A stretch of 64,000 bases of DNA from Candidatus Pacearchaeota archaeon (lineage in GTDB: Archaea > Nanobdellota > Nanobdellia > Pacearchaeales > JAHJTO01): NCBI GenBank assembly GCA_038849525.1, contig JAWCMS010000002.1, positions 28,322 through 92,321 of the forward strand, written 5' to 3'. The notes below the pieces were generated by a model. It was given only the letters and a program-made list of their open reading frames with translations, made no database searches and was not told where the DNA came from. Positions 1 to 64,000 of this stretch are shown one piece after another. Position numbers and translations under genes: made by a program. Positions within the stretch are counted from its first letter, which is position 1; every line of letters begins with the position of its first letter.

Positions 1-362
1 TAGAAATTTCTCTATTTCTTTTGAATACTTTTTCGCTGAAGTTAAAAGTCCTTTCACTTCTGGATTATAGTCTACCACGAGAACTTGCTTGGGCTCATAT
101 TTTTCAATTCCATCAAATGAGCCCGAATCGTTTATATTCACAATTGCACCCAGACTTGAGAAGGCACTTTTATAAGGTTTCGAGCTGCAAACGTATTTCT
201 GGCCTATTACTAAAATATTCAAGCCATCTAGTCTTCCATGCTTTTTTTCTATCTTTTCCTTAACTCTTTTAGTTGTTTCTTTTTCGGCCTTCTTATGCCA
301 TTCTTCTAGCTCTCTTAGCTTTTGAATGCTTGCTTTTGATAATTTAACTATATTTTTCATTT

Positions 363-1010
363 TTATTTTTGACCTCCTGTTTCTTTGGCCTTTTCTAAAA
401 AATAATCTGCCAGATCGCTTCCTTTGGTGTACATATCAATCACATTTTTCAATATTGAAAATGCATTTTCCCAGCCTTCTTTGCAAGTTTTCTGATGTTT
501 TGGCAGATATGACTCAATTACTCCTACATTCTTCTGAATTTCTTTAGGGTTTCCATGACAAGTGCCTCCATAAGCATATACTATATTTTGAGCGTCATCT
601 ATACTCCCCAAATCATCTATATTGTTGCATTTACGCAGCCAGTCAAAATAATCTCTGGCTTTTTTTGCTTTCGCAGCATCAATTTTTCTTAATGGAAAAG
701 TTAAGATGGCTGATGGCCCATGAGAAGAATACTTTATCCAAGGCATGCCTTTTGTCATAGCAACATAAGCAATGTCGTTGCCCTTATTGGCTGCTTTTTC
801 GCCTTTATTCTCAGGGAAGTGTTCATCGGTTATCAATCCATCATATTTTTTTTCTGCAAGTTTTGACAATGCCTCTGCCTTTGTTTCTGTAAAATCGACA
901 TCAATATCCTTCACACTACCAAAATAGCTTTTTGCAATTCCAAGGTGCTCGTCTTCTATTACCAATATTTCAAGTTTTGTTTTATTTGCCATTTTTGTTT
1001 GCCTATTCAT
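363..1010 (-). CDS. Response-regulator receiver (CheY-like REC) domain protein with uncharacterized C-terminal domain
   Basis: N-terminus LEILVIEDEHL...DGLITD resembles a REC acidic pocket. The rest has no recognised motif. Confidence 0.45.
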   Translation of the reverse strand: MNRQTKMANKTKLEILVIEDEHLGIAKSYFGSVKDIDVDFTETKAEALSKLAEKKYDGLITDEHFPENKGEKAANKGNDIAYVAMTKGMPWIKYSSHGPSAILTFPLRKIDAAKAKKARDYFDWLRKCNNIDDLGSIDDAQNIVYAYGGTCHGNPKEIQKNVGVIESYLPKHQKTCKEGWENAFSILKNVIDMYTKGSDLADYFLEKAKETGGQK

Positions 1011-1134
1011 TACCTTGTGTTATCACCTTTCAGTGATATTACATTATTTTTATGTTGTAAAATTATTTAATTATTTCTATTTAAAATTTTAACAAAATGA
1101 GAAAATTTATAAATATAACATGTTTTATTAAAAT

Positions 1135-2124
1135 ATGACTTTAAAATATATAAAACTTATAAAAGGACTAGATTTAAAGGATTTCAAAATACTATATGAA
1201 CTGGACAAGAATAGCAGAGCAAGTTTGACTGAAATTGCTAAAAAAACAAGGCTAAGCAAGGAAGTAGTATTTCATAGAATCAATAAACTTATTGAGAAAG
1301 GATATATCTTGAGGTTTCAGGCAGTTATTTCGACTTACAGGATAGGGTATCAGTCATATAAGATATATCTAAAGCTTCAAAATCTGACAAAAGTAGCAAA
1401 GCAGGAAATTCAAGAATATTTGTTAAAAAACAAGAATATTTTCTGGATAGGAAACTGCCAAGGAAAATGGGACTTAATCATTGCAGCATGGGCGAAAAAT
1501 GTACGAGAATTCAGCAAGATACAAGATGAAATACTTGGAAAGCTGAGCAACTATGTGTTGGAAAAAGAGATATCAATAAGCTCAAAAAGCATTCAATTCA
1601 ACAGAAGATGGTTTTATGCTGGAGCTGAAACAATTGAAACAACATTCGGAGAAGAACTCGAACCTGTAAAAGTTGATGATATTGATTTAAAGATTCTTGA
1701 AGAGCTAGCCTTAAATTCAAGAATTAAGATAGTTGATTTAGCTGAAAAGTTAGGAATTACAGTTGCTGTTGTAATTTATAGAATAAAACAGCTTGAAAAA
1801 AATAAAGTAATTACAGGATATAAAATTGCCTTGGATCCTAAAAAAATGAATTATGAAACATGCAAGGCTTTTATTTATCTTAAAGAAATAAAAGAAGAAA
1901 GAAAAAATGAATTGCTAAACTACATTAAATCAATGAAAAATGCACTTAATATTGTTCTGACAGCCGGAAGATGGGAGATGGAAATAGAGTTTGAAGTTAA
2001 GAACTTTAAAGAATACTATGTATTAATGGCTGAACTGCAGGAAAAATTTTCAGATATCATAAAAACTTATGATTCTGTTGTTCTTGTTTCAGAGCCAAAG
2101 CAGTTTTTCATGCCAAAGGCATAA
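1135..2124 (+). CDS. Lrp/AsnC-family transcriptional regulator with two tandem wHTH modules
   Basis: Two repeats of 'D..D.KIL.EL..NSR.S..EIAK..G.S...V..RI..L...G.I' (HTH_AsnC-like), each followed by a RAM-like segment. Confidence 0.6.
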   Translation: MTLKYIKLIKGLDLKDFKILYELDKNSRASLTEIAKKTRLSKEVVFHRINKLIEKGYILRFQAVISTYRIGYQSYKIYLKLQNLTKVAKQEIQEYLLKNKNIFWIGNCQGKWDLIIAAWAKNVREFSKIQDEILGKLSNYVLEKEISISSKSIQFNRRWFYAGAETIETTFGEELEPVKVDDIDLKILEELALNSRIKIVDLAEKLGITVAVVIYRIKQLEKNKVITGYKIALDPKKMNYETCKAFIYLKEIKEERKNELLNYIKSMKNALNIVLTAGRWEMEIEFEVKNFKEYYVLMAELQEKFSDIIKTYDSVVLVSEPKQFFMPKA

Positions 2125-2140
2125 TTTCTAGGCCTCTCTT

Positions 2141-2950
2141 TTAAATACCTCCACAATCTTTTTCCATAACTATTTTTTCTGCGAGCTTTTTTTCATAAGA
2201 AGTTAGCTGCCCTTGTTTTAAAATCCAGCCTTTTTCTGAAAAAAGACTTTGAAAACCTTTTTTCATTGCTTCTTCTAGTTCTGAAAAAGAAGGAATTGTT
2301 CCAAGATAGTCTTTTATGCAACCAACCTTTCTTTTAGATTTCTCAAACAGCTCTTTTTTCTGCTTTTCTGAAATATTCTGGCATTCAATAATCTCCTGAA
2401 TATTATCATCTAGAATAATTGTCCCGTGTTGAAGCAGAAAACCATTAAGCCTTGTTTGAGCATTTCCAGAAATTTTTTTATGTTTAACAATTATATCATA
2501 AGGATTGTCATTTAAATAACAATTTCCTTCTCTTTTCTTAGATAATATTTTTCTTTTATAGGCCTTTATTCCTAAATTGTTTAATCCTTTAACTAATCCT
2601 TCAGAAAGATAGTTATAAGCATCTAAAACTTTATGAGGGATTCCTTTTTCAGGCAATATTAAAGAATAAACGAAATCATTTTTATGCAAAACAGCTGTTC
2701 CGCCAGTAATTCTCCTGACTAAATGAAATCCTTTTTCTTTTATCTTGTTTAAGTCAAAATCATTTATATTTTGATGATATCCAATAGTTATTGCTGGAGG
2801 AATAAATCGATAAAATCTTAATGCTGGAAGAGACTTTCCTTCAGAACAAGACTTTAATATCGCTTCATCTATGGCCATCTGCATTGCGCCACATTCTTCT
2901 ATAATTGGAATTAGTCTTATCTCATTTTTCATTAAAACATTCTCCAGCAT
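2141..2950 (-). CDS. Lipoate-protein ligase A catalytic (N-terminal) domain / octanoyltransferase-like (BPL/LPL family)
   Basis: LRFYRF.PPAITIGYHQ......LV.RRITGGTAVLH motif of the LplA/LipM catalytic domain. At 269 aa it lacks the LplA C-terminal domain, like archaeal split LplA-N. Confidence 0.65.
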   Translation of the reverse strand: MLENVLMKNEIRLIPIIEECGAMQMAIDEAILKSCSEGKSLPALRFYRFIPPAITIGYHQNINDFDLNKIKEKGFHLVRRITGGTAVLHKNDFVYSLILPEKGIPHKVLDAYNYLSEGLVKGLNNLGIKAYKRKILSKKREGNCYLNDNPYDIIVKHKKISGNAQTRLNGFLLQHGTIILDDNIQEIIECQNISEKQKKELFEKSKRKVGCIKDYLGTIPSFSELEEAMKKGFQSLFSEKGWILKQGQLTSYEKKLAEKIVMEKDCGGI

Positions 2951-3782
2951 TATATGAACTCCTGATTAAGGGCCCTGCAATAACTTTTTTTAGCCCTATT
3001 TTTTTAGCTATGCTCTTTATTTCCTGAAATTCTTTAGGATTATAAAATTTTTTGATTTTTGCATGTTTTGAACTTGGAGACAAATATTGTCCTATTGTTA
3101 CAATGTCTACTTGAGCTTCTTTTAAATCTTTAAGCGTTTGGATTATTTGTTTTTTTGTCTCTCCTAAACCTATCATAAATCCTGATTTTGTAGTTATAAC
3201 TGGATTAATTTTTTTGGCTCTTTTTAATAATTCTATAGAAAGCTTATAGCTCCCTTTTGGCCGTAATTTAGGGAATAATATCTTAGCCACTTCAACATTG
3301 TGGTTTACTAAATCAGGCTTAGAATCAACTATTTTTTTTAAAGAATCCCAATTTCCTTTTAAATCTGAAATTAACAATTCAATCTTGCATTTAGGATTTA
3401 TTTTTCTTATCTCTTTGACAGTTTTAACAAAATGCCCTGCACCCCCATCTTTCAAATCATCTCTTGTAACACTGGTTATGACTACATAGTTCAATTTTAA
3501 TTTTTTTACGGCTTTTGCAATTCTTTCAGGCTCATTTTTGTCTACAAGATTTGGAATTCCTTTTTTAATATTGCAATATTTGCAGTTTCTTGTGCAAGTA
3601 TCTCCTAAAATCATGAAAGTTGCTGTTTTATTTGAAAAGCATTCATATCTGTTAGGGCAGTTTGCCTCAACACAAACTGTATGGAGTCTGCTCTTAGAAA
3701 CAAGGTTAAAAGTTTCAAGATAACTATCTTTATTAAAATCCTTTATCTTTATCCAATTAGGCAGTTTCATCTTTAGATTCAA
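2922..3782 (-). CDS. lipA: Lipoyl synthase (radical SAM)
   Basis: CVEANCPNRYEC auxiliary-cluster motif plus CTRNCKYC radical-SAM CxxxCxxC. Adjacent to the LplA-like gene. Confidence 0.85.
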   Translation of the reverse strand: MNLKMKLPNWIKIKDFNKDSYLETFNLVSKSRLHTVCVEANCPNRYECFSNKTATFMILGDTCTRNCKYCNIKKGIPNLVDKNEPERIAKAVKKLKLNYVVITSVTRDDLKDGGAGHFVKTVKEIRKINPKCKIELLISDLKGNWDSLKKIVDSKPDLVNHNVEVAKILFPKLRPKGSYKLSIELLKRAKKINPVITTKSGFMIGLGETKKQIIQTLKDLKEAQVDIVTIGQYLSPSSKHAKIKKFYNPKEFQEIKSIAKKIGLKKVIAGPLIRSSYNAGECFNEK

Positions 3783-3811
3783 ATAAAAAAATAAAAAAAA
3801 TAAATAACTGA

Positions 3812-4594
3812 TTACTTTTTGCTTATTGATTCTCTTGCAATAAGATCTGTCAATGGATGTTTTGGATTTAATGGAGACATAACCATCTGATTGACTGCAG
3901 GAGGATACTTGAATCCTGTCTGCTCCAGCCTTTTTAATGCTGTGTCGAGCTCTTCTGGTTTCATTCCAATCCAGATTTCATCATCCTGAGCATCTCCAAC
4001 GCTTCTTGCTCCTCCACAGGGGATTGTGAGCCATGGAGATTTTCCCATTGCAACTGCAGAGATAACTTCGCATGCAGCATGCCCATTTATGCAAGAGCAT
4101 GGCTTTTTGCCAGTTGCGTCAAAATAGCTTACCATCAAGAGATAAGACTGGGAAGAGTTTACAAACATCACTATTGCATCGGGCTCCTGCTTTAATCTTT
4201 GGAACTCTTTTAAAGGCCCGAAGATGGCTGCTTCAAACTTTTTCTGCGGCAAAGCCTCTATATTTTTGACAAGCTTGTCAAATGTATTTGGATTGTATGC
4301 AAATCCCTTCACCCATCTCTCTTTGATGTCTGCAGGAGGCATTCCAAATCCCAATATATATGTCCCTACAACACAAGCATCTATATTCTCAAAATAAACT
4401 CCCCTTGTCTTTTCATAAACTGCCGCCAACTTCATAACTTGGCATAAAGCAAGATTGTCTTCCAGAGGCATTACTCCGATTTTTTTAAGCTCGTCTTTTT
4501 TCTTTAGGAACTTTATTCCAACAGGAACACCTTTCCCTCTGACTAGAGAGTTGTATCTATTGTGCAAATCCTCAAAATTTAAATTTTTGCCCAT
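3812..4594 (-). CDS. DUF169 (ArCR, COG2043-like) family protein
   Basis: About 260 aa with a ...PVGIKFLK... start and Cys/His-containing core, resembling the archaeal conserved DUF169 family. It is embedded in the lipoate cluster. Confidence 0.4.
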   Translation of the reverse strand: MGKNLNFEDLHNRYNSLVRGKGVPVGIKFLKKKDELKKIGVMPLEDNLALCQVMKLAAVYEKTRGVYFENIDACVVGTYILGFGMPPADIKERWVKGFAYNPNTFDKLVKNIEALPQKKFEAAIFGPLKEFQRLKQEPDAIVMFVNSSQSYLLMVSYFDATGKKPCSCINGHAACEVISAVAMGKSPWLTIPCGGARSVGDAQDDEIWIGMKPEELDTALKRLEQTGFKYPPAVNQMVMSPLNPKHPLTDLIARESISKK

Positions 4595-4607
4595 TTTTTA
4601 CCTCCTT

Positions 4608-4994
4608 TTATCCAATTTTTTGTTTTATCCATACTGAAGCTTCTTTCGCATCAATTAGCTTTTTGGCTTCAGAAGGATTATCAAGTCTGACTTTCATTAT
4701 CCAGCTTTCATAAGGCTTTTTGTTTATTTTTGAAGGCTCGTCAAAAAGTTTATCATTAACTTCAATAATCTGGCCTGAAACCGGGCTTGACAAATGGCCA
4801 GACCATTTGACAGCTTCCAGAGAAACATAAATATCGCCCTGCTTTATTCTTTTTCCTTTTTCCGGAAGTTTGATAAACACAAATTCCTTGACTTTTTTTG
4901 CAGCAGGCTCAATAACTCCTACAACTGCAATATCTTTCTCTATTTTTACCCATGAATAATCTTTGTTATATTTCAGATTTTTTGGAAGATCCAT
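4608..4994 (-). CDS. gcvH: Glycine cleavage system H-like lipoyl carrier protein
   Basis: Lipoyl-attachment region ...YVSLEAVKWSGHLSSPVSGQIIEVN... (E-x-VK motif) in a GcvH-like fold. The start is placed at the internal Met (MDLPKN) to limit overlap with the downstream gene. Confidence 0.7.
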   Translation of the reverse strand: MDLPKNLKYNKDYSWVKIEKDIAVVGVIEPAAKKVKEFVFIKLPEKGKRIKQGDIYVSLEAVKWSGHLSSPVSGQIIEVNDKLFDEPSKINKKPYESWIMKVRLDNPSEAKKLIDAKEASVWIKQKIG

Positions 4995-6678
4995 TTTTGC
5001 CCCTTTTAATTCGATTATTATCATTATTTTCAGAATTAAATTCTTTTTCTTCTTTAATCCTTCTCGTTATGAAGATTATTATTCCTGAAATTGTCAAGGC
5101 AATTACTAGCAGCCCTATTGCAACAAATACATTATTCATCAAAGCAGGTTTTATCAGCAAAACAATGCCTAAACAAAGCATCATCGTCCCTGATATTAAC
5201 TTTAGAACCTGCCCCTGCGCTTCTGTAAGCTTTTTTGCTCCAAGAGTTATTGTAAACATGAGCACAATTGCTGACAAAGGTATGACATAAACTATGTTGT
5301 AAAATGCCAGATACAGATAATATTGTATTGTTGAGAGGTCATTCAAGGTCAGAATTCTTGTGAATACCATTGGAAATCCTGCTGTGCAAAGCAGCTCATA
5401 AGTGTTTGCGGCTATTGCCAGCACTATTGTTCCAACCACCATAGAATACATTGATTCTGCTTTCAGAAGATTTCTCATTCTTTTAAACAGGCTTGGCTTG
5501 GCTTTTTCAGGGATTACAAGTGAAATTCCTTTCTCAAAAAAGAAAAAGTCCTTAATGTTTATGGCTGCGACTATAAGTGCTATAACTCCGGCTATTGTAG
5601 TAATTATCATAATCTGGCCGATAATCAGGAAAAGATTAAGCCATGCAGACATGAATAAAAAGTATATCAGAGCTGAAAAGAATACAAATGTTCCTCCGAT
5701 AATAAGCATTTTCTTCCTGGATTGGGCATATACAAGCATGCTTAGCAAGAAAAACAAAACAAAAAATGAGCATGGATTAAATCCGTCTAAAAATCCAAGT
5801 ATTACTGTGAATATCGGAAGAGACATTTTAGAGGTATCAACCTTTCCAAAAAGAGGAAGAGTTACTGTGCTTTCTGTCTCAGGAGTTATATCTTTTGGCT
5901 GTGGCGGATAGGGGATTAATCCATCAATTTTATCAGCAGGGCAAATACATCCCCCGTCCTTGCATGAGATTATTTCATCTTCAAGATTTTCTCTTATGGC
6001 AGTCTCTCCAATTATATATCTGTCCCCAATAAATACAATAGGGTATGCAGCATACTCCAATCCATAAACCTGCTTAAAATTCTCATAAATTTCTTTCTCT
6101 TCTGAGATTGAAACATCATGCTTTTTTAGATCAACATTGTACTTTTCATTCAATGAATCAATATAAGGCAAGATATTATCGCATGTTATACAATTCCCAT
6201 GAATGAATACATGAACGCAAACTTCTCCTAATGGAGAGATTGTTTCCTTAGATTCTGAAATCTCTGATTCTGAAGGTTTTTTTAGTTTTTCAATCGGATC
6301 TGTACAGCCATGCTCAATGCAGTATTTTACTTTATCTTCAATCTCCTCAGCCATATAATCGGCATAGCCCACCCAAACTTTATCATCTAAGAAAGTTGTA
6401 GGAACTCCCATTGCAGATGTTCCAAATGCTTTAGCCATATCAGAAAAGAGCTTTGCATTTTCTGGATTTGACCAAGTTTCATAAGATTTAACTTCTAATT
6501 CGGGATATTTCTGCTCTAAACCTTCTAAAAATGGCTTTTCATGAGCGCAATGAGGGCACCCTTCTCCCCAGAAAAAATAAAGAGAAACTTTGTTTTCTTC
6601 CTGCGCTAAAACAAAAGAGGATAGTAAAACTAAAATAAAACTTGCTAAAATAAACGCTTTTATGTATGATTTATTCAT
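4966..6678 (-). CDS. Membrane thiol:disulfide oxidoreductase: two thioredoxin-like domains fused to a DsbD/CcdA-type transmembrane domain
   Basis: Signal/TM segment, then WGEGCPHC and HGNCITC thioredoxin-like CxxC motifs, then a polytopic domain with FLDGFNPCSF typical of CcdA/DsbD. The C-terminal tail is highly charged. Confidence 0.6.
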   Translation of the reverse strand: MNKSYIKAFILASFILVLLSSFVLAQEENKVSLYFFWGEGCPHCAHEKPFLEGLEQKYPELEVKSYETWSNPENAKLFSDMAKAFGTSAMGVPTTFLDDKVWVGYADYMAEEIEDKVKYCIEHGCTDPIEKLKKPSESEISESKETISPLGEVCVHVFIHGNCITCDNILPYIDSLNEKYNVDLKKHDVSISEEKEIYENFKQVYGLEYAAYPIVFIGDRYIIGETAIRENLEDEIISCKDGGCICPADKIDGLIPYPPQPKDITPETESTVTLPLFGKVDTSKMSLPIFTVILGFLDGFNPCSFFVLFFLLSMLVYAQSRKKMLIIGGTFVFFSALIYFLFMSAWLNLFLIIGQIMIITTIAGVIALIVAAINIKDFFFFEKGISLVIPEKAKPSLFKRMRNLLKAESMYSMVVGTIVLAIAANTYELLCTAGFPMVFTRILTLNDLSTIQYYLYLAFYNIVYVIPLSAIVLMFTITLGAKKLTEAQGQVLKLISGTMMLCLGIVLLIKPALMNNVFVAIGLLVIALTISGIIIFITRRIKEEKEFNSENNDNNRIKRGKNGSSKKSEI

Positions 6679-6986
6679 TTTTCACAGCAACACTCACATT
6701 TTAAAATCCAGCCTTTGGAATATCCCAATGCCTTGAATATGTCACACACTCTTTTATCATTGATTTTATAGAAGATCTTCTTCCCTTCCCTTCTTGATTT
6801 TAGAATCCTTGCATCCTCCAGATTTCCTAGATGTATTGAAACAGTTGACTGGGTTCTTTTCACATGAGGAAAAATCTCACAGACGCACTTTTCTCCTTCT
6901 AATAGAAATTTAACAATTTTGAATCTTGTATCATCAGCCAATGCCTTTAACAATTCAATCTCTTTTCCCATAGAACATATTGGCAA
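6675..6986 (-). CDS. ArsR/SmtB-family metalloregulator
   Basis: LKALADDTRFKIVKFL..GE.CVCEI......QSTVS.HL..L..A.I winged HTH. A C-terminal CECCC cysteine cluster suggests a metal- or redox-sensing site. Translationally coupled to the DsbD-like gene. Confidence 0.75.
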   Translation of the reverse strand: MPICSMGKEIELLKALADDTRFKIVKFLLEGEKCVCEIFPHVKRTQSTVSIHLGNLEDARILKSRREGKKIFYKINDKRVCDIFKALGYSKGWILKCECCCEK

Positions 6987-7062
6987 ATGTCAATATATAA
7001 ACTTTATCAACGCCCTGCTCGGGCTTCGTCATCACCACTTAGAAAGTCATCACTCACGTGAA

Positions 7063-7165
7063 CGCCCGGACCGAGATTTGAACTCGGGTCGGAACCGATC
7101 TGTTCAGCAATTTCTTCCGAAATTGGTTGACAGGGTTCTATGCTAGGCCGCTACACCATCCGGGC
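7063..7165 (-). tRNA. tRNA-Asp (anticodon GUC) with a ~30-nt intron at position 37/38
   Basis: Manual fold: acceptor GCCCGGA/TCCGGGC. Anticodon stem GAACC/GGTTC with loop CUGUCA interrupted by ~30 nt. T-arm CCGAG-TTCAAAT-CTCGG. Discriminator G. It is a GC-rich island in AT-rich DNA. Confidence 0.7.
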
Positions 7166-7239
7166 TTATTATATCAATAATAATTGATAATATTTTTAAA
7201 ACTTTTTAAATTTAAACCTTTAATCTAAAAATTTAATAA

Positions 7240-7944
7240 ATGATGAAAATAGCATTTATATTGCCTGTTTATAATGAAGAAAAAGATTTGAAAAAAGGTG
7301 TTTTAAAACTCTATAATTATTTAGTCTCGAATAAAATAAAATCATGGAAGATAATTATTGCAGATAATGCATCAACAGATAAAACTCCTGAGATAGGCAA
7401 ACAACTTGCAAAAAATTATACTAATGTATTTTATTTTTATTTGCCTATTAAAGGAAGAGGGTATGCTTTAAGAAAAACATATAATTCATTCAATGCAAAA
7501 ATTTATTTTTATATGGATATTGACCTCTCAACTGATTTAAACCATATAAAAGAAGTGCTGAACGAAATGAATTATAATGATATTGTAATTGGAACAAGGC
7601 TTTCGAAAAACTCAAAAGTTGAAAGAAGTTTGTTTAGAGAATTAATTTCTAGAACATACAATTTGATTGCAAGATTTTTAACAAAAACTAAAGTTTCTGA
7701 TCTTCAATGCGGATTTAAAGCCATAAATAATAAAATTATCGAAGAAGTAATTCCTTTGGTTAAGGATAATAATTGGTTTTTTGATTCTGAAATGTTGATA
7801 ATAGCAGAAAAAAGAGGATATAAGATTAAAGAAATTCCTATAAAATGGACTGATGATCCTTATTCTAAGGTTAAAATATTAGAAACTTCTTTAAATTATC
7901 TAAAAAATTTGTTACGTCTTAGAAATTTTATAACAAAGATGTAG
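7240..7944 (+). CDS. Family-2 glycosyltransferase (dolichyl-phosphate sugar transferase-like)
   Basis: IAFILPVYNEE...IIIADNASTDKT and a D.D-type motif (YMDIDLS) typical of GT2/DPM1-like enzymes. Confidence 0.75.
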   Translation: MMKIAFILPVYNEEKDLKKGVLKLYNYLVSNKIKSWKIIIADNASTDKTPEIGKQLAKNYTNVFYFYLPIKGRGYALRKTYNSFNAKIYFYMDIDLSTDLNHIKEVLNEMNYNDIVIGTRLSKNSKVERSLFRELISRTYNLIARFLTKTKVSDLQCGFKAINNKIIEEVIPLVKDNNWFFDSEMLIIAEKRGYKIKEIPIKWTDDPYSKVKILETSLNYLKNLLRLRNFITKM

Positions 7945-8677
7945 TATTAAACTTATTGAAAATTGAATATATCTTTTTTAGTGAATCCTTTGTATGATTT
8001 TTAACTTCAGACAAACAATTCGATTTTGGATACATTATATCCCCCGACTTGTTTACATGATTAAATCCTAAAACATGCAATAATTCATGCAAACCTGAAG
8101 AAGCTTCATTACTACACTGATACTCATAAAGAAATATAACCCCTTTTGTTATTATATTATATCCATTTATCGGATAGTGCTGTACAGGGCCCCCTTCTCC
8201 AAGAATTTTCCAGTGTCTTTCTGTTTCAGGCGCTTCTGAAGAAGAACTACAATAAATTAGTATATCCGCATTTTCATTTCCAATTTCTTCATTAAATTTA
8301 ATTAGATTGTCTGAATATTTTTCAACTATACTGAATGCGTCTTTCATTACTTTTTTTCTTGCGTCATCACATCCTCCAAGATAAGAATATTTCAGATTAT
8401 TAGAATACCAAATCGGATAAGAAAAAAGAGTCGGGGATTCTATATAACCAATTGTTTGCTCTGGAGGGAAGTCTAAAGGATTAACATGCATTTCTTTCTT
8501 TTCTTTACTGACAAACTCATTAGATATTTCTTTAGATGAATAATTGGATAATCCTAAAATCTCTATATGATCTTTTATTTTTGCTTTATTTTCTTCATGT
8601 TGGAGAACACAATTATTGATGCCTGCAACTAAAAACAATAAAACAATTATCAATATAACCAAAAAATCTCTTTTCAT
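7928..8677 (-). CDS. Secreted or membrane-anchored zinc metalloprotease (metzincin-like)
   Basis: N-terminal hydrophobic segment. Extended zinc-binding motif HELLHVLGFNH (HExxHxxGxxH). Confidence 0.6.
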   Translation of the reverse strand: MKRDFLVILIIVLLFLVAGINNCVLQHEENKAKIKDHIEILGLSNYSSKEISNEFVSKEKKEMHVNPLDFPPEQTIGYIESPTLFSYPIWYSNNLKYSYLGGCDDARKKVMKDAFSIVEKYSDNLIKFNEEIGNENADILIYCSSSSEAPETERHWKILGEGGPVQHYPINGYNIITKGVIFLYEYQCSNEASSGLHELLHVLGFNHVNKSGDIMYPKSNCLSEVKNHTKDSLKKIYSIFNKFNTTSLL

Positions 8678-8683
8678 ATTTTA

Positions 8684-8817
8684 TCCCGGCGGGCGGACTC
8701 GAACCGCCAACCACTCGGTTTCTTTTTTGGCTGCCTATGAATCATCTTTTTCCCGAAGGAATATCTTCATAGCGCAATAAGCTACAGCCAAGTGCTCCAC
8801 CGTTGAGCTACGCCGGG
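8684..8817 (-). tRNA. tRNA-Tyr (anticodon GUA) with a long (~59 nt) intron
   Basis: Manual fold: acceptor CCCGGCG/CGCCGGG with the archaeal Tyr identity pair C1-G72. D-arm GCTC-AACGGTG-GAGC. Anticodon stem CUUGG/CCGAG with loop CUGUAG then the intron. T-arm GGCGG-TTCGAGT-CCGCC. Discriminator A. Confidence 0.6.
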
Positions 8818-8904
8818 ATAAATATAGAAAAAATGATTGTCTTATAAAGTTTTCTCAATGATGAGAAAGATATAATAATCACTTTTGCAGATTTTTTAAA
8901 AATT

Positions 8905-10302
8905 TTATTTAATTACCGTAGATCCTATAGGTGACTGCTCTGGAACAATTATAGAAAGAGAATTTGATTTTGCTTCATGTAAATTCCCTTTAGTATCTTT
9001 GTAAGTAACAAAAGTTAATGGAATAGACAATGTACCTATTATTGTAAGTTTGCTGTATACTATATAAGAGAGCATTATCTCTTCATTTTGCCCTAATCTA
9101 TCGATATGCCATATTAATGTTTTCTTTCTTATTTCTGTAGGAGAAAGGGTACCAAACTTTTCAGGTACAAGTTCAGTAAAAGCAGGTAGCCTATCAATAA
9201 TTTTTAAATCAGTCACTTCTTTTCCTTTGTTTTTTATCGCAAGAACTATTTTTGTAGCGAATACCCCTGATTTTGTTTTAACATTGACTGCTTTTTTGTT
9301 TATTTTTACTTGTGGGGTCATTATATAAATAAAAATCCATGTTGCGATAATAAGTAAAATTAATATTAAAAAGGGTAGGTAATAAGATGTTCTTGCTTCA
9401 ACAGTAAGCTTTTCTCCTGGATTCAGCTCTTTTGTAAATTCATAAATTACACTGTTTCCTTCTCTTTTAATGTTTGTTGGTTTGATATTAAAGTTTGTAA
9501 ACATTCCAGCAATAATTGATTTTTTTAAAGAAATTGTAATATCTGTTACACTATTGCCAGTGTTTTCTTTTGTTACAGTTGTTTTATAGTTTAAAAAATA
9601 ACCAGATTCTTCTGTTGTTTCTTCTACTGAAATTATCGATTTTAGCGTTATATCTTTAATTATTTTAAAATCATAATCGTCTATAGTAAATGTCGCTTTT
9701 ATTTCATATGTTCCTGCTTTTGGTAACGTACTTTTAAGCGGAACATTTAAAACAATTCCATTTTTAGTTAGTGTTACTTGTTTTGTATAGCTTAAAAGCT
9801 CAGAAACAAGAGTAAGCTCTGCATCAAGAATTGTATCTTTAGTCAAATTTATAGTTACATTAATTTCTTTTTCGTCACTTGAAATTGTTGTAGGCATTTC
9901 TAACTCAATTAAATCAGATAGAGAAATAAAATCAAGCATCATAGTACTTTTTTTAATTTCTTTTTCACCTTTTATATAATATAAAAATGAAAAACTACCA
10001 CTCTGATTAGCTCTTATCTCTTGGCTTGGATAAATTTCTCTTCTAACAGTTTTTTCACTGTTTCCTGCTACAAACACTGCATCTTTTGGAGTTATATTTA
10101 TATCAAGTAATGTGTCTATCAAGAAAATATCTGAATTTCGATTATTGTTTATAATAGTAATATCAAAAGTTGCTGGTAATGAAAGCTCTTTTATTATTAT
10201 ATTGTTTATAGCAGTTTCTTTAAGCTCTACATCTGCATTTGCAAAAGGGAATATCAGAAGAAATATTGCTACGATAATAATTATTAAACCTTCTTTTTTC
10301 AT
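8905..10302 (-). CDS. Surface/membrane protein: signal peptide, Ser/Thr/Ile-rich beta-rich ectodomain, TM helix, cytoplasmic tail
   Basis: N-terminal hydrophobic signal; TM at ...YLPFLILILLIIATWIFIYIM...; repetitive beta-strand-like composition. No catalytic motif recognised. Confidence 0.35.
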   Translation of the reverse strand: MKKEGLIIIIVAIFLLIFPFANADVELKETAINNIIIKELSLPATFDITIINNNRNSDIFLIDTLLDINITPKDAVFVAGNSEKTVRREIYPSQEIRANQSGSFSFLYYIKGEKEIKKSTMMLDFISLSDLIELEMPTTISSDEKEINVTINLTKDTILDAELTLVSELLSYTKQVTLTKNGIVLNVPLKSTLPKAGTYEIKATFTIDDYDFKIIKDITLKSIISVEETTEESGYFLNYKTTVTKENTGNSVTDITISLKKSIIAGMFTNFNIKPTNIKREGNSVIYEFTKELNPGEKLTVEARTSYYLPFLILILLIIATWIFIYIMTPQVKINKKAVNVKTKSGVFATKIVLAIKNKGKEVTDLKIIDRLPAFTELVPEKFGTLSPTEIRKKTLIWHIDRLGQNEEIMLSYIVYSKLTIIGTLSIPLTFVTYKDTKGNLHEAKSNSLSIIVPEQSPIGSTVIK

Positions 10303-10342
10303 TTTGCTAAAATGTAAATAATATTTAAAAATGTTTTGATAA

Positions 10343-10843
10343 TTATTTCTTGGCTTCTAAAACAAGAAATGCCTTTAGCTGTTCTGTCATTTCGTTCATT
10401 TCTTCAACTAATTTGTCTTCATAATCTGAGATTCTTCCTCTTATTATATAATTATCATATAACCCTCTTAAGAATTTCAGGAATGCAGTTGCTTCCCATC
10501 TATTTTCATAGTCTTTTTCAAGATATGCTGAAAATTTTATTTCCAAAGAACCTTTATTTGTCTTAACTTTTATACCTTCTTTTATAACTTCAACATCATT
10601 CATACCTAGGATTAACCAATGCATTTTTATTATAAATCTAAAATAATCACTTATCTTTCTCTTGGCAACCCATTCTATTTCTATTTCTTTACCTTTAGTA
10701 GAATTTTTTTCAGAATAAACTCGTTCTTCTACTTCATACTCTAAATCAGTCGCTAGAGTAAAAAGAAACCTATATGTATCTTTAAAATCGAAAATACCAT
10801 CGTGCTTGATTTTAGATTCTGCTATTTTATCTTTTTCAGCCAT
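10343..10843 (-). CDS. Hypothetical protein
   Basis: Long ORF with coding-like composition; no recognisable motif. Confidence 0.3.
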   Translation of the reverse strand: MAEKDKIAESKIKHDGIFDFKDTYRFLFTLATDLEYEVEERVYSEKNSTKGKEIEIEWVAKRKISDYFRFIIKMHWLILGMNDVEVIKEGIKVKTNKGSLEIKFSAYLEKDYENRWEATAFLKFLRGLYDNYIIRGRISDYEDKLVEEMNEMTEQLKAFLVLEAKK

Positions 10844-10942
10844 TTGTGCTCTTTTTTATTTTAATATTTATATTTATTTAAGAAATAGTGTTTAAATATT
10901 TTTGGAAAATGGTTTATTTTTTAATTTAGACTGATACTAAAA

Positions 10943-11509
10943 TCAAAAAAACCGATCTTCACATTCTTCGCATATAAGTCTTCTATCTATATCATAGAGC
11001 AATCCATATGTGCCACATTCTTCGCATTCTCCTTCTTTTGTCCAAGACCTTCCTTCTTTTCCTTCCGATATCCTTTTTAATTTTTCTGTTTCTTCTTTTA
11101 TTTGCATATTTCCCACAGCGATTTCAAATAAACTAGGCTCTATTCTTAAAATATCTTTGATTGTAAGAATACCTATAACATTTCCTTTGACAGTAACAGG
11201 GAGCCAGCGTAATTTTTTATTTCTCATTCTCACAAGAGCTTCATAAATATCACGGGAGGGTTTTATAGTTGTTATTTTTCTAAGCATTATATCTTTTACT
11301 TTGACATTATGTAAATCTTGTTTTTTTGTTAGTGCCCAAATAATATCTTTTTCAGTTATGATACCTTTTAATTTTCTATTATCTTTTACTATCAATAGGC
11401 CTATATCTTTCTTAACCATGCATTTTGCACATTCTGTTATCGTAGCTGTAGGCTTGACACTTATAACATTTCTTGTCATTATATCTCCAACTTTAATCCC
11501 AATTTGCAT
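10943..11509 (-). CDS. CBS-pair domain protein with C-terminal CxxC...CxxC zinc ribbon (paralog A)
   Basis: Two CBS motifs (VGDIMTRNVISV..., VKDIMLRKITTI...). C-terminal ECEECG...CEECED. About 60% identical to the ORF at 14773-15363. Confidence 0.7.
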   Translation of the reverse strand: MQIGIKVGDIMTRNVISVKPTATITECAKCMVKKDIGLLIVKDNRKLKGIITEKDIIWALTKKQDLHNVKVKDIMLRKITTIKPSRDIYEALVRMRNKKLRWLPVTVKGNVIGILTIKDILRIEPSLFEIAVGNMQIKEETEKLKRISEGKEGRSWTKEGECEECGTYGLLYDIDRRLICEECEDRFF

Positions 11510-11665
11510 TTTTTCTCCTATAATGTGCTAAATAGAAAATTATATAAATAACTATCTTATATAAAGCATATAAAGTATATGCCTGCTAGGCTAAGGAAGT
11601 GTTTAGGTATATATTTTATTGAAGTATTATATTTAACACTGTAAGATAGTAAAAAGATTAATAAA

Positions 11666-12622
11666 ATGGTTAAAAGTGAACCGAGAAAATTGATAAAATT
11701 TGGAAATTCCTCTTATATAGTTAGCCTTCCAAAGAAATGGATAGAGAAAAACAACTTGAAAAAAGGAGATATTATCTACCTCGAAGACAACAACGATAGT
11801 CTTACTCTTAATCTTAAAGACAAAAGAAAGCCTGACAGCAAGAAAATTGTAATCTCTATGAACAATAAAGATTCTGATGAATTAAAAAGAGAGTTTACAT
11901 CAGCATATATAAATAACTATTCTGAAATTATTATTGAAGGAAAAAATGAAAGAAAGAGAGATGAGTTAATAAACAAAATTGTGCAGGAGAAAATAGGCGT
12001 AGAGATCGTAGAGCAAAATGCCGAGCAAATAGTGATAAAAGATATTCTTGACCTTGAAGCCATTTCTTTTGAGAAAATCACAAGAAGGCTTGACAATGTT
12101 GTCAGGTCAATGTTTGATGAATTAATAACTGCATTGAAAAGTGGAAATTTGAAGGAGTGGAATATAAAAGAAATCCAGCGTGCAGATTATGAAGTAAACA
12201 AACTGTATTTTCTTGTGTGGAAACTTGTAAGAAAATGTCAAGATGAGCGCACAGCACTGAGCAGCATGAAACTCAGTTCAAAGGACCTTTCAGATATACA
12301 ATGGATATCTTTACACCTTGAATACATAGGTGATGATTTGAAGAGGCTTGCGAGAAACCTCGCTGTTCTAAAGATAGATGCTGAAACTATTAAGAAAATA
12401 CTTTTGATGATACAGACTCTTGAAAAGAAATATATTACTGTAATGAATGCCTATTACTCTCTTGACAAACTGTCAGCAAGAAAAATAGCTTCATCAAAAT
12501 ATGAATTTCAAAAAAATTGTGATGCTCTTTACTTAAACCATCCTTCAGTAAGCATATCAATCGAAAAACTCAAAGGAATATCAAGCTCAATACACAACAT
12601 TTCAAAAATAATAGCATACTAA
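11666..12622 (+). CDS. AbrB/SpoVT-like swapped-hairpin domain fused to a PhoU-like helical domain (archaeal phosphate-uptake-regulator-like)
   Basis: N-terminus KLIKFGNSSYIVSLPKKWIEKNNLKKGD matches the AbrB/MazE looped-hinge helix fold. The C-terminal helical repeats resemble PhoU. A paralog lies at 56168-57106. Confidence 0.55.
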   Translation: MVKSEPRKLIKFGNSSYIVSLPKKWIEKNNLKKGDIIYLEDNNDSLTLNLKDKRKPDSKKIVISMNNKDSDELKREFTSAYINNYSEIIIEGKNERKRDELINKIVQEKIGVEIVEQNAEQIVIKDILDLEAISFEKITRRLDNVVRSMFDELITALKSGNLKEWNIKEIQRADYEVNKLYFLVWKLVRKCQDERTALSSMKLSSKDLSDIQWISLHLEYIGDDLKRLARNLAVLKIDAETIKKILLMIQTLEKKYITVMNAYYSLDKLSARKIASSKYEFQKNCDALYLNHPSVSISIEKLKGISSSIHNISKIIAY

Positions 12623-12623
12623 A

Positions 12624-13613
12624 ATGAAACCAACAAAAATACTTGTAAATGGAGTAGAAGAAGAAATAAACAAATTTTTAGAGATTGACAATGGGAATCA
12701 TCTTGAAAAAATAACAGAATACTGGAATCAGGGTTCAAGATCTGTAACTGAAATGTATAGACATCCAAAAAAAGATGAAGTTTATATGATAAAGCAGTAT
12801 GTTTCTACAAAATATGATGAATTTATTACAGAAAAAGCCATCCTCAAAGTTGCAAATAAGTATATCGAAGGACTTTTCCCGAAAATATTTGCATATGAGA
12901 GCAGTGTTCTTCATGAAAACAGAATACTTCTTTGCGAAGGAATAAAGTCAGATACTTTAGAACAAAAAATAGAGAAATCTGATAAAATAACCTTTTCACA
13001 AATTGCGTTAGCAATAAAACCTATAACTATTCTTCACACACAACTCAGCCAATATGCAAAAGAAATAGAAGATGAAATGAGAGTCCTTTCGAAAGGCAAG
13101 TTGTACAGAATATATGAGTTAAGCAAATATAATTGTCTAAAAAATATAGTGACACAGTTCAAAAATGCTGATAAATGGACATATAAACTGATAAGTTCCC
13201 TTCTTGAAGAATATGTATTTAGAGATGAATACAATGTCCTTGCACCACATGATGGATTTCCAAGGCAAAATCTTATAACGAGGCTTGTTGACGCAGGAAA
13301 TATCTATTGGACTTCATGTCTTATACATCTTGGCTGTACTATAGGACTCCCAATAGTGCAGAATAAATTTGAAAATCCTCACGAAGAAATGAAAAGTTGT
13401 GTTAATTTTTATCTTCAAAATACAAGGATTAAGGCCGATACAAATCACTTCCTGACAGGATTATATCTTGCATCAGTCTATGCAAACATGAGGATGATTA
13501 ACTTTAACAGGAGGATTGGAGAAAAAACAGATGAGTACAAATCATGCGCTGTAAAGCATGCTAGATATGTGTCAATGCCATTGGCAGAAAAAATAGCCGG
13601 AGACCTGAAATGA
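12624..13613 (+). CDS. Divergent protein-kinase-like (PKL) fold protein
   Basis: VYMIKQY (candidate beta3 Lys), then PHDGFPRQNLI (HxDxxxxN catalytic-loop-like), then LVDAGN (DFG-like). Starts 2 nt after the upstream gene ends. Confidence 0.4.
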   Translation: MKPTKILVNGVEEEINKFLEIDNGNHLEKITEYWNQGSRSVTEMYRHPKKDEVYMIKQYVSTKYDEFITEKAILKVANKYIEGLFPKIFAYESSVLHENRILLCEGIKSDTLEQKIEKSDKITFSQIALAIKPITILHTQLSQYAKEIEDEMRVLSKGKLYRIYELSKYNCLKNIVTQFKNADKWTYKLISSLLEEYVFRDEYNVLAPHDGFPRQNLITRLVDAGNIYWTSCLIHLGCTIGLPIVQNKFENPHEEMKSCVNFYLQNTRIKADTNHFLTGLYLASVYANMRMINFNRRIGEKTDEYKSCAVKHARYVSMPLAEKIAGDLK

Positions 13614-14776
13614 CATCCATCCTAGAGAGATATACTACAAACAAAGAAATGCTTACCCAAGATTTACAGCGACTACTACAACTTTCAGTACTTCGGGAAA
13701 GAAAAGAAACTCTTGAGCTTAAAATAGAATCTATGGAGATGCAGAAAGGGCACAGAAATAAATTCTTGAGAATTCTGACTCACCAATATTTTCACAATAC
13801 ACAAAAAAGAGATTTTGTAGTATATTTTTTGAAGGAGCATTACAATGAGGAAAGTTTTGAAAATGAGAGAAAAATACTTGAATTCACAAACAATTTTTCG
13901 TTCAAATATGATGAGTGGACATTTATGACTCCTCCAAAAGGGACACCTACACAAGGAATGTCAAAAAGAATATTTCCAAAATTAATTAACACAGAGAGAT
14001 ACAATGATAGTAATGCAGACAGTTTCTACAACAATAAAATTCTTATCCTTCAAGGGATAGATCCCGAGAGAAATCTCAAAGAGATAGTGTCAGGAAAAAA
14101 AGACATCTATTGGCTGGATATAACCGGAGCATCTGATCCGATAGTTTTGCTGCAGGATTTTTTGTTTTATCAGAAAGGAATAACAAAAGAGGCTATCGGA
14201 GAATTTAATTTGAAGAATTTCAAGGAAAAATTCTCTTCAAGGATGGAATATGCACAGTTTGAGAAAGTTATATACTCTGATGATGGTCTTTCAATAAACT
14301 TGGTAGAGCTTTTGGACAAATATCTAAATAAAAATGATACTCTTATCCATAGGACTTATCCTGAACATAATCTTATTAATGGACTAGTTGATGCGAATAT
14401 TGAATTCGGACCGAGAGCAATTCCATTAGGAAGCTTGTATGGAGATTATCATGTTTTCAAAAGTATGTCTGAGCCTGAAAAAAGTGTTTCAAACCTTATA
14501 GACAATATCATAGAAAAACGAAAGAATATGGTTGAAGAAGCTATCTTAAAGGGAATGATTCCTGCTGATGCAAGAAATATCCAGATTGATAAAAATTATC
14601 TTGAAATGGGATTTTATCTAAGAAGTATATACCATAATCTTGGTTATTTCTTGAACCAAAATATTGATAATACTATCCTGCTTAGAGAGTGCATAAACTA
14701 CCAAATAGACATTCTTGCCTGCAAAGAGTTTGAGAACATACGAAGAACAGCTAATAAAGCAAAAAATAACTTCTAA
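13610..14776 (+). CDS. Paralog of the upstream PKL protein, probably catalytically degenerate
   Basis: TYPEHNLINGLVDANI aligns to PHDGFPRQNLITRLVDAGNI of the neighbour, but the catalytic Asp is replaced by Asn. It overlaps the upstream gene by 4 nt. Confidence 0.35.
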   Translation: MTSILERYTTNKEMLTQDLQRLLQLSVLRERKETLELKIESMEMQKGHRNKFLRILTHQYFHNTQKRDFVVYFLKEHYNEESFENERKILEFTNNFSFKYDEWTFMTPPKGTPTQGMSKRIFPKLINTERYNDSNADSFYNNKILILQGIDPERNLKEIVSGKKDIYWLDITGASDPIVLLQDFLFYQKGITKEAIGEFNLKNFKEKFSSRMEYAQFEKVIYSDDGLSINLVELLDKYLNKNDTLIHRTYPEHNLINGLVDANIEFGPRAIPLGSLYGDYHVFKSMSEPEKSVSNLIDNIIEKRKNMVEEAILKGMIPADARNIQIDKNYLEMGFYLRSIYHNLGYFLNQNIDNTILLRECINYQIDILACKEFENIRRTANKAKNNF

Positions 14777-15363
14777 TCTCTTTCTTCTTCATCCTTGCAC
14801 TCTTCGCATAAAAGACGGCCATCAACATTATACAATAACCCAAATGCCCCGCATTCCTCGCATTCTCCTTCTTTAGCCCATATATCTCCTCTAGCAAGAG
14901 ATTCTCTTCTTTTTCTTAATTTTATCGCTTTATATTTTTCTTCTTCCTCTTTTATGGGAGTAAATTCTCTGACAATCTCAAACAAACTGGGCTCTATTTT
15001 TAGAATATCCTTTACAGTCAGCATGCCAATTACTCTAGATTTTACTATAACTGGTAACCACCTTATTTTTTTACCCTTCATTTTTTTCAATGCTTCATAC
15101 ATATCTTCACTTGGTGAAATAGTGATAACATGTCTTGTCATAATATCCTTTGCTTTAATCTTCGATAAGTTTTTAGATTTTGCAATTGCTCTTATTATGT
15201 CTCCTTCTGTTAATATTCCTTCTAATTTTTGGTCTGTTTTTACTATAAGAGAACCAACCTTGTTTGAAATCATTATTTTAGAGCATTCAGATATAGATGT
15301 GTCAGGCGTAACAGAAATAAAATTTCTAGTCATTACATCGCCAACTTTTATGCCTATTTTCAT
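14773..15363 (-). CDS. CBS-pair domain protein with C-terminal zinc ribbon (paralog B)
   Basis: Same architecture as 10943-11509 and about 60% identical to it (MKIGIKVGDVMTRNFISV...EGECEECGAFGLLY...CEEC). Confidence 0.7.
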   Translation of the reverse strand: MKIGIKVGDVMTRNFISVTPDTSISECSKIMISNKVGSLIVKTDQKLEGILTEGDIIRAIAKSKNLSKIKAKDIMTRHVITISPSEDMYEALKKMKGKKIRWLPVIVKSRVIGMLTVKDILKIEPSLFEIVREFTPIKEEEEKYKAIKLRKRRESLARGDIWAKEGECEECGAFGLLYNVDGRLLCEECKDEEERD

Positions 15364-15457
15364 AGTTTTATGATAGAATTTGTATTTATAACTTTTTTGT
15401 TATCTTTAAAGCAAAGTGACATTAATTTATAAAGTTTAAAAAATATTATTTAAAATC

Positions 15458-16129
15458 ATGATAAAGGCAATCCTCTTTGATTTAGATAATACTTTAGTGG
15501 ACTTTATGGCGATGAAGAAGAAAAGCTGCGAAGCTGCTATTGATGCAATGATTGCTTCTGGATTAGAGATTAAGAGAGATGAAGCATTAAAGATCCTTTT
15601 CGAATTATATGACAAATATGGAATAGAATATCAGCAGATTTTTCAAAAATTTCTTGAGAAGACGAAAGGGAAAGTTGATTATAAGATTCTTGCAAATGGA
15701 GTTATTGCTTATAGAAAAATAAGAGAGTTTTATCTTTCTCCCTATCCAAGAGTAATTCCAACATTAATTGAATTAAAGAAAAAATACACTCTTGCAATCA
15801 TAACAGATGCTCCAAGGCTTCAGGCATGGTTGAGATTGGTTTCCATGAAGATTGATTCTTTTTTTGACATTGTAATAACAGCAGCCGATGTAAGGAAGAA
15901 AAAAATAACTGCTGCACCTTTCAAAGCTGCATTGAAAGAATTAAAGATAAAGCCCGAAGAAGCAATGATGGTTGGAGATTGGATTGATAGAGATATTAAG
16001 ACAGCAAAGTCTTTGGGAATAAAAACATGTTATGCGCGTTATGGAGATGAAAAGCCGGCTCCTCTAGGACAAAGCGGAGCTGATTATGAGATTGAAGATA
16101 TAAAAGATTTGATAAAAATAATCTTTTAG
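15458..16129 (+). CDS. HAD-superfamily hydrolase (phosphatase-like)
   Basis: Motif I ILFDLDNTLVDF; later ...ITDAP... and ...MVGDW.DRDI... (HAD motifs III and IV). Confidence 0.7.
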   Translation: MIKAILFDLDNTLVDFMAMKKKSCEAAIDAMIASGLEIKRDEALKILFELYDKYGIEYQQIFQKFLEKTKGKVDYKILANGVIAYRKIREFYLSPYPRVIPTLIELKKKYTLAIITDAPRLQAWLRLVSMKIDSFFDIVITAADVRKKKITAAPFKAALKELKIKPEEAMMVGDWIDRDIKTAKSLGIKTCYARYGDEKPAPLGQSGADYEIEDIKDLIKIIF

Positions 16130-16770
16130 AATAGCTCTCTGTAGCAATAACTGATGATGATTCTTAAGTCGAATGTGGGTGTGATGAGCAGTTTTCTTAG
16201 GTTTTATGCAATGAGCTAGCCATTTAATTCAGCTTCAAGATTACTAGTATATTTTGTGTAATTCCCCGACTTTATAACTTCAAAAACCTATGAAAAATCT
16301 TGCGGAAAGAGGAACTTAAAATCATTTTTAATTTCTTTTGCTTTTTATCTAAATCTTTGAAATTTATTCTGGCATATTTCGTTTATCTTATTTTCTTTTT
16401 TATATATTCATCTCTCCATCCCTCCTTTTTTAAAATAGGGTCTATGTACCTTTCTCTCGTTTCTTTTTCTGACAAGTCCATAATATTTTAAGATAAACTT
16501 AATTCATCATCGAGTTGCATCTTATTTCACCTTGCTTTTTCTTAGCACGTTTTAATAAGAGCTTTTGTATTTAAAGATTTTATCTTACTCTTATAAAATA
16601 TTTTATGGTTTAACAGAGTCGGGCTAGCCAAAAATAGCGAGATTAACATTCAACTAAAAATTAACAAAGGCAGAGCTTATTAAAACAAAGTCTCGATCAC
16701 CCGAATACGACAAAAAGGGAGGCGATTTTAAAATGACCCTTTAATACGACAGAGAGTAGAATAGAAAAAT

Positions 16771-16800
16771 TTAAAAAAACACCCTATAATATAATTTTAG
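16771..16800 (+). promoter_or_regulatory. Candidate archaeal BRE/TATA promoter upstream of the thermosome gene
   Basis: aaaaaacaccctataatataatttt lies 30-60 nt upstream of the thermosome start. A purine-rich stretch is followed by an AT-rich TATA-like element. Confidence 0.3.
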
Positions 16801-16830
16801 GTTAAAGGGAAAAATCTATTGGAAATTAAA

Positions 16831-18438
16831 ATGGTAGAAAAACAACCTATATATATACTCCCAGAAAATGTGCAAAGGATGCTTGGAAGAGACGCGCAAA
16901 GGAATAATATTTTAGCGGCAAGAATGGTTGCTGATACGGTCAAAACAACTTTAGGACCAAAAGGAATGGATAAAATGCTTGTTTCTTCTATTGGAGATAT
17001 TACTATTACAAATGATGGGGTTACTATCCTTGAAGAAATGGAAATAGAGCATCCTGCAGCAAAAATGTTAGTTGAAGTTGCAAGGACGCAAGAAGATGCT
17101 GTAGGGGACGGAACAACAACTGCAGTTATCTTAGCTGGAAAAATGCTTGAGAATGCTGAAAAATTATTAGATCAGAAAATTCATCCAACTGTAATTGCAA
17201 AAGGTTATAGAATTGCAGCAGAAAAATCAATAGAACTGCTTAACAAAATTGCAGTTACGATCTCTAGCAAAGATGATTCTCTTTTGAAAAATATCGCAAT
17301 GACTGCAATGACTGGGAAGTCAGCAGAAAATGCGAAAGAAAAACTTGCAGATATTATTTCAAAAGCAGTAAAACAAATAATTGAAAATGATAATATTGAC
17401 TTGAATAATATTAAACTTGAAAAACAAAAAGGTAACGGAATAGAAGATACAGAATTAATTACTGGAATTGTTATTGATAAAGAAAGAGTGAATTCAGAGA
17501 TGCCTAAAGAAATAAAAAATGCAAAAATTGCCTTGATTGATGCTGCACTTGAAATTAAGTCACCGGAAACAGAAACTAAAATTTCCATTTCTTCTCCAGA
17601 GCAACTTCAATCTTTCCTTGATCAAGAAGAAAGAATGTTAAAAGAAATGGTTGATAAAATAAAGAAAAGTAAGGCAAATGTAGTTTTTTGCCAAAAAGGG
17701 ATAGATGATGTTGCACAGTATTATCTTATGAAAGAAGGAATTTATGCATGTAGAAGAGTAAGCAAATCAGACATGGAAAAGATAGCTTTAGCAACTGGTG
17801 CAAAAATAATTTCAAAATTAGATGAATTAACTGAAAAAGATTTAGGCTACGCAAATCTAGTTGAAGAAATAAAAACAGGAGAAGAGGGAATGACTTATGT
17901 TAGAGGATGCAAGAATCCAAAAGCACTAACAATCTTGATAAAAGGCAGCACAGAACATGTGCTTGATGAAACAGAAAGAGCAATAAAAGATGGATTAGGA
18001 GATGTTGCTGCTGCTTTGAAAGAAAAAAAGATTGTAGCTGGTGGCGGTGCTATCGAAGTTGAATTGGCAAGAAGATTAAGAAAAGAAGTAATAGTTAAAG
18101 GAAGAGAACAACTTGCAATAGAACAATTTGCAGATGCTTTGGAAAGCATTCCAAAAATCTTAGCTGAAAATGCTGGGATGGATCCTATAGATGTTATAAC
18201 AGAATTAAAATCAAAACATAATTCAGGAGAAATAAATGCAGGTTTAGACTTGTTAACAGGAAAAATAGATAATACTCTAAAGAGAGGCATTATAGAACCA
18301 TTAAAAATTAAAACACAAGCAATTCAATCTGCTTCTGAAGTAGCGATTATGATTCTAAGAATAGATGACATAGTTGCTGCCGTAGGAAAATCTAGCGGTA
18401 GTTCATCACATATGCCATCCATGTCAGAAGAATATTAA
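16831..18438 (+). CDS. ths: Thermosome subunit (group II chaperonin, Cpn60/TCP-1 family)
   Basis: GPKGMDKML..., [12 protein letters not shown] and ...VAGGGA... signature motifs. The ORF track starts at a TTG at 16819; the ATG at 16831 (MVEKQP) is more likely. Confidence 0.9.
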
Positions 18439-18736
18439 AGATAAATGCATTGATTTCTTAAAATTCCAATGAAATAAAAAATCTTCTTGATTACATCAAA
18501 AGTCTCTTAGATCTGATAAGCGCAGCTTACACAAAAAGAGATGCAAGTTATCTTGAAAACGCCTTCAAGATAGAGAGAAAAATGAGGGAAGAAGGTTATA
18601 AGATGTGGACTGAAAAAAAAGGAAAGGAAAATATTGTCATATATAGGCTAATTTCTTCAGGTAGGCACATTTATCTTGCTTCAAGTCCTTTGATTGCTTT
18701 TCTTTTGGGTTGATCATTTTTTGTGAGTCTTTCTTT

Positions 18737-19198
18737 TCATTTCTGATATCTTTTAAAGAAATAGTTTATTTCAATTACTGCTTCATCAGGACTGCTTGAA
18801 GAATGAATAACATTTCTAGTTGCTCGATTTTCAGAATCTGCAATTCTCATCTTGTCTGTTCCAAAGTCTCCACGGATTGTGCCTTTCTCAGCCTTTTCAG
18901 GATCTGTATTTCCAGTAATTTTTCTCAGAACAGAAACTGCATTTTCTCCTTCTAAAATCATTGGCATAACTTCTCCTGAGGTTATATAGTCTATTAACGA
19001 TTGATATATTTGATCCCCTCTGTTTACTCGAACATGCTTATAAAATTTTGCAGCTAAATCAGGACTTACTTTTACAATGTTACTTTTAACAACTCTCAAT
19101 CCGGCCTCTTTTATTCTTTTTAATATTTCATCTTTATATTTCATGCCATCTGGCTTTATCATCGCAAATGTTCTTTCATAAACCATCGTTCTCTTCAC
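18737..19198 (-). CDS. ndk: Nucleoside diphosphate kinase
   Basis: ERTFAMIKPDG... and active-site region NVIHSS.SPDEA. About 150 aa. It overlaps the tgt start by 23 nt. Confidence 0.8.
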   Translation of the reverse strand: MKRTMVYERTFAMIKPDGMKYKDEILKRIKEAGLRVVKSNIVKVSPDLAAKFYKHVRVNRGDQIYQSLIDYITSGEVMPMILEGENAVSVLRKITGNTDPEKAEKGTIRGDFGTDKMRIADSENRATRNVIHSSSSPDEAVIEINYFFKRYQK

Positions 19199-20348
19199 TC
19201 ATTTCTATCTTATCATCAGTTTTATTATAAATTTTTTTTGTTTTTTCTTTAAATTCAAGAAAATTTCCTTTTTTTATGGCTTTTTTGGCATTTTCAATTA
19301 AGTTTGTTATGTAATAAATATTATGATAAGAGGCTAATCTTCTCGCATTGCCTTCTTCCATTTTTAAACCATATCTTATATATGCTTTTGAATAATTATT
19401 ACATACAAAGCATTTACAGTTTTTATCTAAGGGGTTTGAATCTTTGGCATATTTTGAATTAAAAAGGTTTATTTTGCCTTGAGAGGTAAAAATAGTTCCT
19501 CTCCTTGCATTTTGAGTAAGAAACTTAGAATCAAACATATCAACCCCTCTTGATATTGCTTCAAGAATTTCTAAAGGGTGGCCTGCGCCCATTAAATAAC
19601 AGATCTTATCTTCTGGAATTACTGATTTGTGGGTTTCTATTGCATTATATTCTTGTTCTTTTGTCTCTCCTAAAGCTAAACCTCCAATAGCATAGCCATC
19701 AAAATTTAACTTTAATAGTTGTTCACAGCATTTTTTTCTTAAGTCAGGATAAACTCCTCCTTGAGAAATTGCAAATAACAGCTGTCTTTTTGATTTTTGA
19801 ATGTTTTCTTGTATTTGGTCATGATGTTTTTTGCATTTTTTTGCCCATAGAACTGTTTTTCTTACCGCCTCTGCGATTTTTTCTTTAGGTTCGCAAAGTA
19901 AGGGCATCGAGTCAAGGCACATTGCTATTTCTGAATTTAAATCAAGTTGTATCTCCATATCTTTTTCAGGCGTAATAAATAATTTTTGTTTGGTAAAAGG
20001 ATTCCTAAAGAAGACCCCTTTATCATTTGAATCTATATAGCAAGCTGGATTATACATTTGAAAACCTCCAGAGTCAGTAACATTAATTCCATAAAAATTC
20101 ATAAATTTTCCAATTCCGCCAAGCTCTTTTATTAATTTCTCCCCGGGTTTGAGATGAAGAATAAAAGTATTTGAGATTATTGCTTTTATCCTTATTTTTT
20201 TTAAATCTTCAGAAGAAAGATACTTTACAGAAGCTTTTGTTGCAACTGGCATAAATACTGGAGTCTCAAGATTTCCTTTCTTTGTTTTAAGTAGCCCGAT
20301 TCTTGCATTTGTTTTTTTATCTTTTTTAATAATGCAAAAGCAATCCAT
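19176..20348 (-). CDS. tgt: tRNA-guanine transglycosylase (archaeosine/queuine TGT catalytic domain)
   Basis: LETPVFMPVATKASVK..., GGLALGE, and a C-terminal zinc-site region CxCxxC...H (CKCFVCNNYSKAYIRY). Confidence 0.8.
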   Translation of the reverse strand: MDCFCIIKKDKKTNARIGLLKTKKGNLETPVFMPVATKASVKYLSSEDLKKIRIKAIISNTFILHLKPGEKLIKELGGIGKFMNFYGINVTDSGGFQMYNPACYIDSNDKGVFFRNPFTKQKLFITPEKDMEIQLDLNSEIAMCLDSMPLLCEPKEKIAEAVRKTVLWAKKCKKHHDQIQENIQKSKRQLLFAISQGGVYPDLRKKCCEQLLKLNFDGYAIGGLALGETKEQEYNAIETHKSVIPEDKICYLMGAGHPLEILEAISRGVDMFDSKFLTQNARRGTIFTSQGKINLFNSKYAKDSNPLDKNCKCFVCNNYSKAYIRYGLKMEEGNARRLASYHNIYYITNLIENAKKAIKKGNFLEFKEKTKKIYNKTDDKIEMSEENDGL

Positions 20349-20429
20349 ACTTTTTCATTATCGATAGATATTTTTGAAATTATCGTTTTTAAACGTGAAA
20401 TTTATAAAGTAAATTCTATAAATGAGATA

Positions 20430-21167
20430 ATGGAAAACTCGATAAAAATCACATTAATAATTGCTTTTACAATAATTTTACTTGCAATTTTTGGTTATTT
20501 TATAGTCTATCAATTTACAGTACCTTCAAAAGAAGTTAATGTTGATGGGGTTGCAGAAATAAAAGTATTTCCAGATATAGTAGCTATTTATCTCAAAATT
20601 GAAACAAATGGTTCCAGCGCAGCTATAGCAAAAGACAAGAATTCAGAAATTGAAGAGAATATGGTGAATGCATTAATTCGAGAAGGATTTGCAAGAGAGG
20701 ATATAACAACATTTGATTATGCTATATATGAGGATTTTGAATGGACAGAAGAAGGAAAAAAAAGTCTCGGATGGAAAGCAATTCATACTTTAAGAATAGA
20801 GCTGAGCTCAGACAAAATGAATCTTACAGGAAAAGTTATTGATATTGTTGTAGATAATGGTGCAATTATCAATTTTATTAATTTTGAATTAAGCCAGATA
20901 AAAGAGAATGAATATAAAAAAGAAGCGCTTACATTAGCAACACAAGACGCAAAAGCGAAGGCTGAAGGGATTGCTGAAGGCCTTGGAATGAAAGTAGGAG
21001 ATGTAGTTTCTGTTTCGACATCCATATGGGAATATAGGCCATGGCCGATGTACGATAAAGTTATTACATTGAAAGAAGCAGAAGAAGCAAAAGAAGCTAT
21101 TACAACAATACAACCAGGAAAACAGACTGTTGCCGCATTTGTTTCTATAAAATACAAACTTATCTAA
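20430..21167 (+). CDS. SIMPL/DUF541-family protein (secreted or membrane-anchored)
   Basis: N-terminal TM or signal. C-terminal ...IQPGKQTVAAFVSIKYKL typical of SIMPL ('26 kDa periplasmic immunogenic protein') domains. Confidence 0.55.
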   Translation: MENSIKITLIIAFTIILLAIFGYFIVYQFTVPSKEVNVDGVAEIKVFPDIVAIYLKIETNGSSAAIAKDKNSEIEENMVNALIREGFAREDITTFDYAIYEDFEWTEEGKKSLGWKAIHTLRIELSSDKMNLTGKVIDIVVDNGAIINFINFELSQIKENEYKKEALTLATQDAKAKAEGIAEGLGMKVGDVVSVSTSIWEYRPWPMYDKVITLKEAEEAKEAITTIQPGKQTVAAFVSIKYKLI

Positions 21168-21180
21168 TTTTTTATCTATT

Positions 21181-21621
21181 TTAAGCTAATTTTCTGAGTT
21201 CAGAAAACCATTCTGCAAGAGAAAAACAGATTTTTCCACCTGAATCTTTTATATACCCTTCTATTTGGGGATTTATTGCAAAATTTGAATCATGTTGTCG
21301 CAAGTCTGTTCTTAATGCAATTATAGGCCCTAATTTTTTTAGAGAAAATTCAGCTATCTCTCCTGCTATTCCATCATCGACAGCATGGCTTCCATCAAGA
21401 ATCGGCGCCATTATTTTTGCTTTGGACATTAGCTTTCTATTAGATAATATTATTGCTTTTGCCGCATCTTTTGATGTAACTTTTTTTATTATTCCTGAAT
21501 CCCTAAAAGGTTCCTTAACAATAAAATATTTCTCAATTTCAGGAATTATCATTTTAAGAAGCATTCTTCCTGTCTCTGAAAATCCCAGCTGATTTGCAAG
21601 ATACAACAAATTTTTAGCCAT
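21181..21621 (-). CDS. Nucleoside 2-deoxyribosyltransferase-like (SLOG-type Rossmannoid) protein
   Basis: ...APILDGSHAVDDGIAGEIAEF... resembles the D-x-G-T-x-x-E-x-G nucleophile region of NDT/Rcl-family enzymes. Only 95 bp downstream of the AbiEii-like gene on the same strand. Confidence 0.45.
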   Translation of the reverse strand: MAKNLLYLANQLGFSETGRMLLKMIIPEIEKYFIVKEPFRDSGIIKKVTSKDAAKAIILSNRKLMSKAKIMAPILDGSHAVDDGIAGEIAEFSLKKLGPIIALRTDLRQHDSNFAINPQIEGYIKDSGGKICFSLAEWFSELRKLA

Positions 21622-21716
21622 TGTTTTTCAATAGAATTTTAGTTTATAAGATTATATAAACAACAAAATAAGCATTAAAACAATCAATTATTATTACATC
21701 ATCCGGAATCCTTTTT

Positions 21717-22499
21717 TTATTCAAAAAGACTTCTTTCAAATAAAGGTTTTATCTCTTCAAAATATTCTGCCTTACTTTCAAAATAAGCATTGTCAAATTT
21801 TTGTGTTTCAAAAAAATCAGGCATCATGGATTCTTCAAGAACTCTTCTGAACTCATCAAATTTTTTTGAGTCAGTTATGTATTTTAAAACATTATCAAGA
21901 ACTTGTATCTCCCACCCATAATCATTATATGATTTTGCTTTTTGTCTTATCTCTTCTTTTGTAGCTTTTGTTTTGAGAACATTAACAATATAATCCATAT
22001 CAAACAAATCAGAAGGTTTCATTGAACCTCTCATTTTCATTCTGTGCATTGTTGCGATTACCTTGTCAGCATAAATTTCTGAAGGATCTTCTACGAGTAT
22101 CGGAGAATATTTTCCCTCGCTTTTCTTAAATTTCTTTGGGGCACTTATTCTATCAACTTCGATTTTTCCGTTAGGCGTATTTGGTATATCTTGATTATAA
22201 GATATTCTAAAAAAATCTGTATTGTTTTTTGCTAGTTTTGGATGATACACTTTATTGTCTATGCATATATCTTTGTTAAGATCTTTTATAATATGATTCT
22301 TATAAAGATCAAATCCACCTTCTTCTATAGCAGCATCTATATCTGAAGAATATCTCGGAGATGAATAAAAAAAATGTAGCGCTGCTCCGCCTCTTATAAT
22401 GAGATTTTCTCTTGAAACGGGACTTTCCTGTATTTTGTAAAGGATATGCTCAAGTAATGAGTCTCTCTCTTTTATTAAATCTGCTCTTTGGATATTCAT
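21717..22499 (-). CDS. AbiEii/AbiGii-type nucleotidyltransferase (DUF1814, type IV toxin-antitoxin toxin family)
   Basis: N-terminal LIIRGGAALHFFYSSPRYSSDIDAAI matches the GG(T/A)AL...R.S.DID signature of AbiEii NTases. No AbiEi-like wHTH partner is seen. Confidence 0.55.
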   Translation of the reverse strand: MNIQRADLIKERDSLLEHILYKIQESPVSRENLIIRGGAALHFFYSSPRYSSDIDAAIEEGGFDLYKNHIIKDLNKDICIDNKVYHPKLAKNNTDFFRISYNQDIPNTPNGKIEVDRISAPKKFKKSEGKYSPILVEDPSEIYADKVIATMHRMKMRGSMKPSDLFDMDYIVNVLKTKATKEEIRQKAKSYNDYGWEIQVLDNVLKYITDSKKFDEFRRVLEESMMPDFFETQKFDNAYFESKAEYFEEIKPLFERSLFE

Positions 22500-22575
22500 A
22501 GAATAAATATGTCACTTGACTATTTAAACCTTTTGCTAATTACTACTATTGAGTGACATAATAAACATTATTTCA

Positions 22576-22646
22576 TGCGCCGGCCGGGATTCGAACCCGG
22601 GTTACGTGCTTGGCAAGCACGAGTCCTACCACTAGACTACTGGCGC
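22576..22646 (-). tRNA. tRNA-Gly (anticodon GCC)
   Basis: Manual cloverleaf: GCGCCAG acceptor; anticodon arm CGUGC-UUGCCAA-GCACG; T-arm CCGGG-TTCGAAT-CCCGG. 71 nt, no intron. Confidence 0.8.
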
Positions 22647-22761
22647 GTTATTAATTCAAATAAAATTGTGTTTTTTAATATTATGGTAATAAACTTTTTA
22701 TGAATTTATCTTATTCTTAGAAGTTTTTTAGCATATTTCTAATTATAGTAAGAAATAAAAA

Positions 22762-22833
22762 TGGGCCTAAGCGGAGTCGAACCGCTCTCTATTCGGTGTA
22801 AACGAATTGTCCTAGCCGATGAACGATAGGCCC
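22762..22833 (-). tRNA. tRNA-Val (anticodon UAC)
   Basis: Manual cloverleaf: GGGCCTA/TAGGCCC acceptor; anticodon arm AUUCG-UUUACAC-CGAAU; T-arm AGCGG-TTCGACT-CCGCT. 72 nt. Confidence 0.8.
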
Positions 22834-22911
22834 TTAAATCTTTATAATTTTTACTGTTTAAAACTTTATCTATTAATAAACTTTAAATATTCACTTTGGT
22901 GCATATTAATA

Positions 22912-24711
22912 ATGACAGAAGAAACTAAAAAAGCAGAAGAACTTCTAAGCAAAGTAAAAGAAAAAGAGAAGCCTTTAGAGGAAGAAAAAATTTCTAAAGA
23001 AGCACAGAAGCAGATTGAGCAATTAAAAACAAAACTCGAAACTTTCAAAAAAAGTATCTTAAAAAAATTTCCATTCATAGATGCGATAGGATTAATCCCC
23101 CCACAAGCAGCAAAGCTGTTTGAAGAAGAAAATATAGAAAAAGAAAAGCTTATACACATAGCAATAATAATTTCAAATGAAAAAGAAAAAGAATTTGGTA
23201 AGGTTAAAACAGAAGCAATTAAATTAGTACAAGCAATAAGACCGAAAATATGGTTACATATCTACACGATAAATGAAATATGGGAAATGGCTTCTGATGG
23301 TAAATATGATATGGTTGAGGCTATAGGAATGTCTATGCCTATGCATGATAAAGGAATATTAGGAGCACTAAGAGTTGCAAGTATTCATAAATCTTTATGT
23401 ATAAGAAAATTTGAGAGGTATATTGTATCTTATGTTATTGCTGGTTCTTTAATTAGAGGAACTGCAACTAAGACAAGTGATATTGACGTATTTGTTATTA
23501 TTGATGATACTGACGTTAAAAGAATGACAAGAACTGAATTAAGAGATAGATTAAGAGGAATTATTTATGGATATGTAATGGAGGCCGCAGATATTGCAGG
23601 AGTAAAAAACAAATTATCTCCGCAAATTTATATTCTGACAGAATTTTGGGAAGGAATAAGAGATGCAAATCCAATTTTCTTTACGTTTGTTAGGGATGGG
23701 GTTCCATTATACGATAAAGGAACATTTACTCCGTGGAAATTGCTTTTGAAAATGGGAAAAATTACCGGAACGCCGGAAGCAATTGAAAGATTTCTTACAA
23801 TTGGAGAGAAAGTTGAGGAAGTAATTGATAGAAAAATGATAGATATCGCAACTGAAGATATTTATTGGAGTGTTATTACACCATCGCAAGGAGCATTGAT
23901 GCTTTACGGTTTGGCCCCACCTACTCCTAAAGAAACAGTCGAACTAATGAAAAAAATTTTTTATGAGAAAGAAAAACTACTTGAGAAGAAATATATTGAT
24001 TTTTTAGAACATATTGTTGTTGATGTTTATAAGGCATACGAGCATGAAAAATTGAAAAAAATTTCTGGGAAAGAAATAGATGAGTTATTAAAAGGAACAA
24101 AAGAGTATATTAAAAGGATAAGAAAACTTGTTGAAGAGGTTGGAAAAAGAAGTGCAGAAAAAACAATAGTAAATATATACAAAGATATAATCGGTATTCT
24201 TGAAGGATTATTCGGCAAATTTAATGAAGACCAGCTTGTTTCTAAATTTAAATTAGAGATAATAGAAAAAGGAAAATTACCAGGATCTTATTTAAAGATT
24301 CTAGACGAAGTAATCAAAGCAAAAAAAAGCTATGAATTAAAAAATGGGTTATTAAAAATGTCTAGACAAGAAGTTGAAAGTATCAGAAAGGATGCTCAAA
24401 TTTTGATTGCGGCATTAACAGAATATTCGCAGAGGCAAAAACTTTTCGAAATGAATAGACTAAGGTTTTCAGTTAAAATAGGAGAAAAAGAAGGGGAGAT
24501 TTATCTTATTGGAAATAATGCTTTTGTAATTTCTGATTTGAAAACACCTGAGCTAAAAAAAATTGATTTGGAAAAGAGTATTATAAAAAAAAGTAACATG
24601 ACAGAATTAGAAGAATCATTAAAAAATCCGCAGGCTGAAACAAAATTGTCTAAGGATATAATCGAAAGAATAGAAAAATTGCTTGATAAAAAAATTGAAT
24701 TTGTTATTTAA
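22912..24711 (+). CDS. Large Pol-beta-superfamily nucleotidyltransferase: N-terminal coiled coil + NTase + KNTase-like helical domain + C-terminal helical extension
   Basis: AGSLIRGTATKTSDIDVFVIIDD is the minimal-NTase motif hG[GS]x9-13Dh[DE]. The following domain (...GVPLYDKGTF...GKITGTPEAIERF...) is homologous to the C-domain of 30281-31162. The ORF-track start at 22819 overlaps tRNA-Val, so the start is moved to the ATG at 22912 (MTEETKK). Confidence 0.5.
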   Translation: MTEETKKAEELLSKVKEKEKPLEEEKISKEAQKQIEQLKTKLETFKKSILKKFPFIDAIGLIPPQAAKLFEEENIEKEKLIHIAIIISNEKEKEFGKVKTEAIKLVQAIRPKIWLHIYTINEIWEMASDGKYDMVEAIGMSMPMHDKGILGALRVASIHKSLCIRKFERYIVSYVIAGSLIRGTATKTSDIDVFVIIDDTDVKRMTRTELRDRLRGIIYGYVMEAADIAGVKNKLSPQIYILTEFWEGIRDANPIFFTFVRDGVPLYDKGTFTPWKLLLKMGKITGTPEAIERFLTIGEKVEEVIDRKMIDIATEDIYWSVITPSQGALMLYGLAPPTPKETVELMKKIFYEKEKLLEKKYIDFLEHIVVDVYKAYEHEKLKKISGKEIDELLKGTKEYIKRIRKLVEEVGKRSAEKTIVNIYKDIIGILEGLFGKFNEDQLVSKFKLEIIEKGKLPGSYLKILDEVIKAKKSYELKNGLLKMSRQEVESIRKDAQILIAALTEYSQRQKLFEMNRLRFSVKIGEKEGEIYLIGNNAFVISDLKTPELKKIDLEKSIIKKSNMTELEESLKNPQAETKLSKDIIERIEKLLDKKIEFVI

Positions 24712-24768
24712 CTTTCTTTGAATGATAGTTTCACAAGCTTTAAAAAGCTAATTTTTATTTAAAATAAC

Positions 24769-25026
24769 ATGCAAGGTATTGTTGTAAATTTTAGAAGAGG
24801 AAAAAGAACATATAAACCAAGGCATTTCCTTATTCAAATTGAAGGAATAAATGATAGGAAAAAAGCAAAAGAATTAGTAGGAAAAATAGTAACATGGAAA
24901 TCAAGTTCTGGAAAAGAGATTAATGGAAAAATCGCATCTCCTCATGGAAATAAAGGTATTTTAAGAGTAATCTTTGAGAAAGGACTTCCAGGACAAGCAT
25001 TGACTCAGAAAGTAGAAATAAAATAA
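24769..25026 (+). CDS. rpl35ae: Ribosomal protein L35Ae
   Basis: 85 aa; MQGIVVNFRRG...GKIVTW......G.I...HG..G.LRV.F...LPGQA pattern of eL33/L35Ae. Confidence 0.85.
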   Translation: MQGIVVNFRRGKRTYKPRHFLIQIEGINDRKKAKELVGKIVTWKSSSGKEINGKIASPHGNKGILRVIFEKGLPGQALTQKVEIK

Positions 25027-25043
25027 AAATTTATACTTAAAAA

Positions 25044-25580
25044 ATGACAATAAAAAATCCGGCACCGTACAGAAAACTACAGATGCCTTATACCAGAAAA
25101 TCAAGAGTAAAAAGTAAGTCTTATATAAAGACAGTCCCTCCTGTCGCTGTTGTTAAGTTTGTGATGGGTAATTCCAAAAAATGGAATACCGACGGCTTTC
25201 AATATAAAGTTTTTATATTAAGCGAAGCTGATGGACAAATAAGAGATGTGGCTATTGAAGCTTCTAGACAGCAAATACTGAGAGAGATCACAGAAAAGAT
25301 AGGAAATGATTTTTATTTTGCTGTCTCTACCTATCCCCACCATATGCTGAGGGAACATAAGCAAGCAGCAGTTGCGCAGGCAGATAGAATGTCTCAGGGA
25401 ATGACATTAAGTTTTGGAAAGACTGCTGGAAGAGCTGCACAAGTACATAAAGGAAAGCCGATATTTATCATAGGAGTAAGCACAGAAAATGCAGTTGCAA
25501 AATTAAGAGAGATTTACAACATAACAAAAGCCAAGCTCCCTATTCCAACAAGATTTGAAGTTCAGAAAATTAAAGTTTGA
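25044..25580 (+). CDS. rpl10e: Ribosomal protein L10e (uL16)
   Basis: N-terminus ...PAPYRKLQMPYTRKS......Y...VP and about 178 aa, typical of archaeal L10e. Confidence 0.85.
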   Translation: MTIKNPAPYRKLQMPYTRKSRVKSKSYIKTVPPVAVVKFVMGNSKKWNTDGFQYKVFILSEADGQIRDVAIEASRQQILREITEKIGNDFYFAVSTYPHHMLREHKQAAVAQADRMSQGMTLSFGKTAGRAAQVHKGKPIFIIGVSTENAVAKLREIYNITKAKLPIPTRFEVQKIKV

Positions 25581-25586
25581 GAGTTT

Positions 25587-26411
25587 TTAAGGTTCTATAG
25601 GTATTATCAAAACATAATCTATAGGAATTCTTGATTTATCCTTAATTCCATTATATTCCATTATCAAATCTTCATTTGAGTTGTATTTTTTTGCTATTTC
25701 ACTTAAAATTTCATTTTTATTTGTTTTATGTTTTATAAATTTCAACTCTTTTGAATTAATATTTATTCCATACTTTTTTTGATCTTCTAATAATAATAGA
25801 AGAGATTCTATTTTGGGAATATAATTAATAGATTCTTTTTTTAGCAGATCTTCAGGAATTTCAAAAGCATTCTTTATATCAGGGTATTTTTCTAAAATTT
25901 TTTCAATTTTCTTAGTACCAGTATTATAACTCAATAAAGCAAGTTCTAAAGAATGATACTTTTTTACACAGTCTAAAATAAAATCTAATGCTGCTCTTGT
26001 AGACTTTTCTGGATTAATGCTCTCATTAATATAAGAATCATTTTTAAGTCCATAATATCTTGCTGTTTCAGGCATAAATTGTCTTGGTCCACAAGCTCCT
26101 GCAAATGATATACATTTTAAATTTCCTCTGCTTTCGACATATTCATGTGCCATAAGGAGATCAAGAAGACTTTCTTTGCTGCATTTAATACCTGCTTCAT
26201 CGAATTTTTTAACATATTCATCAACAATTTGTCTATACATTCCTTTTCTTTCATTAATCTTATTTAAACCTCTGGAAACTTCATTTATATTGTTTATATA
26301 ATACACTAACCATCTCCCAAATAAATTTGGTTTGGAAATTATTGTAGGTGTAGAAGCACTACAATTAAGTAAAATGCATAATATTAAAGCCTTAGTAAAA
26401 TTTTTTTTCAT
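25587..26411 (-). CDS. Secreted lytic transglycosylase (SLT domain) with C-terminal LysM domain
   Basis: Signal peptide. SLT catalytic region AHEYVESRGN...AGACGPRQFMPETARYYGL (E-S ... AGA-G-x-Q-x-P ... Y). C-terminal LysM-like EILSEIAKKYN...DLIMEYNGI. Confidence 0.65.
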   Translation of the reverse strand: MKKNFTKALILCILLNCSASTPTIISKPNLFGRWLVYYINNINEVSRGLNKINERKGMYRQIVDEYVKKFDEAGIKCSKESLLDLLMAHEYVESRGNLKCISFAGACGPRQFMPETARYYGLKNDSYINESINPEKSTRAALDFILDCVKKYHSLELALLSYNTGTKKIEKILEKYPDIKNAFEIPEDLLKKESINYIPKIESLLLLLEDQKKYGININSKELKFIKHKTNKNEILSEIAKKYNSNEDLIMEYNGIKDKSRIPIDYVLIIPIEP

Positions 26412-26606
26412 TTTTTTGATTCTTTTGAAATGAAGAATATTTTTTAAACTTTTTTATAAAAATTAATAATGAAAATTTTACTTTTTATTATTTAAAGTAA
26501 CAAAAGAAAAAATAATCAATAAATTAAACAGAAAAATATTTAAATAAAAATTTCTTTGAAAAACAACTAATTCTAAAGGCAAAAGGGAAACAGAGAGGTT
26601 ATAAAA

Positions 26607-26822
26607 ATGCAATCTAAAGAGAATCCTTATGGAAGGAAAGGGGATTTAACAACAAAACAAATAATAGACAGAATACTAGCACAACATTTTGATAACTCTC
26701 CAAATCGAGTTAAAACAATTGGAGAGATAGAAGATGAGATGTTGAAGATTATTTCTGAAAAAGTTAAATTTGTAGATTTTGGGAATGGAGAATCCTGCGA
26801 CTTTCCTGGAACACAGAGATGA
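26607..26822 (+). CDS. Small ORF whose N-terminal region resembles the first ~30 residues of PpsA (possible partial duplication or upstream ORF)
   Basis: TKQIIDRILAQHFDNS versus KTLINRILDEHFSQK of ppsA. Similar gga-agg-aaa-ggg motifs precede both start sites. Coding status is uncertain. Confidence 0.25.
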   Translation: MQSKENPYGRKGDLTTKQIIDRILAQHFDNSPNRVKTIGEIEDEMLKIISEKVKFVDFGNGESCDFPGTQR

Positions 26823-26940
26823 AAGAATGTAATTGGCTTGAGGAATTTTTCTAAGAGAGAAACTAATGTATAAAAGAAAAAATTTATTAACATAGAATAC
26901 GCTATAAAAGAGAAATCTATGCGGCAAGGGAAGGAATAAT

Positions 26941-29496
26941 ATGTCTGGAAAAAGAGATGATGCCGCTGTTAAAACATTAATTAACAGAATTCTAGATGAA
27001 CATTTCAGCCAGAAAAAAGAAAAAAAACTAGAAAAAGAAAAGAAAAATCTTTTTGAAGAGAAAAAAGATATAAAGAAACTTAAGGGAAATAAGATGGAAG
27101 AAAAAAAATCTGATAAACTAATGGAAAGAAACATCCTATGGCTAAATGAGATAGGCAAGGAAGATATTAATATTGCTGGCGGCAAAGGCGCAAATCTTGC
27201 TGAAATGTATAATATAGGGTTACCTGTACCACCTGCATTTATTATCACTGCAAATGCCTTCAAGAAATTTATCGAAGACACTGGCTTAAAAGATAGAATT
27301 CTTAATGAGTTAAAAAAGATAGACATAGAAAATACTTCCTATTTAGAACAAAAAGCATCTGAAATTCAACTTATGATTACAAGACAAAAAATACCACAGC
27401 ATCTTGAAGAAGAGATTATTGAAGCTTATAACAACATGAATGTAGACTCTTCTATTCTTAAAGCGGCTTCGTCAGATGTTTTGAATATCATAAAAACTGC
27501 AAGAGAACCAATATTTGTAGCTGTCCGTTCATCAGCAACAACGGAAGATTTAAAGACAGCAAGCTTTGCTGGACAACAGGAAACTTTTTTGAATATAAAA
27601 GGTACAGCACAGCTGATAGAAGCAGTAAAAAAATGCTGGGCTTCATTATTTACAGCCAGAGCAATTTATTATAGGGAAAGAAGAGGATTCGAACATGAAA
27701 AAAGTCTGATTGCTGTAATTGTCCAAAAAATGATCAATTCAGATAAATCTGGAGTAACTTTTACAATAAATCCTGTGACAAACAATAAAGATGAGATTGT
27801 TATCGAAGCAGTTTTTGGTTTGGGAGAAGGGATTGTATCGGGAGCTATTGCTCCAGATAGATATATTGTCGACAAGCATACAAACAAAATAAAAGAAAAA
27901 TTTGTTTCATTTAAGCCAATCTATTTTACTAGGAGCAGTAGTGGTAATACTGTAAAAAGTAATTTGCCAATGGAAAAAATAAATGAACAGGTTCTTGAAA
28001 ATTATGAAATTATTAAGTTAGCAAATTATGCTAGGGATATAGAAGAACATTATGGGATCCCACAAGATATAGAATGGGCAATAGAATATGGAAAAATTTA
28101 CATTGTACAAACAAGACCTGTAACAACAGTAGAAAAGGAAATAAAAAAAGTTGATATTTCTGGTAAAATAATTCTTGATGGGCTTGCTGCAAGTCCTGGA
28201 ATTGCAACTGGGAGAGTCAGACTCATAGGAACGCTTGCAGATTTGTCAAAACTTATTCCAGGTGAAATTTTAGTAACGAAAATGACGAATCCTGATATGG
28301 TTGTTGCAATGCAAAAATCTGCTGCAATAGTCACAGACGAAGGTGGTCAGACATGCCATGCCGCAATAGTTAGTAGAGAAGTTGGGTTGCCGGCAGTTGT
28401 AGGAACAAGAAAGGCAACTAAAGTTTTACAGAATGGTCAACTAATTACAGTTGATGCCTATAATGGCAAAATTTACGAAGGGAAGGTTGAAATCCAAAAA
28501 GAAGAAAAAGCAATTGAAACAAAAGAAGAATTAAAAGTTAGCGAAGAAGTGGAGATGCCAAGTGAAACTGTAGAAGAATTTCTTGAAGAAGAAAAAATTG
28601 AAGCAGAACGAAAAATACCAAAAGTTTATATGAACTTAGGAGAACCAAATAAAATCTATGATTACAAGAATCTGCCTTTCGATGGGATAGGATTAATGAG
28701 GCTTGAATTTGTAATAGCTTATCAAATAAGACGTCATCCTTTATTTCTTATTGAATTAGGACAAGAGGACAGGTATGAAGAAGGAATTGCAAAAGGAATA
28801 TCAATTGTTGCAAAAGAAGTTTATCCAAAACCAGTAATAGTAAGATTTTCTGATTTTAAGACAAATGAGTATAGAGGATTAGAAGGGGGAAACAAATATG
28901 AAGAAGAGGAAAATAATCCAATGATAGGGTTTAGAGGAGTAAGTAGATATATAAGCAGAGAATTTGAACCAGCTTTTAGACTTGAATGCAAGGCAATTAA
29001 AAAAGCAAGGGAAAAATTAGATAATATACATGTTATGTTGCCTTTTGTTAGAACAGTAGAAGAAGTAAAGAAATGCCTTAAAATAATGAAGGAAGAGGAC
29101 TTAATAAGAAACAATACATTTAAGATATGGTTAATGGCAGAAGTTCCTTCGATTGCTTTAATTCCTGAAGAATTTGCACAACTTGATATAGATGGAGTAA
29201 GCATAGGAAGTAATGATTTAACTCAACTTATTTTAGGCGTAGATAGGGATTCTGCACTACTTGGAAGGATGGGGTATTTTAATGAAAGAAATCCTGCAGT
29301 TTTGAAGGCAATTCAAAATATAATAAAAGGATTTCATAAATATGGAAAGACTGTAAGCATATGTGGCCAAGCTCCTTCTGTGCATTCTGAAATCGTTGAG
29401 TTTTTAGTAAAAGAAGGAATAGATTCTATTTCTGTGAATCCTGATGCTGTAGAAAAAGTCAAGGAGCATATTAATAAGCTTAGTTTGAATAATTAA
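26941..29496 (+). CDS. ppsA: Phosphoenolpyruvate synthase (pyruvate, water dikinase)
   Basis: ATP-grasp N-domain (NIAGGKGANLAEMYNIGLPVPPAF). Phospho-His domain (TDEGGQTCHAAIVSREVGLPAVVGT). C-terminal PEP-utilising TIM barrel. 851 aa. Confidence 0.9.
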   Translation: MSGKRDDAAVKTLINRILDEHFSQKKEKKLEKEKKNLFEEKKDIKKLKGNKMEEKKSDKLMERNILWLNEIGKEDINIAGGKGANLAEMYNIGLPVPPAFIITANAFKKFIEDTGLKDRILNELKKIDIENTSYLEQKASEIQLMITRQKIPQHLEEEIIEAYNNMNVDSSILKAASSDVLNIIKTAREPIFVAVRSSATTEDLKTASFAGQQETFLNIKGTAQLIEAVKKCWASLFTARAIYYRERRGFEHEKSLIAVIVQKMINSDKSGVTFTINPVTNNKDEIVIEAVFGLGEGIVSGAIAPDRYIVDKHTNKIKEKFVSFKPIYFTRSSSGNTVKSNLPMEKINEQVLENYEIIKLANYARDIEEHYGIPQDIEWAIEYGKIYIVQTRPVTTVEKEIKKVDISGKIILDGLAASPGIATGRVRLIGTLADLSKLIPGEILVTKMTNPDMVVAMQKSAAIVTDEGGQTCHAAIVSREVGLPAVVGTRKATKVLQNGQLITVDAYNGKIYEGKVEIQKEEKAIETKEELKVSEEVEMPSETVEEFLEEEKIEAERKIPKVYMNLGEPNKIYDYKNLPFDGIGLMRLEFVIAYQIRRHPLFLIELGQEDRYEEGIAKGISIVAKEVYPKPVIVRFSDFKTNEYRGLEGGNKYEEEENNPMIGFRGVSRYISREFEPAFRLECKAIKKAREKLDNIHVMLPFVRTVEEVKKCLKIMKEEDLIRNNTFKIWLMAEVPSIALIPEEFAQLDIDGVSIGSNDLTQLILGVDRDSALLGRMGYFNERNPAVLKAIQNIIKGFHKYGKTVSICGQAPSVHSEIVEFLVKEGIDSISVNPDAVEKVKEHINKLSLNN

Positions 29497-29559
29497 ATTT
29501 ATCACTTAATAGTGAACACAGATAGAAAGATTTTTAAATTCTTATAACATAAAAAGATT

Positions 29560-30222
29560 ATGTCAAATAAAAATTTAAAAGAACTTGAACAACTTGTAAA
29601 AGAAGTAAAATTTATAGACTTAAATCTAGAAAATATAATCAAAAAACCATTTGATTCTTATGATTCAAGGCACAATCTTGATGCTATTGTAAAGCATGAA
29701 TACCCTATAGATACAGCTGCTTCTTCATATTTTCATGATGATGACATTCCATATATGAATAAGTATATAACAAAAGTAGTTGAAAAAAGGAAAAATAAAA
29801 TGAAAGAGATTATTAAAAATAATTTTGAAGATTATCTTAATGAAATTGATGAAAAAAGTTTACTTGAGCTCGCTTTTAGTATGGATGAAAAGTATAGAAA
29901 AATATTATCTGCTGAAGGAAGTTATGAAAAAATAATAAGCCTTATAAGAGAATATGCCGCACATCCTGACCTTTGTATTGAATATATCAAAAACAGCAGA
30001 AATCCAAATGTATTACAAGACACTTATAATGCTATAATCGAAGTAGAAAAGCAAACAATTGCAAATAGAGAAGGATTTTTTAGCATAAATGAAAATGAGG
30101 GAAAGATTATTTTAAATAGAAATAATGTTGAGAAGTATATAATTAGTATGGTTGATAAAAGTGATGCTAACAAAAAAAATAAAATTTACTCTGGTATCGT
30201 AGAATCTTATTTTGAAAAATAA
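29560..30222 (+). CDS. Hypothetical protein
   Basis: 220-aa ORF with coding-like composition; no recognised motif. Confidence 0.3.
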   Translation: MSNKNLKELEQLVKEVKFIDLNLENIIKKPFDSYDSRHNLDAIVKHEYPIDTAASSYFHDDDIPYMNKYITKVVEKRKNKMKEIIKNNFEDYLNEIDEKSLLELAFSMDEKYRKILSAEGSYEKIISLIREYAAHPDLCIEYIKNSRNPNVLQDTYNAIIEVEKQTIANREGFFSINENEGKIILNRNNVEKYIISMVDKSDANKKNKIYSGIVESYFEK

Positions 30223-30280
30223 ATATTCTTTTTAAAAAATCAATCTTAATTTAAGATGCTATCTACTTGAGAAAGTTTTA

Positions 30281-31162
30281 CTATTTAGGCATAAATCCAG
30301 TAATTTTTTTCACAACAATGGCCATTTCTCTAAGATATTCATCTGCTCTTTCCCTCCAAAGCTGGATTTCTTCGCCTTTTATGTCTGTAATTTCTCCTCT
30401 CAAAATTTTATGAGTCAATGAATAAAGTTCCCTATACCAATCTACATATTTTTCTTTCAGAAGCCCTTTATCGACTAGAAACTCACGCATTGCAGCAGGA
30501 ATATGCTCTGGACTTGGAGGAGATTGTTTTGCAGCTATTAATGCAGAATGAGATGAATCGACAAATGCCCAGTATATAGCTTCAAGAGAATTAAGCATTG
30601 ATGTTTTTGCTCGAAGTAGATGTGCAGGTGCCCTGCCTAAAGTTATATAAATCATTTCAGGAGTCCCTTTTATTTTTCCTTGGATCATTAATGATTTAAG
30701 AGGATTAAAAAATCCTCCAAAGTCAATTAATGGAACACCCCATCTTATAATATTAAGAATTACTGGCTCTCCCCTCATCATCTCACTCCACCAAGTTGTT
30801 AATCTTACTGTATTAATGTGTAATGGCTTGATATAAGGATTTTTATTGATTATTTTACCGAGCTCTTCACGATACCATGCAATAAGTTCAGAATCCCATT
30901 GGATTGTTGCATCGTCTATAACAATTATTATATCAATATCTGATTTTGGTGTTGTGATTCCTTTTGCTGCAGAACCGAAAAGAATAATGCTTTTTATGAC
31001 TTTGCCTATTTTCTGATAAACTTTGTTTGCGAAGTCTAGTGCGATATCTTTATCATTAGCAAGTTTTAAGGTAGGAAAAGTTTTTTCCATCTCTTCTTTA
31101 GTTTTTTTTGGTTTTAATTCAGTCTTTTCGTTTTCTTTTTTAGAATTCTTTTTATTCACCAT
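30281..31162 (-). CDS. Pol-beta-superfamily nucleotidyltransferase with KNTase-like C-terminal helical domain (paralog of 22912-24711)
   Basis: ILFGSAAKGITTPKSDIDIIIVIDD NTase motif. The C-domain ...GVPLIDFGGFF...GKIKGTPEMIYITLG... aligns with the large paralog. Confidence 0.55.
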   Translation of the reverse strand: MVNKKNSKKENEKTELKPKKTKEEMEKTFPTLKLANDKDIALDFANKVYQKIGKVIKSIILFGSAAKGITTPKSDIDIIIVIDDATIQWDSELIAWYREELGKIINKNPYIKPLHINTVRLTTWWSEMMRGEPVILNIIRWGVPLIDFGGFFNPLKSLMIQGKIKGTPEMIYITLGRAPAHLLRAKTSMLNSLEAIYWAFVDSSHSALIAAKQSPPSPEHIPAAMREFLVDKGLLKEKYVDWYRELYSLTHKILRGEITDIKGEEIQLWRERADEYLREMAIVVKKITGFMPK

Positions 31163-31218
31163 CTTTTTGTTTATATATTAAACAATTTTTTATTTTTAAA
31201 TGTTGTTTTTTGATGTTT

Positions 31219-32991
31219 TTATTCCATTGGTGCACCTGAAAATCTTGACTGTTTTCCAGATATTGTGCCACCAAGTGAAACAGGCAGAGCAGAAAATCCT
31301 GCACCATACATAGCAAAATGCTGTTCTGGAAATGTAACTCCGTATCCTACACCGCCAGCACCGTAAAGCCCTCGCGCTGTGGCCCACGTGGGTGAGGGCG
31401 TTGTAGTATAAATTGGAGAGCTTAGTGCTTCAATAGCATATGGATGAGCTGATGTTTTAAATTGTGTAACCCATGAGCCTGCCTCAATGATTGACTTTCC
31501 TGTAAAACCTGCTTTTTCTATTTCCTCCATCATTTTTTTTATAGGAACATTTCCCATTCCTGGAGGCAAGTCGGAATGTTCCATTCCAAAATTATCTGTC
31601 AAATGAACCTTTTTAACATATGGTGCAATTTTTTTGGTTTCTGCAATAATTTCTTTTTCTTTAAAACCTTTCTGTCGCATTAGGTTTATATGTGCGATAT
31701 CCCATGTTGCTCCAATGAGCTTTTCTGCCTCTTTTTCTGCTTTTTCTCTTTTCATTCCTGAAGCGACAGCTTTTTCTATAAAATGTTCACGACTTTTATC
31801 AATAACTTTAGCTAATGATTCTGCTCTTGAAAACACCATATTAGGTAAAACATTTTCAATAGCGATTATTGGAGTATTTTCACCAAACTTCTTGTAAGCT
31901 TCCCATGCAACGTTGCCTATTGTTTCAGGAGCTTTTTCAAGTGCAAAATCTGTAACAGGTTGGTACAATTTTGGTGGGTTGTGTTTAGTTATATTTTCCA
32001 TTAAATTCAATGAATGAATAAGGATGTTCCTTTCTTCTAGAGGGTCTAATGCTGCGAGTTCTTTTTTTTCTTTCCACATTTTTGCAATTTGATTCATCTT
32101 CTCTTTTGTTTTTTCATCTCCGTATTTGTAAACCCATTCGTATAATGTTCTGAATCTTGTTGCTGCATCTTCAAAATAAAGTCTTGCTCTGTTTAATTTT
32201 AACCAATCTTCTCTTTGTTGGGGAGTCATTTCTGCTTCTGATTTTATTTTTCCTTCCATAATTGATTTCAAAAGTATGTCTGCGCTGGGAACTTGAGCCA
32301 TTATTTCATCTCCTATTCTCAGCATATCTGAAACTTTAATCAAATGGTTTTCCCATTCTGTTGCATTAATAGAATCAAGCCTTTCTTCAGGAGACCTATA
32401 TATCGGCTCTACTTCTCCAAGAGTCATCATCTCTTCACCTCTTATTGCTGTCAGTTCTCCTGATTCCCTATTTATTGCAACAATTATGTTTCTTTGTGGT
32501 TTTTCAAATTCAAATTTTCCAATTTTTTTCTGCCAATCTTCTGCGGGAATAACAGAGCCATGAATAGTTACAGGAATATTTCCTTTCGGATTAATTGCAT
32601 GAGCCTTTTCTATTATCCCAAGAAGATGCCTTTCTGCTTCTTCTCTTGATATCTCGCTCCATCCTCTGTCAGTAAATCCTGAAGGATCTATTAAAGGACC
32701 ATGTATTGTCACTTCTGCATTCGCAAGTTTTGCAAGTCTTTTCATTTCCTCGAAATGCTGTTTTGGAATCTGCTCAAATATCTCAGGTGACATTGTTCCC
32801 ATCTCTACTGTATTAATTCCTTCTCTCAATCTTGCCTCAACTTCAGCAAGCTGATTTGCTGTCTGAATAGAAGTAGTTGCACCTATATTAGCTGCAGAAA
32901 GACTGTATCCGGTAAACAACTCACTGTATCTAGCAGACAATTCTGGGTCTAGACTAGCATAAGAACCAATATATGATTTTGAATAAATCAT
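31219..32991 (-). CDS. Large protein containing a xylose-isomerase-like TIM-barrel (sugar-phosphate isomerase/epimerase / AP-endonuclease-2 fold) region and a Gly/Ala-rich C-terminal tail
   Basis: ...YVKKVHLTDNFGMEHSDLPPGMGNVPIKKMMEEIEKAGFTGKSIIE resembles the PF01261-type C-terminal barrel region. The last ~70 aa are G/A/S/P-rich and GC-rich at the DNA level. Confidence 0.35.
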   Translation of the reverse strand: MIYSKSYIGSYASLDPELSARYSELFTGYSLSAANIGATTSIQTANQLAEVEARLREGINTVEMGTMSPEIFEQIPKQHFEEMKRLAKLANAEVTIHGPLIDPSGFTDRGWSEISREEAERHLLGIIEKAHAINPKGNIPVTIHGSVIPAEDWQKKIGKFEFEKPQRNIIVAINRESGELTAIRGEEMMTLGEVEPIYRSPEERLDSINATEWENHLIKVSDMLRIGDEIMAQVPSADILLKSIMEGKIKSEAEMTPQQREDWLKLNRARLYFEDAATRFRTLYEWVYKYGDEKTKEKMNQIAKMWKEKKELAALDPLEERNILIHSLNLMENITKHNPPKLYQPVTDFALEKAPETIGNVAWEAYKKFGENTPIIAIENVLPNMVFSRAESLAKVIDKSREHFIEKAVASGMKREKAEKEAEKLIGATWDIAHINLMRQKGFKEKEIIAETKKIAPYVKKVHLTDNFGMEHSDLPPGMGNVPIKKMMEEIEKAGFTGKSIIEAGSWVTQFKTSAHPYAIEALSSPIYTTTPSPTWATARGLYGAGGVGYGVTFPEQHFAMYGAGFSALPVSLGGTISGKQSRFSGAPME

Positions 32992-33085
32992 AATTCACCT
33001 CTTTTAATTATAATTATTAAATTTATCGGATTTATTAACTTTTTTAAAAGCATGTAAAAGTTTTATCCTATAATTATATATAAAA

Positions 33086-33619
33086 TTACATTGCTGGCTT
33101 ATATTTTTTTATCTTTTCTTTTCTTTCTCTTTCTAACATTTCATGGTCTAGTTGCTTTATTTTAATTTCTTCAAAAGGGGTATACTCTTTTTCAAATGTT
33201 ACTTGCAATTTTGGCATGAAAACTTTTTCTTTTGCTATTTCTGCAAGTTCTGCTTTTTCAAATATTTTTGGTATTGGTGTGAATTCTGAAAGTGAAATTA
33301 TGGGGCTTTCGTATTTTCTTTCTTCTTCAGATGGCTTTGCAAGATAGCTTATTTTTTCTTCCTTTTCTTCTTCTTTTTCAATTTTCGATGACATACCTAC
33401 TGTTGCCTCAAGATTTCTTTCTATTTCTAAAGAAGAAGCTTTTTCAGGAAGAATTGAAATAAATTCTTCTTTTTCCTTTGGAATCAGTGACTCTTCAAGA
33501 TTTTCTGGTTTTTCCTTTTCTTCTGCTGATTCTTTAGGTATATCTGATTCTTTTTTTGATTTTTTCTTTTTTAACATTTCCCATGCCTTGCTTATTTCAT
33601 TATCTATTATTACTCCCAT
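33086..33619 (-). CDS. Acidic, low-complexity (Glu/Lys-rich) hypothetical protein
   Basis: Highly charged EEKEK repeats. Directly downstream of the 491-aa hypothetical gene. Confidence 0.3.
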   Translation of the reverse strand: MGVIIDNEISKAWEMLKKKKSKKESDIPKESAEEKEKPENLEESLIPKEKEEFISILPEKASSLEIERNLEATVGMSSKIEKEEEKEEKISYLAKPSEEERKYESPIISLSEFTPIPKIFEKAELAEIAKEKVFMPKLQVTFEKEYTPFEEIKIKQLDHEMLERERKEKIKKYKPAM

Positions 33620-33664
33620 ATTATCTAAAAGAAAAAGATATATTTAAGATTATTGCCAATTTAA

Positions 33665-35140
33665 TTATAATTCTCCTTTAGATTTTAATATTGCTTGAAC
33701 TTCTGCTCTTTTTAATCTTAATCTTTCAAGAACATCTGGCTCATCAAAAGGATTTGGAAAAGAGGCCATTCCTCTTGATTTCTTAAAAACATCATAAATT
33801 TTGAAACATATAGATGCTGACTCTAGCTCTGTAAGTTCACGGACAATAGATTCTTCATAGCTATCTGGAGGAATACCTTTTTCTTTTAGCATTTTCCCTT
33901 TTTCTTCCTCTTCTTTTTCAATTTCTTCAGGGGTTTTTTCCTTTTTTTCTTTCTTTTTTACCCCCCATCTTTCTTTAAAGTCTGATAAAATTCCTGAAAA
34001 CAAACCTTCTTCTTTCGGTTTTTTTTCTTCTTCATCTTTTTTTGTGTATCTTTCTATATCTTCTTTTAGAGCTTCTAGAGATTCTGTTGTAACTGCTGTA
34101 ACTGCAAAAATATCTTTCAAATCCTTTTCCTTTTTAAGATACTTCAATAAACATAATTCATCATCATTCAAGGCATAAGCTTTGAAATTAATAGTTACTT
34201 TGCCTGAATGCATTGCTTGCTGCGTTGGAAATGTCCTGAAAGAAAAATTTATTATGCCTATTTTATTGTAATTTCTTAGTTTAAGATTCTTAAATCTTAT
34301 TGGGAGGTCTTTTGCGATTACTGCATCAACAACATTGAATTTTGATTTTCCTATCAATTCAAGCTCAAGAATCATTGTACCAAATACTGAAACAAGAGAG
34401 GGGGTTTCTGTTCCTTTCATTCTCAATTCTTCTGCTGCTGTAAGATATGGTTTTACCCATTCTGTATAAAGTTTTAATGTATTAACCTGACTTTTAAGAT
34501 AGCTTTTTTCTATTTCATATCTCTTTCTCAGTTCTTTTTCGCTTAACTTTACCCATTCGAAAAATTCTGCTACTCGCGGTTTCAAAACTCTCTTTACTAT
34601 TTCATTAAGATCCATTGAGTCTACAGCTTCCGGAGAAACAGCTGCCATAAATGCAGGTCGTAATAAAGTAAATCCATACTGATGCGTCATGTTGTCTATA
34701 CTCCCCATTCCTCTTTTTGAATCTACAGTAGAGAGCCATCTCTGCTTCAACCCTAAAATACCCATTTCTCTAACTTTTGGATCAGTACTTTTCGCATTAT
34801 TATAGTCATTAAAAAGCATTTCAAATTCTTTTAGATCATAAATCAAATTAACTATAGATTTTATCAGAGTATTGACATAACCAAGAATCTTTATGCTTTC
34901 TTCTTGCATTCTTGTTGCTCTTTGACCTAATTCTGCAAAATAGCTTGAGCCAGGAGATGTCATAAAATTGTCTTTTGTTTTTGTTAGCTCATCTGAAAAA
35001 AAATTTTTTGCAAAATCAATTATCCAAAAATAAATAGGCTGTAAATTATCTATAGTCGTTTCATAGTTCAACTCATTTTCCCATACGGGCTCTTTGTATC
35101 TTGGATTTATTTTTGCAATTAATTCATCTAACTCCCCCAT
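33665..35140 (-). CDS. Hypothetical 491-aa protein with coiled-coil and charged C-terminal region
   Basis: Long ORF with coding-like composition; no catalytic motif recognised. KEKK-rich linker near the C-terminus. Confidence 0.3.
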   Translation of the reverse strand: MGELDELIAKINPRYKEPVWENELNYETTIDNLQPIYFWIIDFAKNFFSDELTKTKDNFMTSPGSSYFAELGQRATRMQEESIKILGYVNTLIKSIVNLIYDLKEFEMLFNDYNNAKSTDPKVREMGILGLKQRWLSTVDSKRGMGSIDNMTHQYGFTLLRPAFMAAVSPEAVDSMDLNEIVKRVLKPRVAEFFEWVKLSEKELRKRYEIEKSYLKSQVNTLKLYTEWVKPYLTAAEELRMKGTETPSLVSVFGTMILELELIGKSKFNVVDAVIAKDLPIRFKNLKLRNYNKIGIINFSFRTFPTQQAMHSGKVTINFKAYALNDDELCLLKYLKKEKDLKDIFAVTAVTTESLEALKEDIERYTKKDEEEKKPKEEGLFSGILSDFKERWGVKKKEKKEKTPEEIEKEEEEKGKMLKEKGIPPDSYEESIVRELTELESASICFKIYDVFKKSRGMASFPNPFDEPDVLERLRLKRAEVQAILKSKGEL

Positions 35141-35179
35141 CTTTCCTCTTTTTAAAAACTATAATATTAAATAGAGGTT

Positions 35180-35761
35180 TTGGCTATAAAAACCTTTTTG
35201 ATATTAAGGAAATATAATGGAAAAGTATTTATTTTTACATTTCAAAGAAAAGATATGATTGATGTCATTTTTATTATAGCAGAGAAGGATTTCAGAGATG
35301 AAGAACTTTTCCATACAAAAGAAGAGATTGAAAAGAATGGTTTTTCCAGTATAATTGCTTCAAAAACTACTGGTATAAAAACAGGAATGCTCGGAGGAAA
35401 GGCTAAAGCTGAAATAACACTAAAAGAAATTAATGTTAATGATTGTAAAGCAATTATTTTTGTTGGTGGTTCTGGAAGTTACCAATATTTCAATGATAGT
35501 ACTGCATTAGGTATAGCAAAGGAGGCATTTAAAAAAGGAAAGATTATCGGAGCGATATGCATAGCCCCTGCAATTCTCGCGAATGCAGAAATACTGAAAG
35601 GAAAAAAAGCAACTATATTCAAGGGAAAGGAAGATATGATTGAAAGCAAAGGTGCATTTTATAAGAATAGCAATGTTGTTAAAGATGGGAATATAATAAC
35701 AGCATGTGGTCCTCAAGCAGCAAGAGAATTTGGAAAGGAAATTGCAAATATGTTAAAATAA
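35180..35761 (+). CDS. DJ-1/PfpI-family protein (class I glutamine amidotransferase-like)
   Basis: ...AIIFVGGSGS......GKIIGAICIAPAILANAEILKGKKAT with the nucleophile-elbow Cys (AICIAP). Confidence 0.75.
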   Translation: MAIKTFLILRKYNGKVFIFTFQRKDMIDVIFIIAEKDFRDEELFHTKEEIEKNGFSSIIASKTTGIKTGMLGGKAKAEITLKEINVNDCKAIIFVGGSGSYQYFNDSTALGIAKEAFKKGKIIGAICIAPAILANAEILKGKKATIFKGKEDMIESKGAFYKNSNVVKDGNIITACGPQAAREFGKEIANMLK

Positions 35762-35762
35762 A

Positions 35763-36041
35763 ATGGTATTTGAATGGCTCAAAAAAAAGCCTATAGAGAG
35801 GGTAGAAGGCAGAGAGATAGAAATAAAAACGGATACAAAGGAAGAAGATATAACTAAAAAAGCAATAGAAAAAAGCGAAGAACAGATTAAAGATCAAGAA
35901 AAAAGGGAAAAAATAAACAGATTTATTTCAAGAATTTCAGCAATAATGGAAAGAATCGAACTGCTTGAAAGGAAGATGGATAGAGTAGAAAGCAGATTAG
36001 GAATAAAAGATGAGGCGAAAAGAAGTGAAGAAAAGAAATAA
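35763..36041 (+). CDS. Small charged coiled-coil protein
   Basis: 92-aa Lys/Glu-rich ORF that overlaps the lspA start. Coding status is uncertain. Confidence 0.25.
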   Translation: MVFEWLKKKPIERVEGREIEIKTDTKEEDITKKAIEKSEEQIKDQEKREKINRFISRISAIMERIELLERKMDRVESRLGIKDEAKRSEEKK

Positions 36042-36459
36042 TAAGAAAGAGGAATACAATTATGAATACCTATTTTTGCTATTTGCAATAATTGTATTTA
36101 TAGACAGGATACTAAAGACTTTTTTGAGAGAGGGATGTTTTTATAAGTTTTGCATAAAAAAAGCGATAAATACCGGGGCAGCATTTGGAATATTTCCAGG
36201 GATGACATGGTTTTTTATTGCTATCGCTATAGTGATACTTATTTCAATAATTTTGTTTATTAATGAATTTGGGAAAACAGCGAGAATCGCACTAGTGTTT
36301 ATAGCAGCAGGAACCACTGCAAATCTTATTGATAGGATTTTTTTTGGTTATGTAATAGATATTCTTTCTGTTTTCGGTTCTTCTTCATTTAATCTGGCAG
36401 ATGTAAGTAATTGTATAGGAGCGATTATTCTTATTTATAGTTTAATTAGAAAAAAGTAA
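36010..36459 (+). CDS. lspA: Lipoprotein signal peptidase (signal peptidase II)-like membrane protein
   Basis: Four TM segments with NTGAAFGIF and ...GYVIDILSV...FNLADVSN motifs (NTGAAFG / VVDF...FNVAD of LspA). Confidence 0.55.
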   Translation: MRRKEVKKRNNKKEEYNYEYLFLLFAIIVFIDRILKTFLREGCFYKFCIKKAINTGAAFGIFPGMTWFFIAIAIVILISIILFINEFGKTARIALVFIAAGTTANLIDRIFFGYVIDILSVFGSSSFNLADVSNCIGAIILIYSLIRKK

Positions 36460-36490
36460 TATTTAAAATCCCTTCCCTATTAAATCAAAT

Positions 36491-38227
36491 ATGGCAAAGA
36501 GAGCTAATTCTAAAGAAAAAAAAGTTAAGGAAATTATCAAACATGATATTATTCTTGCATATGCTTTAGAAAATGCAATAATTCATGACGGAAAAGCTCA
36601 AATTAATGCAGTTATCTCAAAACTTTTTCAAGTTGGATTGAAAAAAGAGCAGATTAAAGATGTAATAAAAGATGTTCAGAGTATTGTCAATAAAGTTAAT
36701 ACAATGACTAGAGAAGAACAAGCAAAAGAATTTGATAAGTTAAGTGAATTGTTACCTGAAAAGAAGAAAGAAGAAAGAAAAAAAGGAGAACTTCCTGAAT
36801 TGCTAAATGCTGAAAAAGGAAAAGTAATATTAAGACACGCGCCTTTTCCTTCAGGAGCTTTGCATATAGGAAATGCTATTCCTTTGGTTATAAATGATGA
36901 ATATGTAAAAAAATATGAAGGAAAGGCTTTTTTAATTATTGATGATACAATAGGAAGTGAAGAAAAACAAATTGTTCCTGAAGCGTATATGCTAATTCCT
37001 GATGATTTGAAGTTAATGGATATAAAATATGATGGAGATATAATATATAGGTCTGACAGACTTAATATATATTATAAATATGCTGAGATGCTTATAACAA
37101 AAGATAAAGCTTATGTCTGCTTCTGCAATCCTGAAAGATTAAGAAAATTAAGAGCAGAAGGGAAAGAATGTGAATGTAGGAAAAAAGATTATGAAGCTAA
37201 TATAAAAGACTGGAAATGGATGTTTAGTAGCGAAGCAAAAGAAGGATCTGCAACTTTGAGAATTAAAACAGATATGCGGCACCCAAACCCTGCTTTTCGC
37301 GATAGAGTTCTTTTCAGAATAAGCGATAGAGAACATCCTAGAATTAAAGGGCTGAAAGTATGGCCAATGCTTGAGTTTTCTGCTGCTATTGACGATCATC
37401 TTTTGGGAATCACCCATATAATAAGGGGTAATCAATTAAGAATAGAAGGGGAGATGGAAAAATACATTTGGGATGTTTTCGGATGGAAACATCCAGAATT
37501 AATTTATACTCCTTTGATAACTTTGGAAGGAATAAAAATTTCAAAATCAAAGTCTCAGGAAGAAGTTAGTAAAGGAGTTTACAAAGGATGGGACGACCCT
37601 AGGACATGGAGTATTCGTTCATTAATAAAAAGAGGAATAAAGCCTGAAGCAATAAGAAATTTCATAAAACTATTTGGTATGTCTGATAAAGAAAATATGA
37701 TTATTCCTATCGAATTATTATATAATGAAAATATGAAACTTATTGAAGATTCATCAAATAGATACTTTTTTGTTAATAATCCAATCAAAATTAAAATTCT
37801 CAAAGCAAAAAAGATGATTGCAAAAATTCCTTTACATCCAAACCATCCTGAAAGAGGATTTCGAGAAATAAAGACAGGGACAAGTTTTTTCATTTCAAAA
37901 GATGATTTTGACAGTCTTGAAGAGAATAAAATTTATCGTCTGATGCATCTTTTTAATTTTGAAAAAAAGAAAGACAAATTAGTTTTTCATTCAACTGAAC
38001 AGAAAGCTGAAAATATAGAGAGAATGATTCACTGGCTTCCTTGCCTTAAGACATTGCCAAAAGTCAAGGTTCTTATGCCTGATGGGAGTTGGATAGAAGG
38101 AATTGCAGAAAAAGATGTTAAAAAAATTAGGCAAGGAGAAGTTATTCAATTTGAAAGATTTGCATTTTGTAGATTAGTTGAAAAACCAAAAAAAGGAGAT
38201 TTAGAGTTTTGGTGGACTCATACCTGA
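36491..38227 (+). CDS. gltX: Glutamyl-tRNA synthetase, archaeal type (class I)
   Basis: HIGH motif (PSGALHIGNAIP), KMSKS motif (KISKSKS), and an archaeal-type C-terminal anticodon-binding extension. Confidence 0.85.
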   Translation: MAKRANSKEKKVKEIIKHDIILAYALENAIIHDGKAQINAVISKLFQVGLKKEQIKDVIKDVQSIVNKVNTMTREEQAKEFDKLSELLPEKKKEERKKGELPELLNAEKGKVILRHAPFPSGALHIGNAIPLVINDEYVKKYEGKAFLIIDDTIGSEEKQIVPEAYMLIPDDLKLMDIKYDGDIIYRSDRLNIYYKYAEMLITKDKAYVCFCNPERLRKLRAEGKECECRKKDYEANIKDWKWMFSSEAKEGSATLRIKTDMRHPNPAFRDRVLFRISDREHPRIKGLKVWPMLEFSAAIDDHLLGITHIIRGNQLRIEGEMEKYIWDVFGWKHPELIYTPLITLEGIKISKSKSQEEVSKGVYKGWDDPRTWSIRSLIKRGIKPEAIRNFIKLFGMSDKENMIIPIELLYNENMKLIEDSSNRYFFVNNPIKIKILKAKKMIAKIPLHPNHPERGFREIKTGTSFFISKDDFDSLEENKIYRLMHLFNFEKKKDKLVFHSTEQKAENIERMIHWLPCLKTLPKVKVLMPDGSWIEGIAEKDVKKIRQGEVIQFERFAFCRLVEKPKKGDLEFWWTHT

Positions 38228-38263
38228 AAGTTAAATGAAATAATATTCATCCTGCATTTTACA

Positions 38264-38512
38264 ATGCAGAGTTACTATTGCATATCAATGCAATTTTATA
38301 ACAATTACCTAATGATGAAAAAATCAATTAAAGACTTGATAAAAGCAGTCATCCTGACATTATGGGCGGTTTTCTTTGCTCATTGGCTTTCAGGAATAAC
38401 AGGAATTGAGGCGTTGACAAGATTTGGAACAATAGGGTGGATAATACTTTTTGTGTATTATCTTGTTTTTGTCTACATAGGAATAAAGGCTGTTGATTCA
38501 ATCAGGCTTTAG
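38264..38512 (+). CDS. Small membrane protein
   Basis: 82 aa with two hydrophobic helices. Coding status is uncertain. Confidence 0.25.
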   Translation: MQSYYCISMQFYNNYLMMKKSIKDLIKAVILTLWAVFFAHWLSGITGIEALTRFGTIGWIILFVYYLVFVYIGIKAVDSIRL

Positions 38513-39028
38513 AAGAAATTTTCCACAATCGATTAAAAATTTCCATGAAATAGTTTTTGAAATCCTCATGCTTATTACGAACGAGGTTTCATCTTTATCA
38601 TGAAGTCTTATAAAGACTTTGTTTCCATCGATAGTTACTGAAACTTTTGATTTAAATGGATCTGAAAGATATCTTATTGTTGTCAAAGAAGATTTTTGTA
38701 GGATTGTTTTTACACTAGACATGGCAAGGGCATATCTTCTGAGTTTTTCCTTTATTCTTCTCTTATCCCAATTTTCCCAATTGAAATTAAGAATCTTAGC
38801 TGTAGTTCCAGAATAACCAAGAACATAAAAATCTTTTTTTATTCTTAGAATGTCCTCACATAAGAATTTCAATGCCCTCTTGCCTTTGAATACACTGATA
38901 TTCACCTCTTCTTTTGTTTCTTTTGGCTCGACTCTAAAAGGTTTAATCGTCTGAGAAAGTTGCTTCTTTTTCTCGTCTATCTGTCTTTTTTGGTCATCCA
39001 TATAATCCAAAAGATTTTTGACGTCCAC
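38498..39028 (-). CDS. Hypothetical protein
   Basis: 176-aa ORF; no confident motif. Confidence 0.3.
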   Translation of the reverse strand: MDVKNLLDYMDDQKRQIDEKKKQLSQTIKPFRVEPKETKEEVNISVFKGKRALKFLCEDILRIKKDFYVLGYSGTTAKILNFNWENWDKRRIKEKLRRYALAMSSVKTILQKSSLTTIRYLSDPFKSKVSVTIDGNKVFIRLHDKDETSFVISMRISKTISWKFLIDCGKFLLKPD

Positions 39029-39209
39029 CTCTCAAAAGACGGAACTTATCTTAAGTACTATAAGATTCATTCGATAAGAGCATTTGATATACTTTATTTA
39101 CTGTCACTTCCAGATTTTGAGAGATTAAAAAGAGAATATCTTGAGGATAAGATTATTAATTTTTTCAAAAGTTATGAATTGGAGACATAAACTTGAAAAT
39201 ATATTGAAT

Positions 39210-40571
39210 CTATATCAGAGTCTTTTTCATGTAATAACCACTAAGAGAATAGCCAAGCCTTCTGTAGTATTCTCTGACGCCGACGCCTGAAATCACATTA
39301 AGAATTTTGCATTTTTCTTTTTTTGCAATATTTTCAGCTTCTTTTATCAATTGACTACCTAATCCTTTATGTTGGTAAGAACTTTTATTTTTTTTACCTA
39401 TCTCTGTCTGAGGGCCATAAACATGTAATTCTCTAATAAATGCAGTTTTGTCTTTGTTTATTCTTAAACGACAAAGACCAAAGATAATATCATCTTTATT
39501 AACAATCTCAAGGAAAAGTTCCTTGCCTTGGGAGGCAGAATATTCTGTTTTTTTAAAAGTTAATGTATTATCGAGTTTAGTTTGAGGGTTGTCTCTAAGA
39601 AACAATCCGACTTCACGGCATCTTATGCATTTGCATTTTTTATTTTGCTTTCTTAATTCCTCAGCTAAAACTTTTCTCAGATCTATCCTTTTTGTTCCTG
39701 CAATCATATATCTCGGAGGAATCTCCCTCATTATTCGCATGATTCTACAATAACGAGGAACAGTAAGCTTGAATTTGATAAGAAGAGGTATCAACTCGTC
39801 TAATGAATAAGGCTCGTATTTTCCTTCTTTATACAATTTAACTAATTCGCTTCCTGGCAAAACTTGGCAAGGATAAATTTTAATTTGATCTGGCCTGAAT
39901 CTTTCGTCAGAAAATAATTTTTTGAATAATTTCAAGTCTTTTTCTGGATTTGAGCCAGGCAGGCCAGGCATTAGATGATAGCCTACTTTAAAGCCTGCAT
40001 CTTTCAGACGCTTTGTTGCCTGAACAACATCTTTTACTGTATGCCCTCTTTTGTTTATTTTGTATAATTTATCGTCAGGCATCTGAACTCCTAATTCAAC
40101 TCTTGTTGCTCCGAATTCAAGCATTCTCTTAATTTCCTTGTCAGAACAAACATCTGGCCTTGTTTCAATGCACAATGCAACACATCTGTGCTTTGCAGTT
40201 TCATTGATTGATTTTGCTTCTTCCAATGACTTACTGATTTTTCCATTCAATGCATCATAGCATTTCTTGATGAATTTGTATTGAAAATCAATCGGATAGG
40301 AAAGAAAAGTTCCTCCCATTATAATTAATTCAATTTTGTCAGTGGGATGATTCATTGTTTTGAAAGAATTTAATCTATTGATAACTTGTTTGTAAGGATC
40401 ATAATTTAATGATTTTGCTCTTAAAACAGCTGGCGAATTTGGAGTATAGCTTTGAGGTACATTTAATGACGGACAATATAAACATGTTCCATGCGGACAT
40501 TTCCTTGGATGGAGCATTACAGCTAAGGGGGTGACTCCTGAAATTGTTTTTGTTGGTTTTTTTAGTATCAT
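39210..40571 (-). CDS. elp3: Elongator complex protein 3 homolog (radical SAM + GNAT) / tRNA U34 carboxymethyltransferase-like
   Basis: Radical-SAM Cys cluster (HPRKCPHGTCLYCPS) and C-terminal GNAT (QHKGLGSQLIKEAENIAK). The start is set at the internal Met (MILKKPTKT); the upstream extension in the ORF track looks non-coding. Confidence 0.85.
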   Translation of the reverse strand: MILKKPTKTISGVTPLAVMLHPRKCPHGTCLYCPSLNVPQSYTPNSPAVLRAKSLNYDPYKQVINRLNSFKTMNHPTDKIELIIMGGTFLSYPIDFQYKFIKKCYDALNGKISKSLEEAKSINETAKHRCVALCIETRPDVCSDKEIKRMLEFGATRVELGVQMPDDKLYKINKRGHTVKDVVQATKRLKDAGFKVGYHLMPGLPGSNPEKDLKLFKKLFSDERFRPDQIKIYPCQVLPGSELVKLYKEGKYEPYSLDELIPLLIKFKLTVPRYCRIMRIMREIPPRYMIAGTKRIDLRKVLAEELRKQNKKCKCIRCREVGLFLRDNPQTKLDNTLTFKKTEYSASQGKELFLEIVNKDDIIFGLCRLRINKDKTAFIRELHVYGPQTEIGKKNKSSYQHKGLGSQLIKEAENIAKKEKCKILNVISGVGVREYYRRLGYSLSGYYMKKTLI

Positions 40572-40630
40572 AGCTTCAATAACCAAAAGATATTTAAATA
40601 ACTTACTTTTGACTACTTTAAAGAAGTAAA

Positions 40631-41143
40631 ATGGATGAAATAATAGAAAAAAAACAGAATAAAATAAATGAGCTCGAGCGATTGATAAGAATGTATGCAA
40701 GATTTGATGTAGAAAGCAAATTTTCTGACGATGAAAAAGTAAGAGAATGGTTTAATAATTTTCTCAATAAAGTAAAACATAGCATAGCAAAACTTAAAGA
40801 AGATATAGGATTAGAAAAAGAGATTTTAGAATTATTAGTTAATGAGAGAAATATTTTAATTTTTGAATATAAGCAGATTCTTAATGAAGAATTTGATTAT
40901 AAAAAGTGTGAAAATTGCATTTATTTTTATCAATTTCCTGATGGAAGAAAAATAGATTTTAGTGATGATGTATATTGTGGCAGAAATCCTAATTTTGATC
41001 CTATAAAAGATAAAAAGAGAATATTAAAATGTAGAGAAACTAACTTTATACCATTTAATAAAAAAAATTATTCTAAAGAAAAAAAATTATATCTTAAAAA
41101 TAAGATAAAAGAGTTATTTTTTAAAAATGGCAGAAGTGAATGA
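40631..41143 (+). CDS. Hypothetical protein with Cys-x2-Cys...Cys...Cys cluster
   Basis: N-terminal coiled coil; CENCIYFYQF...YCGRN...KCRE possible zinc ribbon. Confidence 0.3.
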   Translation: MDEIIEKKQNKINELERLIRMYARFDVESKFSDDEKVREWFNNFLNKVKHSIAKLKEDIGLEKEILELLVNERNILIFEYKQILNEEFDYKKCENCIYFYQFPDGRKIDFSDDVYCGRNPNFDPIKDKKRILKCRETNFIPFNKKNYSKEKKLYLKNKIKELFFKNGRSE

Positions 41144-41699
41144 AGAGATAGCAAAAGCATATTTCGAAGAAGTTTGTGGATATTTTGTCAAGACAAACCT
41201 TTATTTTAAAAAAGAGAGTGAAAAACCCCATAAAAGAGGAGGTGTCGGAGCAAGTGATATCGACTTGTTACTCCTTCATCCAACTGATGGAAAATATGGT
41301 AAAAGAGCAATGGTTTCTGTGAAAGGATGGCATGAATATGTCTTAAATTTAAAAAATTGTAAGAATAACTATAAATGGATGCATGGCTTTGAAAAACAGG
41401 ATTTAAAGGCCGTAGAGAATTTTTTCGGAACAAAAGAATTCAACAAAATACTTGTTGTACCAAGAGTAAATGAAAAAGAAAGATGGATAATAGAACAATA
41501 CGGTAAACAAAATAAAGGGATTGATTATATCATAAGTTTTCCTTTCATGCTTAATGAGCTTTTTAATAAGTTTAAGCAGAGCTCAAGATATTATAAAGAA
41601 TCTGAAGTTCTGCAAACTCTTGCAGTAGCATATAAACACAGCTTTAGGCCCTTGCTAAAGGAAAGAGAAAGATTAATTAAAAAATTAAAAAAAATTTAA
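41127..41699 (+). CDS. Hypothetical protein with possible PD-(D/E)xK (Hjc-like) nuclease-fold core
   Basis: E..GYFV...GGVGASDIDLLLLH...AMVSVKGW parallels the E / (P)D / (E/S)-x-K layout of restriction-endonuclease-fold enzymes. The Glu of ExK is replaced by Ser, so activity is doubtful. Confidence 0.25.
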   Translation: MAEVNEEIAKAYFEEVCGYFVKTNLYFKKESEKPHKRGGVGASDIDLLLLHPTDGKYGKRAMVSVKGWHEYVLNLKNCKNNYKWMHGFEKQDLKAVENFFGTKEFNKILVVPRVNEKERWIIEQYGKQNKGIDYIISFPFMLNELFNKFKQSSRYYKESEVLQTLAVAYKHSFRPLLKERERLIKKLKKI

Positions 41700-41700
41700 A

Positions 41701-42396
41701 ATGAAAATACTAAAAAAGATTGAAAAATTTAATGAGGAGCATTCTGACGCAAATCAGCAAAATGTATGGGATGCACTTGCAAAACAATGGCATAGCTATA
41801 GACAAAGACAATGGAAGGATATTGAAATAATAATAAATTCCTTGGGATGGAAACCAGGAAAAATTCTTGAGATAGGGTGTGGGAACTGTCGTAATCTTCT
41901 TACATTTGCCCAAAGGGGATTTGATTGTTATGGTATTGATTTTAGCAAAGAAATGCTCAAATATGCAAAAGAATTTTGTAAAAAAAATAAAATAAAAATA
42001 AAGTTAAAAAAAGCAAAAGCTGAAAGCCTACCTTTTCCTAATAATTCTTTTGATTATGTACTATCAATTGCATTATTGCATCATCTGAAAAAATCAGAGC
42101 AACTAAAAGCAGTAAATGAAATGTTTAGAATATTGAAGCCTGGAGGAAAAGCTATAGCTACAGTATGGAATAAACTAAATCCAAAATTTTGGAAATTTTT
42201 ATTTAAAAAAGAAACTTTTATTCCATGGAGAATTGATAATAAAGTTTATAGAAGGTATTATTATTTTTTCAATTTTTGGGAGTTAAAAAAAATGTTGAAG
42301 GATAGGGGATTCAAGATAGTCAAATCTTCATCAATTTTTTCAAGAAATATTATTCTTGTTATAAAAAAACCATTAATTATAAGAAAAAATTTTTGA
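41701..42396 (+). CDS. Class I SAM-dependent methyltransferase
   Basis: Motif I ILEIGCGNCRNL; motif II ...GIDFSKEML; ...LKPGGKAI (post II/III). Confidence 0.75.
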   Translation: MKILKKIEKFNEEHSDANQQNVWDALAKQWHSYRQRQWKDIEIIINSLGWKPGKILEIGCGNCRNLLTFAQRGFDCYGIDFSKEMLKYAKEFCKKNKIKIKLKKAKAESLPFPNNSFDYVLSIALLHHLKKSEQLKAVNEMFRILKPGGKAIATVWNKLNPKFWKFLFKKETFIPWRIDNKVYRRYYYFFNFWELKKMLKDRGFKIVKSSSIFSRNIILVIKKPLIIRKNF

Positions 42397-42521
42397 AATA
42401 TTATATTTGTAATTAAAAATGAATAAGAAATTATATAGACCATACTAAAAAGCATTAGCTAGATTAACAAAAGCTGAAACAAAAAATAATAATATTGATG
42501 TTTTTTCGATTTTAATTTTTT

Positions 42522-42803
42522 TTATATACTTAGTTTTTCTTTTATAGAAGTATAAATGTTTGATAATTTTTTATAAATAACGATCGGAATTGATTTATAG
42601 TTTGATGTTAAAACTTCTTTTCCTGATTCCAAATTGATTAAAGCCTCAGTTATCATATTATTATCCCAATATATCGGAGCTTTTATTTTTTCATAATAAA
42701 TTCCATTTAAAGGATTAACAAAATTATCAATTGTTTTAACAAGATTTATAGAATATTTCTCAAGTTTTTCAATTTCTTTTTTATTTGGTAAGTATATTTC
42801 CAT
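42522..42803 (-). CDS. Hypothetical small protein
   Basis: 93-aa ORF downstream of the 42843-43373 gene. No motif recognised. Confidence 0.25.
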   Translation of the reverse strand: MEIYLPNKKEIEKLEKYSINLVKTIDNFVNPLNGIYYEKIKAPIYWDNNMITEALINLESGKEVLTSNYKSIPIVIYKKLSNIYTSIKEKLSI

Positions 42804-42842
42804 AAAAAATTTAAGTTTAGTAGGAATTTATAAATTTTATTA

Positions 42843-43373
42843 TTAACCTATATAACTATTTTTATTTTTATTTCCTTTTTCTATCTGTATCATATCAAGC
42901 ATAGAAGATTTTTGTTTTAACAAAAATTTGCCTTCCATATTAATATGAAGTCTCAGAATGTTAAAACCTGAAAGAAGAGTAAAATTCCATATTAATTTTT
43001 CTGATTTTTTCAGCCTTTGAAGGATTGCTATTATCTTGGATAGATTAAAATTTTGTTTTTCAGCTTCTTTTTTTGCTATTTCTATTGCTTTGTTTAGATC
43101 AATTTTTATCTCATCTTTTTTTATCTCTTTAAGTTCTTCTTTTTTTATCATTTCTGCTTTTTTAGGGATTATTTTTTGATCGAGAATGAAAGTCATTATA
43201 CCTTCTTCTTTTGAAATATAATAATCAAGCTGTTTTTTTTCTTCATTGTTGTCATAGTCAAAAACAAAAAAAGCTGCACAGAAATATGATTTTGGATGCT
43301 TTTTCTTGAATTTTATGAATTCTGAAGAATTTTCAAGATTTGTGAATAGATCACTCAGATTTAAAGAGGTCAT
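42843..43373 (-). CDS. Hypothetical protein
   Basis: 176-aa ORF immediately downstream of thrS. No motif recognised. Confidence 0.3.
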   Translation of the reverse strand: MTSLNLSDLFTNLENSSEFIKFKKKHPKSYFCAAFFVFDYDNNEEKKQLDYYISKEEGIMTFILDQKIIPKKAEMIKKEELKEIKKDEIKIDLNKAIEIAKKEAEKQNFNLSKIIAILQRLKKSEKLIWNFTLLSGFNILRLHINMEGKFLLKQKSSMLDMIQIEKGNKNKNSYIG

Positions 43374-45107
43374 TTATTTTTTCTCCTGAATCTCCTTCTG
43401 AAGATCTTTTATGAAATCATCTATTTTTATACCATATTTCACTTTTCCATCCCTAGTCCTAACTGCAATAGTATTATTTTCTTCTTCTTTCTTTCCGATT
43501 ACTATCATATAAGGAATCTTTTCCATCTGGCTATCACGAATTTTGGATTGAATAGTAGTGGATGAATAATCTGTTTCGACTCTAATATCAAGTTCTTTAA
43601 GCATATTTTCAATTTTTTGTGCATATTTTATGTTTTTATCAGTCAATGTCATTATTTTAACTTGAATAGGAGAAAGCCATGTTGGAAATGCACCTGCATA
43701 GTGCTCTATTAAAATTGAAAAAAATCTTTCTAAAGAACCAAGCATTGCACGATGTATCATTATTGCACGATGTTTTTGATTGTCTTCACCTATGTACTCT
43801 ATATTAAATTTTTCTGGAAGATTAAAATCGAACTGTATAGTTGAGCATTGCCATTCTCTTCCTAAAGAATCGAAGAGTTTAATATCTATTTTCGGTCCAT
43901 AAAATACTGCTTCACCTTCTGCTACCTTATAATTTATTTTTTTCTTTTTTAATGCTTTTTCAAGACTTTTTTCAGCTAAAGCCCACATTTTATCTGTTCC
44001 CAAATATTTTGATTTATTTTTTGGATCTCTAACAGATAAATCTGCTTTGAAATTGTTAAATCCAAAAGTTTTAAGGAAAAAAAATACAATGTCTAGAAGT
44101 TTTTCGATCTCTTCTTCTGCTTGTTCAGGAGTACAGATAATATGTGCATCATCTTGAGTAAATCCTCTCACTCTACCTAATCCATGAAGAGTTCCTGATA
44201 GTTCTTTTCTGTAAACTGTCCCAAGTTCACAATATTTTATTGGTAGTTCTTTATAACTTCTTTGTTTTGACTTGTAGATATAAATATGAAACGGACAATT
44301 CATCGGCTTCATCATGAATTCTTCATTATCAAGTTGCATTGGAGGATACAGATAGTCTTTATAAAATTGTAAATGACCAGAAGTTTTCCATAAGCTTATT
44401 TTTCCAATATGAGGGGTATAAACATAAAAATAACCTTTTTTCCTATGTTCGGCTTTCCAGAAATCTTCTATGACTTGTCTTATAATTGCCCCTTTAGGTG
44501 TCCAGATTGGTAATCCAGAGCCTATTTCTGGATAGATAGCAAACAAGTCTAGTTCTTTTCCAAGTTTTACATGATCTCTCTTGGCTGCCTCTTCTCTTCT
44601 CTTTAAAAAATCTTTCATTTCAGATTCTGAAGCGAATGAAATTCCATAGATCCTTTGTAACATAGGTTTTGACGAATCACCTCGCCAATATGCGCCTGCA
44701 GTACTTAGCAGTTTGACAGCTTTAATTTCACCTGTATTCTTAATTAAAGGACCAGAGCACAGATCAATAAATTCTCCATGTTTATAAAAGGAAATTTTGT
44801 TTCCTTTGATTTCGCTTAAAAGTTCAAGCTTATATGGTTGATCTTTAAGTAATTTTTCAGCTTCCTTTCTCTTAAGAAAAATATGCTTGAATTCGAGATT
44901 TTGCTTGATAATTTTATACATTTCGGCCTCTATCTTCTCAAGGTCTTTAGGAGTAAAAGGTTCTGTATCGAAATCATAATAAAAACCCTCATCAATTGCT
45001 GGTCCAATTGCTAATTTGGCATTTGGCCTTAGTCTTTTGACAGCATCAGCCATAACATGACTTGTAGAATGCCAAAAAGCTTCCATACGCTCTTTTTCTT
45101 TTGTCAT
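43374..45107 (-). CDS. thrS: Threonyl-tRNA synthetase (class II, bacterial-type architecture lacking the N-terminal TGS extension)
   Basis: N-terminal WHSTSHVMADAV (second-additional/editing-domain His motif); class II core (RGFTQDDAHI, ...GPKIDI...); C-terminal anticodon-binding domain. Confidence 0.85.
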   Translation of the reverse strand: MTKEKERMEAFWHSTSHVMADAVKRLRPNAKLAIGPAIDEGFYYDFDTEPFTPKDLEKIEAEMYKIIKQNLEFKHIFLKRKEAEKLLKDQPYKLELLSEIKGNKISFYKHGEFIDLCSGPLIKNTGEIKAVKLLSTAGAYWRGDSSKPMLQRIYGISFASESEMKDFLKRREEAAKRDHVKLGKELDLFAIYPEIGSGLPIWTPKGAIIRQVIEDFWKAEHRKKGYFYVYTPHIGKISLWKTSGHLQFYKDYLYPPMQLDNEEFMMKPMNCPFHIYIYKSKQRSYKELPIKYCELGTVYRKELSGTLHGLGRVRGFTQDDAHIICTPEQAEEEIEKLLDIVFFFLKTFGFNNFKADLSVRDPKNKSKYLGTDKMWALAEKSLEKALKKKKINYKVAEGEAVFYGPKIDIKLFDSLGREWQCSTIQFDFNLPEKFNIEYIGEDNQKHRAIMIHRAMLGSLERFFSILIEHYAGAFPTWLSPIQVKIMTLTDKNIKYAQKIENMLKELDIRVETDYSSTTIQSKIRDSQMEKIPYMIVIGKKEEENNTIAVRTRDGKVKYGIKIDDFIKDLQKEIQEKK

Positions 45108-45205
45108 ATAATGAATTAAAAGAACTATTTTATAAATTTAACCTATTCTTATTTTTCTTTTCGCTAAAATTTATATATTAGTTAAATTTTAAAGAATAGA
45201 TTAAA

Positions 45206-46573
45206 ATGAAGATTAAAATCCTATTTATTATCGTACTACTTCTTATTTCTATACAGTTCATGCAATTCACAGCTGCGAAAATAATTCTCCCTGAATTTAA
45301 CAAAGTTTATTCTATTGGGGACTCTATAGATTCAAGTTTTGAAATCATCGAAGAGCAAGAAGTTGTTGGTATGATAAAGTTAGAGATAGACTGTGGGGAA
45401 AAAATCCTGTTTTATACATCCCCTATCTCGTTAAAAACAAATGAAGTTAAAAAAGTTGAAGTATTTCCTTATGTCTTGACAAAAAAAGGAGAATGTAATA
45501 TAAAAGCGACATTAGACGGACAGAACAATTTTTCAGATAGCGCAACAAGCAAAACTTTTCTGGTAAGCGATGAACTAAACATTTCATTAAAAATCAATAA
45601 AGAGAATTTCAAACCAGAAGATATTTTGAAAATTAAAGGAGAAATTAGAAGGGCTAATGGAGAATATGTTGATGGAACTGCTTTAGTAAAACTAAATAAT
45701 GAAGTCTATTCTATTATAGTCAAAAAAGGATATTTTGAATTTGAAAATACTCTCAGTAAAAATTTTCCTTCAGGAAAAAATAACATTGAAATAGAAGCAA
45801 AAGATAATTTTGGGAATTCTGGAAATTTCATAAAAAGTATCAACGTTGTATCTATTCCGACAAGTCTTGAAATTATAGCAAATAATAACGAATTTTTTCC
45901 TGGAGATGTATTAGAAACATATGCTGTCTTATATGATCAAGGAGGAAAAAAAATCAATACCTCTATAAGTCTTATTTTATACGATTCATGGGGAATTGAT
46001 GTTATAAAAAAAATGATAAATGATTCTGAAGAAATATTAAAATATGAATTTGACAAAAAATCTCCGACAGGAGAATGGTGGATTTATGCTTATTCTGAAG
46101 GAATTAGGACAAGAAGGTTTATTATATTAAAAGAACAAAGTAAAATTTCTGCCATTCTATCAGAAAATATGCTTACTATAGTTAATTTAGGGAATACTTT
46201 ATTCAAGAAACCAGTAGAAATATTATTTCAAAATGAAAAGACAAATTGGACAGAAATTAAGGAGATGAATCTTGGAATAGAAATACAAAAAAAATTTCAA
46301 CTCAATGCTCCAGAAGGGTTATATAATATCACAGTAAAAACAGATGACTTTGAAAAAACTTTCAATGATGTTTATTTGACTGGAAATGTGATTGTAGTAG
46401 AAGATATAGACAATAGAACGACTAGAATTGTACGTAATGTAACTGCAGTAGTAATAATTATCGCAATAATTTCAATTATACTAGCTGTGAAAATAAATAT
46501 ACGTAAGAAAAAGCCCATTTTAATTGAAAGATCATATAATCCAATAACAAAAAAATTCAAAGAGAAAATATAA
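45206..46573 (+). CDS. Secreted surface protein with C-terminal TM anchor (Ig-like/beta-rich ectodomain)
   Basis: Signal peptide, beta-rich repeats, and a C-terminal ...AVVIIIAIISIILAV anchor followed by basic residues. Confidence 0.4.
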   Translation: MKIKILFIIVLLLISIQFMQFTAAKIILPEFNKVYSIGDSIDSSFEIIEEQEVVGMIKLEIDCGEKILFYTSPISLKTNEVKKVEVFPYVLTKKGECNIKATLDGQNNFSDSATSKTFLVSDELNISLKINKENFKPEDILKIKGEIRRANGEYVDGTALVKLNNEVYSIIVKKGYFEFENTLSKNFPSGKNNIEIEAKDNFGNSGNFIKSINVVSIPTSLEIIANNNEFFPGDVLETYAVLYDQGGKKINTSISLILYDSWGIDVIKKMINDSEEILKYEFDKKSPTGEWWIYAYSEGIRTRRFIILKEQSKISAILSENMLTIVNLGNTLFKKPVEILFQNEKTNWTEIKEMNLGIEIQKKFQLNAPEGLYNITVKTDDFEKTFNDVYLTGNVIVVEDIDNRTTRIVRNVTAVVIIIAIISIILAVKINIRKKKPILIERSYNPITKKFKEKI

Positions 46574-46577
46574 AAAA

Positions 46578-47210
46578 GTGGTAAGAGTTTTAATTTTTGA
46601 TTTTGATGGAACTATAGTTGATTCTAAGACTGCATATATTGATACAATACATCGTTCTCTATTGAAGCGTTCATTTATTTATCCAAAAGAGCGTATTGCT
46701 AAAGCCTTAGGACCTAAAATTGAAACTACACTAAAAAATCTTAATAAGTTCTCCCATAAGATGCTTAAATCTTTAAAAAATGAAATAAACAAGAATATAA
46801 CAAAAAAAGTAAAGGAATTAAAACTTTGCCCATATGTTAAGGAAACTCTAAGAAGATTAAAACAAAAGAAATTTAAAATAATACTTTTGACAAATTCTGC
46901 TAGAAAATTTGTGATTACTTTTTTAAAGTATAATAAAATAATGAAATATTTTAACAGATTATTCTATGCTGAAAATTTTAAAAGCAAAGAAGAAGCTATA
47001 AGGAATATAGCAAAAAAATATAATATTTCTATTAGGAAAATAGTGTATATAGCCGATAAGAAAAAAGATGTTGAAATAGCAAAAAAAATTGGATGTAAAA
47101 TAATAATTGTTCTTATATGCTCATGGGACAAAAAAGAGTTTCATAAAGAAAAGTATACAATTAATTCAATGAAACAGCTTGAAAAAATGCTTTTAGAATT
47201 GAATATTTAA
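46578..47210 (+). CDS. HAD-superfamily hydrolase
   Basis: Motif I LIFDFDGTIVDS; later ...LLTNSAR... and ...YIADKKKDVEIAKKIG. Confidence 0.65.
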   Translation: MVRVLIFDFDGTIVDSKTAYIDTIHRSLLKRSFIYPKERIAKALGPKIETTLKNLNKFSHKMLKSLKNEINKNITKKVKELKLCPYVKETLRRLKQKKFKIILLTNSARKFVITFLKYNKIMKYFNRLFYAENFKSKEEAIRNIAKKYNISIRKIVYIADKKKDVEIAKKIGCKIIIVLICSWDKKEFHKEKYTINSMKQLEKMLLELNI

Positions 47211-47550
47211 TTTCTTTGTGTTTTTTTTCTAGTTCATCAAGCATTTTTTCAATTTCTAATTTTAATCCTTTATATTTAATGAATTCAAATTTTATTTTTT
47301 TTAGTTTTCCATAAATTTCTAATTCTTTTTTTAAACATAAAAGAAATGCACTTTTTTTTATACTTAGTGTTTTATTCTTCATTAATCCATAAATTATATC
47401 GACAGCTGCATTGTCAAGACAATAAATTTTATTTATTCTGATTTTGATATTAAATTTTTTTTGTGTCTTTTCAATTTTCTTATCAAGATATTTTATAAAA
47501 TGAGTTTCATCTAGTTCCTTACCATTTTGGAGAATATACACAATTGACAT
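47161..47550 (-). CDS. Hypothetical protein
   Basis: 129-aa ORF; Lys-rich; no motif. Confidence 0.25.
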   Translation of the reverse strand: MSIVYILQNGKELDETHFIKYLDKKIEKTQKKFNIKIRINKIYCLDNAAVDIIYGLMKNKTLSIKKSAFLLCLKKELEIYGKLKKIKFEFIKYKGLKLEIEKMLDELEKKHKEIKYSILKAFFQAVSLN

Positions 47551-47601
47551 AATTACTCTGAACTATAAAGATTTTTAAATTCTTTGAACAAAAGGTAGTG
47601 A

Positions 47602-48573
47602 ATGAAAAAAATTATACTACTGATTATTTCATCTATAATTGGAATGATATTATTTGCAGCAGTAATATTTACTTCTGACATTAAAAGAATAATAAATATA
47701 TTTGAAATATTTTCATTTTATAAATACCTTATTGTTCTTATATTCTATATTGTAATCTATCTTATAACATTAGCAAGATGGGGAATGATATTAGATACAT
47801 TTGGATATCATATACCATTTACAAAACTTCTATCGATGAGACTTTCTGAATGGACTTTTGGATACTTGACTCCTTTCGCAAGACTTGGAGGAGAGCCTGT
47901 AATGGTTTATCTTTTCAAAAAAGAGTGTAATATAAAGTATAGAAAAGGAATTGCAATTATAATTTTGAATAAAGTACTTGATTTTACAGCTGCATTAAGT
48001 TTATGTATTGTAGGAATTACTTTCTTCGCAGTATTTTATAATGATATGCTCCCAAAAAAAGCAACATTTCTGCTTGCTCTTACAATAACTCTACTTTCAA
48101 TGCTCACTTATCTTTTTTATATAAAAATAAAGAGAAAAAAAGGATTTTTCTCAATGTTTATAAAAGCATTTAAAAATACAGATGTGCATAACGGAATACT
48201 TCTTGTTGAGAATGAGCTTTATAAGTTTTTTAAAAAGCATAAAAAAAAGATAATTTCTTCGCTGTGTATTTCATTTATAATTGCATTTATGACCCTCATT
48301 AGCTATAAAATATTGGCAGTGTTTATAGGAGCAAATCTTTCATTAGCACAAGTGCTAATAGTGTTTACATTTCTTGTCATTGCATTTATATTGCCTATCC
48401 CGGGATCTTTAGGTTCAATGGAGGGATCGATGGCTCTTGCATTTGTACTTATGGGATTCAGTGCAGGTCAAGGAGTTGCATTTGCTCTCATATTAAGATC
48501 ATGTGAATTTATACTTACAGGAATAGGCTCAATCTTCTTGTCATATTATGGCATAAAGCTAAAAGGACCTTAA
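47602..48573 (+). CDS. Polytopic membrane protein (UPF0104 / lysylphosphatidylglycerol-synthase-TM-region-like flippase domain)
   Basis: Eight or more predicted TM helices with a ...GYLTPFARLGGEPVMVYL... motif similar to the UPF0104 family. Confidence 0.4.
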   Translation: MKKIILLIISSIIGMILFAAVIFTSDIKRIINIFEIFSFYKYLIVLIFYIVIYLITLARWGMILDTFGYHIPFTKLLSMRLSEWTFGYLTPFARLGGEPVMVYLFKKECNIKYRKGIAIIILNKVLDFTAALSLCIVGITFFAVFYNDMLPKKATFLLALTITLLSMLTYLFYIKIKRKKGFFSMFIKAFKNTDVHNGILLVENELYKFFKKHKKKIISSLCISFIIAFMTLISYKILAVFIGANLSLAQVLIVFTFLVIAFILPIPGSLGSMEGSMALAFVLMGFSAGQGVAFALILRSCEFILTGIGSIFLSYYGIKLKGP

Positions 48574-48624
48574 AAACGTGTAATCTAACAATAATTTTAA
48601 AAAGGTTAACAGTGTTAACTTCTT

Positions 48625-48948
48625 ATGTTTAAATGTTTAACACAGAAAATTGAATTGAATTGTATAATTCCCACAATAAGAAAAGAATTTATTTCCATTT
48701 TGGAATCGAAAGGAATGAATGATTCCGAAATTTCAAAGAGATTAGGCATAACAAAAGCGGCAGTCTCGCAATACAAACATAAAAAAAGGGGAAAAATGAT
48801 TAAGTTTCCTTCTAAAATACAAAAAGATATAAAAAAATCTGCCAATCAGATAATGAAAGGAAAAAATGCCAATTCTGAAATTTTAAAGATTATTGAAAAT
48901 TTAAAGAAATCACGATATATCTGTATTATATGTAAAGAACGTAGATAA
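48625..48948 (+). CDS. Small HTH DNA-binding protein (putative regulator of the adjacent Fe-S assembly genes)
   Basis: ...ISKRLGITKAAVSQYKHKKRG... helix-turn-helix. Located directly upstream of the iscS-like gene. Confidence 0.4.
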   Translation: MFKCLTQKIELNCIIPTIRKEFISILESKGMNDSEISKRLGITKAAVSQYKHKKRGKMIKFPSKIQKDIKKSANQIMKGKNANSEILKIIENLKKSRYICIICKERR

Positions 48949-48954
48949 AATAAA

Positions 48955-50106
48955 ATGAAAGTCTATATGGATAATGCGGCAACAACCCCTGTAAGAAAAG
49001 AAGTAATAAAGGCAATGTTACCTTATTTTAACAAAAAATTTGGAAATGCTTCTTCTTTACATTTGTATGGTAGAGAAGCTCGAGATGCGATTGAGAATGC
49101 AAGAAAAACAATTGCAAGAATAATCAATGCAGAGCCTGAAGAGATTATATTTACTTCTGGAGGAACTGAATCAGATAACATGGCAATCAAAGAGATTGCC
49201 TTTGCAAGCAAAACTAAACACAAGAACGAGATTATTACGTCTAAGATAGAGCATGATGCTGTTCTTGAGTCATGCAAGATGCTTGAAAAGATTGGATTTA
49301 AAGTTCATTATGTTAATGTTAACAAAGAAGGAATCGTAGATATCGATGAAATTAAAAGAATGATTACAGATAAAACAATTCTTGTCTCGATAATGCATGC
49401 TAATAATGAGATAGGGACTATTCAACCAATAGAAGAAATAGGAAGAATATGTAAGAGATATAATGTTTACTTTCATACAGATGCTGTACAGACATTTTGC
49501 AAACTTCCCATTGATGTTAAAAAAATGAATATTGATTTGCTTTCTGCAAGTTCTCACAAGATTTATGGGCCAAAAGGAGTTGGCTTTCTTTACATTAGAA
49601 AAGGCATAATAATTGAACCTTTGATTCATGGTGGAGGCCATGAATTTGGTTTTAGGTCAGGAACCGAAAATGTTCCTGGAATAGTAGGATTTGCAAAGGC
49701 AGCAGAACTTGCTAATAAAGAAAGAGAGAGGGAAAGGAGAAGATTAAAGAAAATGCGAGATAGAATCATAAGAGAATTAAAGAAAATAGAAGGATGTGAA
49801 ATAAATGGTTCTTTGAAAAATAGGCTCGAAAATAATATTAATGTATCATTTAGGGCAATTGAAGGTGAATCTATTCTCTTAAAACTTGATAAAAAAGGAA
49901 TTGCAGTAAGCACAGGGAGTGCTTGTTCAAGCAAAAGTTTAGAGCCGAGTCATGTCTTATTAGCATTAGGATTACCACATATTGCAGCGCATGGATCAAT
50001 AAGAATAAGTCTAGGAAGGTTTAATACAGAAAAAGAAGTTGATTATTTGTTAAAAGTTTTTCCAAAAGTCATTGAAGAACTAAGAAAAATTTCGCCATTT
50101 AAATAA
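48955..50106 (+). CDS. iscS: Cysteine desulfurase (NifS/IscS family, PLP-dependent)
   Basis: MKVYMDNAATTPV...; PLP-Lys region (SASSHKIYGPKGVG); active-site Cys loop (STGSACSSKS). Confidence 0.85.
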   Translation: MKVYMDNAATTPVRKEVIKAMLPYFNKKFGNASSLHLYGREARDAIENARKTIARIINAEPEEIIFTSGGTESDNMAIKEIAFASKTKHKNEIITSKIEHDAVLESCKMLEKIGFKVHYVNVNKEGIVDIDEIKRMITDKTILVSIMHANNEIGTIQPIEEIGRICKRYNVYFHTDAVQTFCKLPIDVKKMNIDLLSASSHKIYGPKGVGFLYIRKGIIIEPLIHGGGHEFGFRSGTENVPGIVGFAKAAELANKERERERRRLKKMRDRIIRELKKIEGCEINGSLKNRLENNINVSFRAIEGESILLKLDKKGIAVSTGSACSSKSLEPSHVLLALGLPHIAAHGSIRISLGRFNTEKEVDYLLKVFPKVIEELRKISPFK

Positions 50107-50121
50107 GAAAAGGAAAAAAGA

Positions 50122-50346
50122 ATGAAAAAACAAATAAAACAATTTATAACGAAAGAAATGTCAATTTCAGAAGTTGCAGCCAAATATCCTGAAACTATTC
50201 CTACTTTAATAAAATATGGAATGCATTGTTTAGGATGTCCTATGGCAATGCAAGAAACTTTAGAAGAAGGGTTATCAGCACATGGGTTAGATGTTAGCAG
50301 AATAATTGAAGAAATGAATAAACTAGTTAAGAAAAAAAGAAAATGA
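50122..50346 (+). CDS. DUF1858-like redox-disulfide domain protein (hybrid-cluster-protein-associated)
   Basis: ...MSISEVAAKYPETIPTLIKYGMHCLGCPMAMQETLEE... matches the CxxC-containing DUF1858 family. Confidence 0.55.
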   Translation: MKKQIKQFITKEMSISEVAAKYPETIPTLIKYGMHCLGCPMAMQETLEEGLSAHGLDVSRIIEEMNKLVKKKRK

Positions 50347-50810
50347 ATTATAAATCATATTGGAAAAAAGAAGAATTCATTTTGAAGGAAGCACTTTTAC
50401 ATGTGACTATAATATCTATAATAGTTTTCGCAATTGCATATTTTGGAAAAAATTTTAATCATATCGGCTTGATTTTGATTGCAGCAGGAATTCTTCCTTT
50501 AATTAGCTTAAAGTTGACAGGGGAAAAGATAAAAGAAAGTATTGCTGAGATTGTTTTTGGATTTATCAATACTGGATTAATAACTCTTTTTGCTATCATA
50601 GGATATAATATTGAAGGTTTGTTAGGGGCAGTCATTGGAGTTGTATTAGGAGATGTCATAACAGAAGGTTACTCTGGAATTTTAGAAGGTGAAGTTGTGG
50701 ATTTAATGCTGAGATGGAAAATAAAGGAAAAAATAGATCCTCTAAATTCATCTTTAGGAAAGATGGCAGGAGCATTGTTTGGAGGAGGTATAGTGCTTCT
50801 GATTTTTTAG
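50343..50810 (+). CDS. Small membrane protein
   Basis: Four hydrophobic helices, Gly-rich. Lies between the DUF1858 and iscU genes. Confidence 0.3.
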   Translation: MNYKSYWKKEEFILKEALLHVTIISIIVFAIAYFGKNFNHIGLILIAAGILPLISLKLTGEKIKESIAEIVFGFINTGLITLFAIIGYNIEGLLGAVIGVVLGDVITEGYSGILEGEVVDLMLRWKIKEKIDPLNSSLGKMAGALFGGGIVLLIF

Positions 50811-50816
50811 TTTAAT

Positions 50817-51269
50817 ATGACAGATCCAATTAGATACTCAAAGAAAGTAATGAAATATTTTTTACATCCAAAAAATATTGGTGAGATTAAAAATGCTGAT
50901 GGAATAGGCAAAGTAGGAAATCCAATATGTGGGGATATAATGTATATTTATATTAAAGTAGGAAAACGTGGAAAAAATGAAATTATCGAAAACATAAAGT
51001 TCAAGACATTAGGATGTGCTGCTGCAATTGCAACAAGTTCTGTTGTAACTGAGTTAGCAAAAGGCAAAACTTTGCAAAAGGCAATAAAAATAACAAATAA
51101 AGATGTTGTAAAATTTTTAGGGGGGCTGCCTCCTATAAAGCGTCATTGTTCTTTACTTGCAGAAGAGGCTCTTGGAGAGGCGATTTACGATTATTTAAAG
51201 AAAAATAAAAAAGAGATTCCTAAAGAACTAAAAGAAAAGCATAAGAATATATTAAAGGAAGAGAAATGA
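50817..51269 (+). CDS. iscU: Fe-S cluster assembly scaffold (NifU/IscU-like)
   Basis: ...GKVGNPICGDIMYIYIKV... and ...LGCAAAIATSS... and ...KRHCSLLAEEAL (three conserved Cys plus His of U-type scaffolds). Confidence 0.8.
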   Translation: MTDPIRYSKKVMKYFLHPKNIGEIKNADGIGKVGNPICGDIMYIYIKVGKRGKNEIIENIKFKTLGCAAAIATSSVVTELAKGKTLQKAIKITNKDVVKFLGGLPPIKRHCSLLAEEALGEAIYDYLKKNKKEIPKELKEKHKNILKEEK

Positions 51270-51312
51270 TTTAAAAGCCACAAACGTTAAGACTGATGGG
51301 AAAAAGAGGATA

Positions 51313-51723
51313 ATGGAACATAAAAAAGCCGATTTCAAAAGAAAAATAAATCACATAATATCAGCACCATTTATCTGGATTTTAATTATTCCTTTGACTA
51401 TCTTAGATATCTTTGTTGAAATTTATCATAGAATATGCTTTCCATTATATGGTCTTCCTTATATAAAAAGAAAAAGTTATATTAGAATATGGGACAGACC
51501 TCAACTAAAGTATCTTAATTTTTTTGACAAGATAGCATGTGCTTACTGTGGTTACGCTAATGGATGGTTACATTACGCTTCTGTTATAGCTGCGAAAACA
51601 GAAAAATATTGGTGTGGAATAAAGCACAAGAGATATAAAGGATTTATTCCGAATTTACATGAAAAAGAATTTCTTGAATATGGAAATGAAAAGCAGTATA
51701 GAAAGTTTATAATGAAGAAATGA
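51313..51723 (+). CDS. Hypothetical protein (TM helix + Cys/His-containing domain)
   Basis: IACAYCGYANGWLHY... possible metal site. Sits inside the redox island. Confidence 0.3.
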   Translation: MEHKKADFKRKINHIISAPFIWILIIPLTILDIFVEIYHRICFPLYGLPYIKRKSYIRIWDRPQLKYLNFFDKIACAYCGYANGWLHYASVIAAKTEKYWCGIKHKRYKGFIPNLHEKEFLEYGNEKQYRKFIMKK

Positions 51724-52166
51724 GGATTCTTGCAGTCTATTCTACAATAACAGGAAATACACTAAAGTTACTAAAAGGAATCAAAAAGAGTATAAGGGAA
51801 ATGAGAATAATAAAATCTTCAAAAAAAGCTGTTAAAGAAATAAAAAAAGCTGAGTTAGTAATTTTTGCTTCTGGAATTTATATGTGGAAGCACCATAAAA
51901 AACTTTTAAGATTTTCTGAAGACATACCAAAAATTAGAAAAAAAGCCCTTATAATGTCAACTGCGGGCTTGCCTTTTAAGTGGATTATGCATCTTACATT
52001 GAGAAAAATATTAGAAAAAAAAGGTTTTATAATCTTGGGTGAATTTTCTTGTAAAGGATATGATAAATTTGGGCCTCTTAAGATTTTTGGAGGAATAAAT
52101 AAAGGTCATCCTAACAAAAAAGATATAAATATGGCTACTGAATTTATTAAAAATAAGATAAAATGA
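51720..52166 (+). CDS. Flavodoxin-like fold protein
   Basis: N-terminal MRILAVYSTITGNTLKL (flavodoxin FMN-phosphate loop T-G-N-T). About 148 aa. Confidence 0.5.
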   Translation: MRILAVYSTITGNTLKLLKGIKKSIREMRIIKSSKKAVKEIKKAELVIFASGIYMWKHHKKLLRFSEDIPKIRKKALIMSTAGLPFKWIMHLTLRKILEKKGFIILGEFSCKGYDKFGPLKIFGGINKGHPNKKDINMATEFIKNKIK

Positions 52167-52522
52167 CATCGACAGGCTTTGGTTGGATAAAATTCAACGA
52201 GAAAATTTATGAACATGATATAATGATAACTGTTTCCAGTGAAATTGTTAAGAGAAATGAAGAAGAATTAAGAAGAAAATATGGAACATGCCATGCAATC
52301 GATGCAAGTGAGATAGAATTTCTACTTAAAGAAAAGCCAAGAGCAATAATATTTGGAAATGGACAATCTGGATGTGCAAGATTATCACAAGGAGCGAAAT
52401 CTGTATTAAATAAAGCAATGACAACAAGATTAATTGAAAGCTTAACTCCTGCAGCATGCAAAAGATTTGATCAGTTAAGAGAAAAAGAGCCTATTGCTGC
52501 TATTTTTCATGTAACTTGCTAA
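52163..52522 (+). CDS. Mth938-like (DUF498/NDUFAF3-like) domain protein
   Basis: About 119 aa with ...AIIFGNGQSG... and a C-terminal ...AAIFHVTC, as in Mth938-family proteins. Confidence 0.4.
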   Translation: MTSTGFGWIKFNEKIYEHDIMITVSSEIVKRNEEELRRKYGTCHAIDASEIEFLLKEKPRAIIFGNGQSGCARLSQGAKSVLNKAMTTRLIESLTPAACKRFDQLREKEPIAAIFHVTC

Positions 52523-52646
52523 TGTAGTGGCTAATTAAAAATTTGAATATAATGTTCGTTTAATTACAAAAAATTTCTGAAAAAAGGTTCTGACCAATAA
52601 AAAGTTAAAATTTAAATAGTTGTTTTTATTATAAAAATAAAACAAA

Positions 52647-53087
52647 ATGACAAAAGAGGCAATCATAAAACTTCTTAATCAAGCTCTTGAGCTAGAACAT
52701 GCGGCTGAAATTCAATATCTAGCTCACGCTGAATTGATTGATGGGTTGTATGCAGAACCTATAATATCAAGGTTAAAAGAAATTGCTGAAGACGAACATA
52801 AACATGCTGCGATTTTCAGAGAGTTGATAGGCGGCATTCTTGGAGGCACTCCTATAATGAGTGTTGCCAAAACATATCCTGGAAAAGAGATAAGGCAAAT
52901 TTTAGAGCAGAACTTGAAAAATGAAAAAGAAGCTATAGATATGTATACAAAGATTTTAGAAGCGATTTATAATGACAAAAAAAACCTGCCATACGAATTC
53001 CATAAGCTTGAGCATGATGTAAGGTCTATTATAATGGATGAGCAAGAGCATGTCTCTGAGCTAAAATTGTTGCTTGCAAAACGTTGA
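52647..53087 (+). CDS. Ferritin-like/rubrerythrin-like diiron four-helix-bundle protein
   Basis: E...EH.AEIQY and E.EHKHA paired E-x-x-H motifs (ALELEHAAEIQY; AEDEHKHAAIF; MDEQEHVSEL). Confidence 0.55.
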   Translation: MTKEAIIKLLNQALELEHAAEIQYLAHAELIDGLYAEPIISRLKEIAEDEHKHAAIFRELIGGILGGTPIMSVAKTYPGKEIRQILEQNLKNEKEAIDMYTKILEAIYNDKKNLPYEFHKLEHDVRSIIMDEQEHVSELKLLLAKR

Positions 53088-53105
53088 GAAGTTTATTCTG
53101 CAAAT

Positions 53106-53354
53106 ATGGGAAGAAAAAGGATTATTAAGATTCCTAAATCTGTAAAGATTAAATGTCCTCACTGTGGTAAAAAAAATTTAATAAAAATGCCAAAGGAGAA
53201 TATTTATTTTTTTGAGTGTAAAAAATGCAAAAATAAAATTGAAACTCCACAAAGCCAATGTTGTATTCTTTGTGCTTACAGCAATTCAAGATGTTATAAT
53301 GAATTGATAAGAACAGCACAAAGAAATGAGCTTGAAGTAAGACAAATAAAATGA
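53106..53354 (+). CDS. Small zinc-ribbon protein
   Basis: CPHCGKK...ECKKCKNK...CCILC. Multiple CxxC pairs in 82 aa. Confidence 0.4.
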   Translation: MGRKRIIKIPKSVKIKCPHCGKKNLIKMPKENIYFFECKKCKNKIETPQSQCCILCAYSNSRCYNELIRTAQRNELEVRQIK

Positions 53355-53713
53355 AAAAAGTATTATTATTATTCTTATTATTATCTTTTTTGTTTATAAT
53401 AGGAATGAGCGGATGCCATCAGACTTCAGTAAAAGAAAAAGAAGAACAAAAACAGCAAATTCCTACAATGCATGTAATTAAAATAAAGGAATTTAAATTT
53501 CAGCCATCTGAAATAATAATACATCGAGGTGATAGTATAGTATGGATAAATGAGGATCCTTATCCTACAGTACACACAGTATCTGCTTATGACTTATCAT
53601 ACAGCTTTAAAATGATTTACGGACAAAATGCGACAAAAATATTTAATGAATCTGGGACATACGAATATTACTGCGCTGTTCATGGAGAAAAAGGAAAAAT
53701 AATTGTAAAATGA
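53351..53713 (+). CDS. Cupredoxin (plastocyanin/azurin-like blue-copper protein), secreted and possibly lipid-anchored
   Basis: Signal peptide ending ...IIGMSGC. Type-1 Cu ligands H (HTVSAY...) and C-x-x-H-x-x-x-x-K/M (YYCAVHGEKGK). Confidence 0.65.
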   Translation: MKKVLLLFLLLSFLFIIGMSGCHQTSVKEKEEQKQQIPTMHVIKIKEFKFQPSEIIIHRGDSIVWINEDPYPTVHTVSAYDLSYSFKMIYGQNATKIFNESGTYEYYCAVHGEKGKIIVK

Positions 53714-53943
53714 AAGTTATTGTTTATTCCACATCAACATGTCCTTATTGCGACATGGCAAAAGAATTTTTAAGAAAAAACAAAATTAAATTCTTAGATA
53801 TAGATGTTAATGAAAATAAGAATGCAGCAAGGGACATGATAAAAAAGTCAGGCCAGACAGGAGTCCCTGTAATAGAGATCGATAATCAGATTGTAATTGG
53901 CTTTAATAAGCAAAAGCTCAAAGAATTATTAAAACTAAAATAG
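53710..53943 (+). CDS. Glutaredoxin/NrdH-like thioredoxin-fold protein
   Basis: MKVIVYSTSTCPYCDMAKEFL...TGVPVIEID. A CPYC active site followed by cis-Pro. Confidence 0.75.
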   Translation: MKVIVYSTSTCPYCDMAKEFLRKNKIKFLDIDVNENKNAARDMIKKSGQTGVPVIEIDNQIVIGFNKQKLKELLKLK

Positions 53944-53956
53944 AGGGAATATAAAA

Positions 53957-54136
53957 ATGACAGATAAGATACCAAAAGTCAATCCAAAAAAATGTATATC
54001 TTGTGGAGCATGTATAGCAACATGCCCTAATCAGGCGATTGAATGGAGAAACGGCAAAGCATTCATAAATCCGAAAAAATGCAAAAAGGCATATGAATGC
54101 ATTAAAGTCTGTCCTGTAAAGGCGATAAGTAAGTAA
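53957..54136 (+). CDS. Small 4Fe-4S ferredoxin (absent from the ORF track because it is <60 aa)
   Basis: ATG at 53957. 59 aa: ...CISCGACIATCP...CKKAYECIKVCP. The first motif is canonical CxxCxxCxxxCP; the second is atypical. Confidence 0.6.
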   Translation: MTDKIPKVNPKKCISCGACIATCPNQAIEWRNGKAFINPKKCKKAYECIKVCPVKAISK

Positions 54137-54208
54137 ACCAAATAACAATAGATTTTCCCATATTTGCATCCCCAAGAATCAAAATAGCTTCTTGAATATC
54201 AGCTACTC

Positions 54209-55108
54209 TTATTCTTTTTTATCGGTTTTATTTTCTAGATTATTTCTTACTCTTTTCATGTTTTCAAGAATGGTTTCGTAACCTTGCGGTCCTCTCTCGT
54301 TTAGAAGTTGAATCAAAAAAGTCGAAATAAAATGATTCCCTTTATCAAGAATATCTCCAATGTGGACTATGAAGCGTTCTGCTTTTTCATCAAGCACCGT
54401 ATTCTCAAGATTTTTAAGAGGTATTTCCACGTGCTTAGGCAGTGTATAAATAGACTTAGGAAGCAATTTTTCCAGCGGAGAAAAATAGTCTATAGTCCTC
54501 TTAAATTCCCTGCAATTTAGATTAAGCAGAATCTTAATCTCTTTTGCTTTTTCCCTTGGAATTTTATATTTTTCATTGAGACATTTGAAGAAAGTTTTTT
54601 CCTCATCTCCAATACCGCCATATAATATGAGATATTCTGGTGCTATTCTACACATTAACGGCATCGCAATACTTTCATGAAGCACGCATTTCTTGTCATC
54701 TAGGTAATAACAAGGAGATTTCAATTTTGGTCTTATTAGTGGCTTTGCTACTTCCTTTATAGAAAATAGAGTTGGGGTATTTTGAGTGATTTTTTTCATA
54801 AAAAGTATAGTTGAAGGATCCTGAAGGACTTTCTGCAGATTTTCATATGAAAAAGAACTCTCACTTGATTCAAATACATCCTCTATACTTACTGTCAACT
54901 CACATATTTCATTGAACAAATCCAAAAAAGGCTTTTTTTTCGGATTTGCATGTCTGTAAATTCTCTCCAAATCACTAAGATTTAAATGCACAGAAGGATA
55001 TTGCTTCGTATTTTTTTCACTATAAGGTTCTGTCTTTTCTTTGGGACAGCACGATGCGCACTGATTACATTTAAAATATTTCATTTCAGTAAGCCCAATT
55101 TTTTCCAT
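54209..55108 (-). CDS. YkgJ-family (UPF0153) Cys-cluster protein, putative Fe-S/zinc oxidoreductase
   Basis: N-terminal CNQCASCC (CxxCxxCC), as in the YkgJ/flavin-interacting Cys-cluster family. 299 aa. Confidence 0.4.
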   Translation of the reverse strand: MEKIGLTEMKYFKCNQCASCCPKEKTEPYSEKNTKQYPSVHLNLSDLERIYRHANPKKKPFLDLFNEICELTVSIEDVFESSESSFSYENLQKVLQDPSTILFMKKITQNTPTLFSIKEVAKPLIRPKLKSPCYYLDDKKCVLHESIAMPLMCRIAPEYLILYGGIGDEEKTFFKCLNEKYKIPREKAKEIKILLNLNCREFKRTIDYFSPLEKLLPKSIYTLPKHVEIPLKNLENTVLDEKAERFIVHIGDILDKGNHFISTFLIQLLNERGPQGYETILENMKRVRNNLENKTDKKE

Positions 55109-55494
55109 TCTTTTCTTGTTTTTTCGTTAACATACACCTGAAGTGGTTCGATTTTCAGGTTACTAATAGTATATTTATCTTTTAGATATTCCTTCAGCAT
55201 ATTAGCAAAGACATCAGCAACAATTTTTGGTACACCACCAAAACTGCTTGAGTAGTCATAGATCTTCAATATTCCATTCTCAATTACAAATTTTCCTCCA
55301 CCAAGCACCCTTCTTTCTGAGATTCCATTATCCTCTGCGATTGTTCTATGGTAAGGTTTTTCACCTCCTCTTATTCGAAGATTTGCAGAATACCATACCA
55401 AGAATTTTCCTTCTTTAGCAATAATATATTTGCTTTCATTATCAGGAAATCCTTCTACGAAGCCTATTTTATATTCAAGATTTTTCTTTGCCAT
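55081..55494 (-). CDS. Hypothetical protein
   Basis: 137-aa ORF; Gly-rich GGGKF and SSSFGG stretches; no known motif. Confidence 0.25.
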   Translation of the reverse strand: MAKKNLEYKIGFVEGFPDNESKYIIAKEGKFLVWYSANLRIRGGEKPYHRTIAEDNGISERRVLGGGKFVIENGILKIYDYSSSFGGVPKIVADVFANMLKEYLKDKYTISNLKIEPLQVYVNEKTRKEWKKLGLLK

Positions 55495-55508
55495 TTCATT
55501 TTATCATT

Positions 55509-55712
55509 TTATTTTTTCTTTCCATTCTCTCTGCCAAGTATGTTATCTGCTATCTGCATGAGATCATACTGATCGAACCTCTTTGCCAAAGAGCCTTCAA
55601 ACTGAGACATTTCTTTGATTTTCAAATAGCTTGGCAAAAATTTTCTTAGTTCTGCTACATCTTCAGCATTATCATTTATGACAAGTATTTTCTCTAGCTT
55701 TTTGTTTTCCAT
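55509..55712 (-). CDS. Hypothetical small protein
   Basis: 67-aa ORF between two other small minus-strand ORFs. Confidence 0.2.
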   Translation of the reverse strand: MENKKLEKILVINDNAEDVAELRKFLPSYLKIKEMSQFEGSLAKRFDQYDLMQIADNILGRENGKKK

Positions 55713-55773
55713 TTTATTCTTTTAGCTTTGTTTTTTATATTGTTTTTTCATAAGGAATATATACCCCCCTTAT

Positions 55774-56037
55774 TCAGTGCACATAAGCAAAAGTGCTTTG
55801 TTTCATGCCTAAAATAACTCCTTCCAGGTTTATTCTCAGATATTTTCCTGTTCTGTCCAAAACATCAAAGTGGTTTTCCAATTTATCATAACTCCACAGT
55901 TTACCATTGATGTCTCTATACATCATTGCTCCTGTCTTCGGATTGATTCCAACTTTCGCTTCTTGCAGAGAATAGCACTTTTTAGGCAAAACATACCCTG
56001 CATTCTTCATGAATTCAAATGTTTCTTTAAGGTTCAT
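55774..56037 (-). CDS. Hypothetical small protein
   Basis: 87-aa ORF, divergent from the AbrB-PhoU-like gene. Confidence 0.25.
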   Translation of the reverse strand: MNLKETFEFMKNAGYVLPKKCYSLQEAKVGINPKTGAMMYRDINGKLWSYDKLENHFDVLDRTGKYLRINLEGVILGMKQSTFAYVH

Positions 56038-56167
56038 TTTGTCTCCTTATATGTTACTTTATAGTGATAAAAGAAATTTAAGAAGATTTTTAATAAGATA
56101 TATATATTTGTATAAGTATATATAAAAACAAAAGATTTATATATTAAAAGATAATGATAAGTACAAC

Positions 56168-57106
56168 ATGAAACGTAAAATAATCAAGTTAGGCACGGCA
56201 ACTTTAGTAACCAGCTTGCCTGCAAAATGGATTAAGGAATTTGGATTAAAACAGGGCGACTATATTGATGTTGAAGAAATGAAAAGTAACCTTATCTTAT
56301 CAACAGAAAAAGAAATCGCTAAGGCAGAAAAGAAAATTGATCTTAAAGGAGTTAACACAAAGCTTGCATCTTATTATATCGAAGCGGCATACTGCATTGG
56401 CTATGATAGGATAGAGATTCTACATGAGCCTTATATTACAGAGTATAAAACGAACAGAAAGATATCAACATCAGAATTTATACAAAAAGAGGCAAATAGC
56501 TTTATAGGGATAGAAATTATTGAGCAATCCCCTGAAAAAACTGTTCTGAAAGATCTCGGTAAAGTGTCTGATACAGAGGCTGACAATATCTTAAGAAGGT
56601 GTTTTTTGCTTACAAAGGACATGTTCAATGAATGCTTTAATGCAATAAAAAATAAGAACAAGGAAGTTTTAAAAGAAATGGATAGCAGAGGTAACAATGT
56701 CCAGAGATTTATATATTATTATAAAAGAATATTGAATAAAAAAGGATACAAGGATTTTAACAAAACTGCTGTAATGTACCATAACATCGAAATTCTTGCG
56801 GATATTGTCGGTATAACAAAATACATTGCGAAAGAAAGCCTACTCTTCAGAAAAGATTACACTGAAAAAGCACTGAAAGTTTTTTCAATGACTACAGATT
56901 CAATAAACAAACTCGATTCTCTTTTCTTTACATTTTCAAAGGAAAAGTCAATGGAGATAATAAAAGAAAGGGCGCAGATATGGGAACTCATGAATACTGA
57001 AAAAAATAAGTCAACAGCGGAAGATGCTTATCTCTATTCTAAGTTAGCAATGATAGTTATGAATGTTTCTTATCTCGCTATTGGAAGGTTTTACTTAGAA
57101 TTATAA
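56168..57106 (+). CDS. AbrB/SpoVT-PhoU-like regulator (paralog of 11666-12622)
   Basis: KIIKLGTATLVTSLPAKWIKEFGLKQGDYI (AbrB-like). Conserved mid-domain GIEIIEQSPEKTVLKDL versus GVEIVEQNAEQIVIKDI in the paralog. Confidence 0.55.
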   Translation: MKRKIIKLGTATLVTSLPAKWIKEFGLKQGDYIDVEEMKSNLILSTEKEIAKAEKKIDLKGVNTKLASYYIEAAYCIGYDRIEILHEPYITEYKTNRKISTSEFIQKEANSFIGIEIIEQSPEKTVLKDLGKVSDTEADNILRRCFLLTKDMFNECFNAIKNKNKEVLKEMDSRGNNVQRFIYYYKRILNKKGYKDFNKTAVMYHNIEILADIVGITKYIAKESLLFRKDYTEKALKVFSMTTDSINKLDSLFFTFSKEKSMEIIKERAQIWELMNTEKNKSTAEDAYLYSKLAMIVMNVSYLAIGRFYLEL

Positions 57107-57898
57107 GGCGCAACAAGTACCAAAAATTTCATCTTTAGAACAATTTTCCCAAACTATCCATTCAGCATTTATAGGTTTTTTATCACAACAAACTTTAATG
57201 TTTACTTTATAATCAGAAGTTGGTACATAGATATCATCAATTTTTTTCATGACGCTTAAACGGATATTCTCATCTATCTCGCAATCCGAAAAATCAATAT
57301 AATAAGTGTTAGTTTCATCCTGAATAAAAGTTCCTTTGCAATTATCATCCAAAAAATTTCCTTCTTTATCTACTCTTACAATTTCATATTCTTCTGTAAG
57401 TTCCTTATTAGTTTCAAGTGCAATAATACAATTCCAAGCTAGACTACTAAGGTATACTTCAAGGAATGAGATTATTAGACCTAAAAAGAAAATGCTTATT
57501 GCCACAAAAAATAAAATTTTGTCAGTTTTTGTTGGTTTATTTTTTTGCACTAAAAAAAGTACAAATATTAAAAAAAGTATAGGTAATATTTCAGCGTGAT
57601 GGTTCATTCCAAATGAAGGAATTTTAAATATTAATGATGAGAGAAATATAATTAATGTAGCTATCATAGCAGCAAGATTTTTTCTTTTTATAAGAAAAGC
57701 AAGAATTAAAAATGCTAAACCTTCTATGGCCGTTCCGTAACCTATGCCAATTTTAAGTAAATGAGTTATATTGCCTAATTTAGCCCAAATGCTGATAGCA
57801 ATTGAGAGTATAACTCTGATGATAATTATCCAAAATGTCAAAATTAGAAATAAATTCGAGATGTTTTGCTTATCAAATTTTTTCATTTTCATCTTCAA
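57101..57898 (-). CDS. Membrane protein with C-terminal extracytoplasmic Cys-rich domain
   Basis: Five predicted TM helices, then a domain with 9 Cys (CIIAL..., DNCKG, SDCEID, VCCDKK, ENCSKD, GTCCAL). Confidence 0.35.
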   Translation of the reverse strand: MKMKMKKFDKQNISNLFLILTFWIIIIRVILSIAISIWAKLGNITHLLKIGIGYGTAIEGLAFLILAFLIKRKNLAAMIATLIIFLSSLIFKIPSFGMNHHAEILPILFLIFVLFLVQKNKPTKTDKILFFVAISIFFLGLIISFLEVYLSSLAWNCIIALETNKELTEEYEIVRVDKEGNFLDDNCKGTFIQDETNTYYIDFSDCEIDENIRLSVMKKIDDIYVPTSDYKVNIKVCCDKKPINAEWIVWENCSKDEIFGTCCAL

Positions 57899-58649
57899 AA
57901 ATTATTTTAAGAAGCTCTGATGGTTCATTTATTTTATAAGAAATGTCTTTTAATTGTGACAAATCTTTATTTGCATATCTGAATGCAACCGTCTTATATT
58001 TTAATTTATGTGCTCCTACAAGCTCATCAGTATCATGACCGATAAAAATAACTTCATCTTTCTTTAGCCCGTGTTTTTTCAAAGCAGTTTCGAAAAATTT
58101 TGCATCCGGCTTACATACATGAACATCTTTTGAGGATATAATATCTGAAATTTCTGAACCGTATCCTATTTTTTTCAGCGATTCCTGAAGTTCATAGCCG
58201 TGCTTTGTCGCATCTGTAAGAACTATTATTTTGATTCCTTCCCTTGCGATCTGTTCAAGAACTTCTTTCACTCCAGGAATAACTTTTGGAGATTTTTTAT
58301 TTTGGTTGATATAATTCATTAAATCATTATAGTATTTTTCAATCATTAATTCCTTAAGGGTATCTTTATATGCATCCTTTCTTTCATAACCTTCAATTGT
58401 CTGAGCCTTGGTTTTATATTTATTATATATTTTCTTAAATTTTTCTTCATTAATGTTGCTAAAAGAAGATGTTTCTTTTGGAATTTCATCTTCTTTATCT
58501 GCTATAAAATTTTTACTTTTAAGATAATCAAATAATTCATTTTTCTGTTTACTATCTTCAAACAAAATGTTCCCGCCATCTATAAGTAGTGCTTTTATTT
58601 TATTTGTCATTTTTCTTTTTTTCATGTTTCTTAGAAACTTCCTTTGCAA
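57873..58649 (-). CDS. HAD-superfamily hydrolase
   Basis: LIDGGNILF (degenerate motif I), ...IVLTDATKHG..., ...VCKPDAKFF..., ...IGHDTDELVGA (motifs II-IV). Confidence 0.55.
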   Translation of the reverse strand: MQRKFLRNMKKRKMTNKIKALLIDGGNILFEDSKQKNELFDYLKSKNFIADKEDEIPKETSSFSNINEEKFKKIYNKYKTKAQTIEGYERKDAYKDTLKELMIEKYYNDLMNYINQNKKSPKVIPGVKEVLEQIAREGIKIIVLTDATKHGYELQESLKKIGYGSEISDIISSKDVHVCKPDAKFFETALKKHGLKKDEVIFIGHDTDELVGAHKLKYKTVAFRYANKDLSQLKDISYKINEPSELLKIIFEDENEKI

Positions 58650-59214
58650 TTATGCCTTCTAATTCTTTCTGATCTGTCTTAACCTTGTCAAAAAGATAGC
58701 TAAAGTCATTTAGTGTAATGTCACGCTCCTTGTTTATTATTTGTTTCATCTCACTCAAAGGCATATTTTCTCTATAAAGATGAGTTTTACCATATACTTT
58801 TAAAGTTTCTAGAAAGTTATCCTTTATTTTATTATAGTGAGTCGTTCCAGGTTTAATTGAATCATAAATTAGAGGGTTAATTGAATTAATGATTTCGTTG
58901 CTTTCTTGTATTTTTTCATTCGTATCTTCTATGGTGTTAACAATATCTCTTCTAAGAATAATTCCTTCAAATAAACTATTTTTTTGAGCAAGAGGCTTTA
59001 CTTTTATAGAGTATATTCCTATATAGCTTCCAAGTATAATTGCAGCTATAGAAGCGATAGTTACTACCTTCTTCTTTAAAGAATTATAATAATTTTTAAT
59101 TTCCTTTATTTCCTTTGATTTTTTGGCCATAGCTTCTATTATTGTCTTATCTATTACTTTAATGTCTTCTTGGTAAATCGCATTTACGTCCTTGATTTGG
59201 TTTTCAGTTTTCAT
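58600..59214 (-). CDS. Membrane-anchored hypothetical protein
   Basis: Single TM (VVTIASIAAIILGSYIGIY) with coiled-coil flanks. Confidence 0.3.
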   Translation of the reverse strand: MKTENQIKDVNAIYQEDIKVIDKTIIEAMAKKSKEIKEIKNYYNSLKKKVVTIASIAAIILGSYIGIYSIKVKPLAQKNSLFEGIILRRDIVNTIEDTNEKIQESNEIINSINPLIYDSIKPGTTHYNKIKDNFLETLKVYGKTHLYRENMPLSEMKQIINKERDITLNDFSYLFDKVKTDQKELEGIIAKEVSKKHEKKKNDK

Positions 59215-60317
59215 ATTTTTATCTCCTTGATTTTCGCATAATTTTTTACATTTGTCAGAAGATCCTCTTTTGCATGCTCTGCTTTTCTGGCAGCGACTTC
59301 AAATATTTTTGGATCATATTTGTTTTTAGCCAAAAATTTCTTGTCATTCATCACTTCTCTATATTCTTTAGCTTTTTTCTCTGCAAATCCAGCTAATTTT
59401 ATGTATTCATGAATTCTTGCTAATGAATAAATTTCTTTGAATTTTTCGAAATTTTGGTTTATACTTAATTTTGAGTATAACATTTCAATAGCCTTATTTT
59501 CCTTTTCAGCATTATTTTCCCAGCCAAATGAAAAGATGATTCTCGCCAAGTCTGTTTGTGGTACACCATACATCGCTCTTGACCAGTCTATAATCCATAA
59601 GTCTCCATTTTTCTTCAAGATTATATTGCTAAAATGAAGATCCCCATGAGTCAAACCACTTCTATTGGCATTAAGTTTATCTGAAATATTCTTATAATCA
59701 AATTTTTGGGTAAAGCCAAATGATTCATATTCCTTCCAGTAGTCTGATTTTTCAATTAGTTTTTTGATCCTCTTGTTTAAAGGAATAGAGTGATACGCCA
59801 CAATGTTGTCTATTATTTTTTCAAGGGTGTTTTCTTTTTCCTCATAGCTCATTTGGAATACTTTCTTTGCCAAATCAATATCTTCTTTATCCAAAAGTTC
59901 GAAGGCAATAAATTCAGAATTATTGTAAATATTTGATAATACAATTTTATTATTTAGTTGTTCTCCAAGATAATCAGAAATAACCTTTTCTTTCTCTATC
60001 TCGTGCTTTTCAGCATTTTTCCCAAAACATATAAACTCTGTTCCGTTTGGAAATCCCATTTTAACATAAACGCAATCAGGATGGCCACTTTTTTTATTTG
60101 CACTTGATATAAATTCATCTGTTCTGATAAAATCATTGAGTTTATTGTATTCTGATTTCGTAAGCTCTCCATTTTTCAATTTTTCCTTTATGCCATATTC
60201 GATTAATTCAGCGATAAACTTATCAATACCTGAACTAACGAACTGATTAAGGCATTCATTATCATAATTTTCTTCCATTTTAACTTTCTTCATATATTTC
60301 TTATATACGCTTAACAT
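59211..60317 (-). CDS. Aminoglycoside-phosphotransferase/choline-kinase-like (APH-family) small-molecule kinase
   Basis: Catalytic loop LTHGDLHFSNIIL and metal-binding IIDWSRA (HGDxxxxN...IDWE pattern). Confidence 0.7.
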   Translation of the reverse strand: MLSVYKKYMKKVKMEENYDNECLNQFVSSGIDKFIAELIEYGIKEKLKNGELTKSEYNKLNDFIRTDEFISSANKKSGHPDCVYVKMGFPNGTEFICFGKNAEKHEIEKEKVISDYLGEQLNNKIVLSNIYNNSEFIAFELLDKEDIDLAKKVFQMSYEEKENTLEKIIDNIVAYHSIPLNKRIKKLIEKSDYWKEYESFGFTQKFDYKNISDKLNANRSGLTHGDLHFSNIILKKNGDLWIIDWSRAMYGVPQTDLARIIFSFGWENNAEKENKAIEMLYSKLSINQNFEKFKEIYSLARIHEYIKLAGFAEKKAKEYREVMNDKKFLAKNKYDPKIFEVAARKAEHAKEDLLTNVKNYAKIKEIKI

Positions 60318-60459
60318 AAGATATTTTTAAACCTTTCTATCAGTTACTATTATGAGGTAATAAAATAATTTAGATTTCCTGTTGAACAGTATAAAACCCC
60401 CAACCATGATAAAGATTAAAAGCCCCTTTTTATTATTTATAGTATAAAAAAGAGGAATC

Positions 60460-62646
60460 ATGAATGAAAAAGAAATTTTGAAGTTTTCAAAAGAATATGC
60501 GAAAAAAGCCGGCTTTGTTTTGAATAAAGACAAAAAGCAGTTAGATTATATTATAAAAAGCTTGAAAAAGAATGAAGAAAAATATGGTTTTAGATTCTGT
60601 CCTTGTCGTGTTGTTACAGGCAATTTTGAAGAAGACAGAATAATAATCTGTCCTTGTATTTATCATAAGCAAGAGATTAAGGATATGGGGCATTGCTTAT
60701 GCAGATTATTTTTTGATCCTAAAAGAATTGTTAAAGGAGAAATCTGTGAGATTGAAGAAAAAAAGCAATTAGAAAGTTGGGTTAATGAAAAGCTTGTTCA
60801 AAAATCAAGAAAAGACAATGCTTCTTTTGTTATTGACAGATTTTCTGAACAACAGCCACAATGCAATTTTGGCTTATCAGGAGTGTGTTGCAAGAACTGC
60901 AATATGGGTCCTTGTCGCATTACTGAAAAAGCATCAAAAGGAGTATGCGGAGCAGATGCAAATGTCATATGCGCAAGAAATTTATTAAGAACAATCAGCG
61001 CAGGAGCATGCTGCCATGTTGAGCATGCTCGTGAAAATGCCTTGCTGTTATGGAAAATAGGATTGAAGAAAACAAAAGCTTATTCTATTAAAGATAAAGA
61101 AAAACTGAAATTGATTGAAAAAAAGCTTGGCAAGAAATCATCTTCAATTAACAAATCTGCTCTTAATGTTTCTTTGGAAGCATTTGAAGATTTCAGAAGG
61201 CAACATGGAGTTTTTCATAAATCAGAAGGCAATTATCTAAATTGGTTAAGAATAAATGCTCCAAAATATCTGCAAGATGAATGGAAAGAATTAGATATTC
61301 TTCCTGAAAATGCAGACATTGAGACAACAAGAATAAATCATGCCACAACAATGGGCAATGATGCAGATGCAAATTCTTTGCTTTTGCAATGTTTAAAGCT
61401 TGGATTAGTTGACGGCTATGCTGGATTAAGAATGGCTACTGACTTGCAGGATATAATGTTCGGAACTCCTAAATTGATTAAAGCAGAGGCTAATCTTGGA
61501 ACAATAAAGGAAGATTACATCAATTTAGCTGTCCATGGACATATTCCTCTTCTTGCAGAAAAAGTGCTTGAATGGAGTAAAAAATTAGAAAATGATGCTA
61601 AAAAAGCAGGAGCAAAAGGAATAAACATTGTTGGGGTTTGCTGTCAGGCAAATGAAATGGTTCAAAGGCATGGAATTGCAATGGCTAGCCATACAATGCA
61701 GGCTGAATTGGCTTTAGTGACTGGAGCAATAGAAGCAATGGTCGTTGATGCACAATGCATTTATCCAAGTTTGGCAAGTGTTGCAAGCTGTTATCATACT
61801 AAGCTTATTACAACAATGGTTGCAAAACTGCCAGGAGCAATATATATTCCTTTTAAAATAGAAACTGCAGATGAGCAAGCAAAACAAATAGTAAGAATTG
61901 CAATTGATAACTTCAAGAATCGAAATAAGTCAAAAGTCTATATTCCAAATCAGAAAATGGAATTGTATTCTGGATTCTCAGTTGAGCAGATAATAGAGGC
62001 ATTATCCAAACTGAATAAAAAAGAGCCACTAAAGCCATTATTGGACAATATCAAATCAGGAAACATAAAAGGAATTGTTGCAATAGTCGGCTGCAGAAAT
62101 CCTAAATTAAGAGGACAGAAGTTCTGCGAAACTTTAATTAAAAAACTTCTGAAAGAAAATATTCTCGTTGTAACAACAGGATGCATTTCTCATGCAGCTG
62201 CGCAAGAAGGCTTAATGAAGCCTGATGCAATAAGATATTGTGGAGACAAATTAAAATCTGTATTGATTGCAATAGGAAAGGCAAACAATCTTCCTGCTTT
62301 GCCTCCTGTCTTACATATGGGCAGCTGTGTTGATAACTCAAGAATTATTAGATTAGTCTGTGAAATTTCAAATTACAGCAAGATTCCAATCTCTAAACTT
62401 CCTATATTAGCCTCTGCTCCTGAATTAGTTACTGAAAAGGCAGTTGCGATAGGAACAAATGCATTATGCCATGGATTGACTGTTCATGTAAATCCGCCTT
62501 TATGGACATCCGGAGCAAAATTACTAGAAAGTAAGCTTTCAAATCTTCCAAATGGAGGAAAAATATTCTATGAAGATGATGTTGATGAGGCCGCAAAGAA
62601 AATTTTAAAAATTATTGAAGAAAAGAGAAGAATATTAAAGATTTAG
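60460..62646 (+). CDS. cooS: Ni,Fe carbon-monoxide dehydrogenase catalytic subunit (CooS/CODH family) with N-terminal ferredoxin:thioredoxin-reductase-catalytic-subunit-like domain
   Basis: N-terminal ~90 aa: FCPCR...x14...CPCIYH...GHCLCRLFF (FTR CPC/CPC/CHC-like). Then CooS B/D-cluster motif QCNFGLSGVCCKNCNMGPCRI. C-cluster ligands VHGHIPLL, GVCCQANE, DAQCIYPS, GCRNPK, TGCISHAA, HMGSCVDNSR. Confidence 0.75.
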   Translation: MNEKEILKFSKEYAKKAGFVLNKDKKQLDYIIKSLKKNEEKYGFRFCPCRVVTGNFEEDRIIICPCIYHKQEIKDMGHCLCRLFFDPKRIVKGEICEIEEKKQLESWVNEKLVQKSRKDNASFVIDRFSEQQPQCNFGLSGVCCKNCNMGPCRITEKASKGVCGADANVICARNLLRTISAGACCHVEHARENALLLWKIGLKKTKAYSIKDKEKLKLIEKKLGKKSSSINKSALNVSLEAFEDFRRQHGVFHKSEGNYLNWLRINAPKYLQDEWKELDILPENADIETTRINHATTMGNDADANSLLLQCLKLGLVDGYAGLRMATDLQDIMFGTPKLIKAEANLGTIKEDYINLAVHGHIPLLAEKVLEWSKKLENDAKKAGAKGINIVGVCCQANEMVQRHGIAMASHTMQAELALVTGAIEAMVVDAQCIYPSLASVASCYHTKLITTMVAKLPGAIYIPFKIETADEQAKQIVRIAIDNFKNRNKSKVYIPNQKMELYSGFSVEQIIEALSKLNKKEPLKPLLDNIKSGNIKGIVAIVGCRNPKLRGQKFCETLIKKLLKENILVVTTGCISHAAAQEGLMKPDAIRYCGDKLKSVLIAIGKANNLPALPPVLHMGSCVDNSRIIRLVCEISNYSKIPISKLPILASAPELVTEKAVAIGTNALCHGLTVHVNPPLWTSGAKLLESKLSNLPNGGKIFYEDDVDEAAKKILKIIEEKRRILKI

Positions 62647-62651
62647 AGAAA

Positions 62652-62849
62652 ATGGAAAAGTATATAGCAATTCAAAAGCAAATGTGTATTTGGAGGCATA
62701 TTCTTATTTATAAAGGAGGCAGCACAGCTGAAGGCATGAGAAAGAGTATAGACAGAGGTTATAACATTAAAGATTGTCATAAATGTTTTGGATACGATTC
62801 TAAATGTTCTGCTTATTGTTCTTTAAAGAAAAATAGCATTAAGGAATAA
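62652..62849 (+). CDS. Small Cys-rich ORF (candidate peptide)
   Basis: 65 aa with a C-terminal KDCHKCFGYDSKCSAYCS Cys cluster. It converges on and slightly overlaps the 3' end of the rSAM/SPASM gene. Coding status is uncertain. Confidence 0.3.
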   Translation: MEKYIAIQKQMCIWRHILIYKGGSTAEGMRKSIDRGYNIKDCHKCFGYDSKCSAYCSLKKNSIKE

Positions 62850-63939
62850 TTTCAGGCCCAAAATATTTTTCATGTTCAAATTGAGATTCTTTGATTATTC
62901 CACTTTCAATTAAACTTTTAACTTCTGGCATTTTTGTTTTTAATTCACTAATCAAATGCTTGACTGTTTTGCAAATCAAGTCATTTCCTTCTTCAGGCCA
63001 TAAATTACTGTAATTCCAGTACAAACATCTGCCTCCACAAATGTCTTTATCAGAACATTTCAAACATCTTCCTTTGATTTGGAATTTTTTCAATTTTAAA
63101 GGGTTTGAATTTAAATCGCCTGCATAAAATGTTTCAATAGAATTCATAATCGGGCAAGCAGAAATTTTTCCTGAAGTTGTTATGGCATATCCAGAATGTC
63201 CTGCTCCGCATCTCATTAAAGTTTTTTTATTTTGCAACAAGTCTTGCATAATATCAACAAAAGGATATAACATAATAACTCTTCCTTTTCTCATCTCAGA
63301 AATCCAGAAATCGATTAATCTTGAAATTGACTTATTATATTCATTAACAAATTTGCTGAATTTTTCTTTATTAAAATCAAATTTATAGAATCCTGCATCT
63401 AACTGCCAGTGAATAGATTTAAAACCTATTGACAAAAGATGCATAACCTGTTCATACAAATCAGGCTTGTTGATTGTCATTCTTGCAATTAACTCTCCTT
63501 TGTAGCCATTTTTTTTGATTAAAGCAATATTTTGCATGACTATATCATAAGTTCCTTTTCCCCGATTAAAATCAGTCCTTTCTTTATTGCCATCCAAAGA
63601 AACAAGAATCTTATCAATTCTGTTCAAATATTCAGAAGGCAATTTGTTCAAAAGTTTCCCATTGGTCTGCATTCTAAAAGAAATATCGAGATTATCCATA
63701 ATTTCTTTTATCTTTTCAATTTCAAGCAATGGCTCTCCGCCATAAAAAATAAGTACTGCATTCTTGTCTTTTAATAGAAATCTATTTAGTTTTTTAATAT
63801 CAACTTCTGATTTCTCAGGTGCTGAAAAATCAAATTTAAATATTTTATTGAGTTCATTACCAAATTCATTCATTGATTTTTCATAACAATATTTGCATTT
63901 AGAATTGCATAATTCAGTTAGTATGATATGATAATACAT
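62839..63939 (-). CDS. Radical SAM enzyme with C-terminal SPASM domain (anSME / peptide-modifying maturase family)
   Basis: CNSKCKYC (CxxxCxxC) near the N-terminus. SPASM auxiliary-cluster Cys: CGAGHSGYAITTSGKISACP and CLKCSDKDICGGRC. Confidence 0.8.
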   Translation of the reverse strand: MYYHIILTELCNSKCKYCYEKSMNEFGNELNKIFKFDFSAPEKSEVDIKKLNRFLLKDKNAVLIFYGGEPLLEIEKIKEIMDNLDISFRMQTNGKLLNKLPSEYLNRIDKILVSLDGNKERTDFNRGKGTYDIVMQNIALIKKNGYKGELIARMTINKPDLYEQVMHLLSIGFKSIHWQLDAGFYKFDFNKEKFSKFVNEYNKSISRLIDFWISEMRKGRVIMLYPFVDIMQDLLQNKKTLMRCGAGHSGYAITTSGKISACPIMNSIETFYAGDLNSNPLKLKKFQIKGRCLKCSDKDICGGRCLYWNYSNLWPEEGNDLICKTVKHLISELKTKMPEVKSLIESGIIKESQFEHEKYFGPEIIP

Positions 63940-64000
63940 GATTTTGTCTGATTAATAAGATATTTAAATTTAAAGAAAATTAAAAATGAATGGTTTTTTC

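Follow-up and report, generated by a model that had tools for sequence, protein, structure and literature searches.

What do the genes at this locus of a Candidatus Pacearchaeota archaeon do, and do they work together? In the window (the whole 64-kb stretch of DNA that was analysed), three plus-strand genes lie in the order AP1, A, B between two minus-strand genes for CBS-domain proteins, CBS1 and CBS2 (Table 1). A preliminary description, made from the DNA letters, had placed the open reading frames it names where they are found. It also called the three genes tightly coupled, and their junctions agree: a spacer of 1 nt divides AP1 from A, A and B overlap in an ATGA, and the stop codons of B and CBS2 converge with an overlap of 4 nt. 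The arrangement is kept in at least seven lineages. Pfam, NCBIfam, PADLOC, PHROGs and the literature yield no match to it, in keeping with the original view that it belongs to no described system.

The reading favoured here, at a probability of roughly 0.55, is that the locus carries a lineage-specific cassette in which AP1, one or two APH-fold kinases and an extra CBS protein would make up a regulated heteromeric kinase.

Table 1. Features of the cassette and its neighbourhood (positions in the window).
Feature	Positions	Strand	Description
M465	8905..10302	-	Predicted membrane/surface protein, 465 aa; gene 3 of the CBS1 unit; neighbour
S166	10343..10843	-	Conserved orphan protein, 166 aa; gene 2 of the CBS1 unit; neighbour of the cassette, non-member
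CBS1	10943..11509	-	CBS pair and 4-Cys ribbon, 188 aa; divergent from AP1; gene 1 of the CBS1 unit
CBS1 ribbon	10961..11026	-	Zinc-ribbon-like CxxC-x16-CxxC, C162-C183; read from sequence
CBS1/AP1 promoter region	11530..11619	.	Conserved core; TATA-box-like elements on both strands and GGCTAAGGAA motif
AP1	11666..12622	+	AbrB/SpoVT-PhoU fusion regulator, 318 aa; operon gene 1
A	12624..13613	+	APH-fold kinase-like protein, 329 aa; full catalytic set K57, E70, D210, N216, D223
A catalytic loop	13248..13292	+	Catalytic loop to DxG segment, H209-D223, 'HDGFPRQNLITRLVD'
B	13610..14776	+	APH-fold paralog, 388 aa; catalytic Asp replaced by R248; K75, E86, N254, D261 kept
B loop segment	14348..14392	+	Degenerate catalytic-loop segment, H247-D261, 'HRTYPEHNLINGLVD'
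CBS2	14773..15363	-	CBS pair and 4-Cys ribbon, 196 aa; convergent with B
CBS2 ribbon	14797..14862	-	Zinc-ribbon-like CxxC-x16-CxxC, C168-C189; read from sequence

The first gene of the block had been described as an AbrB/SpoVT-PhoU fusion, and both Pfam domains indeed score above their gathering cut-offs. These are MazE_antitoxin/SpoVT-AbrB (PF04014) at 36.7 bits (E 4e-9, cut-off 24.7) and PhoU (PF01895) at 29.2 bits (E 1.2e-6, cut-off 23.5). AP1 consists of an N-terminal swapped-hairpin SpoVT/AbrB domain, which resembles MazE-type antitoxin domains as a fold class only, and a C-terminal PhoU domain. An AbrB signature, 'RKLI..GNSS..LPK.W..K.GLKKGD', is common to 17 AP1 orthologs. The PhoU-type motifs 'RR.DN.IR.MF', 'EI..AD...NK' and 'LE.IGD..K.IA' are likewise kept across the 17, and identity between lineages is 46-66%. 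The region between AP1 and CBS1 has a promoter core of about 70 nt that is conserved in six lineages. Within the window, the exact GGCTAAGGAA is unique to this region, which also holds two overlapping CATATAAAGTATATAC-like copies. The conserved core is circumstantial support for a putative role of AP1 in DNA-bound regulation of transcription.

The other two genes are mutual paralogs, as had been proposed, with 23% identity (E=7e-8). A single family HMM scores A at 5e-91 and B at 1e-73 and has no other match in the window. The family comprises 78 clusters among 1.84 billion representatives, and it is found only in Pacearchaeota/Woesearchaeota-type genomes. Pfam searches with A, B and all 54 members returned no match, PF01636 included; NCBIfam and a sequence search of the PDB likewise gave none for any of the 54. 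The fold is bilobal and protein-kinase-like, with APH/ChoK-type structures nearest; the predicted model of A has low confidence at the catalytic loop itself. RIO, Bud32, HipA and CotH were rejected as the nearest family, the closest similarity being to APH/ChoK-type proteins. Among the top structural neighbours, many are kinases that inactivate drugs (corramycin, amicoumacin, viomycin, macrolide and aminoglycoside phosphotransferases), and the best structural matches of B are MTR kinases.

The kinase likeness of the two proteins, for which a profile comparison had been suggested as a check, is found through an intermediate subgroup of divergent single kinases. These align with the A/B family at an hhalign probability of 97% (E 8.7e-11) and with the Pfam APH protein of the window at 89% (E 2.1e-6), with HGD, N and ID in register. 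Along this profile chain, the canonical APH motif of the single-kinase subgroup, HGDLxxxN...ID, falls in register with the A/B family motif, [QH]xDGYPx[HN]N...L[IV]DxG. A direct hhalign comparison of the A/B family with the window's APH protein is not significant. Because the link to PF01636 runs solely via the intermediate subgroup, this is a new family inside the superfamily and outside PF01636 as now defined. Within the APH/choline-kinase-like phosphotransferases, A and B represent a new branch that evolves very fast.

The catalytic loop of A reads P-H-D210-GFPR-Q215-N216 ... D223. It keeps the HxD...N...D pattern first noticed there, and the Lys, Glu, catalytic Asp, Asn and DxG Asp are all present. 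A has the Brenner motif (HxDxxxxN with a downstream metal-binding Asp); B lacks it, R248 replacing the Asp. An Asp-to-Asn change originally reported for B stems from a misalignment. When A 'HDGFPRQNLITRLVDAGN' is set opposite B 'HRTYPEHNLINGLVDA-N', D210 of A faces R248 of B, and the Asn in question is the conserved N254, the counterpart of N216. The ATP-anchoring Lys K57 occurs in 47 of 54 family members and its partner Glu E70 in 40 of 54. Their equivalents in B, the beta3 Lys and helix C Glu, are K75 and E86, all such positions being assigned from alignment and secondary-structure order, not coordinates.

A, with every catalytic residue in place, is presumed to be an ATP-dependent phosphotransferase. 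In B the catalytic base is lost and the ATP/Mg-type Lys, Glu, Asn and DxG Asp are kept, which makes B most likely a non-catalytic, possibly nucleotide-binding partner of A that would act in substrate recognition or regulation. With at least one canonical catalytic residue gone from a kinase-fold protein, B is a probable pseudokinase or regulatory subunit. The proposed pairing of an active enzyme with a pseudoenzyme holds for this genome but is specific to certain lineages. At the catalytic Asp position, five of seven B lineages carry R, Y, K, R or E. The DxG Asp is gone as well in three of these, all of them other than the lineage of this genome. In the other two of the seven, L020 and L022, B keeps both, so the pseudokinase state does not define the A/B pair.

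Each family kinase on an adequately long contig adjoins an AbrB-PhoU-type gene. That gene is AP1, immediately upstream, in all cases except L019, in which the kinase neighbour is a convergent AP2-type gene. Likewise, in 11 reference genomes an overlapping kinase-like ORF lies behind every AP1 gene. A genome holds a single kinase or, from an ancient duplication, both A and B. The two paralogs fall into distinct clades whose sub-lineages mirror each other, and the duplication took place a single time, far back, in the clade of this genome.

A second AbrB-PhoU gene near an APH gene had suggested that such pairs recur. Both genes are real: the AbrB-type paralog at 56168 shows 34% identity over 164 aa, and the gene at 59211 encodes a genuine Pfam APH protein (E 9e-11). 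However, the two are encoded on different strands, with 2.1 kb and three genes between them. A kinase neighbour is present at 2 of 80 AP2-like loci, namely the closest ortholog, which shares synteny, and one other. A recurring theme is not supported beyond the AP1 subfamily, to which the linkage is specific.

No other genes in the neighbourhood evolve as fast as A and B, with 23-43% identity between genomes whose thermosomes are 71-78% identical. The cassette is missing from 6 of about 23 syntenic loci. Its position beside the thermosome gene is constant even between lineages whose thermosomes share 71% identity, a sign of vertical inheritance and not of mobility. As a point against the favoured reading, the fast divergence of A and B and the absence of the cassette from some loci suit an accessory role, or one in conflict, better than they suit a core regulatory circuit.

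The two CBS genes had been estimated to be about 60% identical, and 59% is measured (E=7e-79). Pfam finds two CBS domains in each protein (E 1e-30 and 1e-32) and the cysteine pattern gives the C-terminal CxxC-x16-CxxC ribbon, both as first described; this pattern is kept in every ribbon-bearing ortholog. At the DNA level, the two genes have in common a 90-nt repeat, D1, at 74% identity, inside which the CBS1 ribbon lies. A near-identical 23-nt stretch reported for both genes is found within it, matching at 22 of 23 nt and encoding KEGECEECG. No further copies of this family occur in the 64-kb window. The proteins carry 'G-h-h-T-x-x-D' ribose-binding-type motifs (GIITEKD, GILTIKD; GILTEGD, GMLTVKD), which are putatively ligand-binding, as is usual for CBS domains.

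The bracketing of the block by these two genes is partly coincidental. It is clade-specific, single-kinase genomes having both CBS genes in tandem on one side, and CBS1 belongs to a unit that does not depend on the cassette. An ortholog of CBS1 adjoins S166 in most genomes of the same neighbourhood, cassette-less ones included, and the CBS1/S166/M465 unit stands beside the thermosome gene in genomes without the cassette as well. S166, at 63-64% identity between lineages, has no relative in Pfam or the PDB and is found at 42 loci in Pacearchaeota, Woesearchaeota and Nanoarchaeota genomes. M465 lies behind it in most loci (30-42% identity). It has nothing significant in Pfam, and its sequence shows a hydrophobic N-terminus and a hydrophobic stretch mid-protein. 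What stands of the bracketing is CBS2, an orthologous group separate from CBS1 with 64-74% identity between loci, whose presence follows that of the cassette. The extra CBS gene is present in 15 of 17 cassette-bearing lineages, two such loci being without it, and in none of the six cassette-less loci (Fisher p=2.8e-4, phylogeny not corrected for).

These observations can be read in other ways. The cassette may be a conflict-type module, in which an AbrB antitoxin-like autorepressor opposes a kinase toxin, or in which regulated kinases inactivate an antibiotic or toxin of neighbours or hosts; this is unlikely. It would account for the MazE_antitoxin match of AP1 and for a weak match, below the cut-off, to the 'doc_partner' antidote model (E 2.6e-7). 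A regulator-first order of overlapping genes is a trait of type II TA operons, and the pace at which A and B evolve, the patchiness among syntenic genomes and the drug-inactivating structural neighbours are consistent with conflict as well. However, AP1 is large for an antitoxin, retains a PhoU domain and is well conserved, and the chromosomal position by the thermosome gene argues for vertical inheritance. PADLOC gave nothing significant, PHROGs gave no match, and a search for relatives on viral contigs found none. To our knowledge, there is no described APH-fold TA toxin. Neither these searches nor the fixed position place the cassette among type II toxin-antitoxin systems or known anti-phage defences.

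It is decidedly unlikely that plain synteny has merely placed a regulator next to two independent salvage kinases (e.g. methylthioribose-kinase-like), with the CBS proteins, S166 and M465 unrelated and B active through a non-canonical residue. In favour of it, DPANN archaea depend on salvage, and MTR kinases match B best. Here B retains K, E, N and the DxG Asp, and in L020 and L022 it has both Asp. Furthermore, CBS1, S166, M465 and the thermosome gene are conserved without the cassette, and the bracketing is limited to one clade. Yet the extra CBS gene tracks the cassette, which has no genes of methionine salvage or any other pathway next to it. Housekeeping salvage kinases normally diverge less than A and B, at 23-38% against 71-78% for thermosomes. 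Both Asp are gone from B in three lineages, and the mirrored sub-lineages are those expected of co-evolving partners. Protein-kinase signalling has very little probability. By analogy with AMPK, the phosphorylation target of A and B would be AP1 or some other protein, and the CBS protein would be the subunit that senses AMP/ATP, in a new archaeal pathway sensing energy or phosphate. More broadly, AP1, the A/B pair and the CBS protein would form a new archaeal signal-transduction system in genome-reduced DPANN symbionts, again a very improbable proposition. Its kinase, APH-fold and not histidine or Hanks-type, would be gated by the adenylate-sensing CBS subunit and would phosphorylate, or be controlled by, the PhoU-domain transcription factor, so that gene expression would respond to energy or phosphate status. 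Against protein-kinase signalling, the great majority of APH-fold enzymes use small molecules, no phospho-acceptor site was identified, and the kinases diverge rapidly while AP1 stays well conserved.

In the preferred reading, that of a regulated heteromeric kinase, AP1 and one or two kinases of the family would be transcribed together under translational coupling, and the added CBS-pair protein encoded alongside. AP1 probably binds the conserved divergent promoter through its AbrB domain, autoregulating the operon. Input is likely to come by way of the PhoU domain of AP1, which would contact the kinase or sense phosphate, a metal or the product. CBS2 is a probable adenosine-nucleotide-sensing accessory; the phosphate or adenylate sensing first suggested is hypothetical. 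The substrate is most likely a hydroxyl group of a small molecule or peptide, which is the rule for almost all enzymes of the APH fold.

The genomes of DPANN archaea are tiny, and most genes specific to a lineage lack annotation. Here a fold and a probable chemistry (ATP-dependent phosphotransfer) can be assigned to a family absent from curated libraries. Its strict coupling to a single subfamily of archaeal AbrB-PhoU regulators, a widespread class, gives a first concrete, testable handle on what such a regulator controls or contacts. An ancient duplication into one catalytic and one degenerating partner is documented. Its stages form a natural series for the origin of a pseudoenzyme, from a single canonical kinase through an active pair to a kinase and pseudokinase. 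That the kinases diverge fast and the cassette occurs patchily hints at an interaction with a host, a competitor or a xenobiotic which, if true, would be relevant to symbiont biology.

The known systems closest to A and B are the APH/choline-kinase-like phosphotransferases, including aminoglycoside, macrolide and corramycin phosphotransferases, homoserine kinase II, 5-methylthioribose kinase and choline kinase. Unlike these, the A/B family has the altered motif [QH]xDGYPx[HN]N...LxDxG together with LGCLxGxP and GxYxGAxYxN. It is confined to one archaeal lineage, always stands beside an AbrB-PhoU-type regulator and forms an A/B pair in one clade. Maturation kinases paired with a kinase-like non-catalytic partner are known from RiPP pathways, such as TvaC/TvaE of thioviridamide and LxmK-LxmY of class V lanthipeptides. 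The likeness of A/B to these pairs is that of the general APH fold only, and the cassette is without a lyase, cyclase, flavoprotein or precursor-peptide gene.

The two-domain architecture of AP1 is that of archaeal SpoVT/AbrB-PhoU proteins such as TK2245 of T. kodakarensis and the 'PhoU family' transcription factors of P. furiosus. This class is annotated as regulators, and one member has been found associated with the chromosome (PMC7325993; PMC6316755). The AP1 subfamily is set apart by the kinase gene directly downstream. CBS1 and CBS2 resemble the TA0289 family, described as a CBS pair with a Zn-ribbon-like domain (Proudfoot et al. 2008 J Mol Biol 375:301, cited in PMC7521041). The CBS part of PDB 3ghd matches at E 6.6e-8, and the C-terminal 4-Cys ribbon is likened by layout; the difference is that two positional orthogroups exist here, one of them tied to the kinase cassette. 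Finally, as in bacterial PhoU-PhoR/PstB signalling, a PhoU-domain protein is encoded with a kinase and presumed to act on it. In contrast to that system, pst genes are not adjacent, the kinase has an APH fold instead of being a histidine kinase, and PhoU is fused to a DNA-binding domain.

The plus-strand genes between the two CBS-pair paralogs, CBS1 and CBS2, form a compact cassette. It begins with AP1, a regulator gene, and continues with A and B, two kinase-like genes. All five open reading frames are present where the preliminary description placed them, and the tight coupling that it saw is borne out: AP1 and A are 1 nt apart, and A and B overlap in an ATGA. The stop codons of B and CBS2 are convergent and overlap by 4 nt. 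AP1 is indeed an AbrB-PhoU fusion, with a SpoVT/AbrB domain (Pfam MazE_antitoxin) and a PhoU domain both above gathering thresholds. A and B are mutual paralogs, as had been proposed, with weak similarity (23% identity, E 7e-8). The window has a G+C content of about 30%, and the locus tags in the Candidatus Pacearchaeota MAG are QW041_02600 and QW041_02605.

Coordinates of the cassette, its neighbors and related features
Feature	Location	Position	Strand	Description
tRNA	window	7063-7165	-	Rfam, full 71-position model over 103 nt
tRNA	window	8684-8817	-	Rfam, full 71-position model over 134 nt
S166	window	10343-10843	-	166-aa orphan
CBS1	window	10943-11509	-	CBS pair and ribbon
Conserved non-coding core	window	11530-11619		in CBS1/AP1 intergenic region
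AP1	window	11666-12622	+	AbrB-PhoU regulator, 318 aa
A	window	12624-13613	+	kinase-like, 329 aa
B	window	13610-14776	+	kinase-like, 388 aa
CBS2	window	14773-15363	-	CBS pair and ribbon
HAD hydrolase	window	15458-16129	+	between CBS2 and thermosome
AP2/APH-operon layout	window	56168-60317		AP2 and four-gene operon
AP2	window	56168-57106	+	AbrB domain (Pfam); paralog of AP1
APH kinase	window	59211-60317	-	368 aa, Pfam APH
Prismane-domain protein	window	60460-62646	+	728 aa
DNA_alkylation-repair protein	L001	10892-11593		between CBS2 and thermosome
217-aa protein	L012	9073-9726		no assigned family; between CBS2 and thermosome
CBS1 and CBS2 copies	L018	5313-5897, 9196-9783		same strand
179-aa protein	L020	4090-4629		coupled to B end
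Single-copy kinase	L038	2459-3781		A/B family

Neither A nor B has a match in Pfam, NCBIfam, PADLOC or PHROGs. Searches of PDB sequences found nothing for A or B (phmmer) or for a 54-sequence profile of their family, a Pfam domain is found in 0 of the 54 members, and direct hhalign comparison of the family with the APH protein of the window was not significant. With these direct routes negative, the kinase assignment rests on a fold search and on a transitive chain of profiles. The predicted structures settle the fold as kinase-like, and Foldseek concurs (E 2.4e-5, probability 1.0).

The chain of profiles runs through related genomes in which AP1 is followed by a single, very divergent open reading frame (395-495 aa) with a canonical “HGDLxxxN...ID” motif. 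This single-kinase subgroup aligns with the A/B family at an hhalign probability of 97% (E 8.7e-11, 257 columns) and with the APH protein of the window at 89% (E 2.1e-6); in the latter alignment the HGD, N and ID positions line up. By this bridge, D210 of A is the Brenner catalytic Asp, residues 215/216 are the His/Asn-Asn, and D223 is the metal-binding Asp. Among the 54 members, K57 is conserved in 47, E70 in 40, D210 in 41 and D223 in 47.

The family is small and lineage-restricted, since an exhaustive HMMER search with the A+B profile over 1.84 billion cluster representatives found 78 proteins at E<=1e-3. The exhaustive search was required; word-indexed searches recovered only 2-4 relatives, even with the 54-sequence profile. 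The 54-member alignment contains no conserved stretch of 7-10 columns, and S166, the orphan next to CBS1, served as a probe for related loci instead.

The preliminary description saw in A and B an active enzyme paired with a pseudoenzyme. The residues in the window fit this: A has the complete catalytic set (K57, E70, D210, N216, D223), and B keeps K75, E86, N254 and D261 but lacks the catalytic Asp. The substitution had been read as Asp to Asn through a misalignment: the Asn in question is the conserved one, and the catalytic position is occupied by Arg (R248). The loss of the catalytic Asp from B does not extend to every lineage. Both Asp are kept in every A of the seven two-kinase lineages. 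The catalytic position of B is R, Y, K, R or E in five of them, three of which have also lost the DxG Asp, whereas L020 and L022 retain both Asp in B. In a neighbor-joining tree, the A and B proteins form separate clades with mirrored sub-lineages, which indicates one ancient duplication followed by co-evolution and progressive degeneration of B. B would be inactive and would act in a complex with A.

Loss of the catalytic base is not limited to duplicated B copies, since a single-copy member of the family in L038 has Asn for the catalytic Asp (“QHNAYPWHS...LMDSG”). In L020, the B end is coupled to an additional gene, for a 179-aa protein without recognizable relatives.

In metagenome contexts, a recurrent block consists of M465 (a predicted membrane protein of 465 aa), S166 and CBS1 on the minus strand, AP1, A and B on the plus strand, and CBS2 on the minus strand. 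A thermosome gene lies 0.1-3 kb away. Identities to the window proteins are 71-78% for the thermosome, 64-74% for CBS2, 63-64% for S166, 51-66% for CBS1, 46-66% for AP1, 30-42% for M465, 26-38% for A and 23-43% for B. A and B are therefore, together with M465, among the fastest-evolving genes of the block. Between CBS2 and the thermosome, different lineages have different genes, so that this boundary of the block is variable.

The S166 probe yielded 42 loci, in named genomes of Pacearchaeota, Woesearchaeota and Nanoarchaeota, which were annotated with HMMs. Four states can be distinguished. The first, in L022, is a bracket with two kinases like that of the window. In the second (10 loci), the thermosome, a single kinase and AP1 stand divergently to a short, ribbon-less CBS pair of about 140 aa, CBS1, S166 and M465; in 6 of the 10, the kinase has diverged too far to be detected except by profile-profile comparison. 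In the third (6 loci), there is no cassette, and the thermosome lies directly beside one CBS-ribbon gene, S166 and M465. In the fourth, S166 occurs alone in other contexts.

Within this sample, the adjacency of AP1 and kinase holds without exception in both directions. Of the 17 cassette-bearing lineages, 15 also have an extra CBS-pair gene, which none of the 6 cassette-less loci has (Fisher p=2.8e-4, lineages counted without correction for phylogeny). The gene in question is CBS2 where there are two kinases and the short CBS gene where there is one. CBS1 belongs to the CBS1/S166/M465 unit, which also occurs without the cassette, so the CBS1 half of the bracketing emphasized in the preliminary description is coincidental. 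The bracketing itself is specific to the two-kinase clade.

S166 itself has no Pfam or PDB relative and is more conserved than its annotated neighbors. Across its 42 loci, it is often preceded by a CBS-ribbon gene and followed by M465. Two contigs with the archaeal CBS/S166/M465 region, L039 and L053 (the latter also with the thermosome), bear the labels “Candidatus Dojkabacteria bacterium” and “bacterium”, and are probably mis-binned archaeal sequences.

CBS1 and CBS2 are 59% identical (E 7e-79), close to the earlier estimate, and are the only copies of the CBS-ribbon family in the window. In each, two Pfam CBS domains are followed by a CxxC-x16-CxxC ribbon at the C-terminus. The near-identical 23-nt DNA stretch reported for the two is a 22/23-nt match over the KEGECEECG codons, inside a 90-nt stretch of 74% DNA identity. 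Across related loci, the two form separate positional orthogroups, so the duplication is older than these lineages. The exception is L018, whose two copies resemble each other (66% identity) more closely than they do their positional orthologs in other lineages. Judging from the sequences, gene conversion could have occurred between these direct repeats. Recombination between same-strand copies could also remove the cassette so that a single CBS gene remains, as at the cassette-less loci.

Six lineages conserve a core of about 70 nt in the divergent CBS1/AP1 intergenic region, between flanking proteins that share only about 50-65% identity. TATA-box-like elements lie in this core on both strands, along with repeated (C/T)ATATAAAG units and a GGCTAAGGAA motif found nowhere else in the window. 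In L012 and L018, this motif also occurs as an inverted copy (TTTCCTTAGCC) beside the CBS1 start. The core fits a regulated bidirectional promoter. The GGCTAAGGAA element could serve as an operator or, on the CBS1 side, as a Shine-Dalgarno-like element. A sigma-70 promoter and terminator scan gave no enrichment over shuffles; the sigma-70 model does not apply to archaea. For a small RNA in the core, a gathering-level Rfam search of the whole window returned only 4 tRNAs. Two of these, for which the full model is stretched over 103 and 134 nt, probably represent archaeal tRNA genes with introns. Default-mode ARAGORN reported no tRNA in the 7063-8817 region.

The preliminary description also pointed to a second AbrB-PhoU paralog, AP2, near another kinase gene, and proposed a recurring theme. 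The paralogy of AP2 with AP1 is real (34% identity over 164 aa); Pfam sees only the AbrB domain of AP2. The APH gene is genuine too, but it is on the opposite strand, 2.1 kb from AP2. It heads a four-gene minus-strand operon. Its next genes encode a 204-aa protein, a HAD hydrolase of 258 aa and, last, a 265-aa protein, whose gene is convergent with AP2 and overlaps it by 6 nt. The 265-aa protein was considered as a hidden A/B-family member and rejected, as it has no similarity. Among 80 AP2-like loci on metagenome contigs, a kinase neighbor was detectable in only 2 with a single-sequence HMM of limited sensitivity. One is L063, which has the closest AP2 ortholog and the same layout as the window; the other is L019, where an AP2-type gene convergent with a lone A/B-family member forms a second, independent adjacency. 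The general theme thus falls away, and the kinase link is a property of the AP1 subfamily. Beside the operon, the 728-aa protein has an unusual architecture, in which an N-terminal FeThRed_B domain (the ferredoxin-thioredoxin-reductase catalytic chain; E 6e-20) is fused to a hybrid-cluster/prismane domain (E 2e-143).

Archaeal AbrB-PhoU proteins are annotated as regulators; in T. kodakarensis, one of them is associated with the chromosome (PMC7325993, PMC6316755). AP1 keeps the AbrB DNA-binding signature and PhoU-type motifs, including “LE.IGD”, which we take to resemble the E-R-I-G-D core of bacterial PhoU. In the simplest and likeliest model, AP1 would autoregulate an operon for a heteromeric APH-fold phosphotransferase, with A as the catalytic subunit and B as a non-catalytic, possibly ATP-binding partner. 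By analogy with PhoU-PhoR/PstB, the PhoU domain would be a sensory or kinase-contacting module. The cassette-linked CBS protein carries “G-h-h-T-x-x-D” motifs, presumably ligand-binding, and may sense an adenosyl ligand. The likeliest chemistry is phosphorylation of a small-molecule or peptide hydroxyl, as in nearly all enzymes of the APH fold.

A conflict-type function, either toxin-antitoxin-like or in toxin or antibiotic inactivation, is unlikely. The fast divergence of the kinases, their patchy presence, the MazE-type N-terminal domain of AP1 and the overlapping, regulator-first gene order would all suit it. However, there is no PADLOC or PHROGs match, viral relatives were looked for and none found, the chromosomal position is fixed, and the regulator is large and well conserved. 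Somewhat less probable still is plain synteny with independent salvage kinases: the best matches of B are MTR kinases, yet the extra CBS gene co-varies with the cassette, the A and B clades are mirrored, and some B proteins have lost both Asp. A protein-kinase signalling system analogous to AMPK seems the most doubtful of the three. Membership in a RiPP-maturation system (LxmK/TvaE-like) was rejected, as the lyase, cyclase and precursor genes are all missing.

To our knowledge, no AbrB-PhoU protein has been functionally characterized, and the literature searched yielded nothing specific on such an arrangement in DPANN. The cassette offers a solid, testable lead on these archaeal regulators and on pseudoenzyme evolution. 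For the role proposed for B, TvaE is a precedent as an APH-fold partner that is not a kinase. Its fold and the architectures of the regulator and of the CBS-ribbon proteins are already known individually. What is new is a branch of the APH superfamily that is unclassified, lineage-restricted and fast-evolving, its ancient kinase/pseudokinase split, its strict coupling to one AbrB-PhoU subfamily, and the co-varying CBS gene.

Follow-up and report, generated by a model that had tools for sequence, protein, structure and literature searches.

The toxins of the AbiE and MenAT systems are thought to require a cognate antitoxin that induces their auto-phosphorylation. JHP933, a DUF1814 nucleotidyltransferase (NTase) encoded in the mobile plasticity zone of Helicobacter pylori, has to our knowledge no characterised cognate antitoxin. 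The SLOG/NDT nucleotide-signalling conflict systems, for their part, are comparative-genomic predictions. Within the DUF1814 family, the Ser/Thr of an R-x-S-x-D-x-D loop is a regulatory phospho-site in MenT3 and AbiEii (PMC11375011), systems in which the toxin gene comes first and the antitoxin lies downstream are known (bioRxiv 10.64898/2026.01.19.700257), and AbiE is reported to be over-represented in DPANN genomes (PMC12988326).

The locus considered here lies in a window of 64 kb, i.e., the whole stretch of DNA that was analysed, from a Candidatus Pacearchaeota archaeon. An earlier note had read it as a nucleotide-centred conflict module, pairing an AbiEii-type NTase with an NDT-like protein next to two tRNA genes. 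Both ORFs are present as described there, co-directional and 95 bp apart with NDT downstream, and the tRNA-Gly and tRNA-Val genes just upstream of AbiEii were recovered by both ARAGORN and Rfam. In the order of transcription, the features are:

22762..22833, minus strand: tRNA-Val(TAC) (ARAGORN; Rfam, 55.6 bits)
22576..22646, minus strand: tRNA-Gly(GCC) (ARAGORN; Rfam, 65.6 bits)
22521..22560, minus strand: upstream control region of AbiEii, with a putative promoter/operator role (alignment, nhmmer)
21717..22499, minus strand: AbiEii/DUF1814-family nucleotidyltransferase, 260 aa (Pfam PF08843, PADLOC, predicted fold)
21622..21716, minus strand: AbiEii–NDT spacer, 95 bp, T-rich in places and carrying a TATA-like box (sequence comparison)
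21181..21621, minus strand: NDT-family protein, 146 aa (PF05014, family profile, predicted fold)

The tRNA pair is also found at the equivalent locus of relatives, and the block in Pacearchaeota runs in the order NTase of ~600 aa, tRNA-Val, tRNA-Gly, a slot of variable content, in some cases a PRTase-like gene, NDT, SIMPL, TGT and NDK. An Rfam search of the region returned nothing beyond the two tRNAs, and tandem repeats hinting at an RNA antitoxin were sought around AbiEii and not found. A scan for bacterial promoters and terminators was set aside, as its signals did not exceed the shuffle expectation and its promoter type is wrong for archaea.

Although the parts of the proposed module are real, their functional pairing did not hold up. 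Among 65 related loci, the window and a single sister lineage (L001/L023) are the only ones to have both AbiEii and NDT, and in that lineage a third, PRTase-like gene intervenes. NDT occurs without AbiEii in the relatives L005–L011 and in 10 loci from Chlamydiae, Asgard, Bathyarchaeota, Patescibacteria, Methanosarcinales and Aenigmatarchaeota, and AbiEii occurs with no NDT at the locus in L002, L003 and L022, where SIMPL is its immediate neighbour, and in some 16–17 further contexts. The earlier note had itself named an NDT with no conserved linkage to AbiEii-like genes as what would undo the pairing, and this is what emerged when the gene pair was sought in unrelated genomes. Hence, a module in which the NTase makes a signal or modification that the NDT/SLOG-like partner senses or processes, or in which NDT substitutes for the antitoxin, is highly improbable. 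Its attractions are the co-directional arrangement with a 95-bp gap, the absence of AbiEi, the presence, among the control loci, of DUF1814 systems whose toxin gene precedes the antitoxin gene, and the recurrence of the pair in the sister lineage. However, that recurrence is restricted to one syntenic block in which NDT is constant and AbiEii variable, AbiEii is retained without NDT at the locus in L002 and L022, and no linkage is seen in ~16 other contexts of the AbiEii clade or in the 10 NDT loci of other phyla; furthermore, NDT is housekeeping-type, keeps its own conserved promoter-like element and fits no PADLOC model. With considerable confidence, AbiEii and NDT can be seen as unrelated, independently transcribed genes, neighbours by local synteny only, the one a solitary cassette and the other probably a salvage enzyme, while read-through co-transcription across the 95-bp gap on the shared strand may be conceivable.

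The NDT-family assignment is marginal for the single sequence against PF05014 (E=1.3e-6; 29.0 bits, just above the 28.8 cut-off) and becomes firmer with the family profile, which matches solved NDTs at E=3.2e-12, with the precomputed PF05014 matches in 20 of 22 homologue clusters, and with the predicted model (pLDDT 82; TM 0.73–0.81 to 7m5h, 7o62 and 8pq*). Y7, D82, E88, D111 and N117 are conserved, the first three of them aligning with the identically numbered residues of Chroococcidiopsis thermalis CtNDT. The nucleophile-like region pointed out in the earlier note is thus genuine: the segment D82-D83-G-x-x-x-E88 aligns with D82/E88 of CtNDT, with E88 as the nucleophile. The family also has an invariant Asn61 at the position of CtNDT D62 and LlNDT D72, i.e., the expected active-site Asp is absent; this is compatible with activity, because the CtNDT D62N mutant retains ~50% efficiency (PMC10913048). 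The protein is therefore a probable nucleoside (deoxy)ribosyltransferase or hydrolase, most likely acting in base or nucleoside salvage through Glu88, a role that would fit an organism expected to rely on scavenged nucleotides.

In genomic terms, NDT is a conserved, syntenic, housekeeping-type gene of Pacearchaeota, 73–82% identical among close relatives (against 54–59% for AbiEii) and syntenic with TGT/NDK in them. A TATA-like box, TTATAAA, lies inside the 95-bp spacer ~29 nt before the NDT ATG, and the ~55 nt adjoining NDT are conserved in L001, L008, L010 and partly L005. Since this NDT-proximal stretch is kept in relatives that have a tRNA or another gene upstream in place of AbiEii, NDT would seem to have its own promoter. 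A link between NDT and TGT in 7-deazaguanine salvage was considered and dropped, as the association is confined to Pacearchaeota synteny and absent in the 10 loci of other phyla.

The family claimed for the 260-aa protein was upheld: it matches PF08843 at E=1.8e-16 (61.3 bits, well above the 22.5 cut-off) as well as 18 AbiEii models of PADLOC (best 2.8e-18), and the segment quoted in support of the claim is a real NTase motif. The AlphaFold model (pLDDT 91.7) is predicted to combine a Pol-beta-like NTase domain with a helical C-terminal domain, like the solved DUF1814 members, and its top Foldseek matches are JHP933 (4ok0/4o8s; E~1e-8) and MenT4 (6y56; E=3e-6), all at probability 1.00. Across 13 clade members, G37, G38, R49, S51, D53, D55, E114, K146, F166 and D167 are invariant. 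These comprise the NTase motif GG37-38...R49-x-S51-x-D53-x-D55 together with the third acidic residue, the Lys motif and the D-L-[FY]-D motif expected of the DUF1814 family, the roles of the motifs being taken from PMC11375011. Given these invariant motifs, including S51, the counterpart of the MenT3 S78 phospho-site (PMC11375011), the enzyme looks active.

The absence of AbiEi, which the earlier note had remarked on, extends well past the immediate neighbourhood. A custom AbiEi profile built from the control loci found no AbiEi among all ORFs of the 64-kb window (best E=4.1), and the gaps flanking AbiEii (76 bp and 95 bp) are too short for any gene. The clade to which this AbiEii belongs is small (28 representatives at E<=1e-30), and its named members are all DPANN archaea. 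An AbiEi domain was found among the neighbours in none of the clade contexts examined, most of which are short metagenomic contigs that limit the view to the local neighbourhood, and a partner encoded in trans, for example an NDT or AbiEi gene beyond the contig ends, is conceivable; as a positive control, adjacent AbiEi is present at 21 distant AbiEii loci of the same scan. As judged from these neighbourhoods, the clade has lost its adjacent AbiEi antitoxin, and because the entire clade is devoid of it, the loss would be ancestral rather than local.

What the clade does share is a compact element upstream of the gene. In the window, the dyad GTCACT-CAAT-AGTAGT (22540-22557, minus strand) is followed by a BRE/TATA-like element, AAAAGG-TTTAAATA (22521-22534, minus strand), 21 nt before the AbiEii ATG; the clade consensus is a YACT-N4-AGTR dyad abutting BRE/TATA, 21–26 nt from the start codon. 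The combination was present in 13 of the 15 upstream regions first aligned and in 15 of ~19 contexts overall, although the AbiEii proteins share only 33–59% identity. Archaeal promoters are readily over-called in AT-rich genomes. An nhmmer model of the control region detected these sites at E-values of 1e-5 to 8e-10, the best match elsewhere in ~470 kb having E>=0.05. The YACT-N4-AGTR pattern has only 4 occurrences in the window and 19 in 443 kb; 9 dyads have BRE/TATA downstream, and 7 of these precede AbiEii. With so few occurrences, so concentrated, the dyad was rejected as a generic promoter feature, and we infer that the upstream region of AbiEii is a promoter with an operator. The dyad also precedes an unrelated NTase in the equivalent slot of a sister lineage, and it is shared by a 220-aa ORF of the window (29560-30222), which was considered as a candidate trans partner of AbiEii; this ORF matches no Pfam family and lacks homologues in the AbiEii-bearing loci. 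A TrmB/HTH_20-like protein of L001 and L007 was considered as the regulator acting on the dyad and rejected, being membrane-anchored, occurring with or without AbiEii and having no homologue in the window.

The suggestion that the tRNA pair marks a hotspot for accessory DNA was partly vindicated. AbiEii occupies a variable single-gene slot directly 3' of tRNA-Gly. In relatives this slot contains AbiEii, a DUF6036-like NTase or one of two unrelated ORFs (267 aa and 107 aa), or it is empty, so that the position does act as a hotspot of variable content. The slot proteins other than AbiEii were examined as divergent AbiEii or AbiEi and show no similarity to them, the sole NTase-family match being a weak one of the 222-aa protein of L005 to DUF6036 (E=4e-4). 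The idea of an island flanked by the tRNA, borne out as far as the slot is variable or empty in close relatives, fails in that NDT lies outside the slot and the marks of integration are wanting: no integrase was found in the window, direct repeats of att type or partial tRNA copies sought around the AbiEii cassette amounted to short chance matches, and GC is flat at ~0.30 with no compositional shift at the locus. It is accordingly unlikely that AbiEii is what remains of an integrative element that targeted tRNA genes and whose antitoxin and integrase were lost through decay. Besides the place of the gene just 3' of tRNA-Gly, in a slot whose content differs among relatives, such a remnant would accord with the additional ORFs between tRNA-Val and tRNA-Gly in L001 and with the AbiE enrichment of DPANN genomes (PMC12988326). 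Yet, in addition to the missing att-like repeats, tRNA fragment and integrase and the unshifted GC, the clade is not tRNA-adjacent outside Pacearchaeota, its ORF and catalytic motifs are intact throughout, which argues against simple decay, and AbiEi is missing from all clade contexts examined rather than from this locus alone.

A domesticated housekeeping NTase of DPANN, neither toxin nor defence gene, whose target might be tRNA or a translation factor, is a more serious rival, if still a doubtful one. Domestication would explain the missing antitoxin, and the neighbourhoods of the clade are all housekeeping, with no AbiEi or other recognisable antitoxin gene in the contexts examined. At the Pacearchaeota locus AbiEii follows tRNA genes, its promoter is conserved and its catalytic residues are invariant, and its identity among close relatives roughly follows that of the flanking genes, so that it may be an old resident of the locus and not a recent insertion. 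Diphthamide-pathway genes are repeatedly found directly upstream (Dph6-like in L004, L028 and L030; Dph2 in L031), but this association comprises only two independent contexts and was spotted after the fact. Other features sit poorly with a housekeeping role: presence at the same locus is patchy (L005–L011 are devoid of the gene and have other genes instead), the copy in L027 is broken into a pseudogene, the one in L063 adjoins an integrase and a series of small ORFs, and the clade as a whole is small. AbiEii may act alone as an abortive-infection toxin, or it may be an enzyme that has been domesticated. On the main reading, of two independent genes, it forms a putatively monocistronic cassette of ~0.9 kb comprising promoter, ORF and T-rich tail; by homology with AbiEii and MenT toxins, the enzyme would most likely add nucleotides to tRNA 3' ends and be able to block translation; and its expression would probably be controlled in trans, via the dyad operator abutting the BRE/TATA of a leaderless transcript, in replacement of the AbiEi autoregulator. 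A bolder reading, possible but less likely than not, is that of a DPANN-restricted, self-contained single-gene DUF1814 NTase unit: a potentially translation-blocking tRNA nucleotidyltransferase restrained by transcription, through a dyad operator fused to a leaderless BRE/TATA promoter, and not by a co-encoded AbiEi. If this is true, the dyad before the unrelated slot NTase and before at least one other gene of the window would suggest that these genome-reduced archaea have a small accessory regulon controlled in trans.

Several consequences follow for annotation and for the biology of these organisms. That a defence-type NTase and an NDT/SLOG-fold protein are encoded side by side does not warrant the annotation of a novel defence module based on nucleotide signalling; at this locus, NDT is an ordinary conserved gene, and AbiEii is an antitoxin-less variant within a known family. 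Detection rules that demand two genes would overlook the clade, so that the defence repertoires of DPANN may be under-counted. The clade keeps all its catalytic and phospho-site residues with no antitoxin in the contexts examined, which raises the question of how it is tolerated in symbiont genomes of ~1 Mb, and the conserved dyad offers a concrete starting point for studying how transcription is regulated in uncultured DPANN archaea.

Set beside the described systems, the NDT of the window shares only the broad Rossmann-like superfamily fold with the SLOG/NDT conflict systems; it has no conserved link to a nucleotide-generating enzyme, effector or defence gene and behaves as a core gene of its lineage. 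It is closer to the type II NDTs (CtNDT, DpNDT of Desulfotalea and EfPDT of Enterococcus) and to DNPH1/Rcl, which it resembles in fold (TM 0.73–0.81) and size (~150 aa). Y7, D82, the nucleophile E88, the leaving-group acid D111 and N117/118 are at equivalent positions, whereas sequence identity is only ~20%, and D62 and Asn77 of CtNDT are replaced by Asn61 and Asp76. For AbiEii, the best match in structure and sequence among solved structures is JHP933 (4O8S/4OK0), although identity is only ~13–14% and JHP933 is bacterial, with an unrelated regulatory context. PF08843, the fold and four NTase motifs are common to the AbiEii of the window and to the type IV/VII toxin–antitoxin systems of abortive infection, AbiE, and the MenAT of M. 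tuberculosis. Whereas AbiE is recognised by a two-gene operon in which AbiEii is accompanied by its antitoxin AbiEi (COG5340; wHTH plus C-terminal domain), AbiEii in the window differs from both AbiE and MenAT in being putatively monocistronic, with no AbiEi/COG5340 or other antitoxin gene adjacent to it; and where the operator of AbiE is bound by AbiEi, it has instead a conserved dyad beside a predicted archaeal BRE/TATA promoter.

The locus comes from a Candidatus Pacearchaeota (DPANN) MAG and lies among archaeal context genes (thermosome, TGT, NDK, L35Ae and L10e). The gene order described in the earlier note, a tRNA pair followed by two co-directional ORFs, is all present, with the following features in and around it:

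22762-22833 (-): tRNA-Val(TAC), first in minus-strand order
22576-22646 (-): tRNA-Gly(GCC), after tRNA-Val
22540-22557: AbiEii dyad GTCACT-CAAT-AGTAGT
21717-22499 (-): AbiEii, 260-aa ORF (PF08843 E=1.8e-16; PADLOC AbiEii 2.8e-18)
21181-21621 (-): NDT-like 146-aa ORF (PF05014), after a 95-bp gap
beyond NDT (+): SIMPL-family gene, convergent with NDT
22819-24711 (+): ~600-aa protein with a minimal NTP_transf_2 domain; weak matches to MntA, CBASS cyclase and PDC-S09 models
29560-30222 (+): 220-aa ORF with an AbiEii-like promoter layout; no family assignment
30281-31162 (-): 293-aa NTP_transf_2 paralogue of the ~600-aa protein, convergent with the 220-aa ORF

These profile matches place the 260-aa protein clearly in the AbiEii/DUF1814 family, and the NDT assignment of the 146-aa protein likewise holds, its single-sequence PF05014 score being marginal (29.0 bits, cut-off 28.8) and a profile of 23 homologue clusters matching solved NDTs at E=3e-12. 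The listed start of the ~600-aa protein overlaps tRNA-Val, and hence its true start is probably a downstream Met at ~22912. Rfam detects two more tRNA genes missed by ARAGORN, at 7063-7165(-) and 8684-8817(-) (44.7 and 49.4 bits), whose lengths of 103 and 134 nt suggest that they bear introns; intron-bearing tRNAs are also found at the homologous locus of L001, L002, L005 and L022.

The proposal that AbiEii and NDT constitute a nucleotide-centred conflict module is not supported: the finding named beforehand as counting against it, no conserved linkage in other genomes, is what was observed. Contexts were collected by exact-protein look-ups, a genome scan with an NDT alignment and a metagenome scan with an AbiEii alignment; HMM scoring of 60 loci covered AbiEii, NDT and the window neighbours, and five further AbiEii contexts were judged from precomputed Pfam annotations. 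Among the loci compared, the two genes occur together only in the window and L001/L023 (one lineage), and in L001/L023 a PRTase-like gene lies between them. The Pacearchaeota block comprises the ~600-aa NTP_transf_2 gene, divergent beside the tRNA pair and conserved in all Pacearchaeota relatives, followed by tRNA-Val, tRNA-Gly, a variable single-gene slot, optionally the PRTase-like gene, NDT, SIMPL and/or HTH, TGT and NDK. Within it, NDT is present and AbiEii absent in L005-L011, and L002/L003/L022 keep AbiEii, adjoining SIMPL, with NDT missing. NDT was not found near AbiEii in the fetched flanks (up to 6 kb) of ~16 further contexts of the clade, i.e., the small group of DUF1814 nucleotidyltransferases including the window AbiEii, and AbiEii is absent from 10 NDT loci of Chlamydiae, Asgard, Bathyarchaeota, Patescibacteria, Methanosarcinales and Aenigmatarchaeota, none of which shows a recurrent or defence-type neighbour. 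Between the same genomes, NDT is 73-82% identical as against 54-59% for AbiEii. AbiEii and NDT are not a conserved pair, and NDT is an ordinary conserved gene. In two lineages a 116-127-aa protein absent from the window lies between slot and NDT (L001 6832-7182, L005 1921-2304); its match to the PRTase domain is confined to the N-terminal part (E~2e-9), and this short protein and NDT are a possible salvage pair.

The slot, just 3' of tRNA-Gly, holds AbiEii in the window and is otherwise occupied as follows:

L005/L006 (sister Pacearchaeota lineage): 222-aa nucleotidyltransferase, weakly DUF6036-like and unrelated
L008: 267-aa ORF, unrelated
L007: 107-aa ORF
L010/L011: empty, NDT coming straight after the tRNAs

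This variability bears out one part of the notion of a tRNA-side island; the other part fails, no att-like repeats, integrase or compositional shift having been found around AbiEii in the window. As AbiEii identity also roughly parallels that of the flanking genes, the balance favours an old resident, repeatedly lost or replaced, over a recent integration. Among clade members outside Pacearchaeota, none adjoins tRNAs. In L063, a Nanoarchaeia MAG, a tyrosine recombinase/integrase (1982-2809) directly upstream of AbiEii (2845-3603), which has a run of small unannotated ORFs (3618-6420) beside it, could point to a mobile element or could simply be the housekeeping XerA. The clade gene of L027 is in two pieces (498-737 and 741-1334), looks like a pseudogene and is unbroken in L025, a close relative, suggesting that it is dispensable in some lineages. 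Directly upstream of clade genes there is also a Dph6-like gene (L004 2506-3183, L028 5219-5911, L030 28-486) or Dph2 (L031 4894-5898; PF01866 E=1e-58); these two contexts, with different dph genes in different lineages, could reflect chance or hint at a translation-related role.

Judging from their upstream regions, NDT and AbiEii would be transcribed independently. L001, L008 and L010 (L005 in part) share the ~55 nt that precede the NDT start, in which a TATA-like box lies ~29 nt ahead of the ATG, whichever upstream neighbour is present (AbiEii, another ORF or a tRNA), and the BRE/TATA-like element of AbiEii, AAAAGG-TTTAAATA, ends 21 nt before its ATG; both arrangements would fit leaderless archaeal transcripts. 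Conservation of the ~45 nt preceding AbiEii extends across loci at different genomic positions, with proteins only 33-59% identical, in the layout dyad YACT-N4-AGTR, 5-8 nt, CGAAAG-N-TTTAWAWA, 21-26 nt, ATG (13/15 upstream regions first aligned, 15 of ~19 contexts overall). With an nhmmer model the AbiEii sites are recovered at E-values between 1e-5 and 8e-10, and no match elsewhere in ~470 kb has E below 0.05; the window holds four perfect dyads against 1.8 expected, three of them intergenic. A perfect dyad GTTACT-TTAT-AGTAAC with BRE/TATA also precedes the 222-aa ORF (1221-1889) at L005 1165-1197, and likewise in L006, so that a different nucleotidyltransferase cargo in the same slot would share the putative control element; the same architecture precedes an IMPase-like gene in L025. 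At 29499-29545 of the window, TCACT-TAAT-AGTGA (dyad 29503-29514), 7 nt, AGAAAG-ATTTTTAAA and 22 nt lead to the ATG of the 220-aa ORF, which may belong to the AbiEii regulon. The dyad would be an operator for a trans-acting factor, presumably akin to TrmB-family sites. Between ORFs 55774-56037(-) and 56168-57106(+) there is another, third intergenic site resembling the dyad, GTTACT-TTAT-AGTGAT (56053-56070). A BRE/TATA-like element follows it at ~60 nt, a spacing unlike that of the AbiEii sites, and in turn precedes a 312-aa protein whose N-terminal domain is of AbrB/MazE type.

The AlphaFold model of the NDT-like protein (pLDDT 82) superposes on EfPDT (7m5h), DpNDT (7o62) and CtNDT (8pq*) with TM 0.73-0.81, DNPH1 being a weaker structural match. 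Y7, D82 and E88, the last at the position of the covalent nucleophile, fall on identically numbered CtNDT residues, and D111 and N117 on its leaving-group acid and 5'-OH ligand. The subfamily, which spans DPANN, Asgard, Bathyarchaeota, Chlamydiae and Patescibacteria, differs in its invariant Asn61 (D62 in CtNDT; an active-site Asp in characterised NDTs) and in Asp76 (Asn77 in CtNDT), which may entail a changed sugar or substrate specificity. Activity is nonetheless plausible by analogy, because the CtNDT D62N mutant keeps ~50% catalytic efficiency (PMC10913048). Given its neighbours in relatives (PRTase-like gene, NDK and dCMP deaminase), a salvage role would be the most economical reading.

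The reported absence of AbiEi beside AbiEii is confirmed. Neither AbiEi nor any other recurrent partner occurs among the immediate neighbours of clade members, many downstream genes being convergent. In distant AbiEii homologues from the same scan, a ~200-aa gene abuts the toxin, with an AbiEi_4 domain in six of the seven tested. An HMM built from these abutting proteins served as positive control; since it picks up an AbiEi next to the toxin gene in 21 distant loci (E 3.5e-7 to 1.6e-106), with no match in the clade loci or across the 64-kb window (best E > 0.5), the clade lacks AbiEi in cis.

This clade is small (~50 clusters at 90% identity; 28 representatives with E<=1e-30 among 1.84 billion), the organism names given being only Pacearchaeota and Nanoarchaeia. 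Its members are apparently catalytically intact, antitoxin-less DUF1814 nucleotidyltransferases of DPANN and, with their putative conserved operator-plus-promoter, a new variant of that known family; each could be either a lone toxin or defence gene or a domesticated enzyme. The AbiEii structure is predicted with confidence (pLDDT 91.7) and, among solved folds, comes closest to JHP933 and MenT4, both DUF1814 proteins; G37, G38, R49, S51, D53, D55, E114, K146 and D167 are invariant in 13 clade members. Among these, R49/S51/D53/D55 correspond to R76/S78/D80/D82 of MenT3, in which antitoxin-induced auto-phosphorylation takes place at S78 (PMC11375011; bioRxiv 10.64898/2026.01.19.700257).

What the first reader, a model, noticed from the sequence alone, without database searches (positions are those of the whole stretch)
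25587..26411. Bacterial-type lytic transglycosylase (SLT) with LysM domain encoded by an archaeon
Archaea lack murein, yet this secreted protein has the SLT catalytic Glu-Ser and AGAxGxxQxxP...Y motifs plus a LysM peptidoglycan-binding module. Elsewhere in the window are signal peptidase II (36010-36459), a secreted metzincin (7928-8677), a bacterial-architecture ThrRS and a candidate lipobox-like cupredoxin. This fits horizontally acquired bacterial envelope-targeting genes, as proposed for episymbiotic DPANN archaea that attack or attach to bacterial hosts.
Basis: partly seen in the sequence, partly recalled or inferred. Interest (0 to 1): 0.5.

Follow-up and report, generated by a model that had tools for sequence, protein, structure and literature searches.

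The report
MltD-like murein lyase in Pacearchaeota

Summary
The ORF at 25587-26411 (-) is real. It encodes a 274-aa protein with an N-terminal signal or anchor peptide, an SLT/GH23 catalytic domain and one C-terminal LysM domain. The AlphaFold model (pLDDT 93) superposes over its whole length on P. aeruginosa MltD (catalytic domain plus LysM1, TM about 0.7). Nine of the eleven MltD catalytic or ligand-contacting residues I mapped are kept, including the Glu-Ser pair. The host is archaeal: L35Ae, L10e, a thermosome and intron-containing tRNAs flank the gene, and NCBI labels the identical protein Pacearchaeota. The gene is not a chimera or a recent transfer. Its codon usage is native. It sits in the same slot, between PEP synthase and L10e/L35Ae, in four other independent contigs. 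The compact family forms one clade (93/100 bootstraps) among bacterial MltD-like proteins. It evolves faster than its neighbours (35-47% against mostly 60-78% identity) while the active site stays fixed. The likely function is extracellular cleavage of bacterial peptidoglycan. Whether that means attacking a host or scavenging debris is untested. GH23 enzymes in Pacearchaeota and Woesearchaeota, and the bacterial-host hypothesis, are already published. A side observation: the lineage has bacterial-type LspA, and a relative has Lgt.

The parts
25587..26411 (-). Complete gene for a 274-aa compact MltD-like (family 1D-like) lytic transglycosylase with one LysM domain
   Evidence: ORF. Pfam SLT and LysM. 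AlphaFold pLDDT 93.4. Foldseek top hits are P. aeruginosa MltD 8rhe/8rhf/8rhi, E about 6e-12, TMq 0.69-0.72 over about 256 columns.
26352..26411 (-). N-terminal export signal, residues 1-20 (MKKNFTKALILCILLNCSAS). It is either a lipoprotein-type signal (LLNC17, atypical Asn at -1) or a signal peptidase I site after SAS20.
   Evidence: Basic n-region plus hydrophobic helix 4-15, low pLDDT, disordered residues 16-29. The closest homologs have a Cys in the same region; more distant ones do not. No signal-peptide predictor was available, so this is inferred.
25761..26324 (-). Catalytic domain, residues about 30-217: N-terminal helical module, SLT core and the C-terminal helix carrying E193/Y197
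   Evidence: Helices 30-214 at pLDDT 97-99. Aligns with the PaMltD catalytic domain.
26130..26135 (-). Codons for catalytic Glu93-Ser94 (the 'ES' motif I of family 1 lytic transglycosylases)
   Evidence: Sequence 'gaa agc'. Aligns to PaMltD E144-S145. Invariant in the compact family.
25596..25742 (-). Single C-terminal LysM domain, residues about 224-272, corresponding to the catalytic-domain-attached LysM1 of PaMltD
   Evidence: Pfam LysM residues 230-271. Beta-alpha-alpha-beta fold in the model. The whole-length superposition on MltDcat-LysM1 includes it.
26412..26606 (.). 195-bp AT-rich divergent intergenic region between the lytic transglycosylase gene and the conserved small ORF plus PEP synthase; presumed to hold the promoters
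   Evidence: Sequence read. TATA-like runs (TTTATAAAAAAG, TTTAAAAAATA) lie 27-49 nt upstream of the ATG and there is no Shine-Dalgarno-like motif. This is weak evidence because the region is very AT-rich. Not tested.
36010..36459 (+). Bacterial-type lipoprotein signal peptidase (LspA), a possible processing enzyme if the lytic transglycosylase is a lipoprotein. The link is inferred.
   Evidence: Pfam Peptidase_A8, E=5.6e-21, 75.7 bits against cutoff 25. The NLIDR and FNLAD Asp motifs are present. A syntenic copy is in L003. Homologs at 60-72% identity occur in many related metagenomic contigs, and more distant hits are named Woesearchaeota or Nanoarchaeota.

Best explanation
The gene encodes an active, exported, minimal version of the bacterial lytic transglycosylase MltD (family 1D, GH23). 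It consists of the catalytic domain plus the single LysM that packs against that domain, without the long N-terminal linker and the mobile extra LysM repeats of bacterial MltD. An ancestor of a Pacearchaeota/Woesearchaeota clade acquired it once from bacteria, and it has been inherited vertically since.

Proposed mechanism: the N-terminal signal takes the protein across the single archaeal membrane. It is then either released or held at the surface, possibly lipid-anchored at Cys17 and processed by the lineage's bacterial-type LspA. The LysM domain and the long groove bind GlcNAc-MurNAc glycan strands. Glu93 acts as the acid/base for non-hydrolytic cleavage of the MurNAc-beta-1,4-GlcNAc bond, giving 1,6-anhydro-MurNAc ends. 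No peptidoglycan synthesis genes were seen in the roughly 64 kb window or the roughly 95 kb of related contigs held here, so the substrate is most likely bacterial peptidoglycan. That would open or loosen the wall of a bacterial partner or prey at the contact site.

Shown: domain identity, fold, intact active site, archaeal genomic context, single origin, vertical inheritance and native composition. Inferred: export, activity, substrate and ecological role.
For: Pfam SLT and LysM. The best PDB sequence hit is MltD 8rhe (E=4e-9). AlphaFold pLDDT is 93.4, and Foldseek matches PaMltD cat+LysM1 over the whole length at TMq 0.69-0.72.

PaMltD functional residues E144, S145, G159, Q162, T167, Y214, N215, E245 and Y249 map through the alignment to E93, S94, G108, Q111, T116, Y162, N163, E193 and Y197. 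All are kept. E93/S94/Q111/Y162 are invariant in the family.

The context is archaeal, and NCBI labels the identical protein Pacearchaeota. The same slot (PEP synthase, small ORF, lytic transglycosylase, L10e, L35Ae) recurs in four other independent contigs. The compact family is monophyletic in 93 of 100 NJ bootstraps among 345 MltD-like cores. Codon usage is native.

Orthologs are 35-47% identical where most neighbouring genes are 60-78% identical, with the active site fixed. This is typical of an extracellular protein under purifying selection on catalysis. No Mur, PBP, MraY or MurG genes were seen in the window or in the related contigs. The published interpretation of GH23 enzymes in these phyla is the same.
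Against: There is no biochemical or expression data. The host or partner of Pacearchaeota is unknown, and no physical association with bacteria has been shown. A small, possibly membrane-tethered enzyme could not reach the sacculus of a diderm bacterium without first breaching the outer membrane. The lipobox is atypical (Asn at -1) and absent in more distant family members. Two PaMltD ligand-contact residues differ (Y195 to F144, R154 to F103). Y197 is Phe in 3 of 12 family members. LysM also binds chitin and other GlcNAc glycans. Only about 160 kb of the lineage's DNA was inspected for peptidoglycan synthesis genes.
Confidence: 0.6

Rival explanations
1. Same enzyme and chemistry, but the purpose is nutritional scavenging. 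The secreted lytic transglycosylase solubilises peptidoglycan from dead bacteria (necromass), so that amino sugars and stem-peptide amino acids can be taken up by an organism with very limited biosynthesis.
For: Pacearchaeota are metabolically reduced, and peptidoglycan from dead cells has been proposed as an amino-acid source. Muramoyl-tetrapeptide carboxypeptidase is reported as common in Pacearchaeota genomes. A small soluble enzyme with one LysM suits diffusible action. Debris poses no outer-membrane access problem.
Against: No anhydro-muropeptide uptake or catabolic genes (AmpG, NagZ, AnmK, MurQ, LdcA) were detected in the window or related loci, though most of the genome was not seen. 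The fast sequence divergence fits interaction with a variable partner somewhat better than bulk polymer digestion. A released enzyme benefits competitors too.
Confidence: 0.22
2. The substrate is not bacterial murein but another GlcNAc-containing glycan. Candidates are a wall or surface polymer of the archaeon itself, the envelope glycan of an archaeal host, or chitin. The protein then serves in self-envelope remodelling or attachment.
For: Known DPANN hosts are archaea (abstract). LysM binds chitin-type glycans, and PaMltD binds chitotetraose in its groove. The gene behaves like a stable core gene next to ribosomal protein genes, as expected for a housekeeping function.
Against: Formation of the 1,6-anhydro product and the conserved family-1 residues are specific to MurNAc-GlcNAc chemistry in every characterised member. 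Chito-oligosaccharides act as substrate mimics rather than substrates. No synthesis genes for such a polymer were seen nearby. Pseudomurein has beta-1,3 links and talosaminuronic acid (my own knowledge, not tested here). No homologs from pseudomurein-containing methanogens appeared among the named hits.
Confidence: 0.1
3. The catalytic domain is retained mainly as a binding module. On this reading the protein is an adhesin that holds the archaeon to peptidoglycan-bearing cells rather than an enzyme that degrades them.
For: LysM plus a long glycan-binding groove would give affinity for peptidoglycan. Castelle et al. proposed a role in attachment for the large DPANN lytic-transglycosylase proteins.
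Against: The catalytic Glu-Ser pair and the residues that position it are strictly conserved across a family that has otherwise diverged to about 30% identity. That argues for selection on catalysis.
Confidence: 0.05
4. Artefact or mobile origin: a bacterial or phage gene present through mis-assembly, contamination, a provirus or very recent transfer.
For: SLT domains are common in phages and conjugative elements. An AbiEii toxin gene lies about 3 kb away.
Against: The gene lies between archaeal L10e and PEP synthase on a 162-kb contig. The same arrangement occurs in four other independent assemblies. GC3 and codon usage are native. Viral contigs give only SLT-core matches of 25-39% identity with no full-length relatives. 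No integrase or phage genes are adjacent.
Confidence: 0.02

Closest known systems
MltD, membrane-bound lytic murein transglycosylase D (family 1D of lytic transglycosylases, GH23); structures 8RHE/8RHF/8RHI of P. aeruginosa MltD
   Same: The fold is the same over the whole mature protein (TMq about 0.7), including the N-terminal helical module and a LysM packed against the catalytic domain. The ES, G-x-x-Q, AYN-type and E-x-x-x-Y motifs are kept, as are the residues that contact bulgecin A and sugars. Like MltD it is exported with an N-terminal signal, and bacterial MltD is a lipoprotein.
   Different: It has 274 aa against 450-550 aa. It has one LysM where PaMltD has four, and it lacks the long N-terminal linker. 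Sequence identity is only 20-23% in the structural alignment and about 30-37% to the best bacterial cores. It scores 50 bits against NCBIfam's MltD equivalog cutoff of 508. Motif II is GPRQ rather than GLWQ. It is encoded by an archaeon in which no murein synthesis genes were seen. The lipobox is uncertain.
[quoted passage not shown] 2021; earlier Rinke 2013 and Castelle 2015; GH23 in Lake A Woesearchaeota)
   Same: The same phyla, the same catalytic superfamily (SLT/GH23), and the same proposed role in binding or degrading bacterial cell walls.
   Different: Those proteins are described as large, up to about 3,000 aa. This one is a 274-aa MltD-like protein with LysM that forms its own small clade (about a dozen 50%-identity clusters). 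I did not compare sequences with fam00969, so the relationship between the two is untested.
Second small SLT protein family seen in related DPANN contigs (L088:5518-6438 and L004:6269-7384, next to ThrRS)
   Same: A small archaeal SLT-domain protein with an ES motif, in the same contigs as group-B members of the compact family.
   Different: It has no LysM. Similarity is confined to the SLT core (38% over 56 residues). It is absent from this window.
Phage and secretion-system SLT proteins (for example T7 gp16 and tape-measure-associated SLT domains)
   Same: They share the SLT catalytic core.
   Different: Only the core of about 80-120 residues matches, at 25-39% identity. They lack the MltD-type N-terminal module and the LysM arrangement. 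The genomic context here is not viral.

Membership tests
Family 1 lytic transglycosylases (SLT domain, PF01464, GH23) | Significant match to the SLT domain model above the curated threshold | tested here: met
   PF01464 at E=1.4e-16, 60.5 bits against cutoff 21.3.
Family 1 lytic transglycosylases (SLT domain, PF01464, GH23) | [quoted passage not shown] | tested here: met
   E93-S94 aligns to PaMltD E144-S145. It is invariant in the compact family and lies at the end of helix 79-94 in the model.
Family 1 lytic transglycosylases (SLT domain, PF01464, GH23) | Non-hydrolytic cleavage of MurNAc-GlcNAc giving 1,6-anhydroMurNAc | not testable with these tools
   Needs an enzyme assay on sacculi with LC-MS of the products.
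Subfamily 1D (MltD-like) | MltD-type catalytic domain fold with the extra helical region, and a LysM domain packed on the catalytic domain | tested here: met
   The top six Foldseek hits are all PaMltD chains, with about 256 aligned columns and TMq 0.69-0.72. The next hits (Cj0843, MltE, Slt) reach TMq of 0.42 or less. For the LysM1 description.
Subfamily 1D (MltD-like) | Consensus motifs and ligand-contact residues of MltD (G159LWQ, T167, Y195, Y214-N215, E245, Y249) | tested here: met
   The equivalents G108-P-R-Q111, T116, Y162-N163, E193 and Y197 are kept. Deviations: LW to PR inside motif II, Y195 to F144, R154 to F103.
Subfamily 1D (MltD-like) | Equivalog-level similarity to E. coli MltD (NCBIfam NF008050) | tested here: not met
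   50.1 bits against cutoff 508, matching only the core. It should therefore be called MltD-like rather than an MltD ortholog.
Subfamily 1D (MltD-like) | Multiple C-terminal LysM repeats and a lipoprotein anchor | tested here: inconclusive
   It has one LysM only. A Cys17 follows the hydrophobic region, but the lipobox LLNC is atypical. LspA is present in the genome. No predictor or experiment was available.
LysM domain (PF01476) | Match above the curated threshold and a beta-alpha-alpha-beta fold | tested here: met
   E=6.4e-7, 29.7 bits against cutoff 20.9. Strand 224-229, helices 236-242 and 247-254, strand 267-272.
   Outside the compact DPANN family, all named close hits are bacterial MltD-like proteins. 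This rival is rejected.
Published DPANN GH23 'murein-like lytic transglycosylase' proteins (fam00969) | Large (up to about 3,000 aa) extracellular multidomain protein with an SLT-like domain | tested here: not met
   274 aa with two domains. No direct sequence comparison with fam00969 was possible.

The most novel reading that the evidence does not exclude
The compact MltD-like enzyme may be one component of a complete bacterial-style cell-surface toolkit working in an archaeon. In this reading it is a true lipoprotein, diacylglyceryl-modified by a bacterial-type Lgt and cleaved by bacterial-type LspA. Both enzymes were recently stated to have no archaeal homologs. It would be displayed on a membrane that in these lineages may contain bacterial-type lipids, and used as a contact-dependent wall-opening device on bacterial hosts. 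That would make Pacearchaeota cross-domain episymbionts of bacteria, with an enzyme whose specificity could reveal the host's peptidoglycan type.
Probability: 0.12. Interest if true: 0.7.

Novelty: new member of a known kind. Interest (0 to 1): 0.3.

Why it matters
The hosts and lifestyle of Pacearchaeota are unknown. A peptidoglycan-cleaving enzyme that has been kept in one chromosomal slot through deep divergence, with a frozen active site and a fast-evolving surface, is good evidence that interaction with bacterial cell wall is a long-standing, selected trait of this clade rather than sporadic gene pickup.

At about 27 kDa when mature, with two domains and a high-confidence model, the protein is far easier to express than the roughly 3,000-aa DPANN lytic transglycosylases discussed in the literature. 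Its activity and its preference among peptidoglycan chemotypes could therefore be measured and used to narrow down candidate hosts.

The idea itself (GH23 enzymes in Pacearchaeota and Woesearchaeota, implying bacterial partners) has been published since 2013-2021, and NCBI already annotates this protein as a lytic transglycosylase. The gain is incremental.

Tried and rejected
1. Contamination, chimera or recent transfer. Rejected by synteny in four other independent contigs and by native GC3 and codon usage.

2. Viral or provirus origin. The viral-contig scan gave only SLT-core matches at 25-39% identity, and there are no phage genes nearby.

3. Pseudomurein enzyme. No such homologs were found.

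4. A second SLT gene in the window. A six-frame HMM scan found none. The ORF downstream of ThrRS (42843-43373) is unrelated to the SLT protein that occupies that position in L088.

5. Taxonomic census through genome contigs. A first attempt with the 12-sequence alignment had no usable conserved stretch.

6. Metagenome scans. The single-protein query found nothing. The alignment query recovered only two close members already known. The word-indexed profile search missed most family members. The family size estimate therefore rests on the exhaustive representative search.

7. Donor lineage. The sister group of the archaeal clade changed between bootstraps, so the donor is unresolved. My tree is NJ on 145 columns aligned to an HMM built from the archaeal family, which could inflate its monophyly.

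8. Peptidoglycan synthesis or recycling genes near the gene. None were found in the window or related loci, but whole genomes could not be searched.

Full report
**1. The observation**

Pfam finds an SLT domain (PF01464, E=1.4e-16, residues 78-175) and a LysM domain (PF01476, E=6.4e-7, residues 230-271), both well above the curated thresholds. By sequence, the best solved structure is the Pseudomonas aeruginosa MltD construct 8RHE (E=4e-9, residues 90-273). These matches are far beyond chance.

**2. The host is an archaeon and the gene belongs to it**

- The gene is convergent with L35Ae (24769-25026) and L10e/uL16 (25044-25580) and divergent from PEP synthase (26941-29496).
- The window also holds a thermosome, a TGT-family tRNA-guanine transglycosylase, and a class-Ic Glu/Gln-family tRNA synthetase.
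- Two tRNA matches of 103 and 134 nt cover the full 71-position tRNA model, which implies introns.
- The identical protein is in NCBI as 'MAG: lytic transglycosylase [Candidatus Pacearchaeota archaeon]' on a 162,650-bp contig.
- Composition is native. GC is 25.5% and GC3 is 14.2%, against window means of 30.7% and 22.7%. The gene's synonymous-codon choices fit the rest of the window better than 61 of the 65 other genes. There is no compositional sign of recent import.

**3. Relatives**

An exhaustive HMMER search of 1.84 billion cluster representatives gave 8,864 hits at E<=1e-3 but only 6 at E<=1e-30.

- About a dozen clusters are full-length relatives: 270-370 aa, one SLT and one LysM, 31-47% identical.
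- Everything else is a longer bacterial MltD-like protein with several LysM repeats that matches the core only, at about 30-37% identity.
- In the GTDB species-representative scan, named matches came from Bacteroidota, Proteobacteria, Nitrospirota, Myxococcota and others.
- Viral contigs gave only SLT-core matches at 25-39% identity.

**4. Synteny**

I looked up the contigs encoding six family members (P0048, P0051, P0056, P0058, P0198, P0200).

- Four of them (L003 from GCA_053535015.1, L005, L087, L089) show the same order as the window: PEP synthase, a conserved ORF of about 70 aa, the SLT/LysM gene, L10e, L35Ae and a roughly 600-aa nucleotidyltransferase. L089 ends within the gene that matches L10e (78% identity), so L35Ae and the nucleotidyltransferase are not visible there.
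- L003 extends the shared order out to the AP-endonuclease-like gene, a 490-aa ORF, LspA and the class-Ic synthetase gene.
- In these genomes most neighbouring orthologs are 60-78% identical to the window's, with a few as low as 28-54%. The SLT/LysM ortholog is only 35-47% identical.
- A second subgroup (P0056 and P0060/P0200, in L004 and L088) sits in a different but also archaeal context: an archaeal-type ThrRS with tRNA-Thr_ED, SRP54, PTH2 and class-I LysRS.
- An NJ tree of 345 MltD-like core regions recovers the compact archaeal family as one clade in 93 of 100 bootstraps. Its sister group is unresolved.
- Caveat on the tree: it uses a distance method on 145 columns, and the alignment was guided by an HMM built from the family itself.

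Together these results indicate one old acquisition from bacteria followed by vertical descent. They rule out a chimera, contamination or a recent transfer.

**5. Structure and active site**

AlphaFold2 with a 45-sequence alignment gives mean pLDDT 93.4 and pTM 0.86. The model shows an N-terminal helix (residues 4-15), a disordered linker (16-29), an all-helical catalytic domain (30-214) and a beta-alpha-alpha-beta LysM (224-272). The six best Foldseek hits against the PDB are all PaMltD chains (E about 6e-12, TMq 0.69-0.72, about 256 aligned columns). The next-best lytic transglycosylases (Cj0843, MltE, Slt, MltF) match only the core, at TMq of 0.42 or less.

The PaMltD paper describes the crystallised unit as a catalytic domain (76-266) with LysM1 (279-325) 'intimately associated'. 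It names E144-S145, G159LWQ162, T167, Y195, Y214-N215, E245 and Y249 as catalytic or ligand-contacting residues. Carrying these through the HMMER alignment (offset 55) gives the following.

| PaMltD residue | This protein |
|---|---|
| E144, S145 | E93, S94 |
| G159, Q162 | G108, Q111 |
| T167 | T116 |
| Y214, N215 | Y162, N163 |
| E245 | E193 |
| Y249 | Y197 |
| Y195 | F144 (differs) |
| R154 | F103 (differs) |

Within the archaeal family, E93, S94, G96, Q111, L159 and Y162 are invariant. The protein is therefore a minimal MltD: the catalytic domain with its attached LysM1, without the long N-terminal linker and the mobile LysM2-4. It is not an MltD equivalog by NCBI's criterion (50 bits against a cutoff of 508), so 'MltD-like, family 1D-like' is the accurate label.

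**6. Export**

The N-terminus, MKKNFTKALILCILLNCSAS, has a basic n-region and a hydrophobic core. It then offers either a lipobox-like LLNC17 (Asn at -1 is atypical) or a small-x-small site (SAS20) for signal peptidase I.

- The closest relatives have a Cys in this region (for example GILAC in P0002). More distant relatives do not.
- The genome does have a bacterial-type LspA (36010-36459; Pfam 75.7 bits; NLIDR and FNLAD Asp motifs intact).
- A cupredoxin in the window has a canonical MSGC lipobox.
- The matrixin-like protein has INNC, again with Asn at -1.

Lipid anchoring is plausible, as it is for bacterial MltD, but it is not established.

**7. Function**

I saw no peptidoglycan synthesis genes in the window or in about 95 kb of related contigs. 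The literature treats these archaea as lacking murein. The most economical reading is an extracellular enzyme acting on bacterial peptidoglycan. A frozen active site combined with a rapidly diverging remainder fits a surface or secreted protein under selection for catalysis.

- The data cannot tell whether the enzyme opens the wall of a living bacterial partner or prey, or solubilises wall debris for nutrition.
- Action on another GlcNAc glycan is a less likely rival.
- A purely adhesive role is also less likely.

**8. What is already known**

- Castelle et al. [quoted passage not shown] They cite Rinke 2013 and Castelle 2015 for earlier cases.
- GH23 genes are reported in Lake A Woesearchaeota with a predation hypothesis and in three DPANN MAGs from oxygen-deficient zones.

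What this analysis adds is threefold.

- The protein belongs to a distinct, compact MltD-like family.
- That family has a single origin and a fixed chromosomal slot.
- Its active site is intact and its composition is native.

**9. Verdict**

This is a real feature, correctly identified. It is a new member of a known kind. Interest is modest at 0.3. The main practical value is that the protein is a tractable target for testing whether and how Pacearchaeota act on bacterial walls.

Noticed in passing
window 36010-36459 (+); L003:1234-1668; L088:1-429: The window encodes a bacterial-type lipoprotein signal peptidase LspA (Pfam Peptidase_A8, 75.7 bits, both catalytic Asp motifs present). Homologs occur in many related metagenomic contigs at 60-72% identity, and more distant hits are named Woesearchaeota or Nanoarchaeota in NCBI. 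A related DPANN contig carries PF01790 Lgt. [quoted passage not shown]
   Followed up: partly
window 53351-53713 (+), 7928-8677 (-), 25587-26411 (-): The cupredoxin has a canonical lipobox (IGMSGC). The matrixin-like protease (…AGINNC) and the lytic transglycosylase (…ILLNC) both have Asn at the -1 position before the Cys. This may be a lineage-specific lipobox variant or a coincidence.
   Followed up: no
window 43374-45107 (-): ThrRS is of the bacterial type (tRNA_SAD editing domain; NCBIfam TIGR00418 at 729 bits, against the archaeal model PRK03991 below its cutoff). Related DPANN contigs L004 and L088 carry the archaeal type with tRNA-Thr_ED.
   Followed up: partly
L088:5518-6438 (-) and L004:6269-7384 (-): A second, unrelated small SLT-domain protein (306-371 aa, no LysM, ES motif present) sits next to ThrRS in the group-B DPANN contigs. 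Some DPANN therefore carry two small lytic transglycosylases. No counterpart exists in this window.
   Followed up: partly
window 26607-26822 (+): A small ORF of 71 aa between the lytic transglycosylase and PEP synthase is conserved (52-78% identity) at the same position in all four syntenic contigs. It has no Pfam or NCBIfam match. Its KQIIDRILAQHF stretch resembles TLINRILDEHF at the N-terminus of the adjacent PEP synthase ORF.
   Followed up: no
window 7063-7165 (-) and 8684-8817 (-): Two tRNA genes found by Rfam but not by ARAGORN are 103 and 134 nt long yet cover the full tRNA model, which implies introns.
   Followed up: no
window 21717-22499 (-), 11666-12622 (+), 56168-57106 (+): There is an AbiEii-type toxin nucleotidyltransferase gene, and two roughly 315-aa proteins with a MazE/AbrB-like N-terminus (one also has a PhoU domain). 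Similar MazE-PhoU proteins recur in the related DPANN contigs.
   Followed up: no
window 8905-10302 (-), 45206-46573 (+), 33665-35140 (-): Three 455-491-aa ORFs have no Pfam match. The first two carry N-terminal signal-like hydrophobic segments and may be surface proteins. The third (33665-35140) showed no such segment, but it is conserved at 61% identity in L003.
   Followed up: no
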